This document shows positions 1 to 64,000 of a stretch of DNA of 64,000 bases, in pieces; the stretch's first letter is position 1; each line of letters starts with the position of its first letter. The notes under the pieces are model-generated. The model saw only the letters and a program-made list of their open reading frames with translations, did not search any database and was not told the DNA's origin. The DNA comes from an uncultured Candidatus Saccharibacteria bacterium (GTDB lineage: Bacteria > Patescibacteriota > Saccharimonadia > Saccharimonadales > UBA7683). Made by a program: the position numbers and the translations under genes. Where the stretch lies: positions 559,863-623,862 of the forward strand of contig CAZWBG010000001.1 in assembly GCA_964632215.1 (NCBI GenBank), written 5' to 3'.

Positions 1-1438
1 AGATTCCATCGTTGTTAGCATCGCCGTTGTTAGGGCCGTTGTTTTCAGTAACATCTCGCGTCCCGTCGCCATCAACGTCGCTACTAGTAGCCAGCGTGGT
101 AACATCCTCGACGAGCCAGTTATCAAACAAATTGTTCGTAGCTTTCAGAGATATTTGGTAGTCAGTAGATGGATCAAGACCATTCACAGTAATACTTCCT
201 ACTAACGGGTTGGGTATCTGAAGTGGTGTCCAGTCAGCAGCGCCTGCCTTACGGTAACGAGCCTGCCACGTGGTAACACCCATGTCTCCACCTTCTTCGG
301 CTTGCATAACGCAGTTTAACGTTACGGCAGTTGCAGTTACAGATGGCCATTCGCATAGTGGGCTAGCTTTTGGATCTCCCGCTACTCGGTTCGAATAGAT
401 AGTATCTACAAAACCAAAGCCACCAACAGTGCCACCCAGAACATAGACCCTATTGCCATCAGAAACCGTTGACGGGAATTCTAAGGGTTGCGGCACAGGT
501 TCATCACTGAGTGTCCATTCACCTATCTCACCATTTTCAAGTAGTTGCGCAGAATATACGCTATTGGTGACACCATCACTATCAAAGCCACCAATCAAAA
601 ATACGTATCCCTGGAAGACAATTGCCGAAGCTCCGCGGATAGGTTCTGGCAAGGAGTTATCTAGTTCGGTCCAGGCGCCAATTACACCCCCAGATCCGAG
701 CGGTGCAGAATAGACATTATTAATAGAGGCATTTGCACCATACGTGAAGCCACCGATGTTATAAGCATATCCCTCAAAGGTTACTGTTGATGCCATATTA
801 ATCTCTTGTGGAAGTAGATTGTCACTGAGCACCCAGGCACCCACCGAGCCGTCTTCGTTAAGTTGTGCAGAGTAAACGGTGTCAACTGCTTGCGAGTTGT
901 CATCTCCCCCTACTACATATACATAGCCCTCGTGCACAAATGAACTGGCGTAGTACAGCGGATGCGGAAGAGCGTTAGCTTCAGTAGTCCATTCACCCAC
1001 AGCTCCAGTTTCGGGATCGATTGGTGCTGACAAGACAGCAGTAAGTGCCCCGCCATCACGTCCACCAATCACATAAATGTAGTTATTATATGTGGCCGCC
1101 GTCATTCTAAAATTAGCGTTTGGTAGATCATTTGGGCTATCGATCCAAGTGCCAACAGAGCCATCTGATTCTATTGGTGCATAAAAAACACCCTCGTTAT
1201 CTCCAGCAGTAGAACCACCCATAGTATAGATGAAGCCGTTAGCCTGCACTGCAGCAAACTGATTTTGTGCCTGTGGCAGACTATTTTCTTCAGTAGTCCA
1301 CTCGCCAATGGTACCTGGATCTGCTGCATGAACTGCAACCGGAGCAACCATACCAATAGTAAGCACCAACATCGCCACAATAATCCCGATACTGCCAGTA
1401 GTTTTCTTCTGAATCCTCACCAAATCAGCTAATACCAT
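1..1438 (-). CDS. Secreted Kelch-repeat beta-propeller protein with FN3-like and Asp-rich Ca-binding-like C-terminal parts (3' end runs off the window)
   Basis: My own reverse translation. ATG at 1438..1436 follows GGAGGG (ctaggagggcggattATG). N-terminus MVLADLVRIQKKTTGSIGIIVAMLVLTIGMVAPVAVHA looks like a signal or anchor. About six ~50-aa units carry a hydrophobic-GG strand plus VYSA(P/Q)..DG.(V/I)G.W. These are followed by an FN3-like segment and DVDGDGTRD/NNGDANNDG repeats. The frame stays open to position 1, and the ORF is missing from the track because it has no in-window stop. Confidence 0.7.
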   Translation of the reverse strand, partial: MVLADLVRIQKKTTGSIGIIVAMLVLTIGMVAPVAVHAADPGTIGEWTTEENSLPQAQNQFAAVQANGFIYTMGGSTAGDNEGVFYAPIESDGSVGTWIDSPNDLPNANFRMTAATYNNYIYVIGGRDGGALTAVLSAPIDPETGAVGEWTTEANALPHPLYYASSFVHEGYVYVVGGDDNSQAVDTVYSAQLNEDGSVGAWVLSDNLLPQEINMASTVTFEGYAYNIGGFTYGANASINNVYSAPLGSGGVIGAWTELDNSLPEPIRGASAIVFQGYVFLIGGFDSDGVTNSVYSAQLLENGEIGEWTLSDEPVPQPLEFPSTVSDGNRVYVLGGTVGGFGFVDTIYSNRVAGDPKASPLCEWPSVTATAVTLNCVMQAEEGGDMGVTTWQARYRKAGAADWTPLQIPNPLVGSITVNGLDPSTDYQISLKATNNLFDNWLVEDVTTLATSSDVDGDGTRDVTENNGPNNGDANNDGI

Positions 1439-1506
1439 AATCCGCCCTCCTAGTAATTACTTTGCAGTATACCATAAGAATTTTAATAGAATAATGGTAT
1501 TTTCCA

Positions 1507-1536
1507 AAATAAAAATCCCATTCTTTCGAGTGAGAT
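1507..1536 (-). terminator. Putative intrinsic terminator downstream of tRNA-fMet
   Basis: On the minus strand, ATCTCA..(10-nt loop)..TGGGAT forms a 6-bp stem with one G-U pair, followed by TTTTTATTTT. Confidence 0.4.
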
Positions 1537-1544
1537 CCTTATTT

Positions 1545-1619
1545 TGGTAGCGGGAGTAGGACTCGAACCTACGACCTCTTGGTTATGAGCCAAGCGAGCT
1601 GCCACTGCTCCATCCCGCG
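1545..1619 (-). tRNA. Initiator-type tRNA-fMet (anticodon CAT)
   Basis: The 75-nt cloverleaf CGCGGGA-UG-GAGC-AGUGGCA-GCUC-G-CUUGG-CUCAUAA-CCAAG-AGGUC-GUAGG-UUCGAGU-CCUAC-UCCCGCU-A-CCA folds by hand. It has a C1/U72 mismatch and is close to the E. coli tRNA-fMet as I recall it (CGCGGGG.GGAGCAG...CUCAUAAC...AGGUCG). Confidence 0.85.
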
Positions 1620-1732
1620 ATATCTGAAGCACAACATTATTCCACATTATCAAATCAATTGATTGGATTTTAAGACAAAATTTATCTTATAGTGCTTAAA
1701 TATTGTACCTATTTTTGAGCTTTTTGGCAAGA

Positions 1733-2155
1733 CTAGGCTTTGCCCTCTAGTTGGTTGCCCTGCAAAAAACGTAGCCACGCCTTAATATTAGCTTGCCAAC
1801 CAGTTGGCTCGGGCGCAGGAGCGGCTACGGTATTTTTAGCCACTGGCGCCTGCTGGGCTTTACCGCTATCTGGTAGATAGACTAAGTATTCGCCTGGCGT
1901 GGTTTTATTAAACTTTTCTCGGGAAGCTAGTTCCATGTAATCGTCTGTTTTGAGGTAGCTAATTTTATATCTTAAATTCTGATTGATAATTTCTTGGAGC
2001 TCCACTTCACGCGCCAACTGGTCTTGTTTCTGTTGCAGGTGATAGTTGCGTTGCATAGCTGTAATTGTGTTCCATACTAAAGTTAGGGCGATTAAAAGCG
2101 CTCCCACTAACATGAGGTCGTTAAACGTAAAATAATGTCGTAATTTTTTTTTCAT
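1733..2155 (-). CDS. FtsB/DivIC-type septum formation initiator
   Basis: 140 aa with an N-terminal TM segment (LMLVGALLIALTLVW), a coiled coil (QQKQDQLAREVELQEIINQNLRYKISYLKTDDYMELASREKF) and PGE.LVY, which is the typical DivIC/FtsB layout. Confidence 0.7.
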   Translation of the reverse strand: MKKKLRHYFTFNDLMLVGALLIALTLVWNTITAMQRNYHLQQKQDQLAREVELQEIINQNLRYKISYLKTDDYMELASREKFNKTTPGEYLVYLPDSGKAQQAPVAKNTVAAPAPEPTGWQANIKAWLRFLQGNQLEGKA

Positions 2156-2266
2156 ATTTGTCTGAGTTACTGTTCATTGCAATTATATAATACTTGGCTA
2201 CTTTGCGCCATCATCTGATATACTTACTACTGTTGTTTGTATTTACATAAATATAGCAACCCTGTC

Positions 2267-2342
2267 GGGGGTGTAGCTCAGTGGTTAGAGCAGTTGGCTC
2301 ATAACTAATTGGTCCCTGGTTCAAGTCCAGGCACCCCCACCA
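2267..2342 (+). tRNA. tRNA with CAT anticodon, elongator Met type (lysidine-modified tRNA-Ile2 not excluded)
   Basis: The 76-nt cloverleaf GGGGGTG-TA-GCTC-AGTGGTTA-GAGC-A-GTTGG-CTCATAA-CTAAT-TGGTC-CCTGG-TTCAAGT-CCAGG-CACCCCC-A-CCA has a fully paired acceptor stem. Confidence 0.85.
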
Positions 2343-2396
2343 TTTTTGTATTTTATTATTTCGGTTGTGCTGAGTTTCTTATGTTAAGATGAAGCA

Positions 2397-3044
2397 ATGC
2401 ACGCCACGCTTCCAAAACTCCCTATTGTCCTGGACGATGCTCAAAACTTGGCTCAATTTATTGAACGTGAAGAAGCTCTTTCAACAGCCTCGTTTCAAGA
2501 CGAAGATATCAGCGGGCTGCAAACAAGGGGTGTCGAGGCATCTGAGCTAAAACTAGAGAAGGTTAATTTTTCGCAGGCCAAACTAGATAAATCTGACTTT
2601 ACTGATGTGCAGCTATCGGGTTGCGAACTCGCTGCCACGACGTTCGCGGACTCTGGTTGGCGACGGGTACTGGTTGAAAAATCACGTTGCAGCGGTATTC
2701 AACTACAAAATACCTTTCTTAAAGACGTGACATTTGTTGGCTGCAAGTTAAATATGGCTAACTTTCGCTTCGCAAAACTAATAAACGTCTGCTTTAAAGA
2801 TTGCGATCTTGAAGAAGCAGACTTTTATATGGCTGAACTAACTAACGTATCTTTTGAAGCGTGCACACTAAACAAGCTAGAGTTTTCTAGCTCTACACTG
2901 AAAAAGGTTGATCTGAGAACATCGGTCATAACCGATGTTACTGGTATTAGGAATCTTTCAGGAGCAATTATAGATTCTACGCAGCTTATTGCACTAGCTC
3001 CCACATTGGCTCAGGGACTCGGTATACAAGTTAAGGACGAGTAA
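2397..3044 (+). CDS. Pentapeptide-repeat protein (Qnr/MfpA-like size and layout)
   Basis: 215 aa, almost entirely A(D/N)LXX-type pentapeptides, for example ANFRFAKLINVCFKDCDLEEADFYMAELTNVSFEACTLNKLEFSSSTLKKVDL. Confidence 0.8.
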   Translation: MHATLPKLPIVLDDAQNLAQFIEREEALSTASFQDEDISGLQTRGVEASELKLEKVNFSQAKLDKSDFTDVQLSGCELAATTFADSGWRRVLVEKSRCSGIQLQNTFLKDVTFVGCKLNMANFRFAKLINVCFKDCDLEEADFYMAELTNVSFEACTLNKLEFSSSTLKKVDLRTSVITDVTGIRNLSGAIIDSTQLIALAPTLAQGLGIQVKDE

Positions 3045-3054
3045 ATCAAGTAAC

Positions 3055-3474
3055 CTAGTGAACCGGGAACTCATCCCGAGGAGGGAAAACTGGGCTGTTC
3101 ACACCCTGTTCTGCAGATATTAAATCTCCTGCACCATTTTCGACAGAAGCAGCATCGTCGTTAGGGTCTATTCGAAAGCTAGGTAAATCTACCGATATAG
3201 CGCCCTTGAGTACACTACGCACCAGTAGCACACCCTCTTTGCCGGTACTTATATCGCTCGAGCTCAACATGTCACCCCTGGCCCCAACAAACTCCTTAGG
3301 TCTCGGGAGTCTCCTACCCTTTCCACCATGCCGGGTGTGTGGCACTGCATTACCTGGTGTAATTGGAATTTCTGTAGTTTGTAGAGCCTCGGGTGCTTTC
3401 GGAGACTCTAAGAAGGGGCTTAGCCCGTAATCGGTTGGATCATAGTCTTCATGACGACCGTTCATAGTAAGCAT
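3055..3474 (-). CDS. Hypothetical protein
   Basis: 139-aa ORF with no recognisable motif. It is locally GC-richer than its neighbours, and the overlapping plus-strand ORF 3206..3430 is the alternative reading. Confidence 0.35.
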   Translation of the reverse strand: MLTMNGRHEDYDPTDYGLSPFLESPKAPEALQTTEIPITPGNAVPHTRHGGKGRRLPRPKEFVGARGDMLSSSDISTGKEGVLLVRSVLKGAISVDLPSFRIDPNDDAASVENGAGDLISAEQGVNSPVFPPRDEFPVH

Positions 3475-3515
3475 ATTGTACCAAATTACTTACTTATTGT
3501 CAAATATTTAATATT

Positions 3516-4634
3516 TCACTCCCATCGAAAAACACGGAAGGCAATAAAGTAGATGATAATAAACCAAACTCCCATTACTGCAAGCTGTGGACCAAGTTCA
3601 AAGATAGTCTTACCCTCGGTAATAACCATGCGGGTGCTGTCTATAACGGCCGTGAGTGGAATAAACTTTGTAATACTCTGCAGCCATTCGGGCATTAAGA
3701 AGGTCGGAAAGAAGACGCCACTCAGGAACATCATCGGGAAAGTTATTAAATTAGCCAGTGGAGCTGCTTGGCTTTCATTCTTGGCCCATCCGCCAATCGC
3801 CAACCCTATACCAAACAGTAGTGTCACACCAAGTATTAAAACAGCTAAGAGGCTCAGGTAATCACCTCTCATACGCAAGTGGAAGACCAAGGTGGCCGCT
3901 ATAAACATAGTTGTAATTGACATCAGACCTACGGCTGCATTAGACAGCACATTTCCGGTAAAATACTGCCAAACCTTAAGTGTGGTGGTATGGTAGCGTC
4001 GCAATACACCCTGTTCTTTCAGCCTTGGGAAAACACTGGTTGGGCCGAACACACCAAGAGTTAGGATAGTAAAACCAACTAGACCAGCAAAGATGTAATC
4101 AAACTGGGTGAGACCCTTGGTATCAGTTGACTCTGCTCGTACTGTAAAAGGCGTGGGAGCACTTACAAACTTGCTGTTAATATCCTTGAACGTCGCCTCT
4201 AACACCAAGCTAAGTGTTTGACCAGCTTGCTGATTGTTTTGGGTATAAATAACTTGAGCTTGGCCACTCGGATACTGTTCATTTACTACCTGACCGAAAT
4301 CGGGTGGGAGAACAATAGTAGCATCGAGCTTGCCTTGATTCATCTTCTCCTGAGCCGCTTCAATAGTAGTGACCTTCTCATCTACCTTCAGAACGCTGTT
4401 TTGCTTTGCCTCACTAACAAAATCTGACGCAAATTGACTGCTAGACTGATTGAGTAAAGCGACATTGAAGGAAACGCTTGCGTCTTTACCGTAAAGACCA
4501 CCAAATACAAACAAGAAGATTAACGGGAATATAAAAGTAAAGAAGATTGCTACTTTGTCGCGAAATAGGCGCCGGATATCAATACGGGCAAAGGTCACGA
4601 TTGGTAAAAAGGCTCGGTACAGCTTATTCATCAT
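3516..4634 (-). CDS. ABC-2 type transporter permease
   Basis: 372 aa with an N-terminal TM segment, a large extracytoplasmic loop and a C-terminal cluster of five TM segments. Its start overlaps the stop of the upstream ATPase (ATGA at 4634). Confidence 0.75.
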   Translation of the reverse strand: MMNKLYRAFLPIVTFARIDIRRLFRDKVAIFFTFIFPLIFLFVFGGLYGKDASVSFNVALLNQSSSQFASDFVSEAKQNSVLKVDEKVTTIEAAQEKMNQGKLDATIVLPPDFGQVVNEQYPSGQAQVIYTQNNQQAGQTLSLVLEATFKDINSKFVSAPTPFTVRAESTDTKGLTQFDYIFAGLVGFTILTLGVFGPTSVFPRLKEQGVLRRYHTTTLKVWQYFTGNVLSNAAVGLMSITTMFIAATLVFHLRMRGDYLSLLAVLILGVTLLFGIGLAIGGWAKNESQAAPLANLITFPMMFLSGVFFPTFLMPEWLQSITKFIPLTAVIDSTRMVITEGKTIFELGPQLAVMGVWFIIIYFIAFRVFRWE

Positions 4635-5401
4635 TATTCCCTCAGATCCTTACCAGTTAGGTCAATAAAAACATCTTCAAGATTTGCCTGTTCGACATGT
4701 TGAGCCTTCTTAAATCCTCGTTCGATAAGGGCCCGAATAAGCTTCTTAGGGGTATCAAGAGAAATAATTTTGCCTTTATCCATAATAGCCACTCGATCAC
4801 AAAGTAATTCGGCTTCATCCATATAGTGGGTTGTCATAATCACGGTAACTCCTCGGTCTCGGACATCTCGTATTAGATCCCATAAGTTTCGACGTGCTTG
4901 AGGGTCAAGACCCGTTGTGGGCTCGTCTAAGAAGAATAACTTTGGGCCGTGCACTAGTGCAGCTGCAATGCTAAAACGTTGTCTCTGGCCACCAGAGAGG
5001 TTCTCTGGGTAGCTTTGAGCTTTGTCGAGTAGCTGCACATCTGCTAAAAACTTTTTTGGGTCAATCTTTTCACCATAGGTTGAAGCAAAAAATTCAATCA
5101 GTTCAGTTAATTTTGTTCGCGCTTCGAAAGATGGCGTTTGTGGCTGCACTCCAATTAAGGATCGGATTTCCGTTGGGTTTTTAGCTACATCTAGTCCAGC
5201 AAGCACAGCGGTGCCCTGGTCGATAGTCCTCAAAGCCTCAAGCATCTCGAGTGTCGTAGTTTTACCAGCACCGTTAGGACCTAAAATACCAAATATCTCG
5301 CCCTTTTTAACCGCAAAGCTAATACCGTCCACTACTCTTTGCCCATCATAAATTTTTGTGAGATCCTCAACTACAAGAATCTCTTCTGTGTTTTTATTCA
5401 T
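4634..5401 (-). CDS. ABC transporter ATP-binding protein (DrrA/NatA-like)
   Basis: Walker A GPNGAGKTT, signature LSGGQRQR and Walker B LFFLDEPTTGLD are all present. Confidence 0.9.
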   Translation of the reverse strand: MNKNTEEILVVEDLTKIYDGQRVVDGISFAVKKGEIFGILGPNGAGKTTTLEMLEALRTIDQGTAVLAGLDVAKNPTEIRSLIGVQPQTPSFEARTKLTELIEFFASTYGEKIDPKKFLADVQLLDKAQSYPENLSGGQRQRFSIAAALVHGPKLFFLDEPTTGLDPQARRNLWDLIRDVRDRGVTVIMTTHYMDEAELLCDRVAIMDKGKIISLDTPKKLIRALIERGFKKAQHVEQANLEDVFIDLTGKDLRE

Positions 5402-5455
5402 ACGCTCTCTACTCTACACGGATAGTAAAAACTTGTCGAGAGTTGCAAGCAATAC

Positions 5456-5484
5456 AAAAACACGACCCACTGGGCCGTGTTTTT
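5456..5484 (-). terminator. Intrinsic (bidirectional-looking) terminator
   Basis: AAAAACACGACCC-ACT-GGGCCGTGTTTTT forms a 9-bp stem with one mismatch, flanked by an A-run and a T-run. It sits just downstream of the small CDS that ends at 5504. Confidence 0.7.
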
Positions 5485-5503
5485 GTATAATAAGGTAGTA
5501 AAA

Positions 5504-5713
5504 CTACGCTTTTTTCTTAAGAACCAAGAAACCGTTACGAGGGTTCTCTTCAACTTTTCGATCTTCTGGAAGATCAGTTGGTTCGCCCTTAGCATTGGTA
5601 TCTGACTTGCTGAAGTAATAAATGCGCTGTTCTTTTCCACCGCGCAATTTAGTTACTGATGTAAACAGGTAATATGTTACACCTTTTGAGTTTGTGTGCG
5701 AATACTGTGCCAT
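5504..5713 (-). CDS. Small hypothetical protein (69 aa)
   Basis: Internal ATG at 5713 follows AAGGAGGAG (gtaaggaggagtaacaacATG). The longer track start at 5782 has no RBS. The sequence is basic and Lys-rich. Confidence 0.5.
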   Translation of the reverse strand: MAQYSHTNSKGVTYYLFTSVTKLRGGKEQRIYYFSKSDTNAKGEPTDLPEDRKVEENPRNGFLVLKKKA

Positions 5714-5791
5714 GTTGTTACTCCTCCTTACAATTAGTTCGCGTACCCCTACCATAACGAAGGGTTTATCTGTTGTCAACACTCGGTTTTA

Positions 5792-6412
5792 CTAGAGGCC
5801 GTTTCGAACTCGATGCCTTGTAACCAATCTTACGGCGATATATTCAATCAAACGAATAACCATCCATACACCTATTACCCCTGTTATTAGCAGTGAAAGT
5901 CCTGCCAAGTCTGGAGTCCAACGGGGCGAGGCAAAGCTATACTGAAACAAGGCCTTGTCAGGCAAAATTATTTCTTTTGGTCCAACCCCAGGATTGTTAG
6001 AAAGCGCGTAGTCAGCCGCACACTGGGCGATACTTGTTAGGGGTACCCCGCGCCGCTCACAGGCAGCCGCAGCCTCACCATACACATCACGACCACTTGC
6101 TAAATTGGCCGTCTCTATAATTGCCTGAGTTTGACGATTATAGGTGTTTACCAGCTCTACAGGCCTCACGATTTGGGTATTCATATGTCGGAAAACATAC
6201 TCGTTCAACCGAGTCAGCGCCCCTTGAATGTCACCACCCTGTTCATCTGCCTGCACAACCTGATTGCGTAGCTCAACCATCTTAAGGTTATTCTGACGCA
6301 GAAAGAAAACGCTGAGGCCAAGAAAGATTACAAAAGCCAGCAGTAAGTAGACTGTCTTGATCCGTTTTTTGCGCCAATGATGCACAAATTGTTTTGTATG
6401 CCACCCATCCAT
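5792..6412 (-). CDS. Hypothetical bitopic membrane protein
   Basis: 206 aa with N- and C-terminal TM segments around a Cys-containing extracytoplasmic domain. No family recognised. Confidence 0.5.
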   Translation of the reverse strand: MDGWHTKQFVHHWRKKRIKTVYLLLAFVIFLGLSVFFLRQNNLKMVELRNQVVQADEQGGDIQGALTRLNEYVFRHMNTQIVRPVELVNTYNRQTQAIIETANLASGRDVYGEAAAACERRGVPLTSIAQCAADYALSNNPGVGPKEIILPDKALFQYSFASPRWTPDLAGLSLLITGVIGVWMVIRLIEYIAVRLVTRHRVRNGL

Positions 6413-6482
6413 TACTCTCTATTGTAGCAAAGCAGTCCAGCTTTACTTGCCTCTTTGGGCTGAATCCTTAATACTTAGAGCT

Positions 6483-7748
6483 ATGCACGTATATTTCTCT
6501 GGTGTTGGCGGTGTTGGTATTGGCCCCTTAGCCATGCTAGCACTCGACAGTGGCTATAATGTCAGCGGCTCAGATTTGCAGCAAAGCGAGATGGTCTCTT
6601 TCCTTCGAGATCGCGGAGCACGAGTGGTAATTGGTCAAGATGGCTCACAGATTGCCAATGAGCACATCGAAAAGCCGCTAGACTGGTTTGTCTACTCCTC
6701 AGCACTGCCAGAAGATCACCCTGAGCTCAAATTTGCACGCGAACATGGTATTAAAATAAGTAAACGAGCTGATTTTCTTAATCACCTTATAGATGAAAAG
6801 CAGCTGAGCCTGATAGCAGTAGCTGGAACACATGGCAAAACGACCACAACAGGTATGTTGGTATGGCTCTTTAAGCAGATGGGTATTCCAGTAAGCTACT
6901 CTATCGGTACCAGTGTTAATTTTGGACCACCAGCCCAATATCAAGCAGGTTCTGAGTATTTTGTGTATGAATGTGATGAGTTTGACCGTAATTTCTTAGA
7001 ATTTAAACCTTACCTGAGCCTCGTTACGTCACTAGACTATGACCACCCCGATACCTACCCAACCTCAGCCGACTATGACTACGCCTTTATAGATTTTCTC
7101 ACGCAGAGTAAGCGTAAAATTATGTGGCAAAATGATGCCGACCATCTGAATCTAAAAGATGAGCCAAGCCTTTCTATACTAAGTGAGAGTGACCCTGGAG
7201 TTAGTTTAGTGAAGCTACCCGGTACACATATGCGGCGTAATGGCTGGTTGGCCGCTCAAAGTTTGCACGAACTATTTGGGAACCAACCTATGGAAGACAT
7301 TCTGCGAGCCCTAGCACAGTTCCCAGGGACCAATCGTCGGTTTGAAAAACTCGGCCATAACCTCTATACCGACTACGCTCATCACCCTACCGAAATTGCT
7401 GCCACTATCCAGATGGCCAAAGAGTTGAACCAGAAAGTAGTAGTTGTTTATCAGCCACACCAGAATGTTCGACAACATGAACTCGCAAAAGAAGGTGGCT
7501 ACAAAGGTAGTCTTGAGGGTGTCGAGAAAGTCTATTGGTTGCCAACCTACTTAAGCCGTGAGGATTCAGCATTACCAGTTCTCACACCCAAAGAGCTCAT
7601 CACAACAGCCACTAACGGATCCGATATTGTCGAAGCAGGTATGAGTGAGCAGCTCTGGCAGGCAATTGAAGAACACCGCAAAAATGGTACTCTGGTGATC
7701 TGTATGTCAGCTGGTGATCTCGACCACTGGCTCCGCCAAATGCTGTAA
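6483..7748 (+). CDS. murC: UDP-N-acetylmuramate--L-alanine ligase (Mur ligase family)
   Basis: N-terminal Rossmann motif HVYFSGVGGVGIGPLAMLALDSGYNVSGSD and Mur ligase P-loop AVAGTHGKTTTTGML. I prefer the ATG at 6483 over the TTG at 6447. Confidence 0.75.
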   Translation: MHVYFSGVGGVGIGPLAMLALDSGYNVSGSDLQQSEMVSFLRDRGARVVIGQDGSQIANEHIEKPLDWFVYSSALPEDHPELKFAREHGIKISKRADFLNHLIDEKQLSLIAVAGTHGKTTTTGMLVWLFKQMGIPVSYSIGTSVNFGPPAQYQAGSEYFVYECDEFDRNFLEFKPYLSLVTSLDYDHPDTYPTSADYDYAFIDFLTQSKRKIMWQNDADHLNLKDEPSLSILSESDPGVSLVKLPGTHMRRNGWLAAQSLHELFGNQPMEDILRALAQFPGTNRRFEKLGHNLYTDYAHHPTEIAATIQMAKELNQKVVVVYQPHQNVRQHELAKEGGYKGSLEGVEKVYWLPTYLSREDSALPVLTPKELITTATNGSDIVEAGMSEQLWQAIEEHRKNGTLVICMSAGDLDHWLRQML

Positions 7749-7763
7749 CATGACCTTGTGTAC

Positions 7764-8285
7764 TTATAAAAGCGGGTGGCCCAGGTGACGCTCCATGCGC
7801 TTTAGGTGTGATTGTGGCAAAGATATACCGTGTTCTTGTGCGCCGAATTGAGCAGCATCATGCAGACTGACTACTGCCTGTTGCACAGCCCGCATGCGCA
7901 CCTCTCGTACAGACTCCTTATTATGCTCCAGTGGCTCTAAGTATGTTGCTAAATGGCCCATAGCAATTGCAGAGTGATGTAGGATGAAGTCTGCACAACG
8001 AATATTCCTATTCCCCTCTGAAGTTATTACCTCACCAAGGTCTATATCTATGACTCTATGGACATTAATTAACTGCGATCTATACAGTGCCAGATCTGGT
8101 ATCACCTCCTCCACAATAATCTGTTCGGAATCACTGACTATTTTGAGTGGTATCTTTGCAATGTGCAGCATAATATGTCGCGTCTTCTGATCACGCCAAT
8201 CAGCAAGCTGCCACTCATCTTGATCAAATCGCGCTCGATCAAACTCCAGGGTTTCTTGTAATAGTAAACGTTCTCGCAGCGCCAC
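7764..8285 (-). CDS. Hypothetical protein
   Basis: 173-aa ORF, predicted helical and His-rich. No family recognised. Confidence 0.45.
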   Translation of the reverse strand: MALRERLLLQETLEFDRARFDQDEWQLADWRDQKTRHIMLHIAKIPLKIVSDSEQIIVEEVIPDLALYRSQLINVHRVIDIDLGEVITSEGNRNIRCADFILHHSAIAMGHLATYLEPLEHNKESVREVRMRAVQQAVVSLHDAAQFGAQEHGISLPQSHLKRMERHLGHPLL

Positions 8286-8300
8286 TCTTTAATCCCCTTC

Positions 8301-8999
8301 TTACTTTAATTCCTTCATGATACCACAGAAGTTGGTGGGGATACCTTGGGCGGTGAACCGTTCTTCGTAGTGGGTTTTGACTTTGTAGTCCTCAGATAGT
8401 TCAGAGTCATGTAGATCAAAGGTGAGTTCATTAAATTGCCACTTTTCAGCTACAAACTGCTCTAGGCTCCACAAAAATAGTTCGCGGTTATCAGTTTTAA
8501 ATTGGAGTTTTCCGGTGGGCTCTAGAATTTTGCGATACTGTTGCAAAAACAGAGGATGAGTTAATCTCCGTCGAATACTTCGCTTTCGCATAAATGGGTC
8601 CGGGAATGTGAGCCAGATAGTCGCTACCGATTTTTTCCCGAAAACCTGCGTCAGCCCCGCCAAATGCATGCGCACAAAAGCAATATTAGTTACACCCTCC
8701 TCTAGGGCCTGCTTGGCACTGGTATATAAACGATCTGATTTAATATCTATCGCGATGAAATTGTACTGCGGATGCCGACGAGCAAGCTCTAGACTAAACT
8801 GGGCATTACCAGCCGCGATCTCAAGAACTAGAGGCTGCTCTTCTTGAAGGTACGAAGTGAGTTGTTGCTGAAGTGTTTTTGGATCATCATTTTGAGAGAA
8901 CGAGAAACAGTTTTGATAGCTATCAAAACTGGCAAACTTATACTTTTTACGCTTACGCGTAATAATAAGGTGCTCAAAAGGATCTTTTGCCAATTTCAT
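8301..8999 (-). CDS. trmB: tRNA (guanine-N7)-methyltransferase
   Basis: SAM motif LEIAAGNAQF plus the TrmB-typical WLTFPDPFMRKRSIRRRL and KTDNRELF. Confidence 0.85.
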   Translation of the reverse strand: MKLAKDPFEHLIITRKRKKYKFASFDSYQNCFSFSQNDDPKTLQQQLTSYLQEEQPLVLEIAAGNAQFSLELARRHPQYNFIAIDIKSDRLYTSAKQALEEGVTNIAFVRMHLAGLTQVFGKKSVATIWLTFPDPFMRKRSIRRRLTHPLFLQQYRKILEPTGKLQFKTDNRELFLWSLEQFVAEKWQFNELTFDLHDSELSEDYKVKTHYEERFTAQGIPTNFCGIMKELK

Positions 9000-9065
9000 C
9001 CTCTGATACTAACAGACTAGGTTATATATCGGGAACCATAAGGAGTTTGCTATACTTGTGACTAT

Positions 9066-9935
9066 ATGGATCAAACAGTGTGGTGGGAAGTAATACAAAG
9101 CTGGTTAGCCAATCATGGCTGGACTATTTTAATTACGCTGATTGTGGCCTATGTTGTTCACCGCTTTGGTAAAATGTTCATCAGCCGAGCAATTCACCAC
9201 GGTATCGACTCCTCAAGCCGCTTTGAGACTAAACGTGACAGAGATTTACGAGCACAAACCTTGGTTGGACTCTTCTCTTCTATTTTGCGCATTGGCGTCT
9301 GGGTAGTCACAGCATTTATCATCTTTAGTGAACTTAATTTATTAATTTACTTAGCACCATTCATAGCAGGGGCCGGTGTGCTCAGCCTGTTGCTAAGTTT
9401 TGGTATTCAAACATTTGTGAAAGATTTTATTAGTGGTATTTTTATTGTTGCTGAAAACCAATACCGCGTAGGTGATGTCGTGACAGCAACTACACTTGTA
9501 GGTGGATCTGTTGAGGGTACTGTTACCCGTATTACTATGCGTACTACTGTTTTACGTGATAATGATGGTGCTATTCACTTTATTCCCAATGGAAACATTG
9601 CTCGGGCAGCCAACCAGACGCTCGATTATTCAAAGATTAATATTGAACTCAACCTCCCGCTCAGCATAGATTTTACCACTGCCGAACGTAGTATTAATCA
9701 GCTTGGGCGAGTTATGAGTCAAGAAGAGGCTTGGCAGCGCAGCATTATTCAGGCACCGTACTACCATGGTGTACAATCACTTGATGGCGAGCAAGTTATT
9801 ATTGAGATACGGGCCAAAACCACTCCGACAGATCAATGGAGAGTTTCAAGTGAGTTGCGACAGCGACTCGCTAAGTTACTCGACAAAGAAAGTTCATTTT
9901 CCAAAAAGACTGAAGCTAAGAAATCTAGCAAATAA
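9066..9935 (+). CDS. Small-conductance mechanosensitive channel (MscS family)
   Basis: Three TM segments followed by FVKDFISGIFIVAENQYRVGDVV...GTVTRITMRTTVLRDNDGAIHFIPNGNI. Confidence 0.8.
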   Translation: MDQTVWWEVIQSWLANHGWTILITLIVAYVVHRFGKMFISRAIHHGIDSSSRFETKRDRDLRAQTLVGLFSSILRIGVWVVTAFIIFSELNLLIYLAPFIAGAGVLSLLLSFGIQTFVKDFISGIFIVAENQYRVGDVVTATTLVGGSVEGTVTRITMRTTVLRDNDGAIHFIPNGNIARAANQTLDYSKINIELNLPLSIDFTTAERSINQLGRVMSQEEAWQRSIIQAPYYHGVQSLDGEQVIIEIRAKTTPTDQWRVSSELRQRLAKLLDKESSFSKKTEAKKSSK

Positions 9936-9971
9936 ACTGTACGCTAAGCGTAACAAGTCATCCTTTTCTTT

Positions 9972-10382
9972 CTAAAGTGAGGGTTGATCGCTCGGTACTA
10001 AATGAATATTCTGGTCACTTAAATCGCTTGGATCAAACTTATTGATGGCATCAAGAGCATTAATCTCTTTAGTCATAAATTCGATCTTCTGCTTCGTGGC
10101 AGGAGCATCTACGCGGGCGGTTGCATCACTTATGACAGCATCTTCAACTTTAAGATCTTGCTCACTCGCAGCATTACCTGGCCGAGCAATATCATATTTC
10201 CGATCAGTATCTTGCCAGTATACGTAGTAAGCTACGACCACAAGTATGCCAGCTACAAATATAAGCAAACACATAGAGGCAACGAAACTCAGTTTAATAT
10301 TTAACCGGTTGCGGAACACCACTTCTTTGGGTTTAGTTGATTCTAGAGCCTTAGGCTCATCATCAGTTGACTCTTTAGTCAT
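9972..10382 (-). CDS. Hypothetical membrane-anchored protein
   Basis: 136 aa with a single TM segment (CLLIFVAGILVVVAYYVYW). Its start abuts the stop of the upstream gene (10382/10383). Confidence 0.5.
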   Translation of the reverse strand: MTKESTDDEPKALESTKPKEVVFRNRLNIKLSFVASMCLLIFVAGILVVVAYYVYWQDTDRKYDIARPGNAASEQDLKVEDAVISDATARVDAPATKQKIEFMTKEINALDAINKFDPSDLSDQNIHLVPSDQPSL

Positions 10383-10925
10383 TTAGTTACTCCCGCTTTT
10401 ATCTGATGCCAATAACTGATCGTAAAGACTTTCAAGTTGTGTTTTAGTCGTACTGAAGTCTTTCTGCAGAGTTACAACGTCTTCGTTCACTTTTTGTCGC
10501 TTCATGCGAGCATCTGCCAGTCGATTCTGAAACTCAGTTATATTTTCTTTACAATTGCTGAGCTTAGTAACCTGGTCTCGAGCATTGTCGTAGGTTTCGT
10601 AGTTAGTTTTGAAGCTATCGGTCGACTGACGGATAGTATTTAGCTGAGCACGCAACTCACTCGTAAGAGGCTGCTGGTTATGTTCGAGTCGTTTTACAAA
10701 TGTATCAAGACGCTGATAGATGTACTGGTATGTCTGTAATCTGTCTACCCGTGTACGTAAATCGCGTGGTTGAATGTTAGATTTTATATAATACTGGGCT
10801 CGCTCACAGCGCTGGGCAGCAGCATCTTGATTAGCCTCAGTCGACTGGGCATGAACTACTACACCAATAGCAATAAGGCTCGTAGCAAAGAATATGGGTG
10901 TAATTAGGGCGAGGAAGCGTTTCAT
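10383..10925 (-). CDS. Hypothetical secreted coiled-coil protein
   Basis: 180 aa with a signal peptide (FLALITPIFFATSLIAIGVVVHA) and a helical Q/E/R-rich body. It overlaps the stop of the upstream gene by 4 nt. Confidence 0.5.
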   Translation of the reverse strand: MKRFLALITPIFFATSLIAIGVVVHAQSTEANQDAAAQRCERAQYYIKSNIQPRDLRTRVDRLQTYQYIYQRLDTFVKRLEHNQQPLTSELRAQLNTIRQSTDSFKTNYETYDNARDQVTKLSNCKENITEFQNRLADARMKRQKVNEDVVTLQKDFSTTKTQLESLYDQLLASDKSGSN

Positions 10926-11758
10926 TGTAGTTCTATTGTATCATTTTGAATCTGATAGGTCTGTTGTCTTTGGATAATAAGCTTCTCGGCTTGCAGTGCA
11001 GTAAGCACTTCTGGCAAGCGTTCATCAGCAAGTAATATCTCTAACACCCGATACTCTACTGGTTTATCTGCTTTAATAAGTGCTCTCAAAACAGCCCCTC
11101 GCAGCTGACGCCGTGATCCTTCAAAAGTACTCTGACGGGTATAATGTTTACTGCGCGTATTTGGATTTTTAACAGTGGTCTTAAGATAGCCACCATAGTC
11201 CATAAGAGCCCAGTACCATTCACGGGCATTCTTCGTATCTAGAGTTCGTTCAATGACTGGCATAAGCTGCTGGTCGGCAACTGTATGCTCTTGCTTAAAA
11301 TAATGATGCAAATAGACACTGCGTATGTTAGTTTCTATGAACACTAGCGGCTGATTATAACTATAGACACAAACAGCAGCTGCGGTATTAGGGCCAATGC
11401 CCTTTTGACTCACCAACTGAGTTATGTCCCAAGGTTGATCTATTTGACTAAGTGCTTGGGCAGCTTGGTGTAAATACTGAGCCCGACGATTATAGCCCAG
11501 GCCCTGCCAAGCTTGCAATACCTCCGACAAAGAGGCCATTGCCAAATCTTTCACCTGCGGAAACAGCTGCAAAAAAGCTTGATACTTCGGCACAACCCGA
11601 CTTACTTGCGTTTGTTGTAACATCATTTCTGATACCAGAATATGATACACGTTAAAAGATCTATCAGGCTGTGCATGACGCCAAGGCAAATCTCGGCCGT
11701 GCAGATCATAATATTCCCACACGGTCTTAATAAAAGTTGTATCTTCTTTCATTACCAC
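10922..11758 (-). CDS. HhH-GPD DNA glycosylase, MutY-like but without Fe-S cysteines or a NUDIX-like domain
   Basis: Contains LPWR, VSEMMLQQTQV (the MutY catalytic Glu context), GLGYNRRA and KGIGPNTAAAV (HhH). There is only one Cys in 278 aa. Confidence 0.7.
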   Translation of the reverse strand: MVMKEDTTFIKTVWEYYDLHGRDLPWRHAQPDRSFNVYHILVSEMMLQQTQVSRVVPKYQAFLQLFPQVKDLAMASLSEVLQAWQGLGYNRRAQYLHQAAQALSQIDQPWDITQLVSQKGIGPNTAAAVCVYSYNQPLVFIETNIRSVYLHHYFKQEHTVADQQLMPVIERTLDTKNAREWYWALMDYGGYLKTTVKNPNTRSKHYTRQSTFEGSRRQLRGAVLRALIKADKPVEYRVLEILLADERLPEVLTALQAEKLIIQRQQTYQIQNDTIELQ

Positions 11759-11783
11759 CTAGTATACCGTGCGTTGGCGTATA

Positions 11784-13511
11784 TTATATTCCCTCGGGCC
11801 GTAGCTGACCTACGTTAGAGACATCTACCACCTTACCCATCTTTCCAGTAGGCACATGTACGACATAATCTGCTGTTTCTTGGCTAGTAGCACTACGGAT
11901 AACAATCAGGTCATCACTCAACCAGCGAACTGGCGTGGTGAACCCACTAGATTTTACAACCACTCGTTCCTCAGGATTATTTACTGAGCGTACCAATAAT
12001 ACCCCTTGGCCATCTCGACGATCGGCCCAGGCTACGTTTTGGCCGTTGGGGCTCAGACTAAAACTAAAGCTTGCACCCGGGTTACGATTAACTGGTTTCG
12101 CCGTACCGCTATTCAGCTGTAGATCGTAGTAAGTGCCATCGTTTAAAGAAAGTTGCACATTGCCATAGTTGGTTCTAGATACTAAACTTACCTGCTTGTC
12201 TGGCAAGTAAGTACGTCGCGCGGAGTTTGCTAAATCTATACTAGTGAGGCTGGCGTTTTCAATCGGGCGATAAGCATCGGCTGGCATATAATAAAGCTTA
12301 TTTTGAGCAACTGCAATCGCTGGAAAGTAGTTTGCTTGAGTTAACTGGCTCACCTTACCACTCGTAGGATTTAACGAAATTACTTGCATAAAACCAGGGT
12401 CATCGTAGTTAGCCTCTGGCATACTTTTGCTGTATATCAGTGCGTCGTTTCCCCAGTCAATAAGCTGTACATTACTGCCTTCATCTACTTTGCGCAGTGA
12501 AGAATTTTCCAAATCAATCAGATAAATACCCGCTACAATTCTTTCATTTACTTTTTTACCCTCACGCGTAGCTACAAGTACCGCCTGTTTGTTCGTGCGG
12601 TTGATTGTAAACTGCAGTAACTGCTCATCTTCTTTTCCAGTCGCTTCAATAATTTTTTGTTGATTCGTACCATCTAAATTACTCGAGAAGATGTCCAGCT
12701 TGCCATCACGTTTGCTAATAAAATAATCTTTTTGAGCTGCAACTAAAGTGACTTCTCGAGATTCCACGCTCAGACCAGTATTCACTGTTTTTGTAAGATA
12801 ACCTGGTGCTGAAACCTCTAGCTCAACTCTGTTGGTATCGTTAGGAGGCACTACAATACTTGCCCGACCGTTTTTATCAGTTTGCGAAGCATTCTCACCC
12901 GACTTAACAGTTGCGCTGCTAATAACCTGGCCAGAAAGCCAATCTTTAACATCGAGATCTAGCTTAATACCTATCACCTTTAGGGTGAGTGCGGAATCTG
13001 AGGTCATACCTGCTTCGGCAGTAATAACCTCGTCAGCATGAGAGTAGCCTATTTTATCTGCTGTGATACTATGGCGACCTAGTTTTATGTTTTCAAAACG
13101 AGCTTTGCCTTCAGGATCAGTAACGCCATACAATTTACTATCTACTTTGAGGGTGACATTACTAAGTGGCTGCTGATTTGCCCCGTCTTGCACATGCACC
13201 ACCACCGTACTGCGAAAACCCATAAGATTTAAGATTGTCCAACGCGTAAATGGCACCACACCCAAAGTGATGAGGGCACCTACCAAAGCCACAGCAATAA
13301 TGAGTTGTTTTTTACGTTTAGCTTTTTTAAGCTCCTTTGGTGTGCGCTGGGTTTTAGCTACCTTACGAGCCTTCTTTTTAGCAAGCTCTTTTTGCTTGTC
13401 TACTGTTTCAAGTTCATCGTCAGAAATATCAACAGAAGCCAGCTCTTGGTCTTCTAACTCTAGTTCAGCTTTTCCCGTATCTTCAGGTTGTTCTTTTGTC
13501 GATCGAACCAT
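11784..13511 (-). CDS. Membrane-anchored protein with carboxypeptidase-regulatory-like domains and a TolB-like beta-propeller region
   Basis: 575 aa with a charged N-terminus, one TM segment, and segments of the form V.V.D...QPLSNVTLKVD...TDPEGKARFENIKLGRHSITADKIGY. The C-terminal half has repeated DG/short-strand patterns. Confidence 0.5.
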   Translation of the reverse strand: MVRSTKEQPEDTGKAELELEDQELASVDISDDELETVDKQKELAKKKARKVAKTQRTPKELKKAKRKKQLIIAVALVGALITLGVVPFTRWTILNLMGFRSTVVVHVQDGANQQPLSNVTLKVDSKLYGVTDPEGKARFENIKLGRHSITADKIGYSHADEVITAEAGMTSDSALTLKVIGIKLDLDVKDWLSGQVISSATVKSGENASQTDKNGRASIVVPPNDTNRVELEVSAPGYLTKTVNTGLSVESREVTLVAAQKDYFISKRDGKLDIFSSNLDGTNQQKIIEATGKEDEQLLQFTINRTNKQAVLVATREGKKVNERIVAGIYLIDLENSSLRKVDEGSNVQLIDWGNDALIYSKSMPEANYDDPGFMQVISLNPTSGKVSQLTQANYFPAIAVAQNKLYYMPADAYRPIENASLTSIDLANSARRTYLPDKQVSLVSRTNYGNVQLSLNDGTYYDLQLNSGTAKPVNRNPGASFSFSLSPNGQNVAWADRRDGQGVLLVRSVNNPEERVVVKSSGFTTPVRWLSDDLIVIRSATSQETADYVVHVPTGKMGKVVDVSNVGQLRPEGI

Positions 13512-13566
13512 ATTCCCTCACCCGGTTGATCAGATTGATATTTCTTGCTCTATCATAGCATGAGCA

Positions 13567-15249
13567 TTAATAATGCACGACTACCTTAGTACCCATTGGA
13601 GCCCAGTCGTAAAGCCATTTTGCATCAGCATTTGTCATGTTCACGCAGCCATGGCTTGCAGGTGCACCAAACTTTTCACGCCACCAAGCACCATGCAAGG
13701 CGTAGTCTTGATAGAAGTAGCTAACCCACTCCACATTTGGAATATTGTAGTAACTTCCATCTGCCTTGGAGCCACCCTTCATGGTCTGCGAACGAACCTT
13801 CAGCCAGATTGCATACTCACCAACTGGTGTTTCATACCCGCGCATACCCGTTGCAACCAAGAATTTATTAACTGGTGTGGCCTTCTCGTAAGCGGTGGTT
13901 GTTTGAGCGCTAAGGTCAACTTCAATCCATTTGTCGTACCCGTTCATATTGACTGTTTTATGGGGTGCAGTCTTGATGCTCATAGTAAGGGTTATATCTT
14001 TTTCAGCTGCCAAAGCTTTGGTAATTGCATCAGTCAGCACCTGTTTATCTGCAAGTTCCGTGCCGTCTCGACCCTCTTGCAGAACCAACTCAGTTCCAGT
14101 TGATTCGTCTTTAATAACCTTACGATCGACAGGAGAACTAGAGATCTTCTTACCAATACTCTCAACATAACTTTGGACCTTACCCGGAGCAACTACCAGC
14201 GTTATACTACCGTCGTCTTTCGGTGTTGGTGTCACCCAGCTCGCAATTTCTTTTACAGAAGGAGAGTAGCTCATGCCGTTACCGCTTAGTACAATTTTCC
14301 GGTCAAGCAAAGTATCGGCCGGCTGAAGTAACGGCTGTAACTTATCTTGCGTTACAACTGGTGGTTTCGTAACAACTGCGAGGGTAATAGCGCTGCTTGC
14401 AAGATTCTGGCTCGCCAGCTCTATCTGCTGCGTAAGCTGAGGTACATCTGGAACCTGGCCATCAGCTTGGGCGGTAATACTAAAGGCATTCGAAGCAGGA
14501 TCAAACTGTAACTGAGCATCTTGAGCTGGTTTGGTCAGTTCGGTCGTATTAGCCTCTATGTATTGAGTTAGTTGTGTGTCGTTCACCGTAACTGCTGCTG
14601 GAACGCTGCGCTTCTTCCAAAAAGACAAGCGTGTCACAATACTTTGGTCTCGTTTGGCATCAAGGGCCTGATGGACTGTCTGATCTACATCAATCTGCAC
14701 ACCAAGATCAGCCAGGGTTGGTTCTAGCGTTTTATCACCAGCTTGAATAGTAATTTTCATGTTCTCCTGTGCGGCGTTGAGCTGAGATTTCAACTGCTCG
14801 GCAGTTTTGCCAGCGGCAGGTTGGCCAGCTACTGTTACATTTGGCAGTACCTTGTGATTGTAGTAGCGATTCGTACCAAAACCGAGGCCCGCTAGAAGTA
14901 CAATACCTACTACTACCCCTAGCACGCCAATTTTAAGCCATAGACGTGGCTTCTTTGTTTTTAATGGTGCAGCAGCGGTGGCCTTGCCTTTTTGTCGCTG
15001 CTTAGGTGTTTTAATGGACCCTTCGATGCTCGCGTGTTCCACTGGCTCTTCAGATGCATCCAAAGTATCTTGGTCATCTGCGGCGACCTCTGTGCTCTCA
15101 GCCGATACCACTTCTTCATCTATCACCCCTTCTGACTGAGGAGTCTCTTGCTCTTTAGTAGGCTCAGAGGAAGCGTCAACGTCTTCCTTAAAAGTCGGTG
15201 ACTCAGTATTCTCAGTTTCTTTTTTGGCTTTAGAATCTTTTTTTTCCAT
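13567..15249 (-). CDS. L,D-transpeptidase (YkuD domain) with a long N-terminal membrane-anchored extension
   Basis: C-terminal YALHGAWWREKFGAPASHGCVNMTNADAKWLYDW carries the YkuD catalytic His/Cys motif. There is a single TM segment after an acidic N-terminus. Confidence 0.85.
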   Translation of the reverse strand: MEKKDSKAKKETENTESPTFKEDVDASSEPTKEQETPQSEGVIDEEVVSAESTEVAADDQDTLDASEEPVEHASIEGSIKTPKQRQKGKATAAAPLKTKKPRLWLKIGVLGVVVGIVLLAGLGFGTNRYYNHKVLPNVTVAGQPAAGKTAEQLKSQLNAAQENMKITIQAGDKTLEPTLADLGVQIDVDQTVHQALDAKRDQSIVTRLSFWKKRSVPAAVTVNDTQLTQYIEANTTELTKPAQDAQLQFDPASNAFSITAQADGQVPDVPQLTQQIELASQNLASSAITLAVVTKPPVVTQDKLQPLLQPADTLLDRKIVLSGNGMSYSPSVKEIASWVTPTPKDDGSITLVVAPGKVQSYVESIGKKISSSPVDRKVIKDESTGTELVLQEGRDGTELADKQVLTDAITKALAAEKDITLTMSIKTAPHKTVNMNGYDKWIEVDLSAQTTTAYEKATPVNKFLVATGMRGYETPVGEYAIWLKVRSQTMKGGSKADGSYYNIPNVEWVSYFYQDYALHGAWWREKFGAPASHGCVNMTNADAKWLYDWAPMGTKVVVHY

Positions 15250-15328
15250 GCGAGAACTCTCTTTTTCTCCCCTACAACCTCTTATGGACTTTATTATAAC
15301 GTATGTGCAATATAAAAGCTTGTGCTAA

Positions 15329-16756
15329 TTACAGAGATTGCTTTTTGAGATATTTCTGCCACTCAATGAGTCGATCTGTCTGTGACTTGTTGGGGTGCGC
15401 CATTGGCCTACACTGCTTAATATGTGTCAGTGCTTCGTCAACGCTCAATCCCTGGCTCACGAGATATGCGGCGGCCATAGTAGGGCCACGACCTTCCCCC
15501 TGACGACAATGAACATACACGCCTCCACCCTGGCTGATCTGCTGGTTAATAAAGCTCGTGCCTTCTTCAAGCGAATCAAGTGTCGGTGCCCGCCAGTCTG
15601 GAGTCTTCAGTTGCAACACCTCAACCCCCTCGAGCCTAGTAATATTCTTGCTACTTCTCATATTGACTACACCCGTAACACCCCACTGATTAAAGCGATC
15701 GGCTGCACTCTTCTTGTAGGTTCCACCGAGGTATAAGTGTGGAGCCACTTGACTGTATTTGGAGCTCGGTCTTCCAGAAAGTAAGTTCCTTAAACGCTCC
15801 TTCATGGCAATAAACTGTAGTTTTGTCAGAAGGTATGACTTATATGAGAAAGATGTGTGATTCTTCGTTATTGCTGGAACAATAACTCTGGTCTCAAACT
15901 GCCCACCAATAATGCGAGTGGGTAGAGACATATTTACGTCCCTATCATCCTTAAGAGTGTCGTCGGAAGCTTCATGAATTATTACCTCGCGACCACGATA
16001 TGTTTTTATGAGACCGCCAATATCTATACCTAAAATGCCCCTACCTAGAAACCAGATAACGAACTTAATAGGTGAAATGCTTTTTATTACTGCAACTTGC
16101 AAGACGCCAGAACGATGTGGTCGAGCGAACAGTCTCATTCCAAGGAAATTTTGGATTGCTCGGTTAGCTATGATCACCGTGTATCCCTTGGTTCGAATAT
16201 GCCTACCATTTATCTCAAATTTGTATTGATACCTCGTAGCCTGGGGTAAACTTTTGAGCATAGTAAGTCCATAAGCGAGTGCTCCGAACTTTTTCTTTAA
16301 CTTCGGAGGTGTAGCAAGCGTAGTCTGCGCCCACCAGCCATTGTAAATATCAAATGCAAGCTTACTGTCTTTGTTAAGTGATGCGATATCGTATAGTTGC
16401 GTACGATGATCACCCTTGATATACATTTGAAGGATCTTCTTAATATCACCAACCAAGCCAAGGTCTGTTGCGATCAAGTTTCCGGTTCCTCCAGGTAGGA
16501 TCAACAGCTTAACTTTAGTGTCTGCCAAAGTTTTTATAGCAGAGACAATCGACCCGTCACCCCCATAAACAGCAATGGTTTTAAATAATGAGGTGTTCTT
16601 CTGTATCAACTCCTGTGCCTGACTCGGATCTTTTACCTTCTTGCAGACATAACTTAACTTGCTCTTATCAAGAACCGTCTTCACTACAGGCTCCACATCT
16701 TTTTGTGAACCTGAGCTAGAGATAATGATGACAAGTATATCTTTGAGAGTAGACAT
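15329..16756 (-). CDS. Fusion of a diacylglycerol/lipid kinase catalytic domain with a dual-specificity (PTP-like) phosphatase domain
   Basis: N-terminal VYGGDGSIVSAI and LPGGTGNLIA match the DAGK_cat family. C-terminal VHCRQGEGRGPTMAAAYL carries the HCx5R P-loop. Confidence 0.75.
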   Translation of the reverse strand: MSTLKDILVIIISSSGSQKDVEPVVKTVLDKSKLSYVCKKVKDPSQAQELIQKNTSLFKTIAVYGGDGSIVSAIKTLADTKVKLLILPGGTGNLIATDLGLVGDIKKILQMYIKGDHRTQLYDIASLNKDSKLAFDIYNGWWAQTTLATPPKLKKKFGALAYGLTMLKSLPQATRYQYKFEINGRHIRTKGYTVIIANRAIQNFLGMRLFARPHRSGVLQVAVIKSISPIKFVIWFLGRGILGIDIGGLIKTYRGREVIIHEASDDTLKDDRDVNMSLPTRIIGGQFETRVIVPAITKNHTSFSYKSYLLTKLQFIAMKERLRNLLSGRPSSKYSQVAPHLYLGGTYKKSAADRFNQWGVTGVVNMRSSKNITRLEGVEVLQLKTPDWRAPTLDSLEEGTSFINQQISQGGGVYVHCRQGEGRGPTMAAAYLVSQGLSVDEALTHIKQCRPMAHPNKSQTDRLIEWQKYLKKQSL

Positions 16757-16789
16757 TACTCCTAGTGTAGCAATTCAGAAAATTATATT

Positions 16790-17038
16790 CTATTTTATAT
16801 CGTTTGAATACTGAGCTGCGATCCAGTGCATTACCACTAACGCCGACACATACTGTGGAAAAATAAAGTAAATCTGCCCTGCAATTGTTCGCCCACCTTT
16901 AAACGAAAGGTACAGTGTTGCTAGCAAAAACAAGATGAACGGCACATATAGTAGCCATCCTTGCCAACTGCAAGGCAAATAACTTCCCCGCATCTTCACA
17001 AACCAGATGTTTTTATTCTTCTTTTTATTCCAGAACAT
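16790..17038 (-). CDS. Small hypothetical membrane protein
   Basis: 82 aa with two predicted TM segments. Confidence 0.4.
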   Translation of the reverse strand: MFWNKKKNKNIWFVKMRGSYLPCSWQGWLLYVPFILFLLATLYLSFKGGRTIAGQIYFIFPQYVSALVVMHWIAAQYSNDIK

Positions 17039-17047
17039 TTTTGCTCC

Positions 17048-17944
17048 TTATTTATTTTCTAGTAATAACTTTAACACCGCCAGATTCTGCATAGGAGTTC
17101 CTGTTGAGCGATACACGGTATATCCCTTATTTGCATCAATAGACTTATTGCCTTGCAGAAGGTCAGTTAGGTATATCATCTCTTCCATTTCGAGTAATCC
17201 TGATTCTATAGCTCTAGACACCTCTTTAGCACCACCTATTGTAGTTTCCCAATCACAAATTATATTAGCTTTTTTTGAATCAAAGTACTCATCCGCCAAC
17301 TCGCCATGCTCAGTAGATGAGATAAATGATGTAATCAGTGCACCTTTTTTAATCTTGTCGAGGTGTTCGACACCTAAAATCGGCTCCTTGGTATTCGTGT
17401 GACAGATGATTACATCGAAATCCCCGATACTATCTAAAGTTGTTGACGAAACATTTACCCCAAGAGCCTTACCGCTCTCCTGTATCTCACCTACATCACC
17501 GCTACGGTTTATACAACTTACGTCCCCAACATCACTGAAGGCAGCCTTTATAAAAACCAGTGACTCTTTTGCAATTTTCCCCGAACCAAGAATAAGCAAC
17601 TTCTTATCTACAAGATTTGTCTTTCCAAGTGCACGAAGTAGCACGGGGGTCATTGCTGCAGTACGTTTACTCGTGTATTTATCGAAATCAACTTCTAATA
17701 GCATTTCACCATCCTCAAAAACTGCCGCCCTATGCGGCGCTTTGCCAGAGATGACGTCAAAAGGGCTGTAGGTATAGTAAAAAACAGGAGCTTCATCACC
17801 TTTGGGCTCAACAGCTAGTTGACTAAAGAAGTCCCCCAAAAACCTATTATTTACAGTAAATTCAGGAACATGTTTATCGAATAAATAATCGCCCTGACTC
17901 CTAAAAATCTCCTCCAGTTTTTTAATAAGTCCCGTTTCTTCCAT
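17048..17944 (-). CDS. Ornithine cyclodeaminase / mu-crystallin family protein
   Basis: KRTAAMTPVLLRAL, the Rossmann motif LLILGSGKIAKE, DVIICHTNTKEPIL and a C-terminal YRSTGTPMQNLAV match the family pattern as I recall it. Confidence 0.55.
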   Translation of the reverse strand: MEETGLIKKLEEIFRSQGDYLFDKHVPEFTVNNRFLGDFFSQLAVEPKGDEAPVFYYTYSPFDVISGKAPHRAAVFEDGEMLLEVDFDKYTSKRTAAMTPVLLRALGKTNLVDKKLLILGSGKIAKESLVFIKAAFSDVGDVSCINRSGDVGEIQESGKALGVNVSSTTLDSIGDFDVIICHTNTKEPILGVEHLDKIKKGALITSFISSTEHGELADEYFDSKKANIICDWETTIGGAKEVSRAIESGLLEMEEMIYLTDLLQGNKSIDANKGYTVYRSTGTPMQNLAVLKLLLENK

Positions 17945-17947
17945 GAG

Positions 17948-19693
17948 CTAAAGTCCTAATTCTTTTAACTGTACTGGATCAACTTCCGAAGGAGAATTCA
18001 TCATGACGTCTACGCCGGAGCCATTTTTAGGGAATGCGACGACTTCACGGATGTTGGTTTCGCCCATGAGCTCCATGAACATTCGATCAATTCCGAATGC
18101 ACAGCCAGCGTGTGGCGGAGCACCGTACTTGAAGGCGTTGATCATGGCACCAAATTTGTTATCAACATAGTCATGGTCATAGCCTAATATTCCGAAAGCT
18201 TCGTACATTACCTCTGGGTTGTGATTTCGTACTGCGCCAGAACAGATTTCATAGCCGTTCATTGCCATATCGTACTGGTCGGCAACAATAGCAAGTTTCT
18301 CTTCGTCAGTTTTGGCTGCTTGAAGTGCTTCAACTCCACCTTTTGGCATAGAAAATGGGTTATGACCAAAATCCACTCGCTTATGCGTTTCGTCCCATTC
18401 GTAAAAAGGAAAATCAATGATCCACACTAATGAAATTACATTTGGATCTTTTAGTTCAAAATGATCGGCAAATGATGTTCGGAGCTTGCCCAGTACTTTA
18501 TTCACCGTGCTTCGAGTATCTGCACCAAAGAAAACCACGTCGCCGTCTTCAGCACCGAGTTTTTCTTTAATTGCAGAAAGCTCAGCTTCTGTAAGAAATT
18601 TCGCGATTGGAGATTTTGCCTCGCTATCTTCATAGGCAATATACGCCAACCCACCAGCACCTTCAGACTTTGCAATTTCTGTGAAGCCATCTATTTGTGA
18701 ACGACTAAGGCTCGCTCCGCCCTTTACGCAGATCGCCTTAACGACTTCAGCATTTTTAAACACACCGAATTCCGTGTTCTCAAGTATGCTCGTAAGATCA
18801 GTGAGCTCCATACCATAACGAAGGTCAGGTTTGTCTGAGCCATATTTTTCCATTGCATCTGCATGCGTAATGGTAACAACCTCACCGCCAACAACTTCTT
18901 TGCCAGCAAACTCAGTAACAAGCTTTTTGATGAGTGGTTCGAATGTTTTGCGCACATCGTTGCCGTTCTCAACAAAACTCATTTCGGCATCAATCTGATA
19001 GAATTCACCGTAAAGACGATCTGCCCTCGGGTCTTCATCTCTAAAACACGCCGCAAGTTGGTAGTATCTTGGAACTCCGCCCACCATAAGAAGCTGTTTA
19101 AACTGCTGTGGCGCTTGCGGAAGTGCATAATACTTACCTTCATGCAGGCGTGAAGGAATCAAAAAGTCACGAGCACCTTCTGGGCTGGAGTTGGCTAAAA
19201 TTGGTGTGGTGACTTCTGTGAAATCTTGCTGCTCCATAAAATTTCGTACAACAGAGAACATCTTTGCGCGTTTTTTGAGCATATGCTGCATTGTTGGACG
19301 GCGCAGATCGAGGTAGCGATATTTAAGACGAATGTCTTCGCTAATATTTTGATCTGAGTTGACTTGAATTGGTAGTGGTTCTGAACGATTAAGAATTTCG
19401 AGGCTCGAAACAACAACTTCAACGTCACCACTTTCAATGTTTGGATTTTTAAGATTCTTCTCACGTTCTTTTACAAACCCGATTACTGAAATAACAAATT
19501 CATCTCTGAGCTGTTCGGCGAGCGCAAATGCCTCTGCTTGATCTGGCTGAAAAACTAACTGCGTAATTCCTGTGTGATCGCGGACATCTATAAAAATTAA
19601 GCCACCGTGATCTCGCCGTGAATTAACCCAGCCTTGTAGGGTAGCTTCTTTGCCAATAAACCGATTGACATGGTTACTCAACGTTCTCTTCAT
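17948..19693 (-). CDS. aspS: Aspartate--tRNA ligase
   Basis: 581 aa with an OB-fold N-terminus (LQGWVNSRRDHGGLIFIDVRD), class II motifs (FRDEDPRADR, GAPPHAGCAFGIDR) and the bacterial insertion domain. Confidence 0.95.
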   Translation of the reverse strand: MKRTLSNHVNRFIGKEATLQGWVNSRRDHGGLIFIDVRDHTGITQLVFQPDQAEAFALAEQLRDEFVISVIGFVKEREKNLKNPNIESGDVEVVVSSLEILNRSEPLPIQVNSDQNISEDIRLKYRYLDLRRPTMQHMLKKRAKMFSVVRNFMEQQDFTEVTTPILANSSPEGARDFLIPSRLHEGKYYALPQAPQQFKQLLMVGGVPRYYQLAACFRDEDPRADRLYGEFYQIDAEMSFVENGNDVRKTFEPLIKKLVTEFAGKEVVGGEVVTITHADAMEKYGSDKPDLRYGMELTDLTSILENTEFGVFKNAEVVKAICVKGGASLSRSQIDGFTEIAKSEGAGGLAYIAYEDSEAKSPIAKFLTEAELSAIKEKLGAEDGDVVFFGADTRSTVNKVLGKLRTSFADHFELKDPNVISLVWIIDFPFYEWDETHKRVDFGHNPFSMPKGGVEALQAAKTDEEKLAIVADQYDMAMNGYEICSGAVRNHNPEVMYEAFGILGYDHDYVDNKFGAMINAFKYGAPPHAGCAFGIDRMFMELMGETNIREVVAFPKNGSGVDVMMNSPSEVDPVQLKELGL

Positions 19694-19740
19694 AAGAGGG
19701 TATTATAGCAGTAACAGAGAGTTATTGCCTAACAGCAGAG

Positions 19741-20670
19741 CTAATCTTCTTTTACAATGCCCGTGAGATGTTTCATCAGGTCGGAGATGGTAACTAGTCC
19801 TATAAATCCGTCCTCATTCCTCACAAGTAATAGGTGCTGCTTCTGCGAGAGGAATATTTGGGCAAGGCTAAGGAGCGACATATCCTGATCTACCCAGACT
19901 AGTTGAGTGGACATCGCCTCTTGTACTGTCAGCTTTTTCTTTGCGCTGTGCACATCAGATATTTGGCTTAAAATCAGTAACCCCTCCGGTTCACTCTTTT
20001 TAGCAGTTACCGGAAAGTAGCCGTGGCCACTTTTTTGAAGCTCACTCAGTACAATCGGACCCAATGTAGCCGTTGGATTCACGCTCATCACTCGCTTCCT
20101 TGGAGTCATAATATCTTGGACAGTTTTATCATGCGCCAGCAGGAGTAGCTCTACTCGGTGCCGTTCCGTTGGTTCAAGTACTGTACTCGGGAATCTCCGC
20201 AGCTGGTCGAGAAATTCACTGCGTGAACTTGGCAAAACAACACTTCGCTTTGGTGGCAAGCCGATAACTTTCCATAGTGGCTCAAGTATTTGAGCAGTTT
20301 TTAGTACTATATCCAAAGTTTTCTCAAATAATGATTGTGCAAGTGACTGAATAAAAGATAGTCGTTGCAGAAGAACAATTAGTAAGACTGCCGCCAACGA
20401 CAGCAAGACACCAAGCCAAACTGAACTAAGAGTAATTAGCAAACCAACGAGTACTGTATAGGCGATAGCCAGCTTGGTTTTTTGCAGTAACCTCACCTGT
20501 GGTAGCTGCACATTAAGTTGTTTTTTGAGTTTACTGGCTCGGTCAGTTTTATGGGCTAGTTGTTCACGCAGTGCAAACTCACTTAACTCGTAGTTGCTGA
20601 GTTTAAGCCCACCTACAAGGAGTAGAAAGAGCATATCAAGTCCTGATACCACCATAAGAAACTGTCTCAT
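19741..20670 (-). CDS. Membrane protein with a CBS-domain pair (CNNM/CorC-HlyC-like)
   Basis: TM N-terminal half followed by VQDIMTPRKRVMSV...GYFPV and VQEAMST...LLLVRNEDGFIGLVTISDLMKHL. Confidence 0.55.
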   Translation of the reverse strand: MRQFLMVVSGLDMLFLLLVGGLKLSNYELSEFALREQLAHKTDRASKLKKQLNVQLPQVRLLQKTKLAIAYTVLVGLLITLSSVWLGVLLSLAAVLLIVLLQRLSFIQSLAQSLFEKTLDIVLKTAQILEPLWKVIGLPPKRSVVLPSSRSEFLDQLRRFPSTVLEPTERHRVELLLLAHDKTVQDIMTPRKRVMSVNPTATLGPIVLSELQKSGHGYFPVTAKKSEPEGLLILSQISDVHSAKKKLTVQEAMSTQLVWVDQDMSLLSLAQIFLSQKQHLLLVRNEDGFIGLVTISDLMKHLTGIVKED

Positions 20671-20729
20671 GCTCCTATTGTACCTAAAATTGCCTATGGT
20701 ATGCTAGGAAGTACGAAAATGGAGATTTT

Positions 20730-21401
20730 ATGAGTAGAACTTTTTGGATTATTTTAGCAATTATAGTAGTTGGTTTAGCGGGCGTATTCCTATTAGTAAA
20801 ACCTGAGGCTGACAACACAGCGACTTTTACGGGAGATGCGGCACAGATCCAGCCTGATGATCATGTTCGAAATAACACACAAGCTAAAGTGACACTTATT
20901 GAATATGGTGACTTTCAATGCCCAAGCTGCGGTGCATTCTACCCAGTTTTAAAACAACTTGAGCAACAATTTGGAGACCAAGTAAACTTTGTCTTCCGCC
21001 ACTACCCGATTATCTCTATTCACCCGAATGCCTTTGCGGCTGCTCGAGCAGCTGAAGCAGCTAGTAGTCAGGGTAAGTTCTTTGAAATGCATGACTTGCT
21101 CTATGAGAACCAACAGGCATGGGGCCAGAGCGCTGCTAGTGCCCAAGGTGTCTTTGAAGGCTATGCCCAACAACTCGGACTTGATATGGAAAAGTTTAAG
21201 CAAGATTATGCTAGTGCCGCCGTGGCTGATCGCATTAACCGAGATATATCGAGTGGTAAACAGTTTGATATTACAGGTACACCAACGTTCATCTTAAACG
21301 GTGAGAAAATCGAGAATCCTAAAGATGCTACTGCTTTTGCAGAGTTACTACAAAAAGCAGTTGATGAAGCTGCCGGCGCCCAACCAACCCCAGCCCAGTA
21401 A
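20730..21401 (+). CDS. DsbA-family thiol:disulfide oxidoreductase, membrane-anchored
   Basis: N-terminal TM segment, the thioredoxin active site YGDFQCPSCGAFYP and a DsbA-like GTPTFILNG. Confidence 0.8.
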   Translation: MSRTFWIILAIIVVGLAGVFLLVKPEADNTATFTGDAAQIQPDDHVRNNTQAKVTLIEYGDFQCPSCGAFYPVLKQLEQQFGDQVNFVFRHYPIISIHPNAFAAARAAEAASSQGKFFEMHDLLYENQQAWGQSAASAQGVFEGYAQQLGLDMEKFKQDYASAAVADRINRDISSGKQFDITGTPTFILNGEKIENPKDATAFAELLQKAVDEAAGAQPTPAQ

Positions 21402-21510
21402 TATACATCTTTAGCTCGTCCATATAGATTAACCTTGCCTTGACTATCGTGGACAAACATAAGCAGTTCATGGGATAATACATGTAATTACTTTAAGGGA
21501 GCCCATATTT

Positions 21511-23202
21511 ATGAGCGGAGACGCACTTTTTGTTCAGATTAGTCTTGTAGTAGCGATTGCCGCAGCGATTGCAGCGCTCATGAAGTTTCTCAAACAGCCG
21601 CTGATAGTTGGTCATATTATTACCGGCGTTATTGTTGGCCCTTTGCTCTTAAACCTTGTGCATGATACGAGTGGTTTTACAGCTTTTAGTAGCATTGGTA
21701 TAGCTCTGCTGCTGTTTATTGTAGGGCTAGAAATAAGCCTTAAGGTGCTCACCCGTTTGCGGCGAGTCGTCTTCATCACGACAACTGTTCAGGTGGTTGG
21801 TATCACACTACTTGGTGCCATGACGGCACGGTTACTACATTTTGGACGGCTTGAATCGTTTATTATTGGTTTGGCCCTGGCACTCAGTAGCACGATTGTT
21901 ATTATTAAACTCTTTAACGATAAAAAGGAAACTGGTCGACTCTACGCTCAAATCGCTATTGGTGTTCTACTACTACAGGACATATTCGCTACAGCCGGAA
22001 AGATCGTTCTATCTGCTCGGCATGAAGGCAGCGGTTTTTTTGACGCTTTCTTTCTCATTAGCCGCGGAATACTTGTGGTTGTGCTACTGTATGCCATTGG
22101 TAAATACGTCTTGCCTAAACTTACAAAGTCACTCGAAAGTTCGAAGGAATTGTTGCTACTTTTTGCACTCGGCTGGGCACTGGGAATTGCTGTTATCTTC
22201 CAGAGAGTCGGCTTTTCAATTGAGGTAGGTGCATTACTAGCGGGTGTCAGCCTTGCCTCCTTGCCCTATAGCCACGAGATGGCCTCTAGGCTTAAGCCAT
22301 TACGAGACTTCTTCTTGGTGATTTTCTTTATCGTGATCGGCTCCACACTTATGCCTGGACATGTAGTTGGAGCTCTCTGGCCTGCTCTGGTATTTATTGG
22401 CGTGGTCTTCATTGCCAAACCAATTTTAATTTTAGGCACCATGGGAATACTTGGCTACACGAAGCGAGCCAGTTTTAAGACGGCTATTTCTATGACTCAA
22501 ATCAGTGAGTTTTCACTGGTCTTTATAGCGGCGGCACTACACTCGGGCTTTGTTGGACAACAAGTACAGGCAGTTATCTCTCTCGTTGGCCTGGCTACAT
22601 TCATAAGTTCGGCTTATCTTATTAAGTATGACGACAAGATTTATCAGAAGCTAGAAAATCACCTGCGCTTTTTTGAGCGGCGCGTTACACGCTACGAACA
22701 ACGCGATGCACTTGGTCATTACCCGATTGTACTTTTTGGCTATCGCAAAGGTGGAGCTGAGTTTATACGAACCTTCAAAAATATGAAGAAGCGATTTGTG
22801 GTAGTTGATTATGATCCGGAGGCTATTGATCTACTCGAACGCCAACACGTTAATTTGCTATATGGTGATGCGACCGACCCAGAACTTATTGAAGAGGTAC
22901 AACTCGACAAAGCTAAGTTAATCGTCTCCACGATGAGTGATTACAAAACAAACGAATTTCTGGCTCATTGGCTCGCTAATAAAAATCCTGGTTGTGTCTT
23001 TGTGTGTTCAGCAGAAACTGCCTACCAAGCCGCCCGGCTCTATCACGAAGGTGCTGCCTACGTCATGATGCCTCACTTTATTGGCTCAGAAAAAATCAGC
23101 AGCTTCATTAAAAAGTCTGGTTTTAAGAAATCCGAATTTCATAAGTTCCGCGACAAGCATTTACAATATCTTCAAAATCACTACTCAGACGAGCCCGCTT
23201 AA
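21511..23202 (+). CDS. CPA2-family cation:proton antiporter with a C-terminal RCK/TrkA-N domain (Kef-like)
   Basis: About 12 TM segments with a QPLIVGHIITGVIVGP-type N-terminus, followed by a Rossmann-like segment PIVLFGYRKGGAEFIRTF..VVVDYDPE. Confidence 0.8.
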   Translation: MSGDALFVQISLVVAIAAAIAALMKFLKQPLIVGHIITGVIVGPLLLNLVHDTSGFTAFSSIGIALLLFIVGLEISLKVLTRLRRVVFITTTVQVVGITLLGAMTARLLHFGRLESFIIGLALALSSTIVIIKLFNDKKETGRLYAQIAIGVLLLQDIFATAGKIVLSARHEGSGFFDAFFLISRGILVVVLLYAIGKYVLPKLTKSLESSKELLLLFALGWALGIAVIFQRVGFSIEVGALLAGVSLASLPYSHEMASRLKPLRDFFLVIFFIVIGSTLMPGHVVGALWPALVFIGVVFIAKPILILGTMGILGYTKRASFKTAISMTQISEFSLVFIAAALHSGFVGQQVQAVISLVGLATFISSAYLIKYDDKIYQKLENHLRFFERRVTRYEQRDALGHYPIVLFGYRKGGAEFIRTFKNMKKRFVVVDYDPEAIDLLERQHVNLLYGDATDPELIEEVQLDKAKLIVSTMSDYKTNEFLAHWLANKNPGCVFVCSAETAYQAARLYHEGAAYVMMPHFIGSEKISSFIKKSGFKKSEFHKFRDKHLQYLQNHYSDEPA

Positions 23203-23206
23203 AAAC

Positions 23207-24574
23207 TTATCGTTTCTTGCGACCAAAATACAGCAGGCCCAGAGCCATCCAAAAGCCACAAATTAATATGGCACCGAGTGTAAAAATTGGCAGGCCTATG
23301 GCAATAATAGCCGGCATAGCCAAGGCTGTGACAATCCCTCCGCCCACAAATGGCTCAAACAGAAGCTGCTTGTAACTAAACCCTTCCATGGCATTTGTTT
23401 TATTGTCGGGATCCACCATATGTAAAAAGAGTAGGCCGGTTGCTGTCATCCCCATAGATTGAGCAACGTTAACAATACCATTTTGGAACCAGTTTTTGGA
23501 GAACATACGGCGTGCCAAAAAGACAAACCCAAATGTAAGCCAGAGTATTCCGGTTGCTGCTAGTAGCACAAAGAGAACCCAGTGAGTACTAATGTAAGTA
23601 AGCGACATAGTTGCCACAGCACTCGCAATAAGCACACTCAGGGCTATGGAACTTAAAAGCTCTATAAGTGACCGCGAGGTTTTAAAGCCAAGCTTTGACC
23701 AGATGATTTGAGCAATGATACCGCCGAACATACAAAATGGGAAGAAAGGTACATAGCTTAAAATTCGGATACCACCCGCCGCACCCCACGTGTGCAGCTC
23801 GACAAAGAGCAACCCCTTATACAACAACCAGCCCACACCAATACTAAAAGCAATGAGCACTAGGTGGCTCATAACCCGACGAGGTGTAAGATGATCTTTT
23901 AACTTAATACCTTTTTTGTTTAGTTCATGAATAATACGCCTGTGGTAGATACGCTCTCTGATACTTCTAGTAGATATCTTCTTAATATAGCCTCGGTGAC
24001 GACCCCAATTGACCAAAATGACACCACTAATAAGTGCCGTACACAAACTGACAGTGGCAAGCCCCAGCGCAAGATCATAGCCCTCCATAAAACTCAGTCT
24101 CTCAAAAACGGGTATCATACCCGAAACCGTTCCGTGTCCACCCTCAAAACTCATTTCTATCAAAGCAGCAGTGATGGGTCGAACCTTAAAAAGTGGAATG
24201 AGTACAAGTAGCGTTAGCAAGCCACCTAAAGCATACTGACCCCAAGCTAACATTTGCCCAAAGGCAACCTGTGGACCAGCTAGTTGCCACATTTTTTTAA
24301 ATGAAGCGAGTGGTCGAGCCAGAAATAATGCCGCAAAAACAACGTTTATTAAATACTTCGGTAGCTTCTGCCAAAATTCATAAAATAGTGGGTTGAGCTG
24401 CCACTCTGGAAAATATACACCTGCAATCTGCGGTCCTATCACCAAAAGTATAAGCCCTGCTGCTAAAGAGCCTGGTAGAAAGGCATGCCGAATAACTGGT
24501 AATCTCACAACCAGGTAGCCTACTATTAAAAAAGCACTCATGACGAGTAGTGCGTATACGGACGTTGCGAACAC
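23207..24574 (-). CDS. Sodium/glutamate symporter-like permease (GltS/ESS family)
   Basis: A polytopic protein. SFEGGHGTVSGMIPVFERLSF..GLATVSLCTALISGVIL resembles the GltS segment LSGGHGTGAAW...ATFGLVLGGLIGGP as I recall it. Confidence 0.5.
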   Translation of the reverse strand: MFATSVYALLVMSAFLIVGYLVVRLPVIRHAFLPGSLAAGLILLVIGPQIAGVYFPEWQLNPLFYEFWQKLPKYLINVVFAALFLARPLASFKKMWQLAGPQVAFGQMLAWGQYALGGLLTLLVLIPLFKVRPITAALIEMSFEGGHGTVSGMIPVFERLSFMEGYDLALGLATVSLCTALISGVILVNWGRHRGYIKKISTRSIRERIYHRRIIHELNKKGIKLKDHLTPRRVMSHLVLIAFSIGVGWLLYKGLLFVELHTWGAAGGIRILSYVPFFPFCMFGGIIAQIIWSKLGFKTSRSLIELLSSIALSVLIASAVATMSLTYISTHWVLFVLLAATGILWLTFGFVFLARRMFSKNWFQNGIVNVAQSMGMTATGLLFLHMVDPDNKTNAMEGFSYKQLLFEPFVGGGIVTALAMPAIIAIGLPIFTLGAILICGFWMALGLLYFGRKKR

Positions 24575-24602
24575 GGGGTTAGTATACCATAAACATAATA
24601 AA

Positions 24603-25193
24603 CTACAGGTAGAGCTGATGGTGCTGGATATAGGCTCTAACTACTGGACTAATGAGTTCTTCGCTGTTTGCTTGTTGTAGTTGGTTTCGGGCAAGCGTAG
24701 AACTGGCCGTAGGCAGGCTGTTGGGCACTAATTTTATATTGATTTTATAATTTGATCGTTCAAGTTGCTGCTGAACCCAGTTCTCAGTATGCTCAGCTCG
24801 TAAACTTATGAGAAAGCCGCCGTATTGTCCGCTATCGGCTATATCATGCCAATCATGAAGGTGCTCGAGCACATCAGAACCTGCCAAGAACCAGACTTCG
24901 GTCTGTACATTGTAGTGTGCTTGCATAACTTGAAGCATGTCTAACAGTGTGTGCTGAGCTGTAAGTTTTTTTGCAAACTCGGTATCATGCTCAAGTTGAG
25001 CAGTGTGCTCCAGAGCTGTCTCGAGCATTGCCTGGCGATGTGTCCAAGCCGCAAGTGGCTGTTTACGATATGGCTCCTTTTCGGGCACAAAAACAATTCG
25101 CTCAAGACCCTCTTGCTCCAGAGCCGCTTTAGCAAAAGCTATATGACCAGCATGGATCGGATCAAAAGCCCCAGCATAGATTCCGATCTTCAT
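24603..25193 (-). CDS. nadD: Nicotinate-nucleotide adenylyltransferase
   Basis: MKIGIYAGAFDPIHAGHIAFAKAA carries the (H/T)xGH nucleotidyltransferase motif, and the size (196 aa) is typical. Confidence 0.8.
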   Translation of the reverse strand: MKIGIYAGAFDPIHAGHIAFAKAALEQEGLERIVFVPEKEPYRKQPLAAWTHRQAMLETALEHTAQLEHDTEFAKKLTAQHTLLDMLQVMQAHYNVQTEVWFLAGSDVLEHLHDWHDIADSGQYGGFLISLRAEHTENWVQQQLERSNYKINIKLVPNSLPTASSTLARNQLQQANSEELISPVVRAYIQHHQLYL

Positions 25194-25194
25194 A

Positions 25195-26775
25195 CTAGGC
25201 GCTTCTCATGTTTTGCAGGGGTCGAAAAGCTAGTTGCTTTTGGGTGCTCGCCCTATGCGTTTGAGCTGCACGCTGGATCTGTTGCTTCTGATGTTCTTTT
25301 TTGGTAAGCCCCGTCTTTTTCTTGCGCTCCAGTTTTGCCTGGCGCTCTTTGGCCTGCTTCCTTGCAAGCTGTTGCTTTTCTTTCATAGCCCGTTTCTTAA
25401 TCTTTGGGTCAACTAACTTACAGCTCAGTCGTGAGCATCGGATACTACTACGTGTGCCAGCTACTCGCACCGATCGATGGCAGCCAGGGCATTGAGACAT
25501 TTCCCCAGGTTCCGGTAATCGGAGACAGATATTAGTATTAGCTGAAAGACGTTGGCCACATACCACCACATCACCCATAGCATATTGCATGTCTTGCTCG
25601 GCATGGACAGTTTTATTCCACGAGCCCTCTCGGAGCGCAGCTTGCTTACGCAGTAAGGCTTCGGCAGCTGGTTCACCGTAGCGCTCTCGGACAAACTCAA
25701 CTCCTTCAATGTCTGCCACCATACTACGGGCATCTTCAAAAGCTTTTCTAAGTTCATTTTGAATATCTCGGGGTTGTTCGATAACCAGCTCTTTAAATCG
25801 TTGCTTGAGCATCTGAGTAGCCTGTTGACGGCGAATCTCTTTTCGCTTAGAAAGTTCGAATATATCGGCGTACGGGTTTGCCTCAATTGCTTCAATGGGC
25901 CCACCAAAAAGATGCGGTTGTCCGGTTCTTTCACTCATAATATAGTCGGTCAGATAGGCAATATCTGCTGCACCATTTTGTAACTCACCTTTTTTAACTT
26001 TGATTTGTGTAGCCAAGTACTTCGTTGAGCTATCTGGCGTATCCTGGATAGTCTGCTCGTCTACCTCTACCCCTAGTCCCGCAAAGAGTTCCTGCAAGGC
26101 ATAGTCAGGCAAGCCCTGCATCATAAGCTGGCCAATTGAAACAGTTTGCTTCTGGCTATCAATGGAGATGAACCGAATCATGCAAGCCGAGTCTAGTCCA
26201 TATTCTTCAGCATTATTAGCCGTTGCTCTGTTAGAAACCGTAATGAGATCATGTGTCTCAGCCTCACCTGTCTTGAGCATCTCACCAGCCACCAGCGACT
26301 CGCGAATCTCTAAGAAGCCACGACCAAGATACCACTGATCAACCCGCTCATCAAGCACCCCATTGGCAGCCAGCTCATCCCAGGAACGGTCGGCCATCAT
26401 GACCGAGTTATCAACAATTGGATAACTCTCAGAAAAGTAATGTAGATCTTCAGTTTCTTCAAATAATCCAGTACGGGCATCGGCATCAAAAACCCTGTCT
26501 GCTTCTTGGGTTTTTGGATGATTGTCTCCGTAGTACGAACGTAACGCCATATAGTGACGAGCACTGCCCAGAGCATCAACGCCCTTGCTCGTAAAAACCT
26601 TTTCGCGGTTCCTTTGTTCAGCACGCACAATACACTGCCGAGCTAGGCTGTTGAACGCAATACGCTGCGCCTCTGAACCGATAGCTGCTTCGTAGGCAGC
26701 TGTGCTTTCAACCACCGCATAGTGTGATGCATCAGCAAAACCTGCGCCCCCCTCGCGTGTAAAAATCCTTGGCAT
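25195..26775 (-). CDS. Hypothetical 526-aa protein with a C-terminal CxxC...CxxxxC zinc-ribbon-like motif and a Lys/Gln-rich basic tail
   Basis: Long ORF with AGGAG 7 nt upstream. It contains CPGCHRSVRVAGTRSSIRCSRLSC followed by KIKKRAMKEKQQLARKQAKERQAKLERKKK. Its stop lies 1 nt before the nadD start. Confidence 0.6.
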   Translation of the reverse strand: MPRIFTREGGAGFADASHYAVVESTAAYEAAIGSEAQRIAFNSLARQCIVRAEQRNREKVFTSKGVDALGSARHYMALRSYYGDNHPKTQEADRVFDADARTGLFEETEDLHYFSESYPIVDNSVMMADRSWDELAANGVLDERVDQWYLGRGFLEIRESLVAGEMLKTGEAETHDLITVSNRATANNAEEYGLDSACMIRFISIDSQKQTVSIGQLMMQGLPDYALQELFAGLGVEVDEQTIQDTPDSSTKYLATQIKVKKGELQNGAADIAYLTDYIMSERTGQPHLFGGPIEAIEANPYADIFELSKRKEIRRQQATQMLKQRFKELVIEQPRDIQNELRKAFEDARSMVADIEGVEFVRERYGEPAAEALLRKQAALREGSWNKTVHAEQDMQYAMGDVVVCGQRLSANTNICLRLPEPGEMSQCPGCHRSVRVAGTRSSIRCSRLSCKLVDPKIKKRAMKEKQQLARKQAKERQAKLERKKKTGLTKKEHQKQQIQRAAQTHRASTQKQLAFRPLQNMRSA

Positions 26776-26922
26776 TAAAAAACTCCTGCTTTTTGGTATT
26801 AGCCCGAAGCAGAAGTTTATAAAAAGACAAACCCTTGAAACAATGTATTTTTATAACATCTCCTGCTCGGGAGGCTCACCTATGTAAGTATGTATCGGAC
26901 TCTTAACCGTTGCGGCACAGTG

Positions 26923-26949
26923 CCGGAGTAAAACCTAGGTTTGTACCGG
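26923..26949. promoter_or_regulatory. Palindromic candidate operator in a divergent intergenic region
   Basis: CCGGAGTAAAACCTAGGTTTGTACCGG has a perfect 12-bp core palindrome (AAACCTAGGTTT) flanked by CCGG/CCGG. It lies between divergent genes 25195..26775 (-) and 27083..27427 (+). Confidence 0.3.
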
Positions 26950-27082
26950 ACTTCCATATTTACGTGAGTACAAGTTGTTAACACTTTTATTGTACGCTGG
27001 TGATAGCGCACTGGCAATACCAATCTACACTAAAATGATGTCAGTCTTGTCAGTGATATTATGCTTATGTTAGAGTACTTAC

Positions 27083-27427
27083 ATGGCTACAACAAAAAAG
27101 AAATCTCAAGGTAAGACGTTTAAGGGTAGAGTGCATAAAGTGGTTGAGAGCGACATATTTAAAAGTGTTGCGATTGTCTCTATATTACTCAACGTACTCT
27201 TCCTGATTAGTGTCTTAGTACTCACCAGTACCGACACCTTCAACCGTGGAGTCTACCGAGCAACACGTGATAAATATTGTCAGAATATCGAGGCCGTGAA
27301 GGCTCGAGCTATTGAGCTTAATGATAGCACCAAGGCAGTCGAAGAATGGCAAATCGATTGCATCGGTAGTCAGTTCCAACCTTACTACGAAGAAGCTGTT
27401 ATTAAATTTAACGCTCAACAAGACTAA
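27083..27427 (+). CDS. Hypothetical membrane-anchored protein
   Basis: 114 aa with a basic N-terminus, one TM segment (VAIVSILLNVLFLISVLVL) and a small two-Cys ectodomain. Confidence 0.5.
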   Translation: MATTKKKSQGKTFKGRVHKVVESDIFKSVAIVSILLNVLFLISVLVLTSTDTFNRGVYRATRDKYCQNIEAVKARAIELNDSTKAVEEWQIDCIGSQFQPYYEEAVIKFNAQQD

Positions 27428-27519
27428 GAGTCTCGCGACACTAAACTTATCTACTTGGTGGTTCTCGCAACTGTCCGTACTTGCATTTTTATGGTTATAT
27501 ATGGTATAATATAAGGATA

Positions 27520-28854
27520 ATGAGTAGCTATCTTGAGACGCGCCCAGACTTCCCTCACGAAGAACCTCGCTCACCCCTTGAGGGGAAGACAGTCCTCTTT
27601 TCGTTTTGTGGTTCGGGTGATATGGATGGAGGTGTTCAGAAATCACTTAATGATGTTGCGGCGTACATGCAACATCACCAGCAAATGGAGACCCACGTAC
27701 TCGTAGGAAGTGCTCGTTCCCCAGAAGAGATACCTATAGACAAGCAGGAAGAAGTAGGGGAAACACCCAAAGATACCGCTACCAACACAGGCGCCAATCT
27801 GTATACCACATTCTCCAGTTTTGCCGATACACCAAGCAACATACATGTACTCTCACGCAAGAGCGGATCTATGCAACTTAACGGTGCTCAGAACCCAATC
27901 TTTACCGTTGTTAATCCCCGCAGGATCACGCGTGAAGTAGCAGCCGTAGACCCAGATATTATGCATGTCATGTTACCAATGATGCCTCATGTTGGCGGAA
28001 TAGCCGTCCGAGCTGCTCAGAAAAATAACGTACCGGTTATAGGTACTTGGCATATAGATGCTGACAGTATCCTTACCAATGCCGGTCTCAAAGCTGGTCA
28101 TATAGTAGACCGCAAGGTTTTGGATAACATACAAGCCCTAATTGCCGTGTCGCCTGTTGCTGAGGCCCATTTGCGCCGCGTCTACGACTACAAGGGTGAT
28201 GTAGAGGTTATTCCAAATCCAATTGATATCGATTTCTTTGCCAACACGCTACCAGATGACGCATTTCGAGAGGAGCATGCAGAAATTCTCGCAAGCGAGT
28301 CTCCTATTATGGTGTTTGTTGGCCGGCCAGATGACCGGAAAGGATTGGGTGAACTAATACAGGCATTCGGAAGAATTAAGCGTTCAGGCATAATTGATCT
28401 ACAGCTTGCGGTATGCGGATATGGTCCTCACCTACCGAAGTTTGAAGCTTTGGCAGAATCAGAAGGCGTAGGCAAAGATACACACTTTCTTGGCAGAGTA
28501 AGCGAAAATAGGAAAGCCATGTGGCTCCATGCTGCCCAGTTTGCGGTACTACCTGCTAAAGAAAATGAGTCTCAAGGTATTACCGTACTAGAAGCCATTG
28601 CGGCTGGCACACCTGTTATAGCTGGCAACAACAAAGGGTATCTTAGTATATTAGGTAACCTCGAAACATCTCACGATACCATAGTAAACCCCAGAGACGT
28701 TGAAGCCTTAAAGAATCGGATAATAAACTTAGCAGTTGATAGAAGGTTAGCTCAAGAAGTAGCTGCCAACCAACAGTCTGTTATAGGCCACTATGATCAA
28801 TTTGTGATTGGTAAGCAGATCGCTGAGATATATGAACGCGCATTGGCCGCTTGA
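27520..28854 (+). CDS. GT-B glycosyltransferase (GT4-like)
   Basis: FVGRPDDRKGLGELIQAF and E(N)ESQGITVLEAIAAGTPVIAG match the EX7E region. I prefer the ATG at 27520, which follows AAGGA. Confidence 0.75.
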   Translation: MSSYLETRPDFPHEEPRSPLEGKTVLFSFCGSGDMDGGVQKSLNDVAAYMQHHQQMETHVLVGSARSPEEIPIDKQEEVGETPKDTATNTGANLYTTFSSFADTPSNIHVLSRKSGSMQLNGAQNPIFTVVNPRRITREVAAVDPDIMHVMLPMMPHVGGIAVRAAQKNNVPVIGTWHIDADSILTNAGLKAGHIVDRKVLDNIQALIAVSPVAEAHLRRVYDYKGDVEVIPNPIDIDFFANTLPDDAFREEHAEILASESPIMVFVGRPDDRKGLGELIQAFGRIKRSGIIDLQLAVCGYGPHLPKFEALAESEGVGKDTHFLGRVSENRKAMWLHAAQFAVLPAKENESQGITVLEAIAAGTPVIAGNNKGYLSILGNLETSHDTIVNPRDVEALKNRIINLAVDRRLAQEVAANQQSVIGHYDQFVIGKQIAEIYERALAA

Positions 28855-28950
28855 CAGTCAATATATTAGTGACTAAAATAATCGCAGGAACACTGGTTTC
28901 TTTTACTTGCTATAATAAGTAAGTCACATTGTATATCTTAAGGAGGGTCT

Positions 28951-29640
28951 TTGAAATCACCGAACATACTCGAAACGAAGAATATGACGAAAGTTTACGG
29001 CAAAGGCAGCAACGCCTTCACTGCCCTGCATAATCTTTCGCTAGAAATCAAAAAAGGCGAATCTATTGCGATCATTGGTAAAAGTGGTTCGGGTAAGAGT
29101 ACCCTTATGCACCTGATGGCCCTACTTGACGAGCCAACCGGTGGGAGTATCAGTATCGACGGCAAAGATGCTAAAAAACTCTCTGGTAGTCAGCTCAATA
29201 AGCTACGTAATAAAGAGTTCGGTTTTGTGTTCCAACAATTCTTCTTAAATGCTAATTCAAGTGTTCTAGACAACGTTATTTTGCCTCTTAAAATAGCCGG
29301 GCTATCAGTTCGAGAAAGAAATAGGCGAGGCCTAGAAACCCTCAAGCAAGTAGAACTAGAAGACAAAGCCAAGAGTAAAGCCAACGACCTCAGCGGTGGC
29401 CAGAAACAACGAGTTGTTATAGCTCGTGCACTTGTCAACAAACCCCAGATTATTTTTGCCGACGAACCAACTGGTAACCTTGACAGCCAAACTGGCAAGA
29501 AGATTGAGGACCTACTTTTTGCACTTAACAAAGAACATAACATTACACTTATCGTAGTGACCCACGACGAAGATCTGGCAAACAGATGCGATAGACAAAT
29601 TCATATTAAAGATGGTCATATTCAAGGAAAGGAGGCTTAG
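28951..29640 (+). CDS. ABC transporter ATP-binding protein (MacB/LolD/FtsE-like)
   Basis: TTG start after AAGGAGGG. Walker A GKSGSGKST, signature LSGGQKQR and Walker B IIFADEPTGNLD are present. Confidence 0.9.
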   Translation: MKSPNILETKNMTKVYGKGSNAFTALHNLSLEIKKGESIAIIGKSGSGKSTLMHLMALLDEPTGGSISIDGKDAKKLSGSQLNKLRNKEFGFVFQQFFLNANSSVLDNVILPLKIAGLSVRERNRRGLETLKQVELEDKAKSKANDLSGGQKQRVVIARALVNKPQIIFADEPTGNLDSQTGKKIEDLLFALNKEHNITLIVVTHDEDLANRCDRQIHIKDGHIQGKEA

Positions 29641-30927
29641 ATGAAATTTATAGATATCTTCCGTACAGCTAGCTCCAACATGCTACGTTCTAAGTTACGC
29701 TCTTTTTTAACAATTATCGCAATCTTTATTGGTGCCTTCACTCTTTCTCTGACCAATGGCATCGGCGCTGGTATATCTACCTATATAGACAAACAACTTG
29801 GCAACCTTGGGGCTGAGGACGTGTTATTTGTTCAACCAAAAATGGACAACACGGCTAACGACGGGCCCACACTCTACAATCCTGAACGAACCACCTCAAG
29901 CTCGGGTGGATTTGGCCCAGGTAGCGGTGCCCTTACTCCTAAAGATATCGCTATCATTCAAGAACAGCCAGGCATTAAGAGTGCCGAGCTGAGTATTAGT
30001 GCTTCACCTGACTTTATTGCGGGAGCAAGCGGCACAAAGTACCAGCTTTCTATTACACCATTTCTGACTGGTACAAACCTCGATATTGCAGCAGGCAAGT
30101 CACCAACCAACGACACCTCTCAGGGCCAACTCGTAATACCGCTTTCGTACGTAAGCGCACTCGGCTATGGTTCTAACGACGAGGCTGTAGGTAAGACTGT
30201 CCAGGTTGGTATCACAAGTGCAGCAGGCACCAAAGATGTCATCAATGCCACTATTACAGGTGTTCAGCAACAAACTATCATAAGTTCTGGTGGAGCAAGT
30301 GTGAATCGGCCGCTCTTACAGCAAATGTATGATGTTCAGACTACAGGCCTACCAGCTGCAGCCAAAGAACAATCACCTATTGCCCTGGCACGAGTTGGCC
30401 AAAATATAAACAAAGAAGAGTTGCAAAGTATTAAAGATAGCCTTAAAGATAAGGGTTACACAGCGCTGACCATTCAAGATCAAATAGGCATTATCAAACA
30501 AGTGATTGATGCTGTTTTAGTGGTACTCAATGGCTTTGCTGCTATTGCGCTGCTTGCCGCCAGCTTTGGTATTATCAATACCCTCTTGATGGCAGTTCAG
30601 GAACGTACCAAAGAGATCGGACTCATGAAGGCTATGGGTATGGGTAGTAAAAAGATATTCTTGCTCTTTAGTACCGAGGCTGTGTTGCTTGGATTTTGGG
30701 GAAGCTTACTTGGCGTGGTTGCCGCAAACCTTATCGGGAAAGGCATCAACCGTCTTGCTACTGATACGTTCCTAAAAGACCTAGCAGGTTTTGAACTTAC
30801 CTCATTCCCTATCGTTTCAACTGCTATCATTATGCTTGTCATTATGACTATTGCCTTTCTGGCCGGTACTCTACCTGCCCGCCGTGCTTCAAAGCAAAAC
30901 CCAATCGACGCACTTCGATACGAATAG
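29641..30927 (+). CDS. FtsX-like ABC permease (MacB-type)
   Basis: N-terminal TM segment, a large periplasmic-type domain and a C-terminal three-TM FtsX module (ERTKEIGLMKAMGM). It starts immediately after the ATPase stop. Confidence 0.85.
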   Translation: MKFIDIFRTASSNMLRSKLRSFLTIIAIFIGAFTLSLTNGIGAGISTYIDKQLGNLGAEDVLFVQPKMDNTANDGPTLYNPERTTSSSGGFGPGSGALTPKDIAIIQEQPGIKSAELSISASPDFIAGASGTKYQLSITPFLTGTNLDIAAGKSPTNDTSQGQLVIPLSYVSALGYGSNDEAVGKTVQVGITSAAGTKDVINATITGVQQQTIISSGGASVNRPLLQQMYDVQTTGLPAAAKEQSPIALARVGQNINKEELQSIKDSLKDKGYTALTIQDQIGIIKQVIDAVLVVLNGFAAIALLAASFGIINTLLMAVQERTKEIGLMKAMGMGSKKIFLLFSTEAVLLGFWGSLLGVVAANLIGKGINRLATDTFLKDLAGFELTSFPIVSTAIIMLVIMTIAFLAGTLPARRASKQNPIDALRYE

Positions 30928-30982
30928 GCTTATCCCTGTTTGACACTAGGGATAAGCACAATAGTAGTGTATAACTGTAGCT

Positions 30983-31651
30983 ATGAATAAAAAATCTTCT
31001 TCTCAGTTATTACTCGGAATCGTTATCTTGGCAGTTGGTATAGGTTACCTACTCGACACGCTTAACTTACTTAATTTTGGCTCATTCCTTGCTCAGTGGT
31101 GGCCACTTTTGATCATACTGGTTGGCTTTGTAAGCTTAGTTTCTAACCCTAAAGTATTCACCTGGCCACTGTTCATCATCTTATTCGGCGGTCTATTGCA
31201 ACTTCAACGGCTCGATATTGTTTCATTTAATGTATGGAACATTTTGTGGCCAAGCGCCATTATACTAGTCGGTCTTTCCTTCATATTTGATAGGTTCTCA
31301 CCCAAAGCCAAGCTCTCAACAGAAGAAAATATTGATATGTTTGTTGCTTTTTCTGGTATTGAAAGTATTAATAAGTCGAGTGATTTTCAGGGTGGTAAAA
31401 TCACTTCGTTGTTTGGCGGTATTAGCCTAGATCTGCGTCATGCAAAGATTAAGAAAGAAGCACGGCTTGAAATATTTACAGCCTTTGGTGGAGTTGATCT
31501 ACAGGTACCGGAGGGTTGGGTTGTACATACCAGTGGACTCCCGCTTTTTGGTGGATGGGATGATAAAACTAAAAAGACCGCCGATGAGAATGCTCCTGTA
31601 CTTCACATTCAGGGCACCTGCCTCTTCGGTGGCGTTGATATTAAGAACTAA
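30983..31651 (+). CDS. LiaF-like membrane protein (cell-wall-active antibiotic response, DUF2154-like C-terminus)
   Basis: Multi-TM N-terminus followed by LFGGISLDLRHAKI..LEIFTAFGGVDLQVPEGW...LFGGWDDK..GTCLFGGVDIKN. Confidence 0.6.
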   Translation: MNKKSSSQLLLGIVILAVGIGYLLDTLNLLNFGSFLAQWWPLLIILVGFVSLVSNPKVFTWPLFIILFGGLLQLQRLDIVSFNVWNILWPSAIILVGLSFIFDRFSPKAKLSTEENIDMFVAFSGIESINKSSDFQGGKITSLFGGISLDLRHAKIKKEARLEIFTAFGGVDLQVPEGWVVHTSGLPLFGGWDDKTKKTADENAPVLHIQGTCLFGGVDIKN

Positions 31652-32826
31652 GACTCTTCAGATACGGTAACAGTAGGTTTGCGAAAGACCTTTTTCGCAC
31701 GAGAGTAGGTTCTATGAATTATTCCCTTAGGCCCCTTCTCGTCCTCTTCTTCTGGGAGTACGTTTCTAAATACCTCAAGATAAACTCGTATTGTCGTAAC
31801 AATAAGAATCATAATAACTGGCCCAATTACAATCCCCAAGAAACCAAAGAGACCTAAACCCGCAAAAACTGCCAATAAGGTTAGTGCTGAATCAAGTCGT
31901 GCTTCTGAAGGCACAAGCTTTGGCCGTAGCACATTGTCTATATTGGTGACGATCAGTATATGGCCAGCTACTACCAGAACACCGCCCCATACATTACCCG
32001 TAAACATCATAACAATACCTATCGGTATAGCAATAATACCTCCGCCAAGCGGGATAATTGAAAGTGCTGTTAAGAGTACCAAGAAAAAGAAGAATGTGCT
32101 GTGCAGTCCTGCCAAGTAGAGTAGTAATGCGTCCGTTAAGCCCTGTAGAAAGGCTATGATGAATTGGCCCTTCACCATGGCTTTTGTCATAGCTGCAAGT
32201 TTTGTAATATAGAGCTCACCGATATCCTTACCAAGCGGGTTGAGGTGGCGAATAGTATCCATGATCTTTTTTTGGTTCTTCAAGATTGAAAGAAATACAA
32301 AAATATAAATAATAGCGGTGCTAAAGAAACTGAAGAAACTCCCCAGCGAAGAGGTTAGTGTCTTTACCAGACTGCTGCCAATTGTTGAGAGTGCTTTGGT
32401 TAGTAAATTTGTGAGCCACCCAGAATCTAGCTGAAACGGTATATGTAAAGAATCTAGGGATTTGTTAACCGTATTCATAATATCTTGCCCATAGGCAGTT
32501 ACGTCAATTGTAGGCACAGACTGCTTTACATCGACTGCGAGTCTATTTACCTGCGCAACGGTGATGACCAATACTAATAGTATCGGAATGATAATAACCA
32601 GCAAAGAGAAAATAAAGGTGACTGCCGAGGCTCTTCCGGGTTGCCCCCATCGTTGTAACAACTTCTGATATAACGGATTAAACATGTATGCTACAATGGC
32701 TGCAAAAATGATCAGCGTGAAATAATGACGCAAGAAGAATACACCAAATACGAGCGCAATAACCGTTGCAACTGCCAATGCTCGTTTCTGTTGGCTCGTG
32801 ACCGTAATAGTATGCCGCTTCTCCAT
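31648..32826 (-). CDS. AI-2E family transporter (PerM/UPF0118)
   Basis: 392-aa polytopic protein with family-typical blocks F..GL.DALLLY..G and IP.GGGI...P. Confidence 0.65.
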   Translation of the reverse strand: MEKRHTITVTSQQKRALAVATVIALVFGVFFLRHYFTLIIFAAIVAYMFNPLYQKLLQRWGQPGRASAVTFIFSLLVIIIPILLVLVITVAQVNRLAVDVKQSVPTIDVTAYGQDIMNTVNKSLDSLHIPFQLDSGWLTNLLTKALSTIGSSLVKTLTSSLGSFFSFFSTAIIYIFVFLSILKNQKKIMDTIRHLNPLGKDIGELYITKLAAMTKAMVKGQFIIAFLQGLTDALLLYLAGLHSTFFFFLVLLTALSIIPLGGGIIAIPIGIVMMFTGNVWGGVLVVAGHILIVTNIDNVLRPKLVPSEARLDSALTLLAVFAGLGLFGFLGIVIGPVIMILIVTTIRVYLEVFRNVLPEEEDEKGPKGIIHRTYSRAKKVFRKPTVTVSEES

Positions 32827-32882
32827 TTGACTCTATTATAGTCTTATTACTACCAGAAAGACAAAATCAGTATATAAATTGG

Positions 32883-33605
32883 TTACTTTTTAGACTTTCG
32901 TTGCTTTGAGCCAACTTGCAAGAAATTCTTGACCGACTGACTATTGAAGAAGGTACTGTCGATGAGTATGAAGAGCAGGAGTAGAATAATAATCCAGTAT
33001 ATAAATTGTTCAACAAAAGTAATCGGTTGCGAGCCGTCAAAGTCAAAGCCCAGTAGAACACCAAAACGTATAACGGAATTTCGTTCTTCTTGAAGTGGAT
33101 TAGATTGGTCTTCTCTATCTGTAGATAAAAGATCTGTTTGAGGCGAGTCTGGATGAGTCACTGGATCCACATTTGGGCTCTTAACATACACCGAGACGGT
33201 TGGTGAGATAGGACCAGATTGGTCAAAACTATCAAAGTTTAGTGCTGTAAGACTATTCAGCCCCTCAAGGAGCCCAATATTAATCGTAAATGTACCCTGA
33301 GCAGAACAGGTACCCGTACCAGCTAGTGCACCAAAATTATATATCTCAACTCTCAGACCTACCTCGCAGGTTCCGGTTACAACCAGCGGCGTAGCCGTAA
33401 CCGTCTCTCCATTTAACGGCGAATCAATAATTGCAGGAATAGTGGGCGGCCCACCAGGCACTACAGCCGTAATAGTCACACTTCTGTTCTCCGTGAGAGT
33501 CAGAGCCTGTGCTGGGTAAGCGGATATACTCATGCAAGCCACTACTATGAACAAGGGTATCAGAATATCCCTAACGCGTTTGATGCCCCCCAGCACTCTT
33601 TGCAT
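32883..33605 (-). CDS. Surface protein with an Ig-like domain and a C-terminal TM anchor plus basic tail
   Basis: Signal peptide, then IIDSPLNGETVTATPLVVTGTC...GTCSAQGTFTI (bacterial Ig-like pattern), a C-terminal TM segment (FIYWIIILLLLFILI) and KQRKSKK. It starts 2 nt after the stop of the upstream gene. Confidence 0.55.
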   Translation of the reverse strand: MQRVLGGIKRVRDILIPLFIVVACMSISAYPAQALTLTENRSVTITAVVPGGPPTIPAIIDSPLNGETVTATPLVVTGTCEVGLRVEIYNFGALAGTGTCSAQGTFTINIGLLEGLNSLTALNFDSFDQSGPISPTVSVYVKSPNVDPVTHPDSPQTDLLSTDREDQSNPLQEERNSVIRFGVLLGFDFDGSQPITFVEQFIYWIIILLLLFILIDSTFFNSQSVKNFLQVGSKQRKSKK

Positions 33606-33607
33606 TT

Positions 33608-34618
33608 TTACCTTTGTCTAGTGTTATCGTTTTTAGACTGAGCTATAACTCGCTTCTTATATAGCTTGAGAATTCTTCGGACAATCCATACTGTTATAAG
33701 TAGCGCCACAAGGACTAGAATGATTAATTTGTATGGTATCACCCAAAACGTGGTTGAAGCGAGTAGAACACCTCCGGTTGTACCGTAGGCAATCTCAGCA
33801 GTTGCTGTATACCTACCAAGTAATCGTTGTTTACTCAGAACCTCTTCGAAACGTCGAGTACTGTTTGGTAGAACATTACCATCAGTTGCATTTATAGCCT
33901 CGGTCGCAATAGTCTTACCAAAAATGTCTTTTACGGTAATACTACCAGTCGGCTTCAGGTGTACATTACCAGTGTTTTCAATTCGCTGCACAAGACTGAG
34001 CGGGCCAGCCTCAAACAAATCACCTTTTTTGCCATTCTTCTGGGCAAAGAACTCTTGCATAACAAGCCGCTCTTGAATATCTCCGCCCACTCGAGTCAAT
34101 ATAAGTGTACCGACACTCGCAGAAATTGTAAGATTAGCTTTTTCCTTATCAGTAGGTGTACCCGTAAATCGAATAACTCCGTAGTATCCACCAGCTTCTG
34201 CATTCTGTGGCACATTAACCGTCGCGTTAACTACTCTGCTCTCTTTTGGTGCTAGAACCATGTCTCCAATAGGGTTAACCCACTGTCGGAACGAATAGCT
34301 GCTATCCCCACTAGTATCTTCTAGGATAACTTCAGGATTCCCCGTTTCATCCTTTGCCTGAAAGTCGTTGACTGATGCCTTAAGTAGTAGTTCTTGTGTC
34401 GTGACGTTTGTTACCGTTAAAACTAGGTTGTAGCTCTGCCCTTTTTCAGCATTTAAATCCACTAGTACTGGTGATATCTGTATACCCTGGGCTGCAGAAT
34501 CACTAGCTTGAGCTTGTACGCTAACTTGGTTGAGACTAGTAAATACGAGACAGGCGATGATGCTTACAAAGATAGCCCTACACATGTTCTTAATCGTGTT
34601 CATTCCTACTCTACTCAT
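33608..34618 (-). CDS. DUF916 + DUF3324-like (WxL-interacting, DufA/CscA-type) surface protein, copy 1
   Basis: Signal peptide; GIQISPVLVDL..GQSYNLVLTVTN; AEAGGYYGVIRF; a second domain with NTGNVHLKPTGSITV..VLPNSTRRFE..LLGRYTATAEI; and a C-terminal TM segment plus RRILKLYKKR tail. Confidence 0.65.
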   Translation of the reverse strand: MSRVGMNTIKNMCRAIFVSIIACLVFTSLNQVSVQAQASDSAAQGIQISPVLVDLNAEKGQSYNLVLTVTNVTTQELLLKASVNDFQAKDETGNPEVILEDTSGDSSYSFRQWVNPIGDMVLAPKESRVVNATVNVPQNAEAGGYYGVIRFTGTPTDKEKANLTISASVGTLILTRVGGDIQERLVMQEFFAQKNGKKGDLFEAGPLSLVQRIENTGNVHLKPTGSITVKDIFGKTIATEAINATDGNVLPNSTRRFEEVLSKQRLLGRYTATAEIAYGTTGGVLLASTTFWVIPYKLIILVLVALLITVWIVRRILKLYKKRVIAQSKNDNTRQR

Positions 34619-34652
34619 TACGGTGCACTATACCAGACAAAATACATAATTG

Positions 34653-35678
34653 CTAGAATGTTGCTGTTGCAATATAAGTAAGGGTGGTGGAATAAGCACC
34701 AGCTTGCTGTGTAGCTGGAACGTTGGCAATATAACTAACCGTATAGGTATTGGCATTCGTAGCAGCGGCAGCTGAAGCCACTGTTTCACCTGTAACAAAT
34801 CGGAATGAGTTGGCAGTATTATAGTTTGCCGCAGGTAGACCACCGCCAGACCCTGAAACATTCGAGCCAATAGGCGGGGTTGTATTTGCCATGAGGTTCA
34901 TACCAAATTGTGCAGCACCCTGTGTTGACGCCGTATTAGTGCCAAGTGCAGCAATTGTATTAGCACCAGATGTTAGGGTTGAGCCATTTACGCTAATAGC
35001 ATAGCCGCTAGTTGCATTCGTGGAAGCCGACATCGTAGAGGTACCAGTACCGGTTGTGGCCGAAGAAAGTGCACCGAGTGGTACGGTCGCACTTGCCAGT
35101 GTAAAGGTCAGGGTTTCGTCTATCGTTGCAGTAATAGTAACTTGACCCGCTGTAGAAGAAGCAAAGGTTCCAGTATCAACAGCAGTTGTCCAGGTCGCGT
35201 CAGAATAAGTTGTCATTCGTGCAAAGAATGTAGCATTGGTAGCACTTGGGTTGGTCACGGCGCCGAAGGTTACGGTACTCGTGCCAGTTGGTGCTGCGAC
35301 GTTACCAGTTTTACTCAGGCGTAGGCTATCGGCAGTTGCGGTACTTACTGTCCAACCTGAAGAATCACCTAGGTTTGTAGGTTGCGTAGGTAGTGTTGAT
35401 GAGCTTGATGAAAAACCAGCAGGTGCCGTGCAGGTGCCCGTTGCAGTTGTACAAATTTGGAAAGATGCTGATTTGAGCACTGTAGAAGAAGGAAGTGCAA
35501 AACTAAATGTGTAGGTAGTTGAAGCCGAAGCAACCGAAGAACCAATTGTGAGTGTACGGCTAGTAGCTTGCAGTGCGGAAACCTGTCCCATACTTACGAT
35601 TACTGTGCTCAGGCCAACGACAAGCGCGCTAAATGTAAGACTGATTAATTTGATTTTTTGTTGTAATTTCTGTTTCAT
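34653..35678 (-). CDS. Thr/Ser/Ala-rich secreted protein, WxL-domain-like with Tyr in place of Trp (large)
   Basis: AGGAG RBS and a signal peptide. About 300 aa of T/S/A-rich beta-type sequence includes SGYAISVNGSTLTSG, and the C-terminus QQAGAYSTTLTYIATATF resembles the WxL C-terminal AG.Y...L.W.L signature. Confidence 0.5.
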   Translation of the reverse strand: MKQKLQQKIKLISLTFSALVVGLSTVIVSMGQVSALQATSRTLTIGSSVASASTTYTFSFALPSSTVLKSASFQICTTATGTCTAPAGFSSSSSTLPTQPTNLGDSSGWTVSTATADSLRLSKTGNVAAPTGTSTVTFGAVTNPSATNATFFARMTTYSDATWTTAVDTGTFASSTAGQVTITATIDETLTFTLASATVPLGALSSATTGTGTSTMSASTNATSGYAISVNGSTLTSGANTIAALGTNTASTQGAAQFGMNLMANTTPPIGSNVSGSGGGLPAANYNTANSFRFVTGETVASAAAATNANTYTVSYIANVPATQQAGAYSTTLTYIATATF

Positions 35679-35739
35679 AACTACTAATCTCCTGTTATCT
35701 ATATTTTAATCAGATTAGTTGTTACTATACATAAGTAGT

Positions 35740-36303
35740 ATGAAGTTTGTCAATCAATCGCTCCGAAAACTATTGAGTCTCTTTCTTGCAGGCCTCGCTC
35801 TTGTAGCTAGCGCCGTCATTCCGTTAGCACAAGCCTCACCTTATGGTATGGGAATATACAGCGCAAATGTCCCATACGGATCAGAAACGAGCATCGCGCT
35901 AAGCACTACAGGCAACGTCAACATGCAAGTTACGCCTACCGAGGCAGGTACTCTCGTGACAGCAACTAATACCGTAACAGTTACCTCAACTGATGTTGTG
36001 GGTTATAAGCTCTATATTAGCTCGCTTACCAGTAGTAATATGGTAAATGGACCCTCAACTATTTCGGCATCCTCCAATGTCACAGCAGCAGCCCTAGCCT
36101 CAAATACCTGGGGCTACAACACTGATGCCTCAAGTAATTTTATTGGTAGCACAACAACCGATACCCTTATTAAAACGGCGAACGGACCATACACTGCGGG
36201 CGATCCCACAACCGTAACATATGGACTGAACGTGAATCACGCCAAGGCTGCTGGCAAATATACCACAGCTATAGTTTATACGGCCGCTCCTCAAACGAAT
36301 TAG
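35740..36303 (+). CDS. Small secreted WxL-domain-like protein (Tyr variant)
   Basis: Signal peptide MKFVNQSLRKLLSLFLAGLALVASAVIPLAQA, then VTSTDVVGYKLYISS (like the WxL D.RG..GW.L block), and a C-terminus AAGKYTTAIVYTAAPQTN. I prefer the ATG at 35740 over the TTG at 35719. Confidence 0.5.
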   Translation: MKFVNQSLRKLLSLFLAGLALVASAVIPLAQASPYGMGIYSANVPYGSETSIALSTTGNVNMQVTPTEAGTLVTATNTVTVTSTDVVGYKLYISSLTSSNMVNGPSTISASSNVTAAALASNTWGYNTDASSNFIGSTTTDTLIKTANGPYTAGDPTTVTYGLNVNHAKAAGKYTTAIVYTAAPQTN

Positions 36304-36306
36304 CCC

Positions 36307-37191
36307 CTACTTACGTTTCTTATTTCGCTTTATTCTCAGTAACCGACTTACCGCGAGCACAACTATAATGATCAGGGATATGCCGAACCATGGTGGTATA
36401 TATATGAGTGTTCTTGTAAGATTTGTGGTACCACCCTGTGGCTTTGCATAGGTAGCCTGCACTCGATATATACTAGGCCACACAGAGTTGAGTGATAACT
36501 TGGTCTGCAATTGTCTCACACTACGAGGCAGTATCATAGCTTGTTGAATCTCAGACTTAGTTGCCCCAAAAAAGAGTGGTTTGTACTGTAGCTCTATCCG
36601 AGAATCTTGGTGGATATTACCAGTATTTGCAACTCGTGTTACTACGTCTACCTGTCGCCCAGCGCTCAACCAGGGCATATCAAGACTCAGTAGCTCGCCA
36701 CTACGCTGAACCTTGCCATTAACGGTTAGGTATATAAGTGATGCAACTCGTTTTACCTCTTGAAAGGCACCGTTAGAACTAGTATTAGTAGTAGATACAA
36801 AAAGTGCAATATAGTAGCCGCCCGGACTAGCATTTGTGGGTAAGGCGAGGCTATAACCTATGGTCTTTGCTTCTTGAGGCTGTAAGACAATGGTCGTATC
36901 GGTAAACCGGATCCAATTGGCACTCTCTTCAGCTTGAAATCTGTAGGTGTAAGCCTCATCAACTACGTCGAAATTCTCACTAGAAAGAGTTGTCGTAGCA
37001 ACCTCATTAGTGTTATTTGTAACAGTAACTGTGTTCATAGTTGTACTACCCGGATTTTGGGCAGTATAGGATCGCACTGGAGCCACCTGCAAGCCAGTGT
37101 CACGTGCTTGAGCGTGCAAACTCTCGGCAGTTCCTACGAACAACGCCGCCAATGTCAAGCCAGTAAGAACGATGATATACCGTCTTCTCAT
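36307..37191 (-). CDS. DUF916 + DUF3324-like (WxL-interacting) surface protein, copy 2
   Basis: Signal peptide; GLQVAPVRSY; ASPGGYYIALFV; ANTGNIHQDSRIEL..ILPRSVRQL..IYRVQATY; and a C-terminal TM segment plus RIKRNKKRK. The architecture matches 33608..34618. Confidence 0.6.
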   Translation of the reverse strand: MRRRYIIVLTGLTLAALFVGTAESLHAQARDTGLQVAPVRSYTAQNPGSTTMNTVTVTNNTNEVATTTLSSENFDVVDEAYTYRFQAEESANWIRFTDTTIVLQPQEAKTIGYSLALPTNASPGGYYIALFVSTTNTSSNGAFQEVKRVASLIYLTVNGKVQRSGELLSLDMPWLSAGRQVDVVTRVANTGNIHQDSRIELQYKPLFFGATKSEIQQAMILPRSVRQLQTKLSLNSVWPSIYRVQATYAKPQGGTTNLTRTLIYIPPWFGISLIIIVVLAVSRLLRIKRNKKRK

Positions 37192-37198
37192 GGAGCAA

Positions 37199-37915
37199 CT
37201 ACCAGACCCCGTAGTATGACCCGACCCAAGCTATAAGCTCGCCATACTTGGCGTTGACTATGAGATTCCCACTGTAGACACCCCAAAAGGCGATCCGACC
37301 ATCTAGATACACGTCGTTACTGAGAGACATACCAATTGTCACGTCGTATAATGCGCTGCCCACAGAGTTGCCGGAGGCATACGTGCTTCCATCTATCTGA
37401 AGTTCTCCACTAGCTGTACCGAGTTTTGCGGTTAAAATATGTAGCGACGTATCATTAGTATAATTAGAGAGCATCGGGGCGGATGGATTTGAAGAAGCAA
37501 AAAATTTATTATCGACCATACCAACCCCATTATAAGTTGAGGTACCGAAACCCATCAGGGCCTGTGTGGATGACACACTAGTCATACTACCAATAATCAC
37601 AAGAGTATAGTTCGCCGCTATATTAACTGGCGCTGAAAGTGTCATAGACTGATAGGAACTACTCGAAAACTCAACCATAGCCCTGTTGTTATAGCTCGTC
37701 ACACTACCCCTAAATATTGGGCTATCCGTGTAGGTGTACATATCGCCACCACCAGATGCGTTACGCCAACTGTCTACGGGGTTACCATTACCAGGATTTG
37801 TCCAAAGTGGATCATTAGCCCATCCGGCTGCTGCCCACGTTACCGCTGTAAGTGGATTAAAAGGGAGTGTTGCGCTTTTTGACGATGCATACACACCGTA
37901 GCTTATACCTCTCAT
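37199..37915 (-). CDS. LamG/concanavalin-A-like lectin-fold protein with no signal peptide
   Basis: The ATG at 37915 overlaps the fibre gene stop (ATGA). The pattern ...YTLVIIGSMTS...LMGFG...HILTAKLG..ELQIDG...LDGRIAFWGVYSGNL is typical of LamG-like jelly rolls. Confidence 0.5.
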   Translation of the reverse strand: MRGISYGVYASSKSATLPFNPLTAVTWAAAGWANDPLWTNPGNGNPVDSWRNASGGGDMYTYTDSPIFRGSVTSYNNRAMVEFSSSSYQSMTLSAPVNIAANYTLVIIGSMTSVSSTQALMGFGTSTYNGVGMVDNKFFASSNPSAPMLSNYTNDTSLHILTAKLGTASGELQIDGSTYASGNSVGSALYDVTIGMSLSNDVYLDGRIAFWGVYSGNLIVNAKYGELIAWVGSYYGVW

Positions 37916-40900
37916 ATCAATGCCCCAACCAGCACCCATTCATCAGTTCCCCGCTTATAGAGTGTTGCTCCTGCATACTGACCCGCAAGTTTCAACAAGC
38001 CACTGAGGCTTCGGATAGTCACACCGGCGGTTGCCGCTACAGTTGTAGCGCCAGCGCCCAACTGAGTAATATCAATGGTGGTACCGATCGGGAAGGCTAC
38101 CGAACTATTGAGTGGTATGGTGATTGTATTGGCGGCTACGTTATTCCGCTCAACCACCTTAGAGGCATCTGCAAGAACGAGCGTATATGTTGTACCAGTC
38201 TGGGTATTGATATTGGTAGGGCTTGTAATACCCCCACTGACGCTAAGTGTGCCATTAATTGTAGTATTACCATTTTTGAGTACGGTTAATGCATTAGCTG
38301 GACTACCAGAACTTGCTCCGTTTCCAAGCACAAATAACGGGTCAGTAGCCACCCAACTACCAGTAGTACCTGCAATGACATTATATCGACCGATCACTAG
38401 CGAAGCGTAGGCTTGAGCGGTTGTAGTGGAGCCCATAGCGGTACTGCTGCTACCTGAAGCGACTGTGGTGATACCCATAGCGGTACTAGCCCAGCCGGAG
38501 GCGGTTGTACTGGCACCCATAGCGGTACTGCTGCTACCTGAAGCGTTCGTGTCGGAACCCATAGCAGTGCTGGAGTCGGCGGAGGCGGTTGTGCCAGAAC
38601 CCATAGCGATATTGGCCCAGCCTGAAGCTGTTGTGCCAGAACCCATAGCGATACTGTCGTTACCAGATGCGGTTGTACTGGCACCTACGGCGGTACTGTT
38701 GTAGCCTACATTGACGTCATCCCACTCAGAGCCATAAACAGTCCCTACACGGAAAGCAGCTTTGTTAGTATCAAAGAACATTCTCGTGCCTGAGCCAGTG
38801 ACGGTAATGCCATTGCCGCCATCAAAAGTACCCGTGGAGAGAACACTTCCACCCGCTGTGTGGAGTTTGGCCGAAGGATTTGGCTCGCCTATACCGACAT
38901 TGCCATCGCCAAGAACCGTTAGCCGAGCCGTACCGTTCGTTATAACTGAAAGTGTGTTATTGGTTGTGAGTCCAAGTGTGCCATCGCCACTAAAGTTATT
39001 ACCACCGTTAGTGTAGGCAGTACCAGTAGTTAAAAGTGTGCCGTTTGTGGCAGGAAGCGTTAATGTATAGTTGGTAGAACCAGGATTATCGGGTTGCAGC
39101 TTAATACTTCCAGATCCACTGGCACTATAAAATGTTTGATTTCCAGTTAATGCTGACGCCCGGCCGATAAATGGCTGTCCGCTTGTACCAAAACCCGAGA
39201 GTATATTTGCACTTCCGTCCCGAAACTCCAGAGAGTTCGAGCCAGTACCAAGCACTACCCGCTCGTTTATAGTAGTTGACCAGCCGTAGTTTCCAAGTAG
39301 TATGTTGCCGCCCCAGCCACTTTTGGCAACCCCGACAACTCCTATATTCGAACCTGAGCCCGGATTTATAGTAACATCTCCACCAGTTGTACCATTACCA
39401 CCAGCTAGAGTAACTAGGCCGCCATAGGCGCTTGAAGCACTCTGCCCACCTTGTATAATAGTACTTCCCCCGGAGGCGTCGTCGCTGTATCCAGCTGTTA
39501 TAGTAATATCCGCGCCAGCGACGCCACTACTGCTAGACCCGCTCATTATGGAGACCGACCCACCAGAGCCACTACTACTGCTTCCAGCATATATGTCAAT
39601 ATAGCCACCATCACCATCACTACTATTATATCCACCCTCTATAGAGACATCACCTGCATCATTACTACCAGCGCTATCTCCGCCTCTTACGGTAGCACTT
39701 CCGCCATAGCCACTAGTACTCGATCCACCGCGTACGCGAGCGTCTCCACCGTCATTGTCACCACTCTCACCACCATATAGTCGTGCAGCCCCCCCAGTTC
39801 CACTGACACTTATTCCACCCTGTATCTCGACACCTCCTCCATCACCCGTAGTGGCGGATCCACCAGCCACGGTGACACCTCCTCCATCGCTATCAGCACT
39901 TGTTCCACCCGTCATAGTGGCTTCTCCACCAATACCACTAGTGCTATCTCCACCTTTTATATAAGTGCCAGCTCCGACGTGCCCTGTAGTACTATCAGTA
40001 TCACCAGCGCTTATATAGATATCGCCCGCTTGCGTATCCTGGCTATATCCACCATCTAGTCGGACTGAACCTCCCTGGCCACTACCAAAGCTAGATCCAC
40101 CTTTCACACGAGCATCTCCACTGGAACCATCTGTGCTCTGCCCTCCCTCCAGGTTAGCGGATCCAGCATTGCCACTATTACTACCTCCACCCGTTACCCA
40201 GACCATACCCCCGTTACCACTCGTACTTGTTCCAGCATAAATGTCAAGGTTCCCGCCCGAGCCCGTACCAGTATTCTCCCCGGCAAACACATCAAGATCG
40301 TAGCCAGACGTACTAGGGCTTGCGCCTATCAGACCATCAGCTTTATCGAACATGATATCGCCCGCTGCAGTAATGCGTCCTAACACCGTACTTGAACTCT
40401 GCCACTGCTGAAGATCAGCTGACTGGCTGGCGATACCCTTTAAGATGAGGGTGATATAATTAACACCTTGTGAAGTCATGAGTAGATGAGGGCTCGCGCC
40501 TGCTTGATACGTAAAACCAGCTGCGCCAGCCAATACACCAGCATTATTGTATTGCACCTGTCCTGTGGTACCACCCGGGGTAGCGACGTTTGCCGACCAA
40601 GCTGGTAGTCCACTACCGACCTTCAGGACGTCGCCAGTTGAGCCAACTGGTAAACGGGTAAGTGCGCCAGAAGAGTTTCGGTAATACATGTCACCCGTTG
40701 CACCACTACTGTCATCGTACATAGCAACCGTCCGACGAGCGGCACCAGTAGTGATAGTGAAGTACAACGTATCGGAGTTGAATTCCATGGCGCCCGCTTC
40801 GGCGGATGTCAGTAGCGTTCCAGAAGTAAACTTTAACGGTGCAGTACCAGCAGTGGCGGTACCAGGACGAATAGTAATTTTCTGGTGTCCGCCATTGACG

Positions 40901-41010
40901 GTGCTGTCGGCACCAGTGTTGTAATGCTCCTTCTCAATAAACTGATTGAGAATCTCACCCCATTCACCATCGTCACTATCTACGATTGGTAGTCTTTGCG
41001 GTACTGCCAT
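37912..41010 (-). CDS. 1032-aa fibre-like protein: tail-fibre-like N-terminus, Gly-rich 15-residue solenoid repeats, YadA-head (Hep_Hag)-like 14-residue repeats and a tail-fibre-tip-like C-terminus; no signal peptide
   Basis: Long ORF starting 2 nt after the stop of the upstream gene. Motifs include TGQVQYNNAGVLAGAAGFTY, GNVGIGEPNPSAKLHTAGG, repeated S.AMGS.TTASG and DPLFVLGNGASSGSPANALTVLKNGNTTINGTL. The N-terminus MAVPQRLPIVDSDDGEWGE is hydrophilic. Confidence 0.8.
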   Translation of the reverse strand: MAVPQRLPIVDSDDGEWGEILNQFIEKEHYNTGADSTVNGGHQKITIRPGTATAGTAPLKFTSGTLLTSAEAGAMEFNSDTLYFTITTGAARRTVAMYDDSSGATGDMYYRNSSGALTRLPVGSTGDVLKVGSGLPAWSANVATPGGTTGQVQYNNAGVLAGAAGFTYQAGASPHLLMTSQGVNYITLILKGIASQSADLQQWQSSSTVLGRITAAGDIMFDKADGLIGASPSTSGYDLDVFAGENTGTGSGGNLDIYAGTSTSGNGGMVWVTGGGSNSGNAGSANLEGGQSTDGSSGDARVKGGSSFGSGQGGSVRLDGGYSQDTQAGDIYISAGDTDSTTGHVGAGTYIKGGDSTSGIGGEATMTGGTSADSDGGGVTVAGGSATTGDGGGVEIQGGISVSGTGGAARLYGGESGDNDGGDARVRGGSSTSGYGGSATVRGGDSAGSNDAGDVSIEGGYNSSDGDGGYIDIYAGSSSSGSGGSVSIMSGSSSSGVAGADITITAGYSDDASGGSTIIQGGQSASSAYGGLVTLAGGNGTTGGDVTINPGSGSNIGVVGVAKSGWGGNILLGNYGWSTTINERVVLGTGSNSLEFRDGSANILSGFGTSGQPFIGRASALTGNQTFYSASGSGSIKLQPDNPGSTNYTLTLPATNGTLLTTGTAYTNGGNNFSGDGTLGLTTNNTLSVITNGTARLTVLGDGNVGIGEPNPSAKLHTAGGSVLSTGTFDGGNGITVTGSGTRMFFDTNKAAFRVGTVYGSEWDDVNVGYNSTAVGASTTASGNDSIAMGSGTTASGWANIAMGSGTTASADSSTAMGSDTNASGSSSTAMGASTTASGWASTAMGITTVASGSSSTAMGSTTTAQAYASLVIGRYNVIAGTTGSWVATDPLFVLGNGASSGSPANALTVLKNGNTTINGTLSVSGGITSPTNINTQTGTTYTLVLADASKVVERNNVAANTITIPLNSSVAFPIGTTIDITQLGAGATTVAATAGVTIRSLSGLLKLAGQYAGATLYKRGTDEWVLVGALI
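38380..38703 (-). repeat. About 8 tandem 42-nt (14-aa) repeats encoding (S/N)TAMG(S/A)xTTASGxx
   Basis: Read directly from the sequence: AVGASTTASGND SIAMGSGTTASGWA NIAMGSGTTASADS STAMGSDTNASGSS STAMGASTTASGWA STAMGITTVASGSS STAMGSTTTAQAYA. Confidence 0.85.
39355..40299 (-). repeat. About 20 tandem 15-16-residue Gly/Ser/Asp-rich units (x-S-x-S-G-x-G-G-x-a-x-a-x-G-G)
   Basis: Examples are SSFGSGQGGSVRLDGG, DSTSGIGGEATMTGG, TSADSDGGGVTVAGG, SATTGDGGGVEIQGG, ISVSGTGGAARLYGG, ESGDNDGGDARVRGG and SSTSGYGGSATVRGG. Confidence 0.85.
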
Positions 41011-41012
41011 TA

Positions 41013-41222
41013 CTAGCTACCGTATCTTCCGCCACCAAACTTTGACTTAGTTTTAGTGGACTCAGTTAATTTACGTGTTTCGGGATGAGATTGAAGCAAG
41101 AGCGAGATCATCTGGTTGATGCCAATGATTCCCAAAATTGCCACACCTAAGTGCCGCAAGAATTGCTTGCGGTCCATTGGTGTATCAAGTAACTTCTGTA
41201 GGTATTTATTGTCTAGTTTCAT
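41013..41222 (-). CDS. 69-aa protein with a twin-arginine-like (RK) signal or anchor
   Basis: MDRKQFLRHLGVAILGIIGINQMISLLL resembles a Tat signal (S/T-R-R-x-F-L-K followed by an h-region). The tail ends KSKFGGGRYGS. Its stop lies 2 nt before the fibre gene start, and an alternative start is at M16 (41177). Confidence 0.5.
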   Translation of the reverse strand: MKLDNKYLQKLLDTPMDRKQFLRHLGVAILGIIGINQMISLLLQSHPETRKLTESTKTKSKFGGGRYGS

Positions 41223-41308
41223 GTAACCCGTCCATCACACTTATGCTACTAGCTATAATACCACTGCTAGCGCCCTAGTACCAAGGATAGGAGGGTACGA
41301 TTTGGTGT

Positions 41309-41548
41309 TTACTTTTTTTGTTCTACGCTACGCTCTTGCATCAGAGCATCTAGGTCGCTAGAACCGCGGACAACTGTGTCGCGAAGCTGTGTCACCGCTT
41401 GCTCTACACGTGCACTCACAATAACCTCACGAATATAGTTTTGAATCAATGCTTCAGCATTTTTGTAGCCAACATCCTGAGCGATACGCTCAAACTCTTT
41501 AGCAATTTTTGAATCTACTTTTACGGTAATGGATGTGTTTGTGCTCAT
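41309..41548 (-). CDS. Ribbon-helix-helix (CopG/Arc-like) DNA-binding protein
   Basis: 79 aa. TSITVKVDSKIAKEFERIAQDVGYKNAEALIQNYIREVI fits a strand-helix-helix pattern. The start overlaps the tatC stop by 1 nt (TAATG). Confidence 0.55.
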   Translation of the reverse strand: MSTNTSITVKVDSKIAKEFERIAQDVGYKNAEALIQNYIREVIVSARVEQAVTQLRDTVVRGSSDLDALMQERSVEQKK

Positions 41549-42498
41549 TAGCTCATATTATGCATGGGCTTACTAATAATGTCCATAGTTATCAGCTGAG
41601 GCTTTCGTACTGTCTGTTTTTTAACTATAACTGGTGAGTTCGCCACACGAACCGGTGCCTGGGTTATCTTGTTATACGCGATGTCTGCCGTGAGTACCTG
41701 AGTAGGCCGAGGTAGCTGGATGGATTGATGAGTAGGTAGCGCAGCAACTTGAGGGATGGCAAATATCCCTGTAGAAACTGGTCTCTTGGCTCGCTTTCGG
41801 TTAATTGTCCAGACAGCAACTACACCGATCTCAAACAAGGCAATAATAGGCCCTGCAAGTAAAAGTTGATTAACCGGATCAACAGTCGGCGTAATAATAC
41901 CAGCCGCCACGATTGCGCCAATAATAATCGGCCGCTGCAACTTCGTCAGACCACCAGGAGGAAACCTCCGAACCTTATTGGCAAAAAGTAGAATAAGCGG
42001 AACCTGAAAAGCTACAACTGCACCGGCACAATACGCCAAGATGAAGCGTATGTAGTCATTCACATTAATGAGCGCTTGAATCGAATCGCTATTAAAGCTA
42101 ACTAAGAACTGTAGAGCCGCTGGTAGGCTTACAAAGTAGACGTAGACTACCGCCACTATCGCAAGTATTAATGAACAGAGTATAAAAGTAATAATACCCC
42201 GTGTTCTTACGGGCTTGAAGGCGGGTCGTGCAAACTGCATGAGCTGAAACAATATCAACGGCAAGCTTATCACCAGGCCAACGCCAACCGCAATTTGCAT
42301 TACAAAAGCTAAGCCGCCAGCGGGGTTTGAGTAGTAGAGTGTCTGTCCAAGTGGTTGCTGTAAAACTGCTTCAATCTGTTTATGGAAGATGAATCCAACA
42401 ATTGCGCCAATAGAAAAGTTTATAAATATCAGAAGAGAACGCCATTTAAGTTCGTTTAGATGATCTTTAAATGTTAGCTTTTTGCTGTTTTTTTCCAT
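41548..42498 (-). CDS. tatC: Twin-arginine translocase subunit TatC (with a ~80-aa C-terminal extension)
   Basis: LTFKDHLNELKWRSLLIFINF, six TM segments and TPTVDPVNQLLLAGPI (like the TatC motif SP.D...Q...A.P). Confidence 0.85.
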   Translation of the reverse strand: MEKNSKKLTFKDHLNELKWRSLLIFINFSIGAIVGFIFHKQIEAVLQQPLGQTLYYSNPAGGLAFVMQIAVGVGLVISLPLILFQLMQFARPAFKPVRTRGIITFILCSLILAIVAVVYVYFVSLPAALQFLVSFNSDSIQALINVNDYIRFILAYCAGAVVAFQVPLILLFANKVRRFPPGGLTKLQRPIIIGAIVAAGIITPTVDPVNQLLLAGPIIALFEIGVVAVWTINRKRAKRPVSTGIFAIPQVAALPTHQSIQLPRPTQVLTADIAYNKITQAPVRVANSPVIVKKQTVRKPQLITMDIISKPMHNMS

Positions 42499-42551
42499 GC
42501 CCAGCCCTTTGTCTACTCGTAAATATTTATATGTATTTTAAAGATTTACTA

Positions 42552-42737
42552 CTATTTACTTTTTTTAGCGACTTTTTCAGTCTTTTTGTCATCTTCGCCG
42601 ATGCCTTTTTTAACTTCTTTACCAAACTGTCCGATACTACGGCCGAGCTCTGGTAGGCGTGTTGCTCCAAAGAGAAGTAGTAACACCACTACAATCAGTA
42701 ACATTTCAGGTACACCGAGTCCAAATATCTCCATCAA
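42552..42737 (-). CDS. tatA: Twin-arginine translocase subunit TatA/E
   Basis: FGLGVPEMLLIVVVLLLLFGATRLPELGRSIGQFGKEVKKG is a canonical TatA sequence. GGAGG RBS upstream. Confidence 0.9.
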   Translation of the reverse strand: MMEIFGLGVPEMLLIVVVLLLLFGATRLPELGRSIGQFGKEVKKGIGEDDKKTEKVAKKSK

Positions 42738-42763
42738 TTCCTCCGTTTTTACGTGTTGTTGGT

Positions 42764-42792
42764 ACTATAGCATATGCAGTATACCTCTGCAA
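42764..42792 (-). promoter_or_regulatory. Candidate sigma-70-type promoter for the tatA operon
   Basis: On the minus strand, TTGCAG-17 nt-TATAGT lies about 25 nt upstream of the tatA RBS. Confidence 0.35.
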
Positions 42793-42962
42793 ATTTATGT
42801 TATTTTTCTGAACTTTCTTTACAAGTAACCTTTTTTTCTGAGGTAATAAATACAATGAACTGATTTGCTAGCCCACTCTCATATTGTTGCACCTCACACC
42901 TTTTTTGTAACTTATAAATGAGCCGTGCTGCAACCTGTTGACTGCGCGAAGAGAAGAGACGT

Positions 42963-44237
42963 TTAGACTGATTTTGCTGGGGCAACGGGTGAGGCTTGGT
43001 CACAATTTGGAGTAGTGGGTTTGTTCGCAAATCTATCTACCAACCAACTAATAGCATTTGGGGAGCTTGCGCCAGCTAGCTCTACATGATTCACCTCGGC
43101 CAACCATAAGGCAGTTAGATCAGAACCTGCGTTACAAGCCTTTTGTATATAAAGTGCTGTGGTATCTGGTAAGACCACGCTGTCTGCAGTACTCTCTATA
43201 ACCATCAAGGGTTCGGAAGGTGGCAAAATTGGTGCAGTTTGTTTTTGCAGCTCCTCACTCCAAGCTGGTACATCTAGAGGATTCTTTGAGAAGAACTGCT
43301 GCTTCAGCTTCGTGCGGATCATGCCGTCTATTGCACCGGCTTCGATACATTTATGGGCAATCTGCTGGTAATTATTCTGACCTTTTTGTGTCACGACATC
43401 ACTTACCCGTACGGTAGGTGTTGCATTTGGCCAGGAAATGGCCACCTCAGGACCGATTATCCAACCAACTGAAGTGTTGTACTGCTCGCTTAGTAATTCA
43501 CTTAGTTCTGCAGCCGGTGCAGCAGCAACGGTACCTACAAGCATATTTTCTGGCATATAAGCTTTTGTGTTAGCCGCGGAAAACAACGCTGCATGCCCAC
43601 CTTGTGAATGGCCCCATATAGCGAACTTGTCACTGGCATGCACCTCAGGTAGGCTACGGGCTGCTCGTACGCTATTGAGTACATCATTCGACTCGCTCTC
43701 ACCCACTAGGTACTCGCTTACGCCAGGTGTACCAAGACCAGCATAATCTGTAGCCGTCACTACCCACCCCTGCTTTAACATATCTGAGGTCCAGTCAACT
43801 GCGCTCGTGGGGTCTGTAGTACGAGTAGGCGCACACTGGTCGCCCATACCAATGGTCCCGTGAGCCCAGGCCACTACAGGGTAACCACTAGTCGGAAGTG
43901 GCGAATTCGGTGTGAAGATCATACCCGAGCTAAAAGTAGGTTCGCCATTTGATTTTTGCGTACGATACAAAACACGCATACCGCTACCACCATCGATATC
44001 TATCCCCAGCGGTTCTTTTCGAACAACCTCTCCGAGAGGACCCTCAAGCGAGAGCCCGGTAGTGTCGTAAAAGGGTTGTAATTTAGACTGACGCCATTCT
44101 GTCTTCATCTTTACCGCTACCACCATCGCTACCGTAGTTACCAGCAGCAGCACAATGACAACAACAAAAAGTTTAAAGTATGGATGACGTTTCCAAAACG
44201 ATAACTTTGTTGGTTTTTTAGTCTGTTTTTTTACCAT
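42963..44237 (-). CDS. Membrane-anchored alpha/beta hydrolase, secretory-lipase-like
   Basis: N-terminal TM segment and nucleophile elbow FAIWGHSQGGHAAL. The size and layout resemble actinobacterial LIP-type lipases. Confidence 0.6.
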   Translation of the reverse strand: MVKKQTKKPTKLSFWKRHPYFKLFVVVIVLLLVTTVAMVVAVKMKTEWRQSKLQPFYDTTGLSLEGPLGEVVRKEPLGIDIDGGSGMRVLYRTQKSNGEPTFSSGMIFTPNSPLPTSGYPVVAWAHGTIGMGDQCAPTRTTDPTSAVDWTSDMLKQGWVVTATDYAGLGTPGVSEYLVGESESNDVLNSVRAARSLPEVHASDKFAIWGHSQGGHAALFSAANTKAYMPENMLVGTVAAAPAAELSELLSEQYNTSVGWIIGPEVAISWPNATPTVRVSDVVTQKGQNNYQQIAHKCIEAGAIDGMIRTKLKQQFFSKNPLDVPAWSEELQKQTAPILPPSEPLMVIESTADSVVLPDTTALYIQKACNAGSDLTALWLAEVNHVELAGASSPNAISWLVDRFANKPTTPNCDQASPVAPAKSV

Positions 44238-44249
44238 AAGTTTATTGTA

Positions 44250-44269
44250 TCATTTACAATTGTAAATGA
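44250..44269. promoter_or_regulatory. Perfect 20-bp palindrome, a candidate operator upstream of the lipase-like gene
   Basis: TCATTTACAATTGTAAATGA starts 13 bp upstream of the 44237 start codon. Confidence 0.35.
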
Positions 44270-44389
44270 CTCCAGTCTAGTCGGGTCTATTTACTATCTT
44301 TCCAGGTACGAGCAACGAGTTGTAGCGCGGCCATAGAATTACAGCAACACCTACTACTGCGAGAGATACAGTAGGCAACACTCCTAGAT

Positions 44390-44911
44390 CTAGTCTGTAA
44401 AACTACTGTTTTCAAGTATAAGCAGCTGTCGCTTGCGGTCTACTCCAGCAACGTAGCCGCCCAAGTCACCCGTACCTGTCAGAACTCTATGGCACGGCAC
44501 AATCAGGCAGATCGGATTACGGCCAACCGCTGTACCGACCGCTCGGACGGCTTTTGGTTTACCAATCTTGCGCGCAATATCACCATAGCTCAGGGTAGAT
44601 CCAGTGGGAATATCCGCAACCACCTCCCAAACAGATTTCTGAAAATCTGTACCCACAGCGGCCACTGGTGTATCAAAGCGATTTCTTTTACCGGAAAAAT
44701 ACTCACTTACTTCACGGCGGGCTTGTACGAGCAGTAGTTGAGTAGAGTCTTTCTGCCACTCTTTTGGCACATGCGTAAAATATCTATCACCTTCTATGTG
44801 TAGCGCAGTAATTACATCACCATCTGTAGCTACAGTTAACCCTCCAATTGGCGACTCAAAAATATCGTACATTATCGGCTTATTATGGATATTTCTGGTA
44901 AGTGAACTCAT
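44390..44911 (-). CDS. ogt: Methylated-DNA--protein-cysteine methyltransferase
   Basis: Active site LIVPCHRVL and the typical N-terminus (M)YDIFESPIGGLTVA. The start is uncertain among 44995, 44911 and 44872. Confidence 0.8.
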   Translation of the reverse strand: MSSLTRNIHNKPIMYDIFESPIGGLTVATDGDVITALHIEGDRYFTHVPKEWQKDSTQLLLVQARREVSEYFSGKRNRFDTPVAAVGTDFQKSVWEVVADIPTGSTLSYGDIARKIGKPKAVRAVGTAVGRNPICLIVPCHRVLTGTGDLGGYVAGVDRKRQLLILENSSFTD

Positions 44912-45158
44912 TGTTTTAATTGTAACAAAATTAAGATGAATAGACCGATTTATAGGGGCTGTAGTTCCTTGTGCAGTTGTGGCAGTGAGAAACATCTGAG
45001 ATGTTTGCTATGGAGGGTTTCTTATTATTGAATCATCGTTTTTTGTTTAATACTATTGCTAAACTTTAAAAGATCTTCTATAATATCGTAGTTGTACCCA
45101 TCGTGGGTATCGTGCTACGGGAAACTGTAGCAATTTCACATACTAGGAGAAAATCCTG

Positions 45159-45827
45159 ATGAGACGCAATCTCTTCAAGAAGAACCGCAGCAAGGTCGTA
45201 GGATCGCTGTTGGTGCTCGCTGCACTGTTCGGCGTATTGGCTGTAGGCACCACCGGTGCCTACTTCAGCGACACACATGACGGCAACATCACTGGCGAAC
45301 TCGGTTCGATCCGAATCACCCCGAGTGGGGGCTCGGGCATCGACTCGACGAACTTCAACTTCACCAACATGATGCCAGGGGAACCGCAGACAGCAACCCT
45401 CAACTACGAGAACACTGGGAGCAATCCGCAAGACGTTTGGGTAACATTCCCGAATGCCACGGCACTTTCAAGCCTGAACAACTTGGGGACCTACGGCGAG
45501 GTGCACATCCTCGGCAACGGTACCCCTCTGTTCGATTCCGCCAACCTCAACGATCGGTCCAGCACCTGTGGACCCTTCTCACCATCCGGATGCTGGCCAA
45601 TTCCCAACAAGATCCTGGTGGCGACCAACGTCGCCCCGGGAGGAACTGGTACGTTCCAGTTCACGTTCAACTACGCTTCCAAGCTGGCAATACAGCCGCC
45701 TGTCGGTGTAACTGGTTACTTCAACGAGTTCCCAGTTGTAGGCCAGCAGGTCATCAACGTGGCTGACGGAGTTGGCAACGGTCTCCCATACCGGCTGGTG
45801 GCCACTCAGGTGGGTCACCAGCCGTAA
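45159..45827 (+). CDS. TasA/camelysin-family (peptidase M73-like) secreted protein with a SipW-type signal peptide
   Basis: AGGAG RBS. The signal ends LAVGTTGAYFSD (the A-Y/F-F-S/N-D hallmark), followed by FTNMMPGEPQTATLNYENTGSNPQDVWV. The gene is visibly GC-richer than its flanks. Confidence 0.75.
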   Translation: MRRNLFKKNRSKVVGSLLVLAALFGVLAVGTTGAYFSDTHDGNITGELGSIRITPSGGSGIDSTNFNFTNMMPGEPQTATLNYENTGSNPQDVWVTFPNATALSSLNNLGTYGEVHILGNGTPLFDSANLNDRSSTCGPFSPSGCWPIPNKILVATNVAPGGTGTFQFTFNYASKLAIQPPVGVTGYFNEFPVVGQQVINVADGVGNGLPYRLVATQVGHQP

Positions 45828-45843
45828 GGCTCATGTTGCGGCG

Positions 45844-45888
45844 GGAGGCACCATCTCTGCACCTCATAAGGGTGTACATGGTGCCTCC
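45844..45888 (+). terminator. Strong hairpin between the TasA-like gene and sipW (terminator or attenuator)
   Basis: GGAGGCACCAT-23 nt-ATGGTGCCTCC is a perfect 11-bp stem, but no clear T-run follows. Confidence 0.4.
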
Positions 45889-45917
45889 GAGTCGTACGAC
45901 AAGATGAAGGGGCAAGT

Positions 45918-46412
45918 ATGATCAAAAGAGTTGCTATTGGCTTCATGACAATCGTAGCTCTTACGATCGCCGCAAGCCTGCTGTATTTCTTTTTCGTATC
46001 ACCCTATAGGGTATACATCGTACATACTGGATCGATGGGTCAAACTATTCCCTCCAGAAGTGCGGTATTCGTTCAAGAAGGTGAATACAAAGTAGGGCAA
46101 GTTGTCACCTTTAAGATGCATGGCGAAGTGGTAACACACCGCCTTGTCAGCATTGGTAGTGATGGAAACATCACAACAAAGGGAGATGCGAACGCTAGTG
46201 AAGATACGACTCATCCACCAACGAGTGACATCATTGGTGGAGTCGTAAAAGCACCAAAGCACCTTGGTTGGATGATTGTATTTTTCAAACAGCCAAGTGC
46301 GTGGTTAATGTTCATTTCTGCAGGGCTCTGTATTTGGATGATCTGGTCTCCCTACGAGGAGCCCACGACCGAATCAGAATCTGAACCAGAGGCCGAACCT
46401 TTGAACGCATGA
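45918..46412 (+). CDS. sipW: Signal peptidase I, SipW (archaeal/ER) type
   Basis: TM segment followed by VHTGSMGQTIP (catalytic Ser box), VVTHRLV (His box) and TKGDANASED. Confidence 0.8.
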   Translation: MIKRVAIGFMTIVALTIAASLLYFFFVSPYRVYIVHTGSMGQTIPSRSAVFVQEGEYKVGQVVTFKMHGEVVTHRLVSIGSDGNITTKGDANASEDTTHPPTSDIIGGVVKAPKHLGWMIVFFKQPSAWLMFISAGLCIWMIWSPYEEPTTESESEPEAEPLNA

Positions 46413-46414
46413 TA

Positions 46415-46519
46415 CTGTTGCCCCATCTGGATTTCCTCTCCTTACACCAAAGTCCTCACCGGACGTTTTATCCCCAACTGAAAGGTTGGTGTGGAGAAGA
46501 TATTCTGATGGGGCAACAG
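46415..46519 (+). other. 105-nt extended imperfect hairpin (structured RNA or MITE-like element)
   Basis: Outer perfect 13-bp arms are CTGTTGCCCCATC (46415..46427) and GATGGGGCAACAG (46507..46519). A nested inner stem is CTCC..ACACCAA / TTGGTGTGGAG. The element starts 3 nt after the sipW stop. Confidence 0.4.
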
Positions 46520-46673
46520 CCGTGCAAATGTATAGAACATGAAGTAGCGAGGTCTTATGGTCGAGTGAATACACTCCCTTAATCACCTTCTCGCTCTCAT
46601 CTTACAGCCGCACGGCTTTTTCATGCCAAAAGATAACCTTAAGATACTCGGTTTTACAGGCTACACTATTCAA

Positions 46674-47096
46674 CTATGCGGTTGCTTCAGGATCAAAATC
46701 CGTATTCATCCACACTGGCTCCCACATATGGCCGTCAGGGTCTTGTACTTCGTAGCCGAACATCATATCTGTCGGAACACCGGTATCAATTTGATAGTAA
46801 TCACCACCATTTTGCTTAGCAATGTCAGCGAACTGCTGCACTGCTTCTTTTGAATCCAAACTCAACGCAAGTAGTACACCACTAGCATTTTTAGCATCGA
46901 TAATATTCTTGCTACCGATAAATTTTTTGTAAAAATCATGCTTCAGTAGCATTATTACGATCTCTTCTGACCACACCATACTACTGGCATTCTCGTCTGA
47001 GAATTTTGGATTTTTAGTAAAGCCGAGTGCCTCGTAAAACCTAGTTGATTCTGCGAGATCACCGACTGGCAGATTAATAAAGACTTGCTTACCCAT
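46674..47096 (-). CDS. VOC-family (glyoxalase/bleomycin-resistance fold) protein
   Basis: VFINLPVGDLAESTRFYEALGFTKNPKFSDE...DPDGHMWE matches the typical family pattern. Confidence 0.8.
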   Translation of the reverse strand: MGKQVFINLPVGDLAESTRFYEALGFTKNPKFSDENASSMVWSEEIVIMLLKHDFYKKFIGSKNIIDAKNASGVLLALSLDSKEAVQQFADIAKQNGGDYYQIDTGVPTDMMFGYEVQDPDGHMWEPVWMNTDFDPEATA

Positions 47097-47140
47097 ACAC
47101 CCTCCTTTTATTACATAACTATTATCTCACATACGTAAAG

Positions 47141-47671
47141 CTAGAGTAGCTCTGCGCCTTTGGGGAGCGTGCGCATAGCACGATTAAAGCAGCACGGTCT
47201 TCGCTTACCGCTCCTGAGCATCGAGCATAATTTCTTGGGCCGCTCCTTGCGAGTTTTAGGCAGCACAACTGAATCCATCCAACGAATCCACTCCCAACGC
47301 GCCATTGGCGTAATGTCTGCCCATAGGGCCTGCGCCTGTAGGTCAGCTTCTAGAGCATTCTTTAAATCTGTTGGTATCTTAGGTTCCGGCCATGTCTTGG
47401 TCGATTTAATCTCCAGGGTCACTGTGTCGCCTATATCGACTCCGGCAGCTTCACGCATAGTCTTATTGACCCTAAACCAGTGACTCCCTCGGCCGTCTGG
47501 TTCAAGTGGAACACTAAAACGAAGACTATTTATAACCCCCTCGACCATCGTCGTGCCACGTGATGGAAGTTTTGCACTTACATCACCAGGTAGCATGAGA
47601 ATCACTTCTGAGCCGATTTTCTCGGCTGCATCGGGTTTCTGCAACCTAGCTTTAAAACGGATTACCAACAT
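47141..47671 (-). CDS. DUF1905 + YdeI/OmpD-associated domain protein
   Basis: PSRGTTMVEGVINSLRFSVPLEPDGRGSHWFRVNKTMREAAGVDIGDTV (DUF1905-like), followed by P.DLKNALEAD..A.ALW..ITPMARWEWIRW (YdeI-like). Confidence 0.7.
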   Translation of the reverse strand: MLVIRFKARLQKPDAAEKIGSEVILMLPGDVSAKLPSRGTTMVEGVINSLRFSVPLEPDGRGSHWFRVNKTMREAAGVDIGDTVTLEIKSTKTWPEPKIPTDLKNALEADLQAQALWADITPMARWEWIRWMDSVVLPKTRKERPKKLCSMLRSGKRRPCCFNRAMRTLPKGAELL

Positions 47672-47733
47672 ACCTGCGTGCTCCTTGATTATCCTGATAC
47701 TATTTTATACTACCAAATCTTCTACACAACTCA

Positions 47734-47844
47734 ATCAGCAATCTATCTTTTAAGTTTGAGGTAGACCAACATCACCTCAAGGACTTAGTAGAACAGTTGG
47801 GGTTAGCCCGTAACTCCATACTCATCAGCCAACTTCAGGCGTAG
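47734..47844 (+). pseudogene. Start-less coding remnant, copy 1 (ISNLSFKFEVDQHHLKDLVEQLGLARNSILISQLQA*)
   Basis: The in-frame region is bounded upstream by TGA (47695) with no ATG, GTG or TTG. It is paralogous to 48534..48632, and the differences are concentrated at synonymous third codon positions. Confidence 0.45.
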
Positions 47845-47940
47845 TGACAGGACGAGACATTTTGTCATCAGGAATAGAGGTTTTCAGTCTCTGTTGATTA
47901 AATTCGAGGCTTGGCTCCCTCTGGTCGACACATTTCGTAA

Positions 47941-48180
47941 CTATTGGGTGGTAGATTTATGCCATTTGTCATCGTCGCCTTTTTCGTAGCCGCCTTTCTT
48001 AACTGCACTCCAAGCTACACGGTGAGCAGTCTCCTCTCTATCACTATCGCCACGGCGCTCTTCGGGTGTGTCGTACTGACCATAGGCACTATTGAAAGCC
48101 TCTCTGTAGATATGCTGGGCATGGTCGGGGAGCACGTTTCGTACATTCTCAGGTAGCTCGTTAATAGATTTGTATGACAT
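47941..48180 (-). CDS. chaB: ChaB-family protein
   Basis: MSYKSINELPENVRNVLPDHAQHIYREAFNSAY...ETAHRVAWSAVKK. The ATG at 48180 follows AAGGAGG. Confidence 0.75.
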   Translation of the reverse strand: MSYKSINELPENVRNVLPDHAQHIYREAFNSAYGQYDTPEERRGDSDREETAHRVAWSAVKKGGYEKGDDDKWHKSTTQ

Positions 48181-48251
48181 AGTCTGCCTCCTTTTCACTT
48201 AACGGTCTGTACTGTCTATTATAACTCGAGATGCAAGTATGCAACCTTGAA

Positions 48252-48461
48252 TTAAGATTTGTTGTTTAAATACTTACCAGCAACACTTAAAGCAAATGAA
48301 GGAAGTATAATAAAAACAGTTACAAATAAAAGTCTTATAAGTGCTTCACTAAGAGCAGAGTCTTGCTTGTCAGGACCCGAGGCTGTTAGAACGACTAAAA
48401 TCCCCAGGACACCAAAGGCAATTGACGCATAAGTAAATATTCTTGTAGCTATTTTTTGCAT
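48252..48461 (-). CDS. Small hypothetical membrane protein
   Basis: 69 aa with two TM segments. Confidence 0.45.
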   Translation of the reverse strand: MQKIATRIFTYASIAFGVLGILVVLTASGPDKQDSALSEALIRLLFVTVFIILPSFALSVAGKYLNNKS

Positions 48462-48533
48462 ACTTATATTATACCAAACAAAAACACTCTGCTTGCGTAA
48501 GGTGCATATACTTGGCTCCTCCCATACACCTCG

Positions 48534-48632
48534 ATCAGCAACTTAAGGTTTGAGCATGAAGTTGATCAGAGTTACCTCAAAGATTTAGTTAAAAGGCTAG
48601 GATTAAGGCGTTCGGCTCTAACTGTACAGTGA
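48534..48632 (+). pseudogene. Start-less coding remnant, copy 2 (ISNLRFEHEVDQSYLKDLVKRLGLRRSALTVQ*)
   Basis: The in-frame region is bounded upstream by TAA with no start codon. It is paralogous to 47734..47844 and begins exactly 800 bp from that copy. Its 3' end overlaps the end of the convergent DUF2000-like gene. Confidence 0.45.
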
Positions 48633-49046
48633 GAATTTTTTAGTCAACTCTCTTGAATCCTCTTTGTCCATGAAGAAGCATATACCGAAGTATTCTAGTT
48701 CTTCTTCGGGTGTCTCTTTGGTACGCTGATGTTGCTCAACATAAGTACCTTCGATCATTGTGTCTGTAAAGTCGGTAAACGGTATGCCTTTTTCACGCAA
48801 AGTATTTCTCAGTGTTCTAATTTGGTTACCATTTTTAGCTTTCAAAATGATAAAAGGATTGTCTGAGATACTTGGATGTTTTGTACCGTCCTTATCCGTG
48901 TAAGTTTGAAAGCGTAGCTCGTCGTAATTATCAAAAAGTGCGGTCAATCCCACAGACATATGCCCTATAGCATTAAGGGCACGTCCTGGCTCTACTTTTT
49001 TGTTAATGACACAGATAAATTGTTTGGTAGTTGGTTTGCTGCTCAT
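48618..49046 (-). CDS. DUF2000-family protein
   Basis: KQFICVINKKVEPGRALNAIGHMSVGL...YTDKDGTKHPSISDNPFIILKA...TDFTDTM matches the DUF2000 pattern as I recall it. The start is either M13 (49046) or 49082. Confidence 0.55.
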   Translation of the reverse strand: MSSKPTTKQFICVINKKVEPGRALNAIGHMSVGLTALFDNYDELRFQTYTDKDGTKHPSISDNPFIILKAKNGNQIRTLRNTLREKGIPFTDFTDTMIEGTYVEQHQRTKETPEEELEYFGICFFMDKEDSRELTKKFSLYS

Positions 49047-49269
49047 AAGATGATAATAACAGACATAAAACAATTCACCCAAATCGGGTTCGAATCGATT
49101 AATTGATTAGAGATTTTCCAGAAATAAAAAGAAGCCCAAAACAAGTTCACGCTACCTCTATAAATCGTTCAATTTGACTCCGCAGTAAGGTCTAGAACTT
49201 TACTAGGTATATTCAGGAAGTCGAAGCACGAACCTACTAGTATGTGATGTATCTCTTTTTTGAAACTGG

Positions 49270-52155
49270 CTAGTTCTTTACTATGATTTTTCTACGAATG
49301 ATTATAAGTGCCGAACCGCCACCGAAGAGTAAACCTGCTACCACTGCATGCAGAGACATAGACTGACCGGTATCAGCAAGATCCGTGGCGCCACCAGGTT
49401 GCACGGCCAATCCGCCAGACACCACGAGATTGTTAATAATCGCATTGGCGACCAGCGCGAAAGTTGAAAAGCTGCTTGTTTCGCAAGTAATGGTCTTGGC
49501 TGCTATATCAGTGGTACAGCTGTCCAGTTCGTTCCAATTGTTGGCATCATCGTAGTGGTAAATCATTAACGTTTCCGGGTCTATCCCCGTCAGATTAGTA
49601 CTAGGGTAATTGAATGTAATAGCAATGGGCTGCAAAAAATTATCAACAGTTGTCGAGGCGTCCGTAAGAGCTTCAATGTGATACATGTAGCCGCCAAGGA
49701 CTACCAGCGTGCCAGGCTTGCCAATAACTGCCCGCGCTTCACTGGCATCAATGCGCTTAATCTGGAACGTGGCATCGGTGGCTGCAAAACCGCTCGGAAT
49801 AGTTATCGTAATGTCGCCCAAACTCAACGAACCTCCGCTGGCAGTCGTAATAGCCTCTTCCATGTGAGCCATGACTGTTCCTGGACAACCATTTGTAGTA
49901 AAACCCCGGATTTCGCTAACAGCCTGCTGGCTGAATGCATCTTTAGAAAGTACCTGATAATAGTATCTTGTGCACATCTTCAGATTTGGTATCTGATAAG
50001 TATGGCTAGTGACCCGCGGGCCTGTGTTTTGTTCGGCATATATTCCATTAACCAACCCCGAAGTTAGACCGATTGCGATCTGGCTAGACGCTACTTCGTC
50101 GGTGGCCCAGGTAATTGTGGCTGATTCACCGTCGTCTGCCGACGTTGCCACAATGTTGCTAATTATTGGGACAGCAGTGTCGACAGCGTAGTTATTAGAA
50201 CTTGTGGTACCCGTACCGACGTTGCCGCTCAAATCAACCACACCAGTATTATCCAGTACAATGACATTAATTGAATTTGTTGCGCCGGTAGTTGGTGTCA
50301 GAGTCGCAGTCCAGGTTATACCACCGTCGGACGAACTGGGCGAGCTGAGACTGCCGTTTCCAACAACAAAATCAGAGACATCTAACCCTATCACCGCTTC
50401 GCTGAAAGTAATGGTAATAGTTGCGGTTTCACCCGTGACCAGGCTAGTGTCGCTCACTACAATACTTGCGGTGGGGCCTACGTTGTCAGCAGTAGCGACA
50501 GTCTCAATATTAAACGTATCGGTTACTGTCCCGCCGTTGCCGTCATCGGCGATCAGGTCGATTGAAATAGTGCCAACGTCGCCGCTAGCGGGAGTGCCGC
50601 TGAAAGTACGAGTGGCGGCATCGAAACTTAACCATGCTGGCAAAGCACTACCACCGGCAAGTTGCGCGGTATACGTGAGTGTATCGCCAACATCAATATC
50701 ATTAAAAGTATTGGCTGCAAACTGAAAGCTAAAGGCTACGTCTTCGGTGGCATTTTGATTGGGAATTGCGTTAGCAATAGTGGGGACGTCGTTAGTATTC
50801 GCGACAACAATATTGAACGTATCGGTTACCGTCCCGCCGTTGCCGTCATCAGCAATCACATCGATTGTCAGGGTGCCCACATCGCCGTTACTTGGCGTAC
50901 CGCTAAAAGTACGGGTTACTGGATCGAATGATAGCCACGTCGGAAGCGCACCCCCTCCTGCCCATTGGGCTGTGTAGGTAAGTGAATCTTCCAGGTCTGG
51001 ATCGTTAAATGTATTGGCTGCAAACTGGAAGTAGAATGCGGCGTCTTCTGTGCCATTTTGATTTGGGATAGGATTGGCAATAGTAGGTACGTCATTGGTG
51101 TTCGCGATAACAATATTAAATGTGTCAGTAACATCCCCGCCATTACCGTCGCTAGCAATAACATCAATCGATACCGTTCCAACATGTGCGTTCAGTGGCG
51201 TACCGCTAAATGTGCGAGTAGCAGCATCAAACTGTAACCACGCAGGTAGCATCCCACCTCCAGCGAGTTGCGCACTGTAAGTTAATGTTGTTCCGGCATC
51301 AACATCGTTAAAAGTATTGGCGGCAAACTGGAAATTAAATGTACTATCTTCGGTGGCATTTTGATTGGGAATTGCGTTGGCTATTGTAGGCGCGTCATTG
51401 ACATTGGCGATGATAATATCAAACGTATCCGTAGCAGTTCCGCCATTACCATCGTCAGCGATTAGGTCTACTGAAATTATACCAACATCACCATTAACGG
51501 GCGTGCCGCTGAAAGTACGAGTGGCGGCATCGAAGTTCAACCATACTGGTAAAGCACTACCACCAGATAGTTGTGCGAAGTATGTGAGTGTGCTTTCGGT
51601 ACTCTCAAACGTATTGGCTGCAAACTGAAAGCTAAAGGCTGCGTCTTCGGTGGCATTTTGATTTGGGATAGGATTGGCTACAATGGTAGTAAACGGAGCG
51701 CTGGCCTCATCGTACACAGTTATGTCGAAAAAGTCAGACACAGATAGGCCGCCATCGCTAGCTATTACTTCAACTGTAAAATTACCGACATCACCGTTAC
51801 TTGGAGTGCCGCTGAAAGTTCGTGTGGCAGAATCGAACGATAACCATCCCGGCAGAGGACTACCCCCTGATAGTTGAGCTGTGTATGTGATAGGAGCACC
51901 ATCTATATTTTGGAATGCGTTGACTCCAAACGAAAAATTAAAAGCTACGTTTTCGATTGCGCTTTGATCTGGAAGGGGGTTGACTATAACGGGCTGTGCG
52001 GCCCAGGCAGGTACGAAGTGCCCTAAAACAACCCCTGTCAGAATAATGAACACTGCGCTAAGCGATAAGAAAGTCTTAGCTTTTTTATTAAGCCAGAATG
52101 TCTTATTCTTCCATGATCGATTAGAAGTATGTGTAAAACTATTTTTCCAAAACAC
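49270..52155 (-). CDS. Cell-wall-anchored adhesin: five cadherin-like (dystroglycan-type/He_PIG) repeats, a Big-like domain, an FN3-like domain and an LAxTG sorting signal
   Basis: GTG start after GAGGAG, with a signal/TM segment. The repeat is PIPNQNATED.AF.FQFAANTF....TLTY.AQLAGG.ALPAWL.FDAATRTFSGTP.NGDVG...ID.IADDGNGG.VTDTFNI. The C-terminus is LADTG, a hydrophobic segment, then RRK. Confidence 0.85.
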   Translation of the reverse strand: MFWKNSFTHTSNRSWKNKTFWLNKKAKTFLSLSAVFIILTGVVLGHFVPAWAAQPVIVNPLPDQSAIENVAFNFSFGVNAFQNIDGAPITYTAQLSGGSPLPGWLSFDSATRTFSGTPSNGDVGNFTVEVIASDGGLSVSDFFDITVYDEASAPFTTIVANPIPNQNATEDAAFSFQFAANTFESTESTLTYFAQLSGGSALPVWLNFDAATRTFSGTPVNGDVGIISVDLIADDGNGGTATDTFDIIIANVNDAPTIANAIPNQNATEDSTFNFQFAANTFNDVDAGTTLTYSAQLAGGGMLPAWLQFDAATRTFSGTPLNAHVGTVSIDVIASDGNGGDVTDTFNIVIANTNDVPTIANPIPNQNGTEDAAFYFQFAANTFNDPDLEDSLTYTAQWAGGGALPTWLSFDPVTRTFSGTPSNGDVGTLTIDVIADDGNGGTVTDTFNIVVANTNDVPTIANAIPNQNATEDVAFSFQFAANTFNDIDVGDTLTYTAQLAGGSALPAWLSFDAATRTFSGTPASGDVGTISIDLIADDGNGGTVTDTFNIETVATADNVGPTASIVVSDTSLVTGETATITITFSEAVIGLDVSDFVVGNGSLSSPSSSDGGITWTATLTPTTGATNSINVIVLDNTGVVDLSGNVGTGTTSSNNYAVDTAVPIISNIVATSADDGESATITWATDEVASSQIAIGLTSGLVNGIYAEQNTGPRVTSHTYQIPNLKMCTRYYYQVLSKDAFSQQAVSEIRGFTTNGCPGTVMAHMEEAITTASGGSLSLGDITITIPSGFAATDATFQIKRIDASEARAVIGKPGTLVVLGGYMYHIEALTDASTTVDNFLQPIAITFNYPSTNLTGIDPETLMIYHYDDANNWNELDSCTTDIAAKTITCETSSFSTFALVANAIINNLVVSGGLAVQPGGATDLADTGQSMSLHAVVAGLLFGGGSALIIIRRKIIVKN
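50520..51993 (-). repeat. Five tandem ~300-nt repeats encoding the cadherin-like domains (divergent, not identical)
   Basis: Repeat units are readable in the translation. At the DNA level adjacent units align by eye at roughly three quarters identity (not computed). Confidence 0.8.
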
Positions 52156-52301
52156 TGGCTCTCCTCATAAGCTATTGTACTAAGTAAACTATTAATGAAG
52201 CTAAAGCACAACCATTTTAATAGTCGTGTACTATTATTTATTAATCCTAAGCACTTTATAAAGACTAGGATTCCGGTAGCGTAAATGTTTACTGGGTTTT
52301 A

Positions 52302-52330
52302 GTTCAACTACCTTGTCTTGGCTCCGATGG
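52302..52330 (-). repeat. Partial copy of the tRNA-Asn 3' end and downstream flank
   Basis: Minus strand CCATCGGAGCCAAGACAAGGTAGTTGAAC compared with the tRNA-Asn junction CTCCAGAGCCAAGCCAAGTTAGTTGAAG. Within GAGCCAAG.CAAG.TAGTTGAA, 22 of 24 positions are identical. Confidence 0.6.
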
Positions 52331-52464
52331 CTGAATAACTAAGGTACATCTTCGTCGCTTACTCGATGCGAGCATCTGCGTGAGCGCCTTGCTATCAAAC
52401 TGCGAGACCCACGAGCTTGCTTTGTAGTCTCTGGTCGCTGATTCAAATCAGGCGACGTGAGAAT

Positions 52465-52496
52465 AAAAAATAACCCACTGGTGTGAGTTATTTTTT
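52465..52496. terminator. Bidirectional intrinsic terminator
   Basis: AAAAAATAACCCAC-TGGT-GTGAGTTATTTTTT forms a 9-bp stem with one C/A mismatch, with A6 and T6 flanks. It lies just downstream of the CDS ending at 52544. Confidence 0.7.
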
Positions 52497-52543
52497 ATTG
52501 GCTCACAACAATAGAGCAAGTCATAACTGCGATTAAGCTGGAC

Positions 52544-53158
52544 TTAACTTGCAGTTAGTTTGTTGCCATCGACCATCGCACCCGCATAGCCTTCATCGAG
52601 GTAACTGAGAGCTACTTTTGAATCTAGGCAGTATACTATCATATTTTCTTTTTGAAATGTCTTATTCTCAGAATCATTCTGCATGAACAAATCGGGGGTG
52701 TAATCTAGCTTAGAGGCGAGGTCATCTTTAAAGTATTGAGCCGTCTTTTTGCCTAGGTTATGTGCATACTCCAATATTTCAGGCTGGGCTGCAATAATGA
52801 TGCCAGAACTGCCAAACACATCGGTAAGGTAACGCAAAAGCTTTAACGGTACTTTATCCAAGTCAAGACACTTTAAGTCTACGTACCACTCTACCTCAGG
52901 GAATTGAGCCACAATCTTTTCAATAAATCCTTCATTTATATCGTATACCTCATTAATCCTATCTCTGTCTAGGGGATGACAAAATTTAAAAGTCATTTCT
53001 GACGTTGCATATATGTCAATTTCAATTTTTGTGAAACCCGCTCGTACATAGTAGCTAACCTGTTCAAGTGGTTCAGCTACGTCAACTGGTGAGTTACCTC
53101 TATGGACTACAATATTAGTAATGCTCATAAAAACAATTATCTCATACAATGGTTTCAA
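52544..53158 (-). CDS. GDPD-like phosphodiesterase-fold protein (weak assignment)
   Basis: NIVVHRGNSP...AGFTKIEIDIY...FKFCHPLD loosely resembles the glycerophosphodiester phosphodiesterase motif HRG...E.D....HD. The start is either TTG at 53158 or ATG at 53128. Confidence 0.4.
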   Translation of the reverse strand: MKPLYEIIVFMSITNIVVHRGNSPVDVAEPLEQVSYYVRAGFTKIEIDIYATSEMTFKFCHPLDRDRINEVYDINEGFIEKIVAQFPEVEWYVDLKCLDLDKVPLKLLRYLTDVFGSSGIIIAAQPEILEYAHNLGKKTAQYFKDDLASKLDYTPDLFMQNDSENKTFQKENMIVYCLDSKVALSYLDEGYAGAMVDGNKLTAS

Positions 53159-53175
53159 TTCTACTCAGGGTACAT

Positions 53176-53232
53176 AAAAAGTCAGAACCGATAGTTCAGT
53201 TCTGACTTCATCTGTTCTGGCTTGGCTCACCA
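53176..53232 (-). repeat. Copy of the tRNA-Asn 3' end plus its terminator hairpin
   Basis: Minus strand GTGAGCCAAGCCAGAACAGATGAAGTCAGAAC-TGAACTATCG-GTTCTGACTTTTT compared with the tRNA-Asn tail CAGAGCCAAGCCAAGTTAGTTGAAGTCAGAAC-CGTTAATTCA-GTTCTGACTTTTT. The identical blocks are GAGCCAAGCCA, TGAAGTCAGAAC and GTTCTGACTTTTT. Confidence 0.8.
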
Positions 53233-53316
53233 CGATAGAGGAAGTTATAATCGTAATAAAAACGGACCTTGCTTGCTAATTTGCTTATTTTGGCTTCATG
53301 TAATATATTAAGTTAC

Positions 53317-53946
53317 ATGAAAAAGAATACACCCAGCGTGCCTGTAAGCAATCAAGCAAGCGACTCGCATAATATTTTCGATAATCCCGAGCTGTTTATA
53401 GAAAAGTTTGATGGAACCGAACGAGATGACTGGCAAAAACCGAATGAAGTAATCAAAACTTTCAGCATATCGTCCGATGCGGTAGTTGTCGAGATCGGTG
53501 CTGGTACTGGTTACTTCGCTGTTCGTCTGGCCAAGCACGTAAAATATGGGCACATTTTCGCTTACGAGCAAGCCCCTAAAATGGCAGATTATCTTAGAGA
53601 CCGTGTTAATAAACTTGGGCTTAACAATGTTGATGTTCGCATGACTGAGCCAGACGGTAGCCTGGTACTAGAAAAACCAGCTGATCTCATCTTCTCAGTT
53701 GATGTCTATCACCACATCCATGATCGTGTATCATACTTCGCTAAAGTTCTACAGAACCTTAAATCTAAAGGTATGCTCGTAGTGATCGACCGTACTGAAG
53801 AAAAGGTAGAGGGGCAGCCCATGGGACATAGAGTGCCCACAGCAACAGTAAAGAAAGAAATGCAAGAAGCTGGGTTTGAGTTGATTGAGGAATTAAGTAT
53901 GTTGCTACCTGTCCAATACTATCTAGCATTTAAGCGTGCAGAATAA
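53317..53946 (+). CDS. Class I SAM-dependent methyltransferase
   Basis: Motif I VVEIGAGTGYFAVRLA, with DLIFSVDVYHHI downstream. I prefer the ATG at 53317 over the TTG at 53269. Confidence 0.75.
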   Translation: MKKNTPSVPVSNQASDSHNIFDNPELFIEKFDGTERDDWQKPNEVIKTFSISSDAVVVEIGAGTGYFAVRLAKHVKYGHIFAYEQAPKMADYLRDRVNKLGLNNVDVRMTEPDGSLVLEKPADLIFSVDVYHHIHDRVSYFAKVLQNLKSKGMLVVIDRTEEKVEGQPMGHRVPTATVKKEMQEAGFELIEELSMLLPVQYYLAFKRAE

Positions 53947-53952
53947 TCGTCT

Positions 53953-54387
53953 ATGAAAAAAAGTACTAAATTTTCGGATGTATTACATATCCTCCTCCAT
54001 ATGGCAGAATCTAAAGATCCGATCACATCGGATAATTTAGCTAAGGCAATGCAGACTAATCCTGTTGTTGTTCGTAGAACAATGGCTGGGCTGCGGGAGC
54101 AAAGATTTGTTATTTCCCAAAAAGGGCACGGCGGTGGCTGGCAACTTACATGCAATTTAGAAACCGTCACACTGCACGATGTGTATGTAGCAATTGGCTC
54201 TCCGACCATGGTTGCACTAGGAAACCGAACAGATTCATCGAAGTGTCTCGTCGAAAAAACCGTCAACATAGCGACCAATGATGCCTTCATTGATGCGGAA
54301 AAAGCTTTGGTTACTAGCTTTCGTAATACCACGCTAGCAGATCTGAATAAAATTACTTATAAGCATCCCCGCAGAGAACACCCCTAG
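53953..54387 (+). CDS. Rrf2-family transcriptional regulator
   Basis: FSDVLHILLHMAESKDPITSDNLAKAMQTNPVVVRRTMAGLREQRFVISQKGHGGGWQL is a typical Rrf2 wHTH sequence. Confidence 0.8.
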   Translation: MKKSTKFSDVLHILLHMAESKDPITSDNLAKAMQTNPVVVRRTMAGLREQRFVISQKGHGGGWQLTCNLETVTLHDVYVAIGSPTMVALGNRTDSSKCLVEKTVNIATNDAFIDAEKALVTSFRNTTLADLNKITYKHPRREHP

Positions 54388-54410
54388 TTTCATTTCTATT
54401 ATGCGTATAC

Positions 54411-54441
54411 AAAAAGTCAGAACTGAATTAACGGTTCTGAC
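54411..54441 (-). terminator. Intrinsic terminator of tRNA-Asn
   Basis: On the minus strand, GTCAGAAC-CGTTAATTCA-GTTCTGAC is followed by TTTTT. Confidence 0.7.
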
Positions 54442-54457
54442 TTCAACTAACTTGGCT

Positions 54458-54532
54458 TGGCTCTGGAGGCCGGGCTCGAACCGGCAACCCTCTGATTAAC
54501 AGTCAGATGCTCTACCATTGAGCTACTCCAGA
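54458..54532 (-). tRNA. tRNA-Asn (anticodon GTT)
   Basis: The 75-nt cloverleaf TCTGGAG-TA-GCTC-AATGGTA-GAGC-A-TCTGA-CTGTTAA-TCAGA-GGGTT-GCCGG-TTCGAGC-CCGGC-CTCCAGA-G-CCA folds by hand. Confidence 0.9.
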
Positions 54533-54589
54533 ATATAGTGGGAACGTGGATAGATTATATTGTTTTATGTAACAGTAGTCAAACTCTAT

Positions 54590-55030
54590 CTAGGCTTCCA
54601 GCTCTTTCAGGCGGCTCTTAAAGGCCACTGCGGCACCATCAAAACCAAGTACCGAAAGAGCCCCTACCAGTACATACAGCTTGTCTATGTCCTTTTGGGT
54701 TATCTTAGGAGCGGCCTCAAGTTCTTGGAATTGGTTTTCAATAGCGTCTATCAACCATTTCTCATTTGCAGCCGTTATTTTAACTTGAGGCGCGCTGATT
54801 ACCTCGTTTATATCCTTCACAATCTCTAGCGACCGAGCATTGTGGTCACGCTTTTTTAGGTGGCCCCGAGCTACTAAATTATTTACGTGCACCGCTACCG
54901 TTGCCACCGAGCTATAATTACAGCCATTCATAATCTCCCGATAGCTTGGCCCATAGCCGTGCTCGGCTATAAACTGCTCAATATATGTCAGTAGTTCACG
55001 CTGTTTTTTAGTTGGCCGCACACTGCTCAC
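54590..55030 (-). CDS. LexA-type winged-helix DNA-binding-domain protein lacking the S24 peptidase domain
   Basis: TKKQRELLTYIEQFIAEHGYGPSYREIMNGCNYSSVATVAVHVNNLVARGHLKK matches the LexA N-terminal domain. The remainder is helical with no Ser/Lys protease motifs. The GTG at 55030 overlaps the upstream TGA (GTGA); the track's longer start is 55093. Confidence 0.65.
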   Translation of the reverse strand: MSSVRPTKKQRELLTYIEQFIAEHGYGPSYREIMNGCNYSSVATVAVHVNNLVARGHLKKRDHNARSLEIVKDINEVISAPQVKITAANEKWLIDAIENQFQELEAAPKITQKDIDKLYVLVGALSVLGFDGAAVAFKSRLKELEA

Positions 55031-55476
55031 TTTTTTCTTCTCCGTACTGGGCGCTTGCCCTTCTTGCGTGAAGGATGATGTGCAAATACCCAATACTTGT
55101 ACCAGAAGAAGTTCCAGAACGTGAAGAAGCCAGCACTTACGAACTGGCCAATATATGGTGAAATACCTATCTCCCTCAGACCGTAAATAATCAAGAAATC
55201 AATTCCGAAGTTTATAGTCGTGATAATAATATAACGACTGGTCCTCCGCCTATCGTAAGGTACTCGCGCTTTATCGTGCTTAAAAACCCACCTGTCTTCT
55301 AGTATGTAGTTAATACTCAGACCAATAAGATTAGCGAGTTGCTTAGACACAAAGAGCGGCATATGAAAAACCGAGTCAAAGATTGCAAAGGCAACGTAGC
55401 CACTCCAGAAGAAAGCACCACCGCTGACCATGTATTCAAAAAATTGTACTTTTACTGACTTTTTCTTTTTTGCCAT
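55027..55476 (-). CDS. GtrA-family membrane protein
   Basis: FFEYMVSGGAFFWSGYVAFAIF...RWVFKH..., four TM segments and a basic tail. The start is either M11 (55476) or 55506. Confidence 0.7.
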   Translation of the reverse strand: MAKKKKSVKVQFFEYMVSGGAFFWSGYVAFAIFDSVFHMPLFVSKQLANLIGLSINYILEDRWVFKHDKARVPYDRRRTSRYIIITTINFGIDFLIIYGLREIGISPYIGQFVSAGFFTFWNFFWYKYWVFAHHPSRKKGKRPVRRRKK

Positions 55477-55511
55477 AACACTAACAGTATACGGTATAAT
55501 AGACATGATTT

Positions 55512-56405
55512 ATGAAGAAAATACGCAAAGCAGTTATCGCCGCAGCCGGTTTCGGTACACGTTTTCTCCCGCAAACGAAAGCCATGCCAAAAGAGATGCT
55601 GCCGATAGTCGACAAGCCAATTATCCAATATATTGTGGAAGAGCTTGTAGCGGCCGGAATTGAAGATATTATTCTAGTCACGGGTTACCACAAGCGGACC
55701 ATCGAGGATCATTTCGATTACATCAGCGCCGACCTACGCGCCAACTTAAAACAAGGTAATAAAACAGAGCTGCTAGAGGAAACAAAGAAGATCTCTGAGC
55801 TAGCTAACTTTGTTTACGTACGCCAAAAAGGCCCTTATGGTACTGCCACACCGCTCATGAATGTGAGCCACCTCATTGGCGACGAACCGTTTATTTATGT
55901 ATTTGCTGACGATCTCATTGTGGCTGAGCCAAACTGTTATAGCCAGATGATAGATCTCTACCATGAGACTCAGGGTGGAATTCTACCCTGCATTCGGCTC
56001 ACCGAAGCCCGTCAGTATGAGCAGTATGGTGTACTTGGCGGCGAGCTCATTCGGCCAGACGTCCTAAAAATGACGAGTATAGTCGAAAAGCCTGGCCTCA
56101 CCAATGCTCCTTCAGATTTTGGCAGTGTTGGCGGCTACTTGCTCACCCCAGCAGTTTTTGGCTACCTAGAAGCTGGTCGCAAGGCCCTCAAACCTGAGCA
56201 AGAATTTTACCTTACCGACAGCGTTATCCAGCCCATGTTGGCTGATGGCCAACCTTTTTTTGGCTGTGAGATTAAAAACAGCACTCGCTATGATACTGGC
56301 AACAAACTTGACTACCTCAAGACTGTGGTGGATTTTGCGCTGAAAACTCCAGATATTCAAGAAGAATTCAAGACTTTTTTACAGCAGAAGTTAAACGATT
56401 CTTAA
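55512..56405 (+). CDS. galU: UTP--glucose-1-phosphate uridylyltransferase
   Basis: KAVIAAAGFGTRFLPQTKAMPKEMLPIVDKPIIQYIVEE is a canonical GalU N-terminus. Confidence 0.9.
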   Translation: MKKIRKAVIAAAGFGTRFLPQTKAMPKEMLPIVDKPIIQYIVEELVAAGIEDIILVTGYHKRTIEDHFDYISADLRANLKQGNKTELLEETKKISELANFVYVRQKGPYGTATPLMNVSHLIGDEPFIYVFADDLIVAEPNCYSQMIDLYHETQGGILPCIRLTEARQYEQYGVLGGELIRPDVLKMTSIVEKPGLTNAPSDFGSVGGYLLTPAVFGYLEAGRKALKPEQEFYLTDSVIQPMLADGQPFFGCEIKNSTRYDTGNKLDYLKTVVDFALKTPDIQEEFKTFLQQKLNDS

Positions 56406-57756
56406 AAGACTGACCTGATACCGAGTGGTTCTTAACCGGCCAGAGAATCAACCCTGCGGCACCCCACCAGAGATACGCCAAAGTGTCGTCAGCCCAAGCA
56501 TGCACCAGCATATTGATAAGTGCTATGCCAATAAATGCGGCCAACCAAGCGCAAGTTAGCGGATCTGGCTTAGAACGAAACAGTTGCCAACCAACCAGCG
56601 CAAAAATAGTGAGTAGCAATAGCAGCCCTATCAGACCGCTCTCTTGGGCAGTCTGTACATAGTAGTTCTCTGAAATCCGCGTACCATCCTCATTATGTAC
56701 TGAGGCAGGCCCAGCACATCCTGGGGCACAACCAAACACTGGATCTTTTTGGACGTCTTTTATGCCGTCTAGAGTAGCTTCGAGATGCCCCTGATTGGAG
56801 CTTACCTCCCCACCCTCTTGTGGGTTGTCGTGCAAAATGACATCCTGTACAAAACCCGTATCTCGGTATTGGTAAATAGTAGCACCGAGCAACACTGAGC
56901 AAATGAGGCCGATTATAATAAGATTTTTCTGCCAAGTTCTTGGTAGATTTAAGAGCACCCATACTGTTGCTGCTAACAGAAAGCCCAACCACGCACTGCG
57001 CGAATGGCTACCATAGAGCACAACAAGCAGGCCACCAAGCAGTAGAAAGTGCGGCAGTGCTCGCACAATGTTCTTCTGCGTAACCCGCCCCTTGATGTGC
57101 CTAAGCCACCAGTAGCAGCTACTCAACAGAAGAAGGCCTGGTAGTACTAAATATGCACCAAGCGTGTTGGGACCCCTCAGAGTGCTTGCTATGCGTAGTT
57201 TGTCTAGCTGTTCATCAATCGTAAAGTACGGTGGGATAGTTACGTTCTTTTCGTACCCAAAATGGGTGAGAAAATCGTGAGGTAGCACAAACATTTGTAA
57301 TAACCCAAAGCCAACAACGAGCGCTGCGGGTATCAAAACCAGCCGCCTGATGAGCTGTTTCGAAACAGGCTGAATGTAGACAATAATCTGAGCGAGCAGG
57401 AATATAACAAACAACCGTAGCTGAATAACCAGCCCCAGTGCTGTTGCGTCTACATCTCTGCCCAGCAGAGCGGCGACAAGTAGTTGCCAGAGAGCAAACA
57501 CGACAATAACCTGATTAATACGCCTGGTAAATAACTGTTTTCGTAGTGGTTTTAGTTGCCACAGCAGCCAAAATGCTAGTAAGACTGCTGGTACAAGAAG
57601 TAGCTCCTTCCAGGCCCGCCATATCAGCAAATCGCCCCCGAAAGTGCTTACCCAAGTAGTCAGAAACCCCTGAAATGGTACTAGTACAAGAATAGCCATA
57701 AATAGTCCGAGCAGTACTCGGCTTACTTTTTGTTGCATATGCGTTAAGTTCATCAT
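56368..57756 (-). CDS. O-antigen ligase/polymerase-family (Wzy_C-like) membrane protein
   Basis: 462 aa with about 11 TM segments and a central loop GSHSRSAWLGFLLA typical of the family. Its 3' end overlaps the convergent galU by 38 nt. Confidence 0.6.
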   Translation of the reverse strand: MMNLTHMQQKVSRVLLGLFMAILVLVPFQGFLTTWVSTFGGDLLIWRAWKELLLVPAVLLAFWLLWQLKPLRKQLFTRRINQVIVVFALWQLLVAALLGRDVDATALGLVIQLRLFVIFLLAQIIVYIQPVSKQLIRRLVLIPAALVVGFGLLQMFVLPHDFLTHFGYEKNVTIPPYFTIDEQLDKLRIASTLRGPNTLGAYLVLPGLLLLSSCYWWLRHIKGRVTQKNIVRALPHFLLLGGLLVVLYGSHSRSAWLGFLLAATVWVLLNLPRTWQKNLIIIGLICSVLLGATIYQYRDTGFVQDVILHDNPQEGGEVSSNQGHLEATLDGIKDVQKDPVFGCAPGCAGPASVHNEDGTRISENYYVQTAQESGLIGLLLLLTIFALVGWQLFRSKPDPLTCAWLAAFIGIALINMLVHAWADDTLAYLWWGAAGLILWPVKNHSVSGQSFKNRLTSAVKKS

Positions 57757-57770
57757 GAATCTTTTCTATT

Positions 57771-59234
57771 ATGAAACAACTTCTTCAGTGGTACAATAAC
57801 AATAGTCTAAAAACACCTATGAAGTATAATTTTTCGCTACTCTATAAACTACTGCTCGTTATCGGTGATAGCTTTGCGCTCACCCTGGCCTTCACTCTGG
57901 CATACGTACTGCGTGTTTCACTCGATCCACGACCAGTTCCGGAGCCAGTTTCTGCTCTTACCTATATATCTATCATCGTAATTCTACTTCCCCTTTGGAT
58001 AGGTACATTTGCACTACTGGGTCTCTATAGCAAACGAGTTTATGAACGCCGACCTCAAGAGCTCTCCCGTCTTTTCCTTGGTGCTATAGCTGGCGTACTC
58101 TTACTTGTTACGTTTGATTTCTTTTCTAATGAAGTCATCTTCCCAGCTAAAGCTATCCCTCTCTATGCAGCATTAATCGGCTTCTTCCTTCTTTGGGTAG
58201 TGCGGATCATTATGCGTTTCATTCGTATGCATCTTTACAGTAAAGGCTATGGAGTCATGCGAGTTGTCTTAATTGGCAGCAACGACACCACATACTGGCT
58301 CAGCAAGTACCTCTCTAACAATATCCAGTCAGGATATGAAGTAGTTGGCGTTGTTGCCAACAAGTCATCTATTTATAAAGCTCTTTTATCCCGTCAGTTC
58401 AAATCACTTTCTTCCGCCATAGACCAGACCAACCCACATACTATTATCCAGACAGATAACGTAGATTCAGTTAAGGTCTATAACAAAGCTATCGAGAGCC
58501 ACCTTGATTACGAATTTATCCCAACCCATGAGGCGCTGCTGACTTCTCGACACTCAGTTGAACTAGTCGGTAGTTTCCCAGTACTCTCAGTCCATACCAC
58601 GCCGCTCATTGGCTGGGGTCGCGCAGCGAAGCGCTTGATGGATGTAGTACTTGGCACGCTGCTGCTGATTGTATTCTCACCACTTATCCTAGCTATCTGC
58701 GTGATCTTGATGCTATTTGATCATGGTGATCCAATCTACCGTCAAAGTCGCCTGACGCGCTTCAAGAAGACTATAAAGGTATTTAAGTTCAGAACCTACT
58801 ACCACGCCTACCATCGAATGTCGCCTGAAGACGGTTTTGCTAAGCTGGGCAAACCAGAACTTGCGAAAGAATACCGCGATAATGGTGACCAGCTAGAAGA
58901 CGATCCGCGCATATCTCGTGTTGGTCGTTTCCTGCGCAGAACATCTCTTGATGAATTGCCACAACTCATCAACGTTGTTCGTGGTGATATTAGCCTAGTT
59001 GGCCCTCGCTCACTTGAACCAGCAGAGCTAGAAAGTTATGAATTTAAGAGTTTAATACTAAGTGTTAAATCTGGGCTCACTGGTCTAGCACAAATATCTG
59101 GTAGACGAGATATTAGCTTTGATGAACGTCGTAAGCTTGATATGTACTACGTTCAAAACTGGAGTATTTGGATGGATCTACAAATTATCGTACGAACCAT
59201 CTTTATGGTTATCACTGGTAAGGGAGCAAAATGA
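57771..59234 (+). CDS. Polyprenyl-phosphate sugar phosphotransferase (WbaP/bacterial sugar transferase family)
   Basis: [50 protein letters not shown] and a C-terminal [11 protein letters not shown]. Confidence 0.85.
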
Positions 59235-60349
59235 GCAAGCTGCTCAGCGAGCCAAAGGTAGCAATTGTACACGATTGGCTCTACGGTGGAGGAGCTGAGC
59301 TGGTCGTACAGGAACTACACATCCTATTCCCTGACGCACCCATCTATACCTCCTATTGCTCAGACGAATGGCGCACCAAGCTAGATCATAAAGTCGTAAC
59401 CGGCTACCTGCAGTGGTGGCCTCTGGCTAGACTCCGTAAATTTCTGCCGGTACTGCGCCAGCACTGGTTCAGACGTTTAGATCTAGACGATTTTGATGTA
59501 GTCATCAGCAGCTCTGGCAACGGCGAAGCAAGGTTTGTGCAAGTTAAAAAACCTGCTATTCACATCTCCTACTGCCACAGCCCCACCCATTTTTATTGGA
59601 GCAAATATAATGAATACGTCAAAAACCCAAGCTTTCGGCCAAAATGGCTAGCACGCCTTGGACTAAAGCTCCTCGTAAAGCCGCTCCGAAAACGGGATTA
59701 CCAAGCAGCCCAGAAAGTAGATTTTTTCGTAGCCAACTCTACGCATATTCAACAGGACATAAAGCATTTTTACGGGCGCGAAAGCACCGTCATTTTTCCA
59801 CCAGTTGACGTAGCTAAATTCAGCAACCAGCTAACTAGCAAGAAAGCAAAGCTGCGAGACGGCTTCGTGGTCTGGGGTCGTCATGTCCCCTACAAACGAT
59901 TTGATCTTGCCATTGAAGCATGTAACAAACTAGGCTTTCCATTAACAGTCATTGGATCGGGTCCTGAAACGGCTAATTTAAAAAAGATAGCCGGTCCCGC
60001 CATCACTTTTAAGGGCTGGGTGTCGAGTGCAGAGCTACTGGAGATTGCAACTTCTGCAAAAGCCTTTCTGCTCCCAGGCGAAGATGACTTTGGTATCGCA
60101 CCGGTAGAGGCACTTGCTGCTGGCACACCCGTCATAGCCTACAAAGCCGGCGGCGCTCTCGACTTCGTCACAGAAGATAAAACGGGCATTTTCTTCCAAG
60201 AACAGACTCCAGCAGCTCTTGAGCAGACAATCCGCTCATTCGAAACCAAAACTTTCGACCCAAAAATAGTCTCTGAGTATACTCAGCAATTCTCCCCTGA
60301 TATATTTCGCAAAAACATGATGAATTTTATAACTAAAAACGTGAATTAA
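59231..60349 (+). CDS. GT-B glycosyltransferase (GT4-like)
   Basis: C-terminal EDDFGIAPVEALAAGTPVIA is EX7E-like. A 4-nt overlap with the upstream gene suggests translational coupling. Confidence 0.75.
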   Translation: MSKLLSEPKVAIVHDWLYGGGAELVVQELHILFPDAPIYTSYCSDEWRTKLDHKVVTGYLQWWPLARLRKFLPVLRQHWFRRLDLDDFDVVISSSGNGEARFVQVKKPAIHISYCHSPTHFYWSKYNEYVKNPSFRPKWLARLGLKLLVKPLRKRDYQAAQKVDFFVANSTHIQQDIKHFYGRESTVIFPPVDVAKFSNQLTSKKAKLRDGFVVWGRHVPYKRFDLAIEACNKLGFPLTVIGSGPETANLKKIAGPAITFKGWVSSAELLEIATSAKAFLLPGEDDFGIAPVEALAAGTPVIAYKAGGALDFVTEDKTGIFFQEQTPAALEQTIRSFETKTFDPKIVSEYTQQFSPDIFRKNMMNFITKNVN

Positions 60350-60383
60350 CTATGTGTCACTATACATATAGAAAGGATATCTC

Positions 60384-61397
60384 ATGAAGGTACTGGTCAC
60401 AGGTGGGGCGGGGTTTATAGGATCTCATACGGTAGTAGAACTAATCAATGCTGGGCACGATCCAATTATTGTGGATAACTTCAGCAATTCCAATAAGAGT
60501 GTGCTCTCGAGCCTAGAGAAACTCACCGAAAAGTCACTTAGAGTTTATGAGGGTGACTTTCAAGACTGCGCCCTGATAACCAAAGTACTCAAGCAAGAAT
60601 CTATAGAAGGAATCATCCATTTCGCGGCACATAAAGCCGTTAACGAGTCAGTTCAGCAACCCCTGAAATATTATGCAAATAATGTAGTCGGGTTAATAAA
60701 ACTACTCGAGCTTGTCGAAAAAAATAATATAGACTACTTTGTATTTTCTTCATCATGTACCGTATACGGAGAGCCGCTCACCCTACCCATCACCGAAGAT
60801 GAACCCTTAAAGCCAGCTACATCGCCATACGGTGCCACAAAGCAGATGTGCGAAGAAATTCTCCGAGATACTACCCTTGTCAGCCCAACACTCCGCAGTA
60901 TTGCTCTGCGCTACTTCAACCCAATTGGCGCCCACCCTTCAGGGCTAATAGGTGAGTTACCACTCGGTATACCTGCAAACCTAGTACCCTTTCTCACCCA
61001 AGCCGCTATAGGCCTACGTCCATCTTTAACCGTGTATGGAAATGACTACCAGACCCAAGATGGTACATGTATCCGTGACTATATACATGTAGTGGACCTT
61101 GCTCGAGCGCATGTTAGCGCCCTAAAATTACTAGAAACACAGCAACCCCAGAATTACGATATCTGTAACGTAGGAACAGGAATCGGCAGTAGCATACTTG
61201 AAGTGATTGAGACCTTTGAGAGAGTGACAGGAGTAAAGGTACCGTATAGTATCGGCTTACGTCGCCAAGGTGATATTGTTCAGAACTACGCAAGTATTAA
61301 TAAAGCTCAGAACTTGCTTGATTGGAGCGCTCATTACAACCTCAGTGACGCACTGAAAGACGCGTGGCATTGGCAAGAGTCACTTGCACGGAAATAA
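60384..61397 (+). CDS. galE: UDP-glucose 4-epimerase
   Basis: [23 protein letters not shown], the catalytic YGATK and DGTCIRDYIHVVDLA. Confidence 0.9.
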   Translation: MKVLVTGGAGFIGSHTVVELINAGHDPIIVDNFSNSNKSVLSSLEKLTEKSLRVYEGDFQDCALITKVLKQESIEGIIHFAAHKAVNESVQQPLKYYANNVVGLIKLLELVEKNNIDYFVFSSSCTVYGEPLTLPITEDEPLKPATSPYGATKQMCEEILRDTTLVSPTLRSIALRYFNPIGAHPSGLIGELPLGIPANLVPFLTQAAIGLRPSLTVYGNDYQTQDGTCIRDYIHVVDLARAHVSALKLLETQQPQNYDICNVGTGIGSSILEVIETFERVTGVKVPYSIGLRRQGDIVQNYASINKAQNLLDWSAHYNLSDALKDAWHWQESLARK

Positions 61398-61436
61398 GAT
61401 TCTTACGAATTAGGTGATTCATGGGTAGTCAAGTAA

Positions 61437-61476
61437 GACTTCCAATTGTGTGTTAAACAAAACTTGGGTCTTTTTT
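61437..61476 (+). terminator. Putative terminator after galE
   Basis: GAC(tt)CCAA-18 nt-TTGGGTC forms a stem followed by TTTTTT. The stem is weak. Confidence 0.35.
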
Positions 61477-61542
61477 ACTCCTCGTAATATTGATACTCTA
61501 GTACGAGCTTTGCCAAGTTAGTTTAAAGAAGGAGTTCTTATT

Positions 61543-63372
61543 ATGTGTGGAATTGTTGGCAGCTTAGGTGCAAAAAATACGTCAGAAGCTCTACTTCATG
61601 GATTAACTACTCTAGAATATCGAGGTTACGACTCGGCCGGTATCACTCAATACACTGATGGCAACCTGACCACATGCAAGAGTGTCGGCCGTGTCCAACA
61701 ACTCAAACAGTTACTTATGGCTAAAGAGGGACAAACAAGCCGGCTTGGTATTGGTCATACTCGGTGGGCTACACATGGAACGGTCACAACCGCAAATGCT
61801 CACCCCCATACTAGTAGTGATGGGTCAATCGCCGTTGTACATAATGGTATTATCGAGAACCATCAGGTCTTACGCAGCTTCTTAGAGTCACAGGGACTGG
61901 AGTTTAAATCTCAAACTGATACCGAAGTCATTCCTCAGCTTATTCAGTATCACTACTCCAAGACACGCAACATGCAGACTGCATTTGAAAAAGCGCTTGA
62001 GGAGCTAAAGGGTGCCTATGCTATTGCAATGGTTAGCTCTCACGAACCTCAAACTCTTTATGCCGCCAAACTCTCAAGTCCTCTCGTACTTGGTATTCAC
62101 AAGACAGAGCACTACGTAACTTCTGATCCATCTGCTCTTCCGGCCAACTTTAGTGAAGTAATTTTCCTAGATGACTACGAGTTAGTTACTGTTACAGAAA
62201 GTGGTTACACCATAAAGAACTTTGAGAAACAGACTGCAGTATCTAAATCACCTCAAGCCTTGGATGAACAAGTCAAACTAGCCAGTAAGGGTAATTTTGA
62301 GCACTTTATGCTCAAAGAGATATTCGATGCACCAGAAACTATTCGAGCAGCCACAGCTGGGCGTATACACCCTGATATGCGTACTATTAAACTAGGTGGT
62401 CTTGAATCCGTGACCGAACAGTTACGCTACATCGATCGAATCGTGATCGTAGCTTGTGGCACCTCGTACTATGCTGGAATGGTAGGTGAATACTTGATCG
62501 AAGAGCTTGCTGGTATTCCCGTTGAGGTACAGCTCGCTTCAGAGTTTAAGTATCGCAGTGAACCTTTCTCAAGAAGTACGGCAATCCTGGCAATTTCTCA
62601 GTCGGGAGAAACCGCTGACACTATTGCAGCCCTGAAGAAAGTAGAAAGTTATGGTGTCTTACGGCTTGGTATCGTGAATGCCCCAGGCTCAACCATTGCT
62701 CGAATGACAGATGCAGGCGTTTATTGTCACGCCGGGCCCGAGTACTCGGTCGCGTCTACAAAAGCGTTTGTGGCACAGGTATCGGTACTAGCACTTATCG
62801 CCTTACACCTGAGTGAACAGTCCACTCCAAAATATGAGCCTCTCCTCAAGGAACTCTCTCTGCTTGATAAAAAAGTGGCTAAAATCTTAGAAAAGTCGAT
62901 AGACATAGCTAAGGTGGCCAAAGAATATGCGAAATACACAGATATGCTTTTTATCGGAAGAGGCTATGGTTACCCAGGTGCAGCAGAGGGTGCACTCAAG
63001 TTGAAAGAGGTCTCCTACATACATGCCGAAGGGTATGCAGCAGGTGAGATGAAGCATGGACCGCTTGCTATGATCGACGAGCAATTCCCCACCTTCGCGA
63101 TTACCCCTCATGACGATTTATTTGAAAAAACGGTTTCAAATATCGAAGAGATACGAGCGCGCAAAGGTCCAGTGATTGCCTTAACCGACAAGCGAGATAA
63201 ACATCTTGAGAAACTTGTAAGCCACACGATATTAATCCCCGCTACCCTTCCGCAACTTCAACCCATATTGAGTGCAGTCGCACTTCAACTATTTGCCTAC
63301 TACGTTGCAGTGGAAAAAGGAATGGATGTTGACAGGCCTCGTAATCTTGCTAAGTCTGTGACCGTTGAGTGA
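61543..63372 (+). CDS. glmS: Glutamine--fructose-6-phosphate aminotransferase
   Basis: MCGIVG N-terminal nucleophile, two SIS domains (SQSGETADT) and a C-terminal PRNLAKSVTVE. AAGGAG RBS upstream. Confidence 0.95.
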   Translation: MCGIVGSLGAKNTSEALLHGLTTLEYRGYDSAGITQYTDGNLTTCKSVGRVQQLKQLLMAKEGQTSRLGIGHTRWATHGTVTTANAHPHTSSDGSIAVVHNGIIENHQVLRSFLESQGLEFKSQTDTEVIPQLIQYHYSKTRNMQTAFEKALEELKGAYAIAMVSSHEPQTLYAAKLSSPLVLGIHKTEHYVTSDPSALPANFSEVIFLDDYELVTVTESGYTIKNFEKQTAVSKSPQALDEQVKLASKGNFEHFMLKEIFDAPETIRAATAGRIHPDMRTIKLGGLESVTEQLRYIDRIVIVACGTSYYAGMVGEYLIEELAGIPVEVQLASEFKYRSEPFSRSTAILAISQSGETADTIAALKKVESYGVLRLGIVNAPGSTIARMTDAGVYCHAGPEYSVASTKAFVAQVSVLALIALHLSEQSTPKYEPLLKELSLLDKKVAKILEKSIDIAKVAKEYAKYTDMLFIGRGYGYPGAAEGALKLKEVSYIHAEGYAAGEMKHGPLAMIDEQFPTFAITPHDDLFEKTVSNIEEIRARKGPVIALTDKRDKHLEKLVSHTILIPATLPQLQPILSAVALQLFAYYVAVEKGMDVDRPRNLAKSVTVE

Positions 63373-63402
63373 AGCTATTCTTTGTACTTACATAATACCT
63401 AA

Positions 63403-64000
<598 letters not shown>

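Follow-up and report, generated by a model that had tools for sequence, protein, structure and literature searches.

The window, a stretch of 64,000 nucleotides from the genome of an ultrasmall, parasitic member of the Saccharimonadia (CPR), carries a gene for a large fibre protein at the head of the Pam pilus genes and near genes of the Tat system (Table 1). The cluster is conserved, and its order is TatA, TatC, a ribbon-helix-helix (RHH) protein, a 69-aa miniprotein, the fibre, a 238-aa protein and then the Pam pilus genes. The reading frame of the fibre gene is intact and opens with an ATG, a start that is supported by the homologues, which begin at the same M-x-x-PQRLP motif. The initial annotation had described a signal-less protein of 1032 residues; this holds, as the N-terminus is hydrophilic and the domain shared with homologues begins at residue 1-3 in nearly all of them. 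The tight coupling to both neighbours that had been noted was also found when the junctions were read directly: the TAG stop of the miniprotein gene is separated from the fibre ATG by 2 nt, and the fibre stop overlaps the downstream gene by ATGA.

Table 1. Features of the fibre locus in the 64-kb window (positions are those of the window; aa ranges are those of the fibre protein).
Feature	Position	Strand	Description
PamR-like tether candidate	32883..33605	-	240 aa, C-terminal TM helix
Second chaperone candidate	33608..34618	-	336 aa, signal peptide and C-terminal TM helix
Pam pilin	34653..35678	-	341 aa, NF058581
Small secreted pilin-like protein	35719..36303	+	194 aa, signal peptide
PamD/PamC-like chaperone candidate	36307..37191	-	294 aa, signal peptide and C-terminal TM helix
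238-aa signal-less protein	37199..37915	-	246 aa if the start is at 37939; possible fibre partner
Fibre gene	37912..41010	-	1032 aa, no signal peptide, no Cys
Phage-type tip domain, aa 942-1031	37918..38187	-	PHROG and Gordonia phage matches
YadA-like head and neck-like stretch, aa 763-929	38224..38724	-	14-aa units
Shaft modules, aa 546-760	38731..39375	-	contain GNVGIGEPNPSAKLH
Gly/Ser-rich array, aa 255-545	39376..40248	-	20 units, a-x-a-x-G-G-x-S-x-S-G-x-G-G-x
Tail-fibre-like linker module, aa 141-235	40306..40590	-	TGQVQYNNAGVLAGAAGFTY...
CPR-specific N-domain, aa 1-140	40591..41010	-	proposed anchor and trimerisation module
Miniprotein	41013..41222	-	69 aa; MDRKQFL, one hydrophobic helix, FGGGRYGS C-terminal tail
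Ribbon-helix-helix-like protein	41309..41548	-	79 aa, between tatC and miniprotein
tatC	41548..42498	-	316 aa; Pfam TatC E 8e-44
tatA	42552..42737	-	61 aa, TTG start; MMEIFGLGVPEMLLIVVVLLLLFG...

TatC scores just above the cut-off of TIGR00945 (133.8 versus 132.7 bits), and PF02416 (TatA_B_E) was found on the identical tatA gene in loci L001/L002. The RHH-like protein has a weak match to the N-terminal region of NikR (E 1e-4); L003, L006, L009, L011 and L039 are among the 7 loci, of 84 fetched, where tblastn found a homologue. On the other side of the fibre gene, the 238-aa protein had been called LamG-like, an assignment that is not backed by Pfam, NCBIfam, PHROGs or PDB, where it has no match at all. 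A homologue with 40% identity follows the fibre gene in locus L006, which has the same type of tip. The 294-aa chaperone candidate agrees in architecture with PamC and PamD as described, and chaperone-like genes are present in 65-67 of the 84 loci (67 for the family fam0). A small pilin was counted in 60 of the 84 loci and its family in 50, with the gene almost without exception on the strand opposite to the others. The Pam pilin, with its C-domain 2.2 kb downstream of the fibre, reaches 170 bits against NF058581 (CPR_Pam_pilin_C, cut-off 55) and 115 bits, below the cut-off, against the PamT model. The PamR-like protein scores 108.8 bits against NF058578 (PamR), below the cut-off of 300; PamR-like genes were counted in 47 of the 84 loci and the family in 55. 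In most loci the fibre gene is flanked by pam genes, and it belongs to the recently described CPR Pam pilus locus.

A 2026 preprint on the Pam system (Troman et al., bioRxiv 10.64898/2026.03.03.709456) reports a "tail fibre-like protein" beside pam operons in CPR bacteria and places it centrally in the neighbourhood network of pamA. The window fibre has the same setting of Pam pilins, chaperones and PamR in Saccharimonadia, and the two very probably belong to one gene family. The same text reports the co-localisation only, and its accessible part contains no function, domain analysis, Tat genes or miniprotein.

The first 140 residues of the fibre define the family. Residues 1-43 are found in this family alone, while residues 44-118 are a module that recurs inside other fibres. 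About 50 homologues share 60-78% identity over the N-domain, while the rest of the query is not common to them; the invariant residues in their alignment include R6, L7, P8, D13, G15, W17, G18, K27, E28, H29, N39, G40, G41 and H42. A total of 217 representatives were retrieved at E<=1e-30, nearly all with an alignment that starts at residue 1-3 and none with a signal peptide. A search of species-representative genomes located N-domain relatives at 222 places, of which 80 were kept for study; these all lie in MAGs of Saccharimonadia/Patescibacteria. The N-domain was not found in phage collections (50,697 phage records of INPHARED, and IMG/VR) and is a Saccharimonadia/CPR-specific family. Pam clusters are not the only setting, as some paralogues are encoded elsewhere (L016, L018, L055, L080).

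What follows the N-domain is highly variable. Family members range from 104 to 2889 aa, the usual one having about 233 aa and consisting of the N-domain and a phage-type tip, which is 52% identical to the C-terminus of a Gordonia phage tail spike. The window fibre is a long variant in which a shaft of about 790 aa is inserted between these two parts. In other homologues the N-domain is followed by SGNH hydrolase, beta-helix, LamG or S74 modules, and many end in an SGNH/GDSL hydrolase (PF13472, PF00657), Beta_helix (PF13229) or Peptidase_S74. The family combines a constant N-terminal domain, a putative anchor, with distal modules that vary between lineages.

Tail-fibre-like blocks had been recognized in the protein, and two of them could be aligned with annotated tail fiber proteins. 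Residues 151-219, within a linker module that has no match in Pfam, show 49-53% identity to stretches inside "tail fiber" proteins that bear a Peptidase_S74 domain (P0062), and residues 700-760, around GNVGIGEPNPSAKLH, align with thousands of "tail fiber" proteins. Between these blocks lies the Gly-rich array, previously placed at 39355..40299 (aa 238-552) and said to have about 20 units. A repeat parse divided residues 255-545 into 20 units, most of them 15-16 aa long (range 14-18 aa). Sequence searches of Pfam, PDB and the retrieved homologues yielded no relatives of the array. The count stands, but the narrow beta-solenoid proposed for the array is weakly supported: a low-confidence single-sequence AF2 model (pLDDT 45.5) has a single short strand per unit.

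From about residue 675 on, the fibre has much in common with "Tail fiber domain-containing proteins" (YadA_head plus Peptidase_S74) of Bacteroidota, Bdellovibrionota and others, with 40-57% identity and more than 2,900 matches for residues ~675-930. These proteins lack the CPR N-domain, and many of them, including most of the best matches, carry an intramolecular-chaperone-type Peptidase_S74. The initial annotation had advised looking for such a domain, and a Pfam scan found neither S74 nor an intramolecular chaperone in the window fibre. The YadA-like repeats at residues 772-869, described before as eight units, comprise seven clear and one degenerate unit of 14 aa each (TRF: period of 42 nt, 6.7 copies). 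Pfam YadA_head matches above its cut-off (E 4e-9), and matches in PDB to 7o23 (head of BpaC, E 2e-11), to 3s6l (Hep_Hag) and to CbpF extend through the neck-like stretch DPLFVLGNG...NALTVLKNGN; the entries matched also include 9gh4 and 9u93. Repeats and neck are shared with the trimeric autotransporters of type Vc (YadA, BpaC, Hep_Hag), so that a trimeric left-handed beta-roll head with adhesive use is predicted. The window fibre differs from these adhesins in having neither a Sec signal nor a C-terminal beta-barrel translocator, and its C-terminus is instead a phage tip. The organism is a monoderm CPR bacterium.

This tip, which had been compared to the receptor-binding tips of phage fibres, matches PHROG 8780 ("minor tail protein", E 3e-17) and, likewise with E~1e-17, PHROGs 21978 and 21510. 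With the final 90 aa of gp39, a minor tail protein of Gordonia phage Kewpiedoll, it shares 53% identity (E 3e-23). In total, 222 phage records are matched, 196 of them from Gordonia phages, a bias that in part reflects the sampling of phage databases; the best single match is to a Variovorax phage. The relation to phage minor tail or tail-spike proteins such as Kewpiedoll gp39 and Turuncu gp24 is one of homology over this C-terminal segment of about 90 aa (52-53% identity), with which, in the phage, the last minor tail protein ends. Ahead of the tip, the proteins differ throughout. By type, shaft, head and tip are all built of phage tail-fibre modules.

The miniprotein encoded directly upstream belongs to a family of 64-72 aa whose members combine a twin-arginine-like motif (TR[RK]xFL) with a single hydrophobic helix and a tail of the form GFGxxKFG. 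The conserved form of the motif is [TSD]R[RK][EQ]FL, with RK rather than RR in many members, and R18, F21 and G34 are invariant. In 63 of 81 loci, a family HMM placed a miniprotein gene immediately upstream of the fibre gene and in the same orientation, mostly only a few nucleotides away. The family forms 239 clusters, all of standalone CPR proteins of 60-88 aa, and is the only one in the fibre loci with a twin-arginine-like motif. The window copy reaches 38.8 bits against NF038009 ("Tat system-associated protein", cut-off 100); all ten miniproteins tested match this model far below its cut-off, and two of the ten are at the threshold of the Tat-signal model TIGR01409. A tblastn search found TatC no more than 10 kb from the fibre in 29 of the 84 loci, leaving about two thirds without it, and as an immediate neighbour, in either orientation, in about 16 (~20%).

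The miniprotein beside TatA/TatC is the sole visible clue to how the signal-less fibre could leave the cell. We propose that it is a Tat-targeted escort and membrane anchor, on which the fibre would be exported in folded form. Precedents are the Tat "hitchhikers" of E. coli (HybO/HybC, DmsA/DmsB, PaoABC; PMC4273604), where a signal-less protein is likewise paired with a twin-arginine partner encoded by a neighbouring gene; the window pair, in addition, lies near tatAC. In those systems the signal is borne by a full-size enzyme subunit, while the miniprotein consists of hardly anything beyond a signal peptide and a short tail, and the cargos are globular redox enzymes, not fibres. The Tat link is weakened by the loci that have no TatC within 10 kb, by the RK form of many miniproteins and by the NF038009 scores far below cut-off. 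In addition, a second miniprotein paralogue adjoins tatC with no fibre gene beside it, so that the family, instead of escorting a cargo, may serve the Tat system as a general accessory. Absence of a signal is not in itself proof of unusual export, as the cluster also encodes enzymes of the cytoplasm that have no signal and resemble glycosyl- and methyltransferases. To our knowledge, a trimer of 3 x 105 kDa, and relatives of up to 2,800 aa, are above the mass of any documented Tat cargo. Structure predictions were of low confidence.

Given its modules and the missing signal peptide, which is also absent from phage fibres, the gene might be the remnant of a decaying prophage or tailocin, or supply fibres to a phage encoded elsewhere, with no role in cell biology. 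We consider this very improbable. The initial annotation had reported no phage structural, terminase or integrase genes nearby, and Pfam and PHROG scans extend this to the complete window: no phage genes were found, be it for capsid, terminase, portal, tail tube or integrase, and the remainder is housekeeping DNA. Phage tail genes belong to a virion module, whereas the fibre gene is part of a cellular pilus cluster, its reading frame is intact, and its synteny with pilus genes is kept across dozens of species. As the N-domain has no match in the phage collections and the 80 relatives kept all come from Saccharimonadia/Patescibacteria MAGs, mostly with conserved synteny, the earlier view of a domesticated, cellular fibre is well supported. 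A second reading assigns the variable C-termini (SGNH esterase, beta-helix lyase, S74, binding heads) to a polymorphic effector or depolymerase family that degrades or remodels the host envelope beyond adhesion, with the N-domain as trafficking domain for a non-Tat secretion route. A constant N-terminus with a variable C-terminus is typical of polymorphic toxin systems, and the hydrolase, Beta_helix and S74 endings of many homologues would fit. However, Pfam and PDB searches found only binding-type modules and no enzymatic domain in the window copy, the commonest 233-aa form lacks an enzyme, and T7SS, T6SS or CDI-type machinery was not seen among the window genes scanned, so that we regard this reading as rather improbable.

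Less remote, though still unlikely, is that the fibre is an accessory of the Pam pilus, its N-domain docking on a Pam subunit such as PamT or the small pilin from the opposite strand. The pilus would then bear a phage-type receptor-binding head, and the miniprotein would be unrelated to docking. Chaperone-usher pili do bear specialised tip adhesins, and both the position among pam genes and the central place in the pamA network given in the preprint speak for this. On the other hand, cryo-EM of the M. amalyticus filament resolved PamA and PamB alone, the named Pam components all carry a Sec signal and an Ig-like, donor-strand pilin fold, the signal-less fibre has no pilin-domain match in Pfam or NCBIfam, and N-domain paralogues exist outside pam clusters. 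Such an accessory is compatible with Tat export and departs from our preferred explanation only in the final location of the fibre.

On balance, we lean towards a receptor-binding fibre of phage origin that belongs to the cell itself, a Saccharimonadia epibiont, and is encoded within a cluster for Pam pili and host contact. Judging from its module types, this fibre would fold and probably trimerise in the cytoplasm, as phage fibres do, and the gene pairing suggests that its N-domain binds the co-translated miniprotein, whose sequence shows one hydrophobic helix and a targeting motif of the twin-arginine type. TatA and TatC, encoded just upstream, may export the folded complex in hitchhiker fashion, after which the uncleaved helix would tether the fibre at the membrane among the Pam pili. 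Surface exposure and a role as adhesin are predicted from the homology of YadA head and phage tip and from the genomic context. Head and tip, perhaps together with the 238-aa protein, would bind the envelope of the host bacterium, plausibly a Gordonia-like actinobacterium, since the tip is shared with Gordonia phages. The fibre thus probably helps the cell to recognise its host, and the shuffling of distal modules between lineages may retarget host range as it does in phages.

The open reading frame of the fibre is real by direct reading, and all five parts that the initial annotation had described were recovered in its product. The N-terminus is hydrophilic, as had been claimed for a signal-less protein, and relatives start at the same M-x-x-PQRLP from residue 1 onward; the absence of signal peptides holds across the whole family that is defined by this N-domain (aa ~1-140). 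A repeat parse resolved aa 255-545 into 20 Gly/Ser-rich units, mostly of 15-16 aa, in agreement with the initial count of about 20. Of the narrow beta-solenoid proposed for this array the periodicity stood; the fold is represented by a model of low confidence, in which each unit forms one short strand. AF2 models reached a pLDDT of 45.5 for aa 236-760 (single sequence) and of 58 for the N-domain (alignment of 23 sequences).

The second array, described as eight 14-aa S-T-A-M-G units, consists of seven clear units and one degenerate unit at aa 772-869, with a period of 42 nt (TRF). Its proposed resemblance to YadA heads is borne out by Pfam (PF05658 YadA_head, E 4e-9, 37 bits with a cut-off of 25), and in PDB sequence searches the stretch aligns with solved heads of trimeric autotransporters (BpaC 7o23, E 2e-11; Hep_Hag 3s6l; Fusobacterium CbpF). 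These alignments extend across the neck-like stretch DPLFVLGNG...NALTVLKNGN. The last ~100 aa match minor tail protein PHROGs (E~1e-17; PHROG 8780, E 3e-17), as the annotation of a phage-fibre-like C-terminus had suggested. Head and tip of the fibre are phage-type. The intramolecular chaperone Peptidase_S74 (PF13884), for which a check had been proposed, is absent from the fibre according to Pfam, whereas most of the best homologues of the mid region, annotated as tail fiber domain-containing proteins, carry it. The fibre has no cysteine. Neither the N-domain nor the Gly-rich array, mid shaft or tip has a Pfam match at E<=10; the same holds for the downstream 238-aa protein, which, like the Gly-rich array, also gave no meaningful match in PDB sequence searches. 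Within aa 1-45, residues D13, E28, H29 and N39-G40-G41-H42 are invariant in the family alignment; from this conservation pattern one may speculate on a metal site on a trimer axis, as in some phage fibres.

The gene is coupled on both sides, as annotated: upstream, the TAG of the miniprotein gene is separated by 2 nt from the ATG, and downstream there is an ATGA overlap. The name "LamG-like" given to the downstream 238-aa protein finds no support in HMM or PDB searches; nor does this protein resemble the product encoded next after the homologous tail protein of phage Kewpiedoll. Promoter and terminator scans were at chance level.

Coordinates of the features discussed, with their order in the fibre gene cluster (minus strand except for the small pilin gene; numbered from tatA)
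Feature	Order	Window position	Strand	Length (aa)	Assignment
tatA	1		-		TatA (HMM)
tatC	2		-		TatC (HMM)
RHH-like gene	3	41309..41548	-	79	start overlaps tatC stop
miniprotein gene	4	41013..41222	-	69	Tat-motif miniprotein
fibre gene	5	37912..41010	-	1032	fibre
fibre aa 1-45		40876..41010	-	45	invariant residues
downstream gene	6		-	238	
first chaperone-like gene	7		-		signal peptide and C-terminal TM helix
small pilin gene	8		opposite		small pilin
Pam pilin gene	9	34653..35678		341	Pam pilin C-domain
second chaperone-like gene	10				chaperone-like
PamR-like gene	11			240	PamR-like
fusion gene		15329..16756	-	475	kinase-like and phosphatase domains
TasA-like gene		45159..45827	+	222	N-terminus resembling the TasA/camelysin type
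signal peptidase gene		45918..46412	+	164	archaeal/SipW-type signal peptidase I
Ig-like repeat gene		49270..52155	-	961	Ig-like repeat domains

Homology of the database relatives to the fibre is confined to the first ~140 aa (60-78% identity), beyond which they go into SGNH hydrolase, beta-helix, LamG, Peptidase_S74 or other modules. A profile of the N-domain retrieved 217 representative proteins at E<=1e-30, ranging from 104 to 2889 aa; in almost every one of them the domain begins at residue 1-3. When one genome per species was scanned, relatives were found at 222 places; the best 80 of these 222 loci are all from Saccharibacteria/Patescibacteria MAGs. The N-domain was not found in 50,697 phage records or in IMG/VR, and tblastn of aa 1-230 against phages gave short module matches only. 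Unique to the family are only aa 1-43, while aa 44-118 form an internal module that occurs in other fibres too. In 46 of 77 loci the family protein has just 231-239 aa and consists of the N-domain and a tip of ~90 aa. As this short form is the usual one, the window protein is a long variant with ~790 aa of shaft and head between anchor and tip. The anatomy of the fibre is modular, and the N-domain is its constant, CPR-specific part.

Over aa 942-1031, the tip of the window protein shares 53% identity (E 3e-23) with the final 90 aa of gp39 of Gordonia phage Kewpiedoll, the last minor tail gene ahead of lysin A. Matches to the tip come from 222 phage records, including 196 Gordonia phages and just 3 Mycobacterium phages; sequenced Mycobacterium phages outnumber Gordonia phages. 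The best single match is a Variovorax phage; the module thus also occurs outside actinophages. The tip of the short form is 52% identical to the C-terminus of the tail spike of Gordonia phage Turuncu, and its matches are mostly from actinophages. Compared with each other (hhalign E 0.009, low probability), the two tip types appear similar in architecture, their homology being unproven. The window locus has its closest relative in L005 (81% N-domain identity), whose isolate name, HKST-UBA65, we take to denote an activated-sludge MAG. Another locus (L006) has the same tip type together with a homologue of the 238-aa downstream protein. Gordonia is the host of the model Pam organism, the parasite Ca. 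Mycosynbacter amalyticus (bioRxiv 10.64898/2026.03.03.709456).

The content of the window is housekeeping (AspRS, Mur ligase, GlmS, L,D-transpeptidase, polysaccharide synthesis genes), and the fibre gene lies in a cluster for a Pam pilus, the donor-strand-exchange pilus reported in 2026 from this Gordonia parasite (bioRxiv 10.64898/2026.03.03.709456). The CPR Pam pilin C-domain (NF058581), an NCBIfam model that reveals the type of organism, is matched 2.2 kb downstream with 170 bits, the cut-off being 55. The PamR-like protein stays below the NCBIfam cut-off for the tether PamR (108.8 bits vs 300). Two proteins of 294 and 336 aa, each with a signal peptide and a TM helix at the C-terminus, fit the architecture of the membrane-anchored, PapD-like Pam chaperones without an HMM match. 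We counted neighbours by tblastn of the window proteins against 84 fetched loci of N-domain relatives and by clustering of all locus genes. A chaperone-like neighbour occurs in 65-67 loci, the small opposite-strand pilin in 50-60 and a PamR-like neighbour in 47-55. The position of the fibre gene in the Pam cluster is fixed. Minimal loci (e.g. L043, L062) encode tatC/tatA, the miniprotein, a 234-aa protein, chaperone, small pilin, pilin, chaperone and PamR, which is the window layout with the short form replacing the fibre.

In many loci, additional signal-less genes separate the N-domain gene from the chaperone gene. Read by eye rather than by HMM, these are RBP-like (including LamG-like), GT-A-like glycosyltransferase and methyltransferase-like types; one RBP-like type has an N-terminal motif which, by eye, we take to be typical of phage tail fibres. 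A conserved signal-less run, absent from the window, is located at +700 to +4600 from the N-domain gene in L014, L022, L030, L035, L040 and others. Its members are a protein of 450-530 aa with GGNNITLSQ repeats (36 loci), an RBP-like gene that varies, and two proteins assigned by eye, one GT-A-like of 241 aa (32 loci) and one methyltransferase-like of 202 aa (34 loci). Since an extra density at PamA Ser356 was modelled as galactose (bioRxiv 10.64898/2026.03.03.709456), the latter two may modify pilins or fibres. The same preprint places a "tail fibre-like protein" centrally in the pamA neighbourhood network, and gives no further information on it.

Several other window genes deserve mention. 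The 79-aa RHH-like protein has homologues in 7 of the 84 loci; an orphan MazE-like antitoxin is encoded near the pam operon of M. amalyticus (bioRxiv 10.64898/2026.03.03.709456), and the two genes might correspond. The N-terminus of the 222-aa protein (MRRNLF...GTTGAYFSDT) resembles a SipW-dependent signal, and the adjacent peptidase scores 50.6 bits against TIGR02228 (cut-off 51.85). The pair, at ~4 kb from the Tat genes, may represent another fibre system, of TasA-like kind. The 961-aa protein is composed of He_PIG, Big_12 and Big_9 repeats, with the tandem-95 repeat model below its cut-off, and because of these Ig-like domains it is perhaps another large surface protein of the neighbourhood. 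The 475-aa fusion joins a diacylglycerol/NAD-kinase-like part to a dual-specificity phosphatase domain of the kind found in polymorphic toxin systems.

The pairing of fibre and miniprotein is tight. A family HMM detects an ORF of 64-72 aa immediately 5' of the fibre gene, and co-oriented with it, in 63 of 81 loci, mostly within a few nt of the fibre start. Its consensus reads ..LLxKxM[TSD]R[RK][EQ]FL, followed by a Gly-containing hydrophobic helix of ~20 aa, a variable part of 15-25 aa and a terminal GFGxxK[FY]G. Among the families of these loci it is the only one with a motif like the Tat consensus, and many copies carry RK instead of RR. NF038009 ("twin-arginine translocation system-associated protein") matches 10 of 10 miniproteins over their full length with 26-49 bits, far under its cut-off of 100; TIGR01409 (Tat-signal) matches two of the ten at threshold (17.2 and 16.5 bits, cut-off 16.7). 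All 239 database clusters are standalone CPR proteins of 60-88 aa, with no fusion to a mature domain. A reading as one gene joined to the fibre by frameshift or readthrough was rejected: the gaps vary between species from an overlap of a few nt to more than 300 nt, so that the frames differ, and the miniprotein always has its own ORF.

By tblastn, TatC is encoded within 10 kb in 29 of the 84 loci and is the immediate neighbour, on either strand, in ~16. For a random gene in a ~1-Mb genome far fewer would be expected, even if the relatedness of the species must be borne in mind. Beside or close to tatC, rather than the fibre gene, several loci (L010, L015, L039, L066, L069, L057, L068) have a second paralogue of the miniprotein; it shares the RK/RR-FL motif but has a GYG..YGG tail, and in L039 it is 848 nt upstream of the fibre-gene start. 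Because of this paralogue, a general Tat accessory subunit of Saccharimonadia may belong to the family. An unnamed 7.9-kDa hypothetical protein, QHN43237.1, ranks 8th in abundance in M. amalyticus cells (Supplementary Table 1, bioRxiv 10.64898/2026.03.03.709456), and its size would fit the miniprotein family.

We rate the fibre as a phage-RBP-like kind of cellular adhesin, and infer for it a role as the epibiont's receptor-binding protein at the cell surface. With type Vc trimeric autotransporter adhesins it has the YadA-like head repeats in common; however, it lacks their N-terminal Sec signal peptide, and in place of their YadA-type beta-barrel anchor, for which there is no Pfam match, it ends in the phage-type tip. 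Its C-terminal receptor-binding module is homologous to that of virion tail fibres and RBPs, which could speak for a prophage remnant. Yet virion fibres are encoded in a structural module or prophage, whereas the fibre gene stands among pilus genes across species, the N-domain was not found as an attachment domain in the phage collections, and, as annotated, HMM scans found no phage genes anywhere in the 64-kb window. We strongly disfavour this origin. The Pam pilin gene in the same cluster would suit a fibre that docks onto the Pam pilus, which is compatible with Tat export. The fibre nevertheless differs from Pam subunits, with their Sec signal, Ig-like pilin fold and donor strand, in having neither signal nor pilin-domain match; all named Pam components have signal peptides (bioRxiv 10.64898/2026.03.03.709456). 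The proteins might also be a polymorphic depolymerase or effector family with another export route, a rival for which the SGNH hydrolase modules of many relatives may speak, and against which stand the many short forms that consist of N-domain and tip.

Tat export is proposed for two reasons: trimeric fibres of phage type acquire their fold in the cytoplasm, and no other translocase for folded proteins is visible at the locus. The fibre would fold in the cytoplasm, TatAC would export it in complex with the miniprotein, on the model of hitchhiker export (PMC4273604), and the hydrophobic helix would tether it at the membrane. As hitchhiker export requires, TatA and TatC are encoded at the locus; the miniprotein, whose motif is followed by a hydrophobic helix, would be a candidate for the partner with a twin-arginine signal. 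Several points weigh against Tat export: adjacent tatC is lacking in most loci, many motifs have RK in place of RR, the cargo would be very large for Tat, and the paralogue hints at a more general Tat role of the miniprotein family. The miniprotein might even act in trans as Tat signal peptide and membrane anchor, a dedicated escort with which CPR bacteria would export pre-folded, signal-less, phage-derived fibres via TatAC and keep them at the cell surface; we consider this possible but rather doubtful. Such an escort might perhaps serve other signal-less RBP-like proteins of the cassette too. If true, this would be a new, previously undescribed way of displaying adhesins, and Saccharibacteria would possess a plug-and-play host-range cassette with tips borrowed from the phages of their hosts.

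A tail fibre-like gene beside pam operons was already known (bioRxiv 10.64898/2026.03.03.709456). What appears to be new is the definition of the family, with its constant N-domain and its short and long forms. The paired Tat-motif miniprotein, the link to tatAC and the tips common to phages of likely hosts also appear new.

Type IV pili and now Pam pili have been implicated in host contact of CPR/Saccharibacteria, and we know of no specificity determinant for host recognition by these epibionts. As a candidate, the locus offers a fibre of modular build that joins a constant anchor to swappable phage-type tips and is encoded in a pilus cluster. The tips have homologues in phages of Gordonia and other Actinobacteria. 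This suggests that hosts of uncultured Saccharibacteria may be predicted from sequence, and is a hint of module exchange between the epibionts and phages with which they share hosts. The saccharibacterial cell is monoderm, and the pairing with a Tat-motif miniprotein provides a hypothesis, open to direct testing, on how a pre-folded fibre that lacks a signal gets to its surface.

Follow-up and report, generated by a model that had tools for sequence, protein, structure and literature searches.

In this study, we found that the region at 52.3-54.5 kb of a 64,000-nucleotide stretch of Saccharibacteria DNA (the window, numbered from its first nucleotide) is probably the product of repeated site-specific insertion at the tRNA-Asn 3' end, which formed a tandem array of two units without a recombinase. 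The probability of this reading is about 0.6. Each unit has the form of an X-arm with a terminator hairpin, cargo, a P-arm and the core GAGCCA, and the shared junction marks the tRNA-Asn 3' end as a recurrent gene-insertion point in Saccharibacteria. The initial annotation had proposed a decayed array of integrations over 6.5 kb. Its view of the repeats as recombination scars bounding accessory units was retained, but only the proximal 2.2 kb was modular, and the units were discrete cassettes with a conserved composite junction rather than decay products. Saccharibacteria and other CPR bacteria have genomes of less than 1 Mb, and their acquisition of accessory genes is little understood. No literature on such tRNA-Asn arrays in Saccharibacteria or Patescibacteria was found.

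Junctions and cargo of the tRNA-Asn array

tRNA-Asn(GTT), with CCA encoded, lies at 54458..54532 on the minus strand (ARAGORN; Rfam tRNA, 73.2 bits) and has a conserved promoter-like TTGACT-17-TATAAT at 54582-54554. It is the anchor of the array, in the role of attB. Its terminal six nucleotides GAGCCA (54458-54463), made up of the final two acceptor-stem nucleotides, the discriminator G and CCA, are the repeated core. Junction A (54387..54463, minus strand; X-arm profile E 1e-19) consists of this core and an X-arm with the layout AGCC..GTTGAAG, a hairpin at 54414-54443 (ViennaRNA fold), a T-run and ..GAAATGAAAC. Junction A is the terminator of tRNA-Asn and directly adjoins the convergent Rrf2 gene at that gene's stop codon. 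A gutted GDPD cassette was considered, with the distal flank of A (..ATAGAAATGAAAC) as its 5' end; this was rejected because the segment is present in every X-arm, including those that precede other genes. A search with Rfam at permissive thresholds found no additional tRNA-like or other RNA family at 47.4-54.7 kb.

Junction B (53152..53269, minus strand) was delimited by profiles and repeat search. It comprises a P-arm at 53229-53269 (E 3e-11), a core at 53223-53228 and an X-arm at 53152-53228 (E 4e-21). Positions 53152-53228 are a 75% copy, over 77 nt, of 54387-54463 (blastn E 7e-8 to 6e-10), and the duplication begins precisely at GAGCCA. A copy of the tRNA terminator with identical stems and a different loop had been described at 53176..53232. 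The stems of the A and B hairpins are identical, but the loop of the B hairpin (53179-53208) is the tRNA terminator loop in inverted form, its reverse complement, and the two hairpins are complementary at 28/30 positions.

Junction C (52462..52546, minus strand) comprises a P-arm at 52505-52546 (P-arm profile E 5e-12), which begins at the GDPD-fold gene's TAA stop codon, a core at 52499-52504 and a terminator hairpin. This hairpin (inverted repeat 52462-52499) differs from that of the X-arm, and we interpret C as the attR-like distal end, where the array meets the native tRNA flank. B and C have in common a 48-nt P-arm ending in GAGCCA (52499-52546 in C). The similarity of 53222-53276 to 52498-52552 (73% over 55 nt) had been explained as the remnant of a paralogous gene end. 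The identity was reproduced, but the segment is not merely such a remnant, as the P-arm follows unrelated genes elsewhere. The five bases before the P-arm of B, GCAAG, are found likewise at the GDPD gene end, which hints that B originated from a GDPD-type cassette. The A-B-C arrangement recurs in two independent SRA assemblies, L001 and L002.

Unit 1 carries a class I SAM methyltransferase gene (53317-53946) and an Rrf2 regulator gene (53953-54387), both on the plus strand (Pfam; Logan gene calls), and its cargo (53317..54387) is thus on the strand opposite to the array. The cargo of unit 2 is a 194-aa protein with a GDPD-type TIM-barrel fold (52544..53128, minus strand), as predicted by AF2 (pLDDT 91) and Foldseek (best match 1v8e, E 1.9e-7, TM 0.67). 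It belongs to a rare family with 30 homologues and had no match among Pfam or PDB sequences. A role as nuclease or recombinase, raised by a weak TnsA-like match (E 0.12), was ruled out by this fold. Each cassette appears to have a promoter of its own.

A strong hairpin followed by a T-run is present in the X-arms of A and B and also in junction C; a simple terminator scan missed these hairpins because their loops exceed 8 nt. The initial annotation had offered transcript-processing punctuation as an alternative, in which the GAGCCA and hairpin modules are terminators or processing signals selected after genes and unrelated to DNA mobility. The tRNA transcript must indeed be terminated by junction A, and the modules are placed at gene 3' ends. 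However, the P-arm gave an RNAalifold consensus energy of about 0 with no covarying pairs, and the X stems are conserved in sequence but do not covary. No co-oriented gene precedes junction B, which occupies a divergent promoter region. The stable hairpin and T-run of an intrinsic terminator are there, but not a general occurrence at the genome's gene ends: outside the tRNA-Asn arrays, the P/X module was seen at no gene end of the window and nowhere in 1.6 Mb of related loci. Punctuation at the RNA level is therefore very improbable. The P-arm, conserved in sequence without a conserved RNA fold, fits a putative protein-binding DNA site. Pairing between P-arm and X-arm as a conserved hairpin was rejected, as the pairing partners differ from instance to instance. 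A partial dyad symmetry around the core (CTTCCTCTAT .. ACAGATGAAG; 10-nt arms, 19-nt spacer) was seen with X- and Z-type right arms only.

Older scars and outlying motif copies

Beyond junction C, two fragments of another tRNA-Asn allele were detected. Junction D (52272..52336, minus strand), identified by nhmmer and a flank match, consists of ATTCAGCCATCGGAGCCA (decayed tRNA-Asn 3' end, 52303-52336), AGACAAGGTAGTTGAA (14/16 to flank A) and a flank shared with a junction of L104. Its nhmmer E-value is 0.19, and it ranks 4th after three true tRNAs. The flank copy reported at 52302..52330 is real, but its agreement with the tRNA end and flank is 20/22 positions (52303-52324) rather than 22/24. 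Junction D also matches L104:8277-8303, which follows a GAGCCAA, at 85% over 27 nt, and the adhesin starts about 120 nt downstream of D. An inverted T-arm fragment of the other allele type (GGTCGCTGATTCAAATCAGGCGA; 52433..52455, plus strand; nhmmer E 0.56 window-wide) lies directly after terminator C and is the 5th best window match to the alternative-allele profile. The same layout of tRNA end, terminator and inverted 3' fragment was found in L099, L103 and L102. D and the inverted fragment may be the residue of earlier events that displaced the 3' end of a tRNA-Asn of another allele. Behind the two-unit array would then stand the former tRNA flank, followed by an older pseudo-3' end.

The 10-mer GAGCCAAGCC occurs exactly at 54454-54463, 53219-53228 and 47908-47917 on the minus strand and at 7161-7170 on the plus strand, which makes 4 matches in the window against 0.15 expected. 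The first three had been reported, but the fourth, inside a Mur-ligase CDS, had been overlooked, and it indicates that chance copies do occur. The copy at 47908..47917 after the ChaB gene is a short match only. A near-copy reported at 48511..48520 lies 2 nt away, at 48509..48518 (minus strand), as GAGCCAAGTA within GGGAGGAGCCAAGTATATG before a 12-codon ORF. Both copies are in Shine-Dalgarno-like GGAG contexts. Neither showed flank similarity, and the P- and X-arm profiles missed both even at E 100-200; the sole other signal at 48509-48518 was a match over 13 nt to L087, at its tRNA end and flank (E 0.32). Membership of these two copies in the array is unsupported, and chance is their best reading. 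Delimitation by repeats is likewise unsupported for the further units proposed, namely the adhesin, DUF2000, and a small membrane protein with ChaB. Chance recurrence of a short motif is thus adequate for these copies and for the one at 7161, but as an account of the array it is scarcely credible, being excluded for A-D by the E-values (A/B about 1e-9, P-arm 1e-11) and the cross-genome matches. In the intergenic minus strand at 41.0-55.1 kb (3,220 nt), GAGCCA was found 6 times against 0.52 expected (p about 2e-5). Elsewhere in the window, GAGCCAA is always in a CDS or the tRNA-Met anticodon arm.

The junction at tRNA-Asn in related genomes

Profiles of the P-arm (48 nt) and X-arm were searched against 1.63 Mb, comprising the window and 108 related loci (L numbers); the comparison sequences are all metagenome contigs, none closer than about 80% protein identity. 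The P-arm profile matched only 9 distinct sites in 4 genomes (the window, L085, L104-107 and L108), all downstream of a tRNA-Asn and on its strand. Two of the matches were outside the training set (E 6e-12 and 1e-8). The X-arm profile was likewise confined to tRNA-Asn arrays, with one new match in L104 (E 1e-7). These results do not agree with a common genome-wide terminator context, which had been named as a finding that would overturn the accretion reading. P-arms come after unrelated genes (APH, DUF1697, 90-, 96- and 138-aa ORFs, and the GDPD-fold gene), and their similarity is independent of cargo; the best match of C in the window is the L085 P-arm after DUF1697 (88%). Right arms resemble the tRNA flank of their own genome, being X-type in the window and L108 and Z-type in L085. 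Five matches in IMG/VR were chance 18-mers without an extended P-arm, and the module was not found there, nor in INPHARED phages or PLSDB plasmids. A 25-mer gave 0 matches in IMG/VR, and the exact 43-nt 3' part of the tRNA gave 0 in a metagenome scan.

A fixed gene order in relatives would also have spoken against accretion, but the gene content downstream of tRNA-Asn differs among L085, L087, L091, L092, L094, L098, L103, L104 and L108. In L085, a copy of the tRNA end and terminator lies 4.9 kb downstream (96 nt, 88.5%, E 1e-30), a third junction is also present, and the junctions bound two islands without an integrase. Tandem pseudo-3' ends were found in L096, L098, L102 and L104. Among contigs anchored on the upstream LexA-like gene, 5/11 end in tRNA-Asn or within 35 nt past it. 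Three marks of tandem tRNA or tmRNA islands are thus present, namely same-strand 3'-end repeats downstream, variable content with breakpoints at repeats, and a conserved arm that does not align with the RNA gene. An empty site or excised circle was not seen among the metagenome contigs compared, and a contig scan seeded with the adjacent GalU-like protein found relatives at no more than 67% identity, none of them near a tRNA-Asn.

The boundaries of the shared blocks were then compared. The GDPD-fold gene block common to the window and L108 begins and ends at two GAGCCA cores. Of the positions compared, 22-25/60 were identical outside the cores, against 65/83 for the X-arm, 454/593 across the gene and 37/54 for the P-arm, and identity falls again past core C, where the homology of the window with both L108 and L104 ends. 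At either end, homology blocks across genomes break off no more than a few bases from the 6-nt core, which indicates site-specific rather than homologous exchange. A scheme without a dedicated recombinase is nevertheless conceivable. After a tandem duplication, the junctions of about 125 nt would serve as portable homology, homologous recombination or gene conversion following natural transformation would exchange the cassettes, and the junctions would persist because they supply terminator and promoter elements. One tandem duplication of a core-X-GDPD-P block with replacement of the first gene yields A, B and C, and the GCAAG before the P-arm of B agrees with this. Right arms resembling the own tRNA flank are an expected product of gene conversion, and the breakpoint between strains L104 and L106 falls in a different intergenic repeat rather than at a core. 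Saccharibacteria are reported to be naturally competent (PMC10633639). On the other hand, besides the core breakpoints, the P-arm similarity crosses genomes regardless of cargo, and the array stays tied to tRNA-Asn in L108, despite a neighbourhood lacking the upstream LexA-like gene. We regard such homology swapping as rather unlikely.

Enzymes, insertion model and known systems

No recombinase or transposase Pfam domain, including Phage_integrase-type domains, was found in the 60 window ORFs of at least 100 aa, in agreement with the initial annotation that no integrase is left. No Phage_integrase-type domain was called in the arrays of L085, L104 and L108, and no recombinase adjoins the P-arm arrays there; L108 has an IS transposase only. 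A search for a tyrosine recombinase had been proposed, but the enzyme found at tRNA-Asn in relatives is a large serine recombinase. L091 and L092 encode serine recombinases of 562 and 599 aa (Resolvase+Recombinase+Zn_ribbon, the Recombinase match missing in L092) on the reverse strand, abutting tRNA-Asn and followed by island genes. Both islands were seen from the tRNA side, with the distal ends beyond reach and the link to the P-arm unproven. A close relative of the serine recombinase was not found in IMG/VR.

Homing-endonuclease damage was considered as another source of the repeats, in which small free-standing GIY-YIG nucleases make double-strand breaks in the tRNA-Asn gene and sloppy repair duplicates its ends and captures foreign DNA. 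GIY-YIG ORFs adjoin tRNA-Asn fragments in L092, L096, L098 and L104/L105, the L096 ORF has a 25-nt direct repeat of the tRNA 3' end on either side, and the tRNA-Asn of L091 carries a group I intron. However, no GIY-YIG gene was found in the window, and neither the conserved 48-nt P-arm nor cassette blocks sharing both boundaries across genomes are explained by such damage, which makes it improbable as the origin of the array. L104 and L105 appeared to show a GIY-YIG presence/absence polymorphism, which was rejected as they are collinear at 99.5% and differ in gene calling alone.

In the preferred reading of serial insertion, a recombinase encoded outside the window would join the P-GAGCCA-X site of a circular unit to the GAGCCA that ends tRNA-Asn. 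The tRNA would be kept intact because exchange takes place at or past its terminal six bases, the incoming X-arm would provide a new terminator, and earlier units would be shifted distally. We infer that repeated rounds gave A (tRNA, core and X), B (P, core and X) and C (P, core and native flank). Counting against insertion are the absence of a recombinase from the window and beside the P-arm arrays of relatives, the inverted cargo of unit 1, the restriction of the dyad symmetry to X- and Z-type right arms, the left boundary of the L104 GDPD cassette, which is inside the hairpin and not at the core, and the left half-site of tRNA-Asn, which has no similarity to the P-arm. The lack of an excised circle or empty site among the contigs compared also speaks against it.

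The closest likeness is to the ssrA islands of Dehalococcoides (McMurdie et al. 2011, PMC3146451), which lie in tandem downstream of a single-copy tRNA-like RNA gene. Each is bounded by the RNA gene or a short direct repeat of its 3' end, and units often lack an integration module and are interpreted as cis-mobilizable elements. Tandem 3'-end repeats and module-free units are common to both systems. In both, the repeat is preceded by a conserved motif without alignment to the RNA gene (15 bp in Dehalococcoides, the 48-nt P-arm in the present array), and the reverse-strand serine recombinase by attL (about 540 aa) is placed like those of L091 and L092. The target is tmRNA there and tRNA-Asn here, and exchange is in the T-loop there and apparently in the last 6 nt of tRNA-Asn here. 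The repeat here also reaches about 70 nt past the gene and takes in the terminator, a unit is a single gene of 0.7-1.2 kb instead of a multi-kb island, and no integration module was seen in any P-arm array. In the site-specific accretion of Streptococcus ICEs and IMEs, which includes cis-mobilizable elements (CIMEs; reviewed in PMC5704250), att-flanked units without an integrase stand in tandem at one attB, as here. Serial integration is the proposed origin of such units, which are regarded as mobilizable in trans or in cis. The Streptococcus elements derive from ICEs or IMEs by decay, span several kb and use tyrosine integrases, in contrast to the single-gene cassettes with a conserved composite junction found here.

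More tentatively, the array may be an integron-like gene-capture platform of Saccharibacteria, a possible though doubtful reading. The tRNA-Asn 3' end would correspond to attI and the junction of about 125 bp to attC, and a trans-acting recombinase would insert and excise cassettes and shuffle them between genomes. This enzyme may be the large serine recombinase seen at tRNA-Asn in relatives or a housekeeping enzyme. Like integrons, the array has mostly single-gene units, a recombination-site-like element at or near the stop codon, short-core boundaries and a fixed insertion end. Unlike integrons, it lacks IntI, is anchored at a tRNA 3' end and has no conserved hairpin in the P-arm; no RYYYAAC/GTTRRRY attC cores were seen at the junctions by inspection. 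If true, such a platform would be a dedicated accessory-gene route for epibionts with tiny genomes; if the units are fixed scars rather than still mobile, this would be just another tRNA-linked island array.

The tRNA-Asn 3' end appears to be one defined hot spot reused across the lineage, hosting serine-recombinase islands, integrase-less units, GIY-YIG genes and a group I intron. With its conserved junction as a signature, CPR metagenomes can be searched for mobile cargo. Together with the tRNA end, this junction forms an att-site pair for trying CPR recombinases, possibly as an integration tool for newly tractable organisms. The units also extend recombinase-less single-gene modules beyond integrons and dif modules. 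The dif modules of Acinetobacter plasmids (for example PMC6449649) similarly are small accessory-gene modules with short sites and a recombinase encoded elsewhere. Their sites are 28-bp XerC/XerD sites that alternate in orientation and lie on plasmids, whereas the junctions here are about 125 nt, directly repeated and chromosomal by a tRNA.

Repeats downstream of the tRNA-Asn gene

The window (G+C 45%) derives from a Saccharibacteria (TM7) genome, and the best relatives of the neighbouring proteins were found in Saccharimonadales MAGs. Identical proteins were present on a 690-kb NCBI contig and in two Logan assemblies, L001 and L002, which show the same local arrangement. The tRNA-Asn(GTT) gene occupies minus-strand positions 54458-54532 and encodes its CCA. 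It is preceded by a conserved block of genes for Wzy, a GalU-like protein, GtrA, and a protein with a LexA DNA-binding domain, and this synteny was found again in many relatives. Accessory-type genes lie downstream of the tRNA, towards lower coordinates. They encode a methyltransferase and an Rrf2 regulator (both on the plus strand), a 194-aa protein, a 961-aa He_PIG adhesin, DUF2000, a small membrane protein, ChaB, a YdeI-like protein, a glyoxalase, and others. In the adhesin gene, five tandem 303-nt repeats (50505-51890, 62-80% identical) encode He_PIG Ig-like domains, and same-strain Logan contigs break within them.

The initial annotation reported that the tRNA-Asn 3' end recurs among these genes. 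GAGCCAAGCC had four matches in the window against 0.15 expected; the three reported minus-strand copies were confirmed, and a copy at 7161 (plus strand), within a Mur-ligase CDS, had been overlooked. Between 41 and 55 kb, the intergenic DNA of the minus strand amounts to 3.2 kb, and it contains the last 6 nt of the tRNA, GAGCCA (the core), six times against 0.52 expected. In the rest of the window, the heptamer GAGCCAA was found only inside CDSs or tRNA-Met anticodon arms. Two GAGCCAA matches are explained by the anticodon arms of two tRNA-Met(CAT) genes, which lie 650 nt apart on opposite strands (1545-1619, minus; 2267-2342, plus).

The strongest repeat (77 nt, 75% identity, E 7e-8 to 6e-10) was between 53152-53228 at junction B and 54387-54463 at junction A, the tRNA end itself. 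It begins exactly at GAGCCA, spans the terminator hairpin, and extends 24 nt past it. As annotated, the hairpin stems at B are identical to those at A; the loop described as different is the reverse complement of the loop at A. The whole hairpins (53179-53208 and 54414-54443) are reverse-complementary over 28 of 30 positions, within otherwise direct repeats. Thus, the loop has flipped between identical stems, and the two copies are more similar than 75%. Upstream of the core, B and junction C (52462-52546) share 55 nt at 73% identity, as previously described. The similarity of junction D (52272-52336) to the tRNA end and its flank was real, at 20/22 (52303-52324) rather than 22/24. The copies at 47908 and 48511 had no similarity past the short match and lie in purine-rich, Shine-Dalgarno-like contexts. 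These results show that repeats A-D are real and non-random and that the two distal copies are at chance level. A separate 64-nt direct repeat (47726-47789 and 48526-48589, minus strand, 70%) precedes the YdeI-like and small membrane-protein genes. It holds a small hairpin, TTGAGGT..ACCTCAA, and is of marginal significance (E 0.77), with no Rfam family match and no counterpart in relatives.

A common junction module and its boundaries

The genomic contexts of the rare 194-aa protein (30 homologues) led to the recognition of a conserved element before GAGCCA at B and C, TAA(A/G)TCC..TTATTACGGTTATAACTTCCTCTATCGTTGTGAGCCA, which we named the P-arm. Seven copies were used to build a profile; in the window and all loci (1.63 Mb), it matched only downstream of a tRNA-Asn, on its strand. 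The sites were B and C in the window, two in the related locus L104, four in L108 (one new, E 1e-8), and one in L085 (new, E 6e-12). The genes before the P-arms are unrelated (APH, DUF1697, 90-, 96-, and 138-aa ORFs, and the GDPD-fold gene), and half of the time the stop codon of the preceding gene is supplied by the first TAA of the P-arm. Similarity among P-arms was independent of cargo: the arm at C was closest to that of L085 (88%), compared with only 79% and 69% for the arms behind orthologous GDPD-fold genes.

After the core, A and B carry the terminator-bearing X-arm, AGCC..AGATGAAGTCAGAAC, a loop, GTTCTGACTTTTT, and then ..TAGAATTGAAAC. A profile search found the X-arm also at the tRNA flank and two junctions of L108 and at one junction of L104. 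Right arms of other kinds also occur, among them a Z type (L085, L093, and L104) and one called "native", in which a terminator is joined to an inverted T-arm fragment. X- and Z-type junctions have a partial dyad around the core (CTTCCTCTAT, 19 nt, ACAGATGAAG), which is not universal; it would fit the site of a dimeric recombinase and is treated only as a lead. One competing reading is that the junctions are pure RNA punctuation. The P-arm showed no conserved RNA structure, with an RNAalifold consensus energy of about 0. Searches for the module in IMG/VR and in collections of phages and plasmids gave no match. The antisense strand of the core and P-arm at B (53222-53251, plus) carries TTGGCT-18-TATAAT, which resembles a promoter and precedes the methyltransferase start by 66 nt; its -35 element is the complement of the tRNA-end core.

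From their sequences, the junctions can be read as a series. A consists of the tRNA, core, and X-arm, and is followed by unit 1, with Rrf2 and methyltransferase genes in inverted orientation. B consists of P-arm, core, and X-arm, and is followed by unit 2, the gene for the 194-aa protein. The "GDPD-like" label of this protein was borne out by its predicted fold, a GDPD-type TIM barrel (pLDDT 91; 1v8e, E 1.9e-7). C combines a P-arm and core with a different terminator. After it, on the opposite strand, lies part of a T-arm belonging to the other allele type of tRNA-Asn, giving the "native flank" layout of the relatives L099 and L103. D is read as an acceptor end of the other allele with a partial X-like arm, and its outer flank matches an L104 junction. 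When the whole window was searched with a profile of the alternative allele, D ranked fourth and the inverted fragment fifth, behind three genuine tRNAs, and both lie within one 388-nt spacer.

The part of the window between cores B and C, with 120 nt added on either side, was aligned with L108. Identity left of core B was 25/60 (61-120 nt) and 22/60 (1-60 nt). It was 65/83 in the X-arm, 454/593 in the leader and gene, and 37/54 in the P-arm and core C, and then 22/42 (1-60 nt) and 24/60 (61-120 nt) right of core C. Therefore, the block common to the window and L108 runs exactly from core to core. This block is the most direct evidence for exchange at the cores. In L104, the right boundary also fell at the core (44/54, then 16/60), and the left boundary fell inside the hairpin, not at the core. 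Homologous exchange through the junctions is a competing reading. An intergenic repeat, ..cactcgaacacgatgtcatcccgcc.., was also found at L104:~10340-10378, L104:~8800-8870, and L106:~1430-1468; two strains whose GDPD-fold proteins are identical begin to differ in gene content at this repeat.

The tRNA-Asn site in relatives

Relatives were collected through the LexA-like protein (5,372 homologues) and a conserved 42-mer of the tRNA, yielding about 20 loci with tRNA-Asn. The site is plainly unstable among them. Five of 11 LexA-anchored contigs end inside the tRNA or at most 35 nt past it. In L085, a 96-nt, 88.5% copy of a tRNA-Asn T-arm, acceptor end, flank, and terminator lies 4.9 kb downstream (E 1e-30), with a third junction another 2.2 kb on; the two islands bounded in this way lack an integrase. 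In L096, L098/L102, and L104, pseudo-3' ends occur in tandem, two or three within a few hundred bases, and in L099, L103, and L102 the terminator is directly followed by the 3' part of the tRNA as an inverted pseudo-copy.

L091 and L092 encode large serine recombinases (562 and 599 aa, 62% identical) abutting tRNA-Asn on the reverse strand (L091:11183-12871; L092:10824-12623). Their ORFs extend across the tRNA terminator as far as the 3' end of tRNA-Asn, and both proteins terminate in WLRRLDSNQRP, encoded antisense to that end. Island-type genes lie beyond the recombinase in both loci.

Small GIY-YIG nuclease ORFs lie beside tRNA-Asn fragments in four relatives (L092:10555-10800; L096, reverse complement 313-575; L098:~560-650; L105:8627-9052). 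That of L096 has a 25-nt direct repeat of the tRNA 3' end on each side, and those of L092 and L098 have a duplicated 5' piece of the tRNA on one side and the intact gene on the other. Repair triggered by such a nuclease is a further competing reading of the array. L098 also contains a pseudo-tRNA-Asn (~1090-1200) with the 16-nt palindrome tccgccNNNNggcgga at each of its D-, anticodon-, and T-loop positions, and this palindrome also breaks up 5' fragments of the tRNA that precede the real gene (L098:~637-652; L092:10516-10531). A group I intron (L091:10889-11181; Rfam RF00028, 55.1 bits, E 1.7e-11) occupies the anticodon loop of the L091 tRNA-Asn, whose flanking exons join to a normal tRNA. The L104 array linked to tRNA-Asn contains a reverse transcriptase (RVT_1) and an adjacent HTH gene (5671-6988, minus), which look like a retron or Abi-type defence locus.

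Proposed serial integration and known systems

The succession of B-arm/core/X, P/core/X, and P/core/native flank is what serial site-specific integration gives. Related circular units would integrate one after another into a single attB; the predicted pattern is the same whether the two window units arose by separate insertions or from a duplicated unit. Because the core is the last six bases of the tRNA, each insertion would keep the tRNA intact and swap its terminator. The serine recombinase found at tRNA-Asn in relatives is the obvious candidate enzyme for moving the units. No window ORF of at least 100 aa has a recombinase or transposase domain, in agreement with the annotation, and the L091/L092 recombinases have no homologue in the window. 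The serial accretion proposed initially is partly supported. It can be stated more precisely as an array of cassettes anchored at tRNA-Asn, with a conserved junction, that is common to several Saccharibacteria.

Within the searchable literature, we came across no account of arrays of this kind for Saccharibacteria or Patescibacteria. The nearest published parallel is the ssrA genomic islands of Dehalococcoides (PMC3146451). It has been reported that a conserved 15-bp motif, not alignable with ssrA, precedes the repeat of these islands, that a reverse-strand gene adjacent to attL encodes a serine recombinase of 540 aa, and that 15 islands without an integration module were interpreted as cis-mobilizable elements (PMC3146451). 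The shared features are an arm before the repeat, a reverse-strand serine recombinase (here in relatives), and units without an integration module. However, the target here is tRNA-Asn, the core lies at its extreme 3' end, the repeat takes in the terminator, and the units are of single-gene size with a common junction of about 125 nt. The size of the units and their common junction make the array look like an integron or a set of dif modules, although no defining feature of either was observed.
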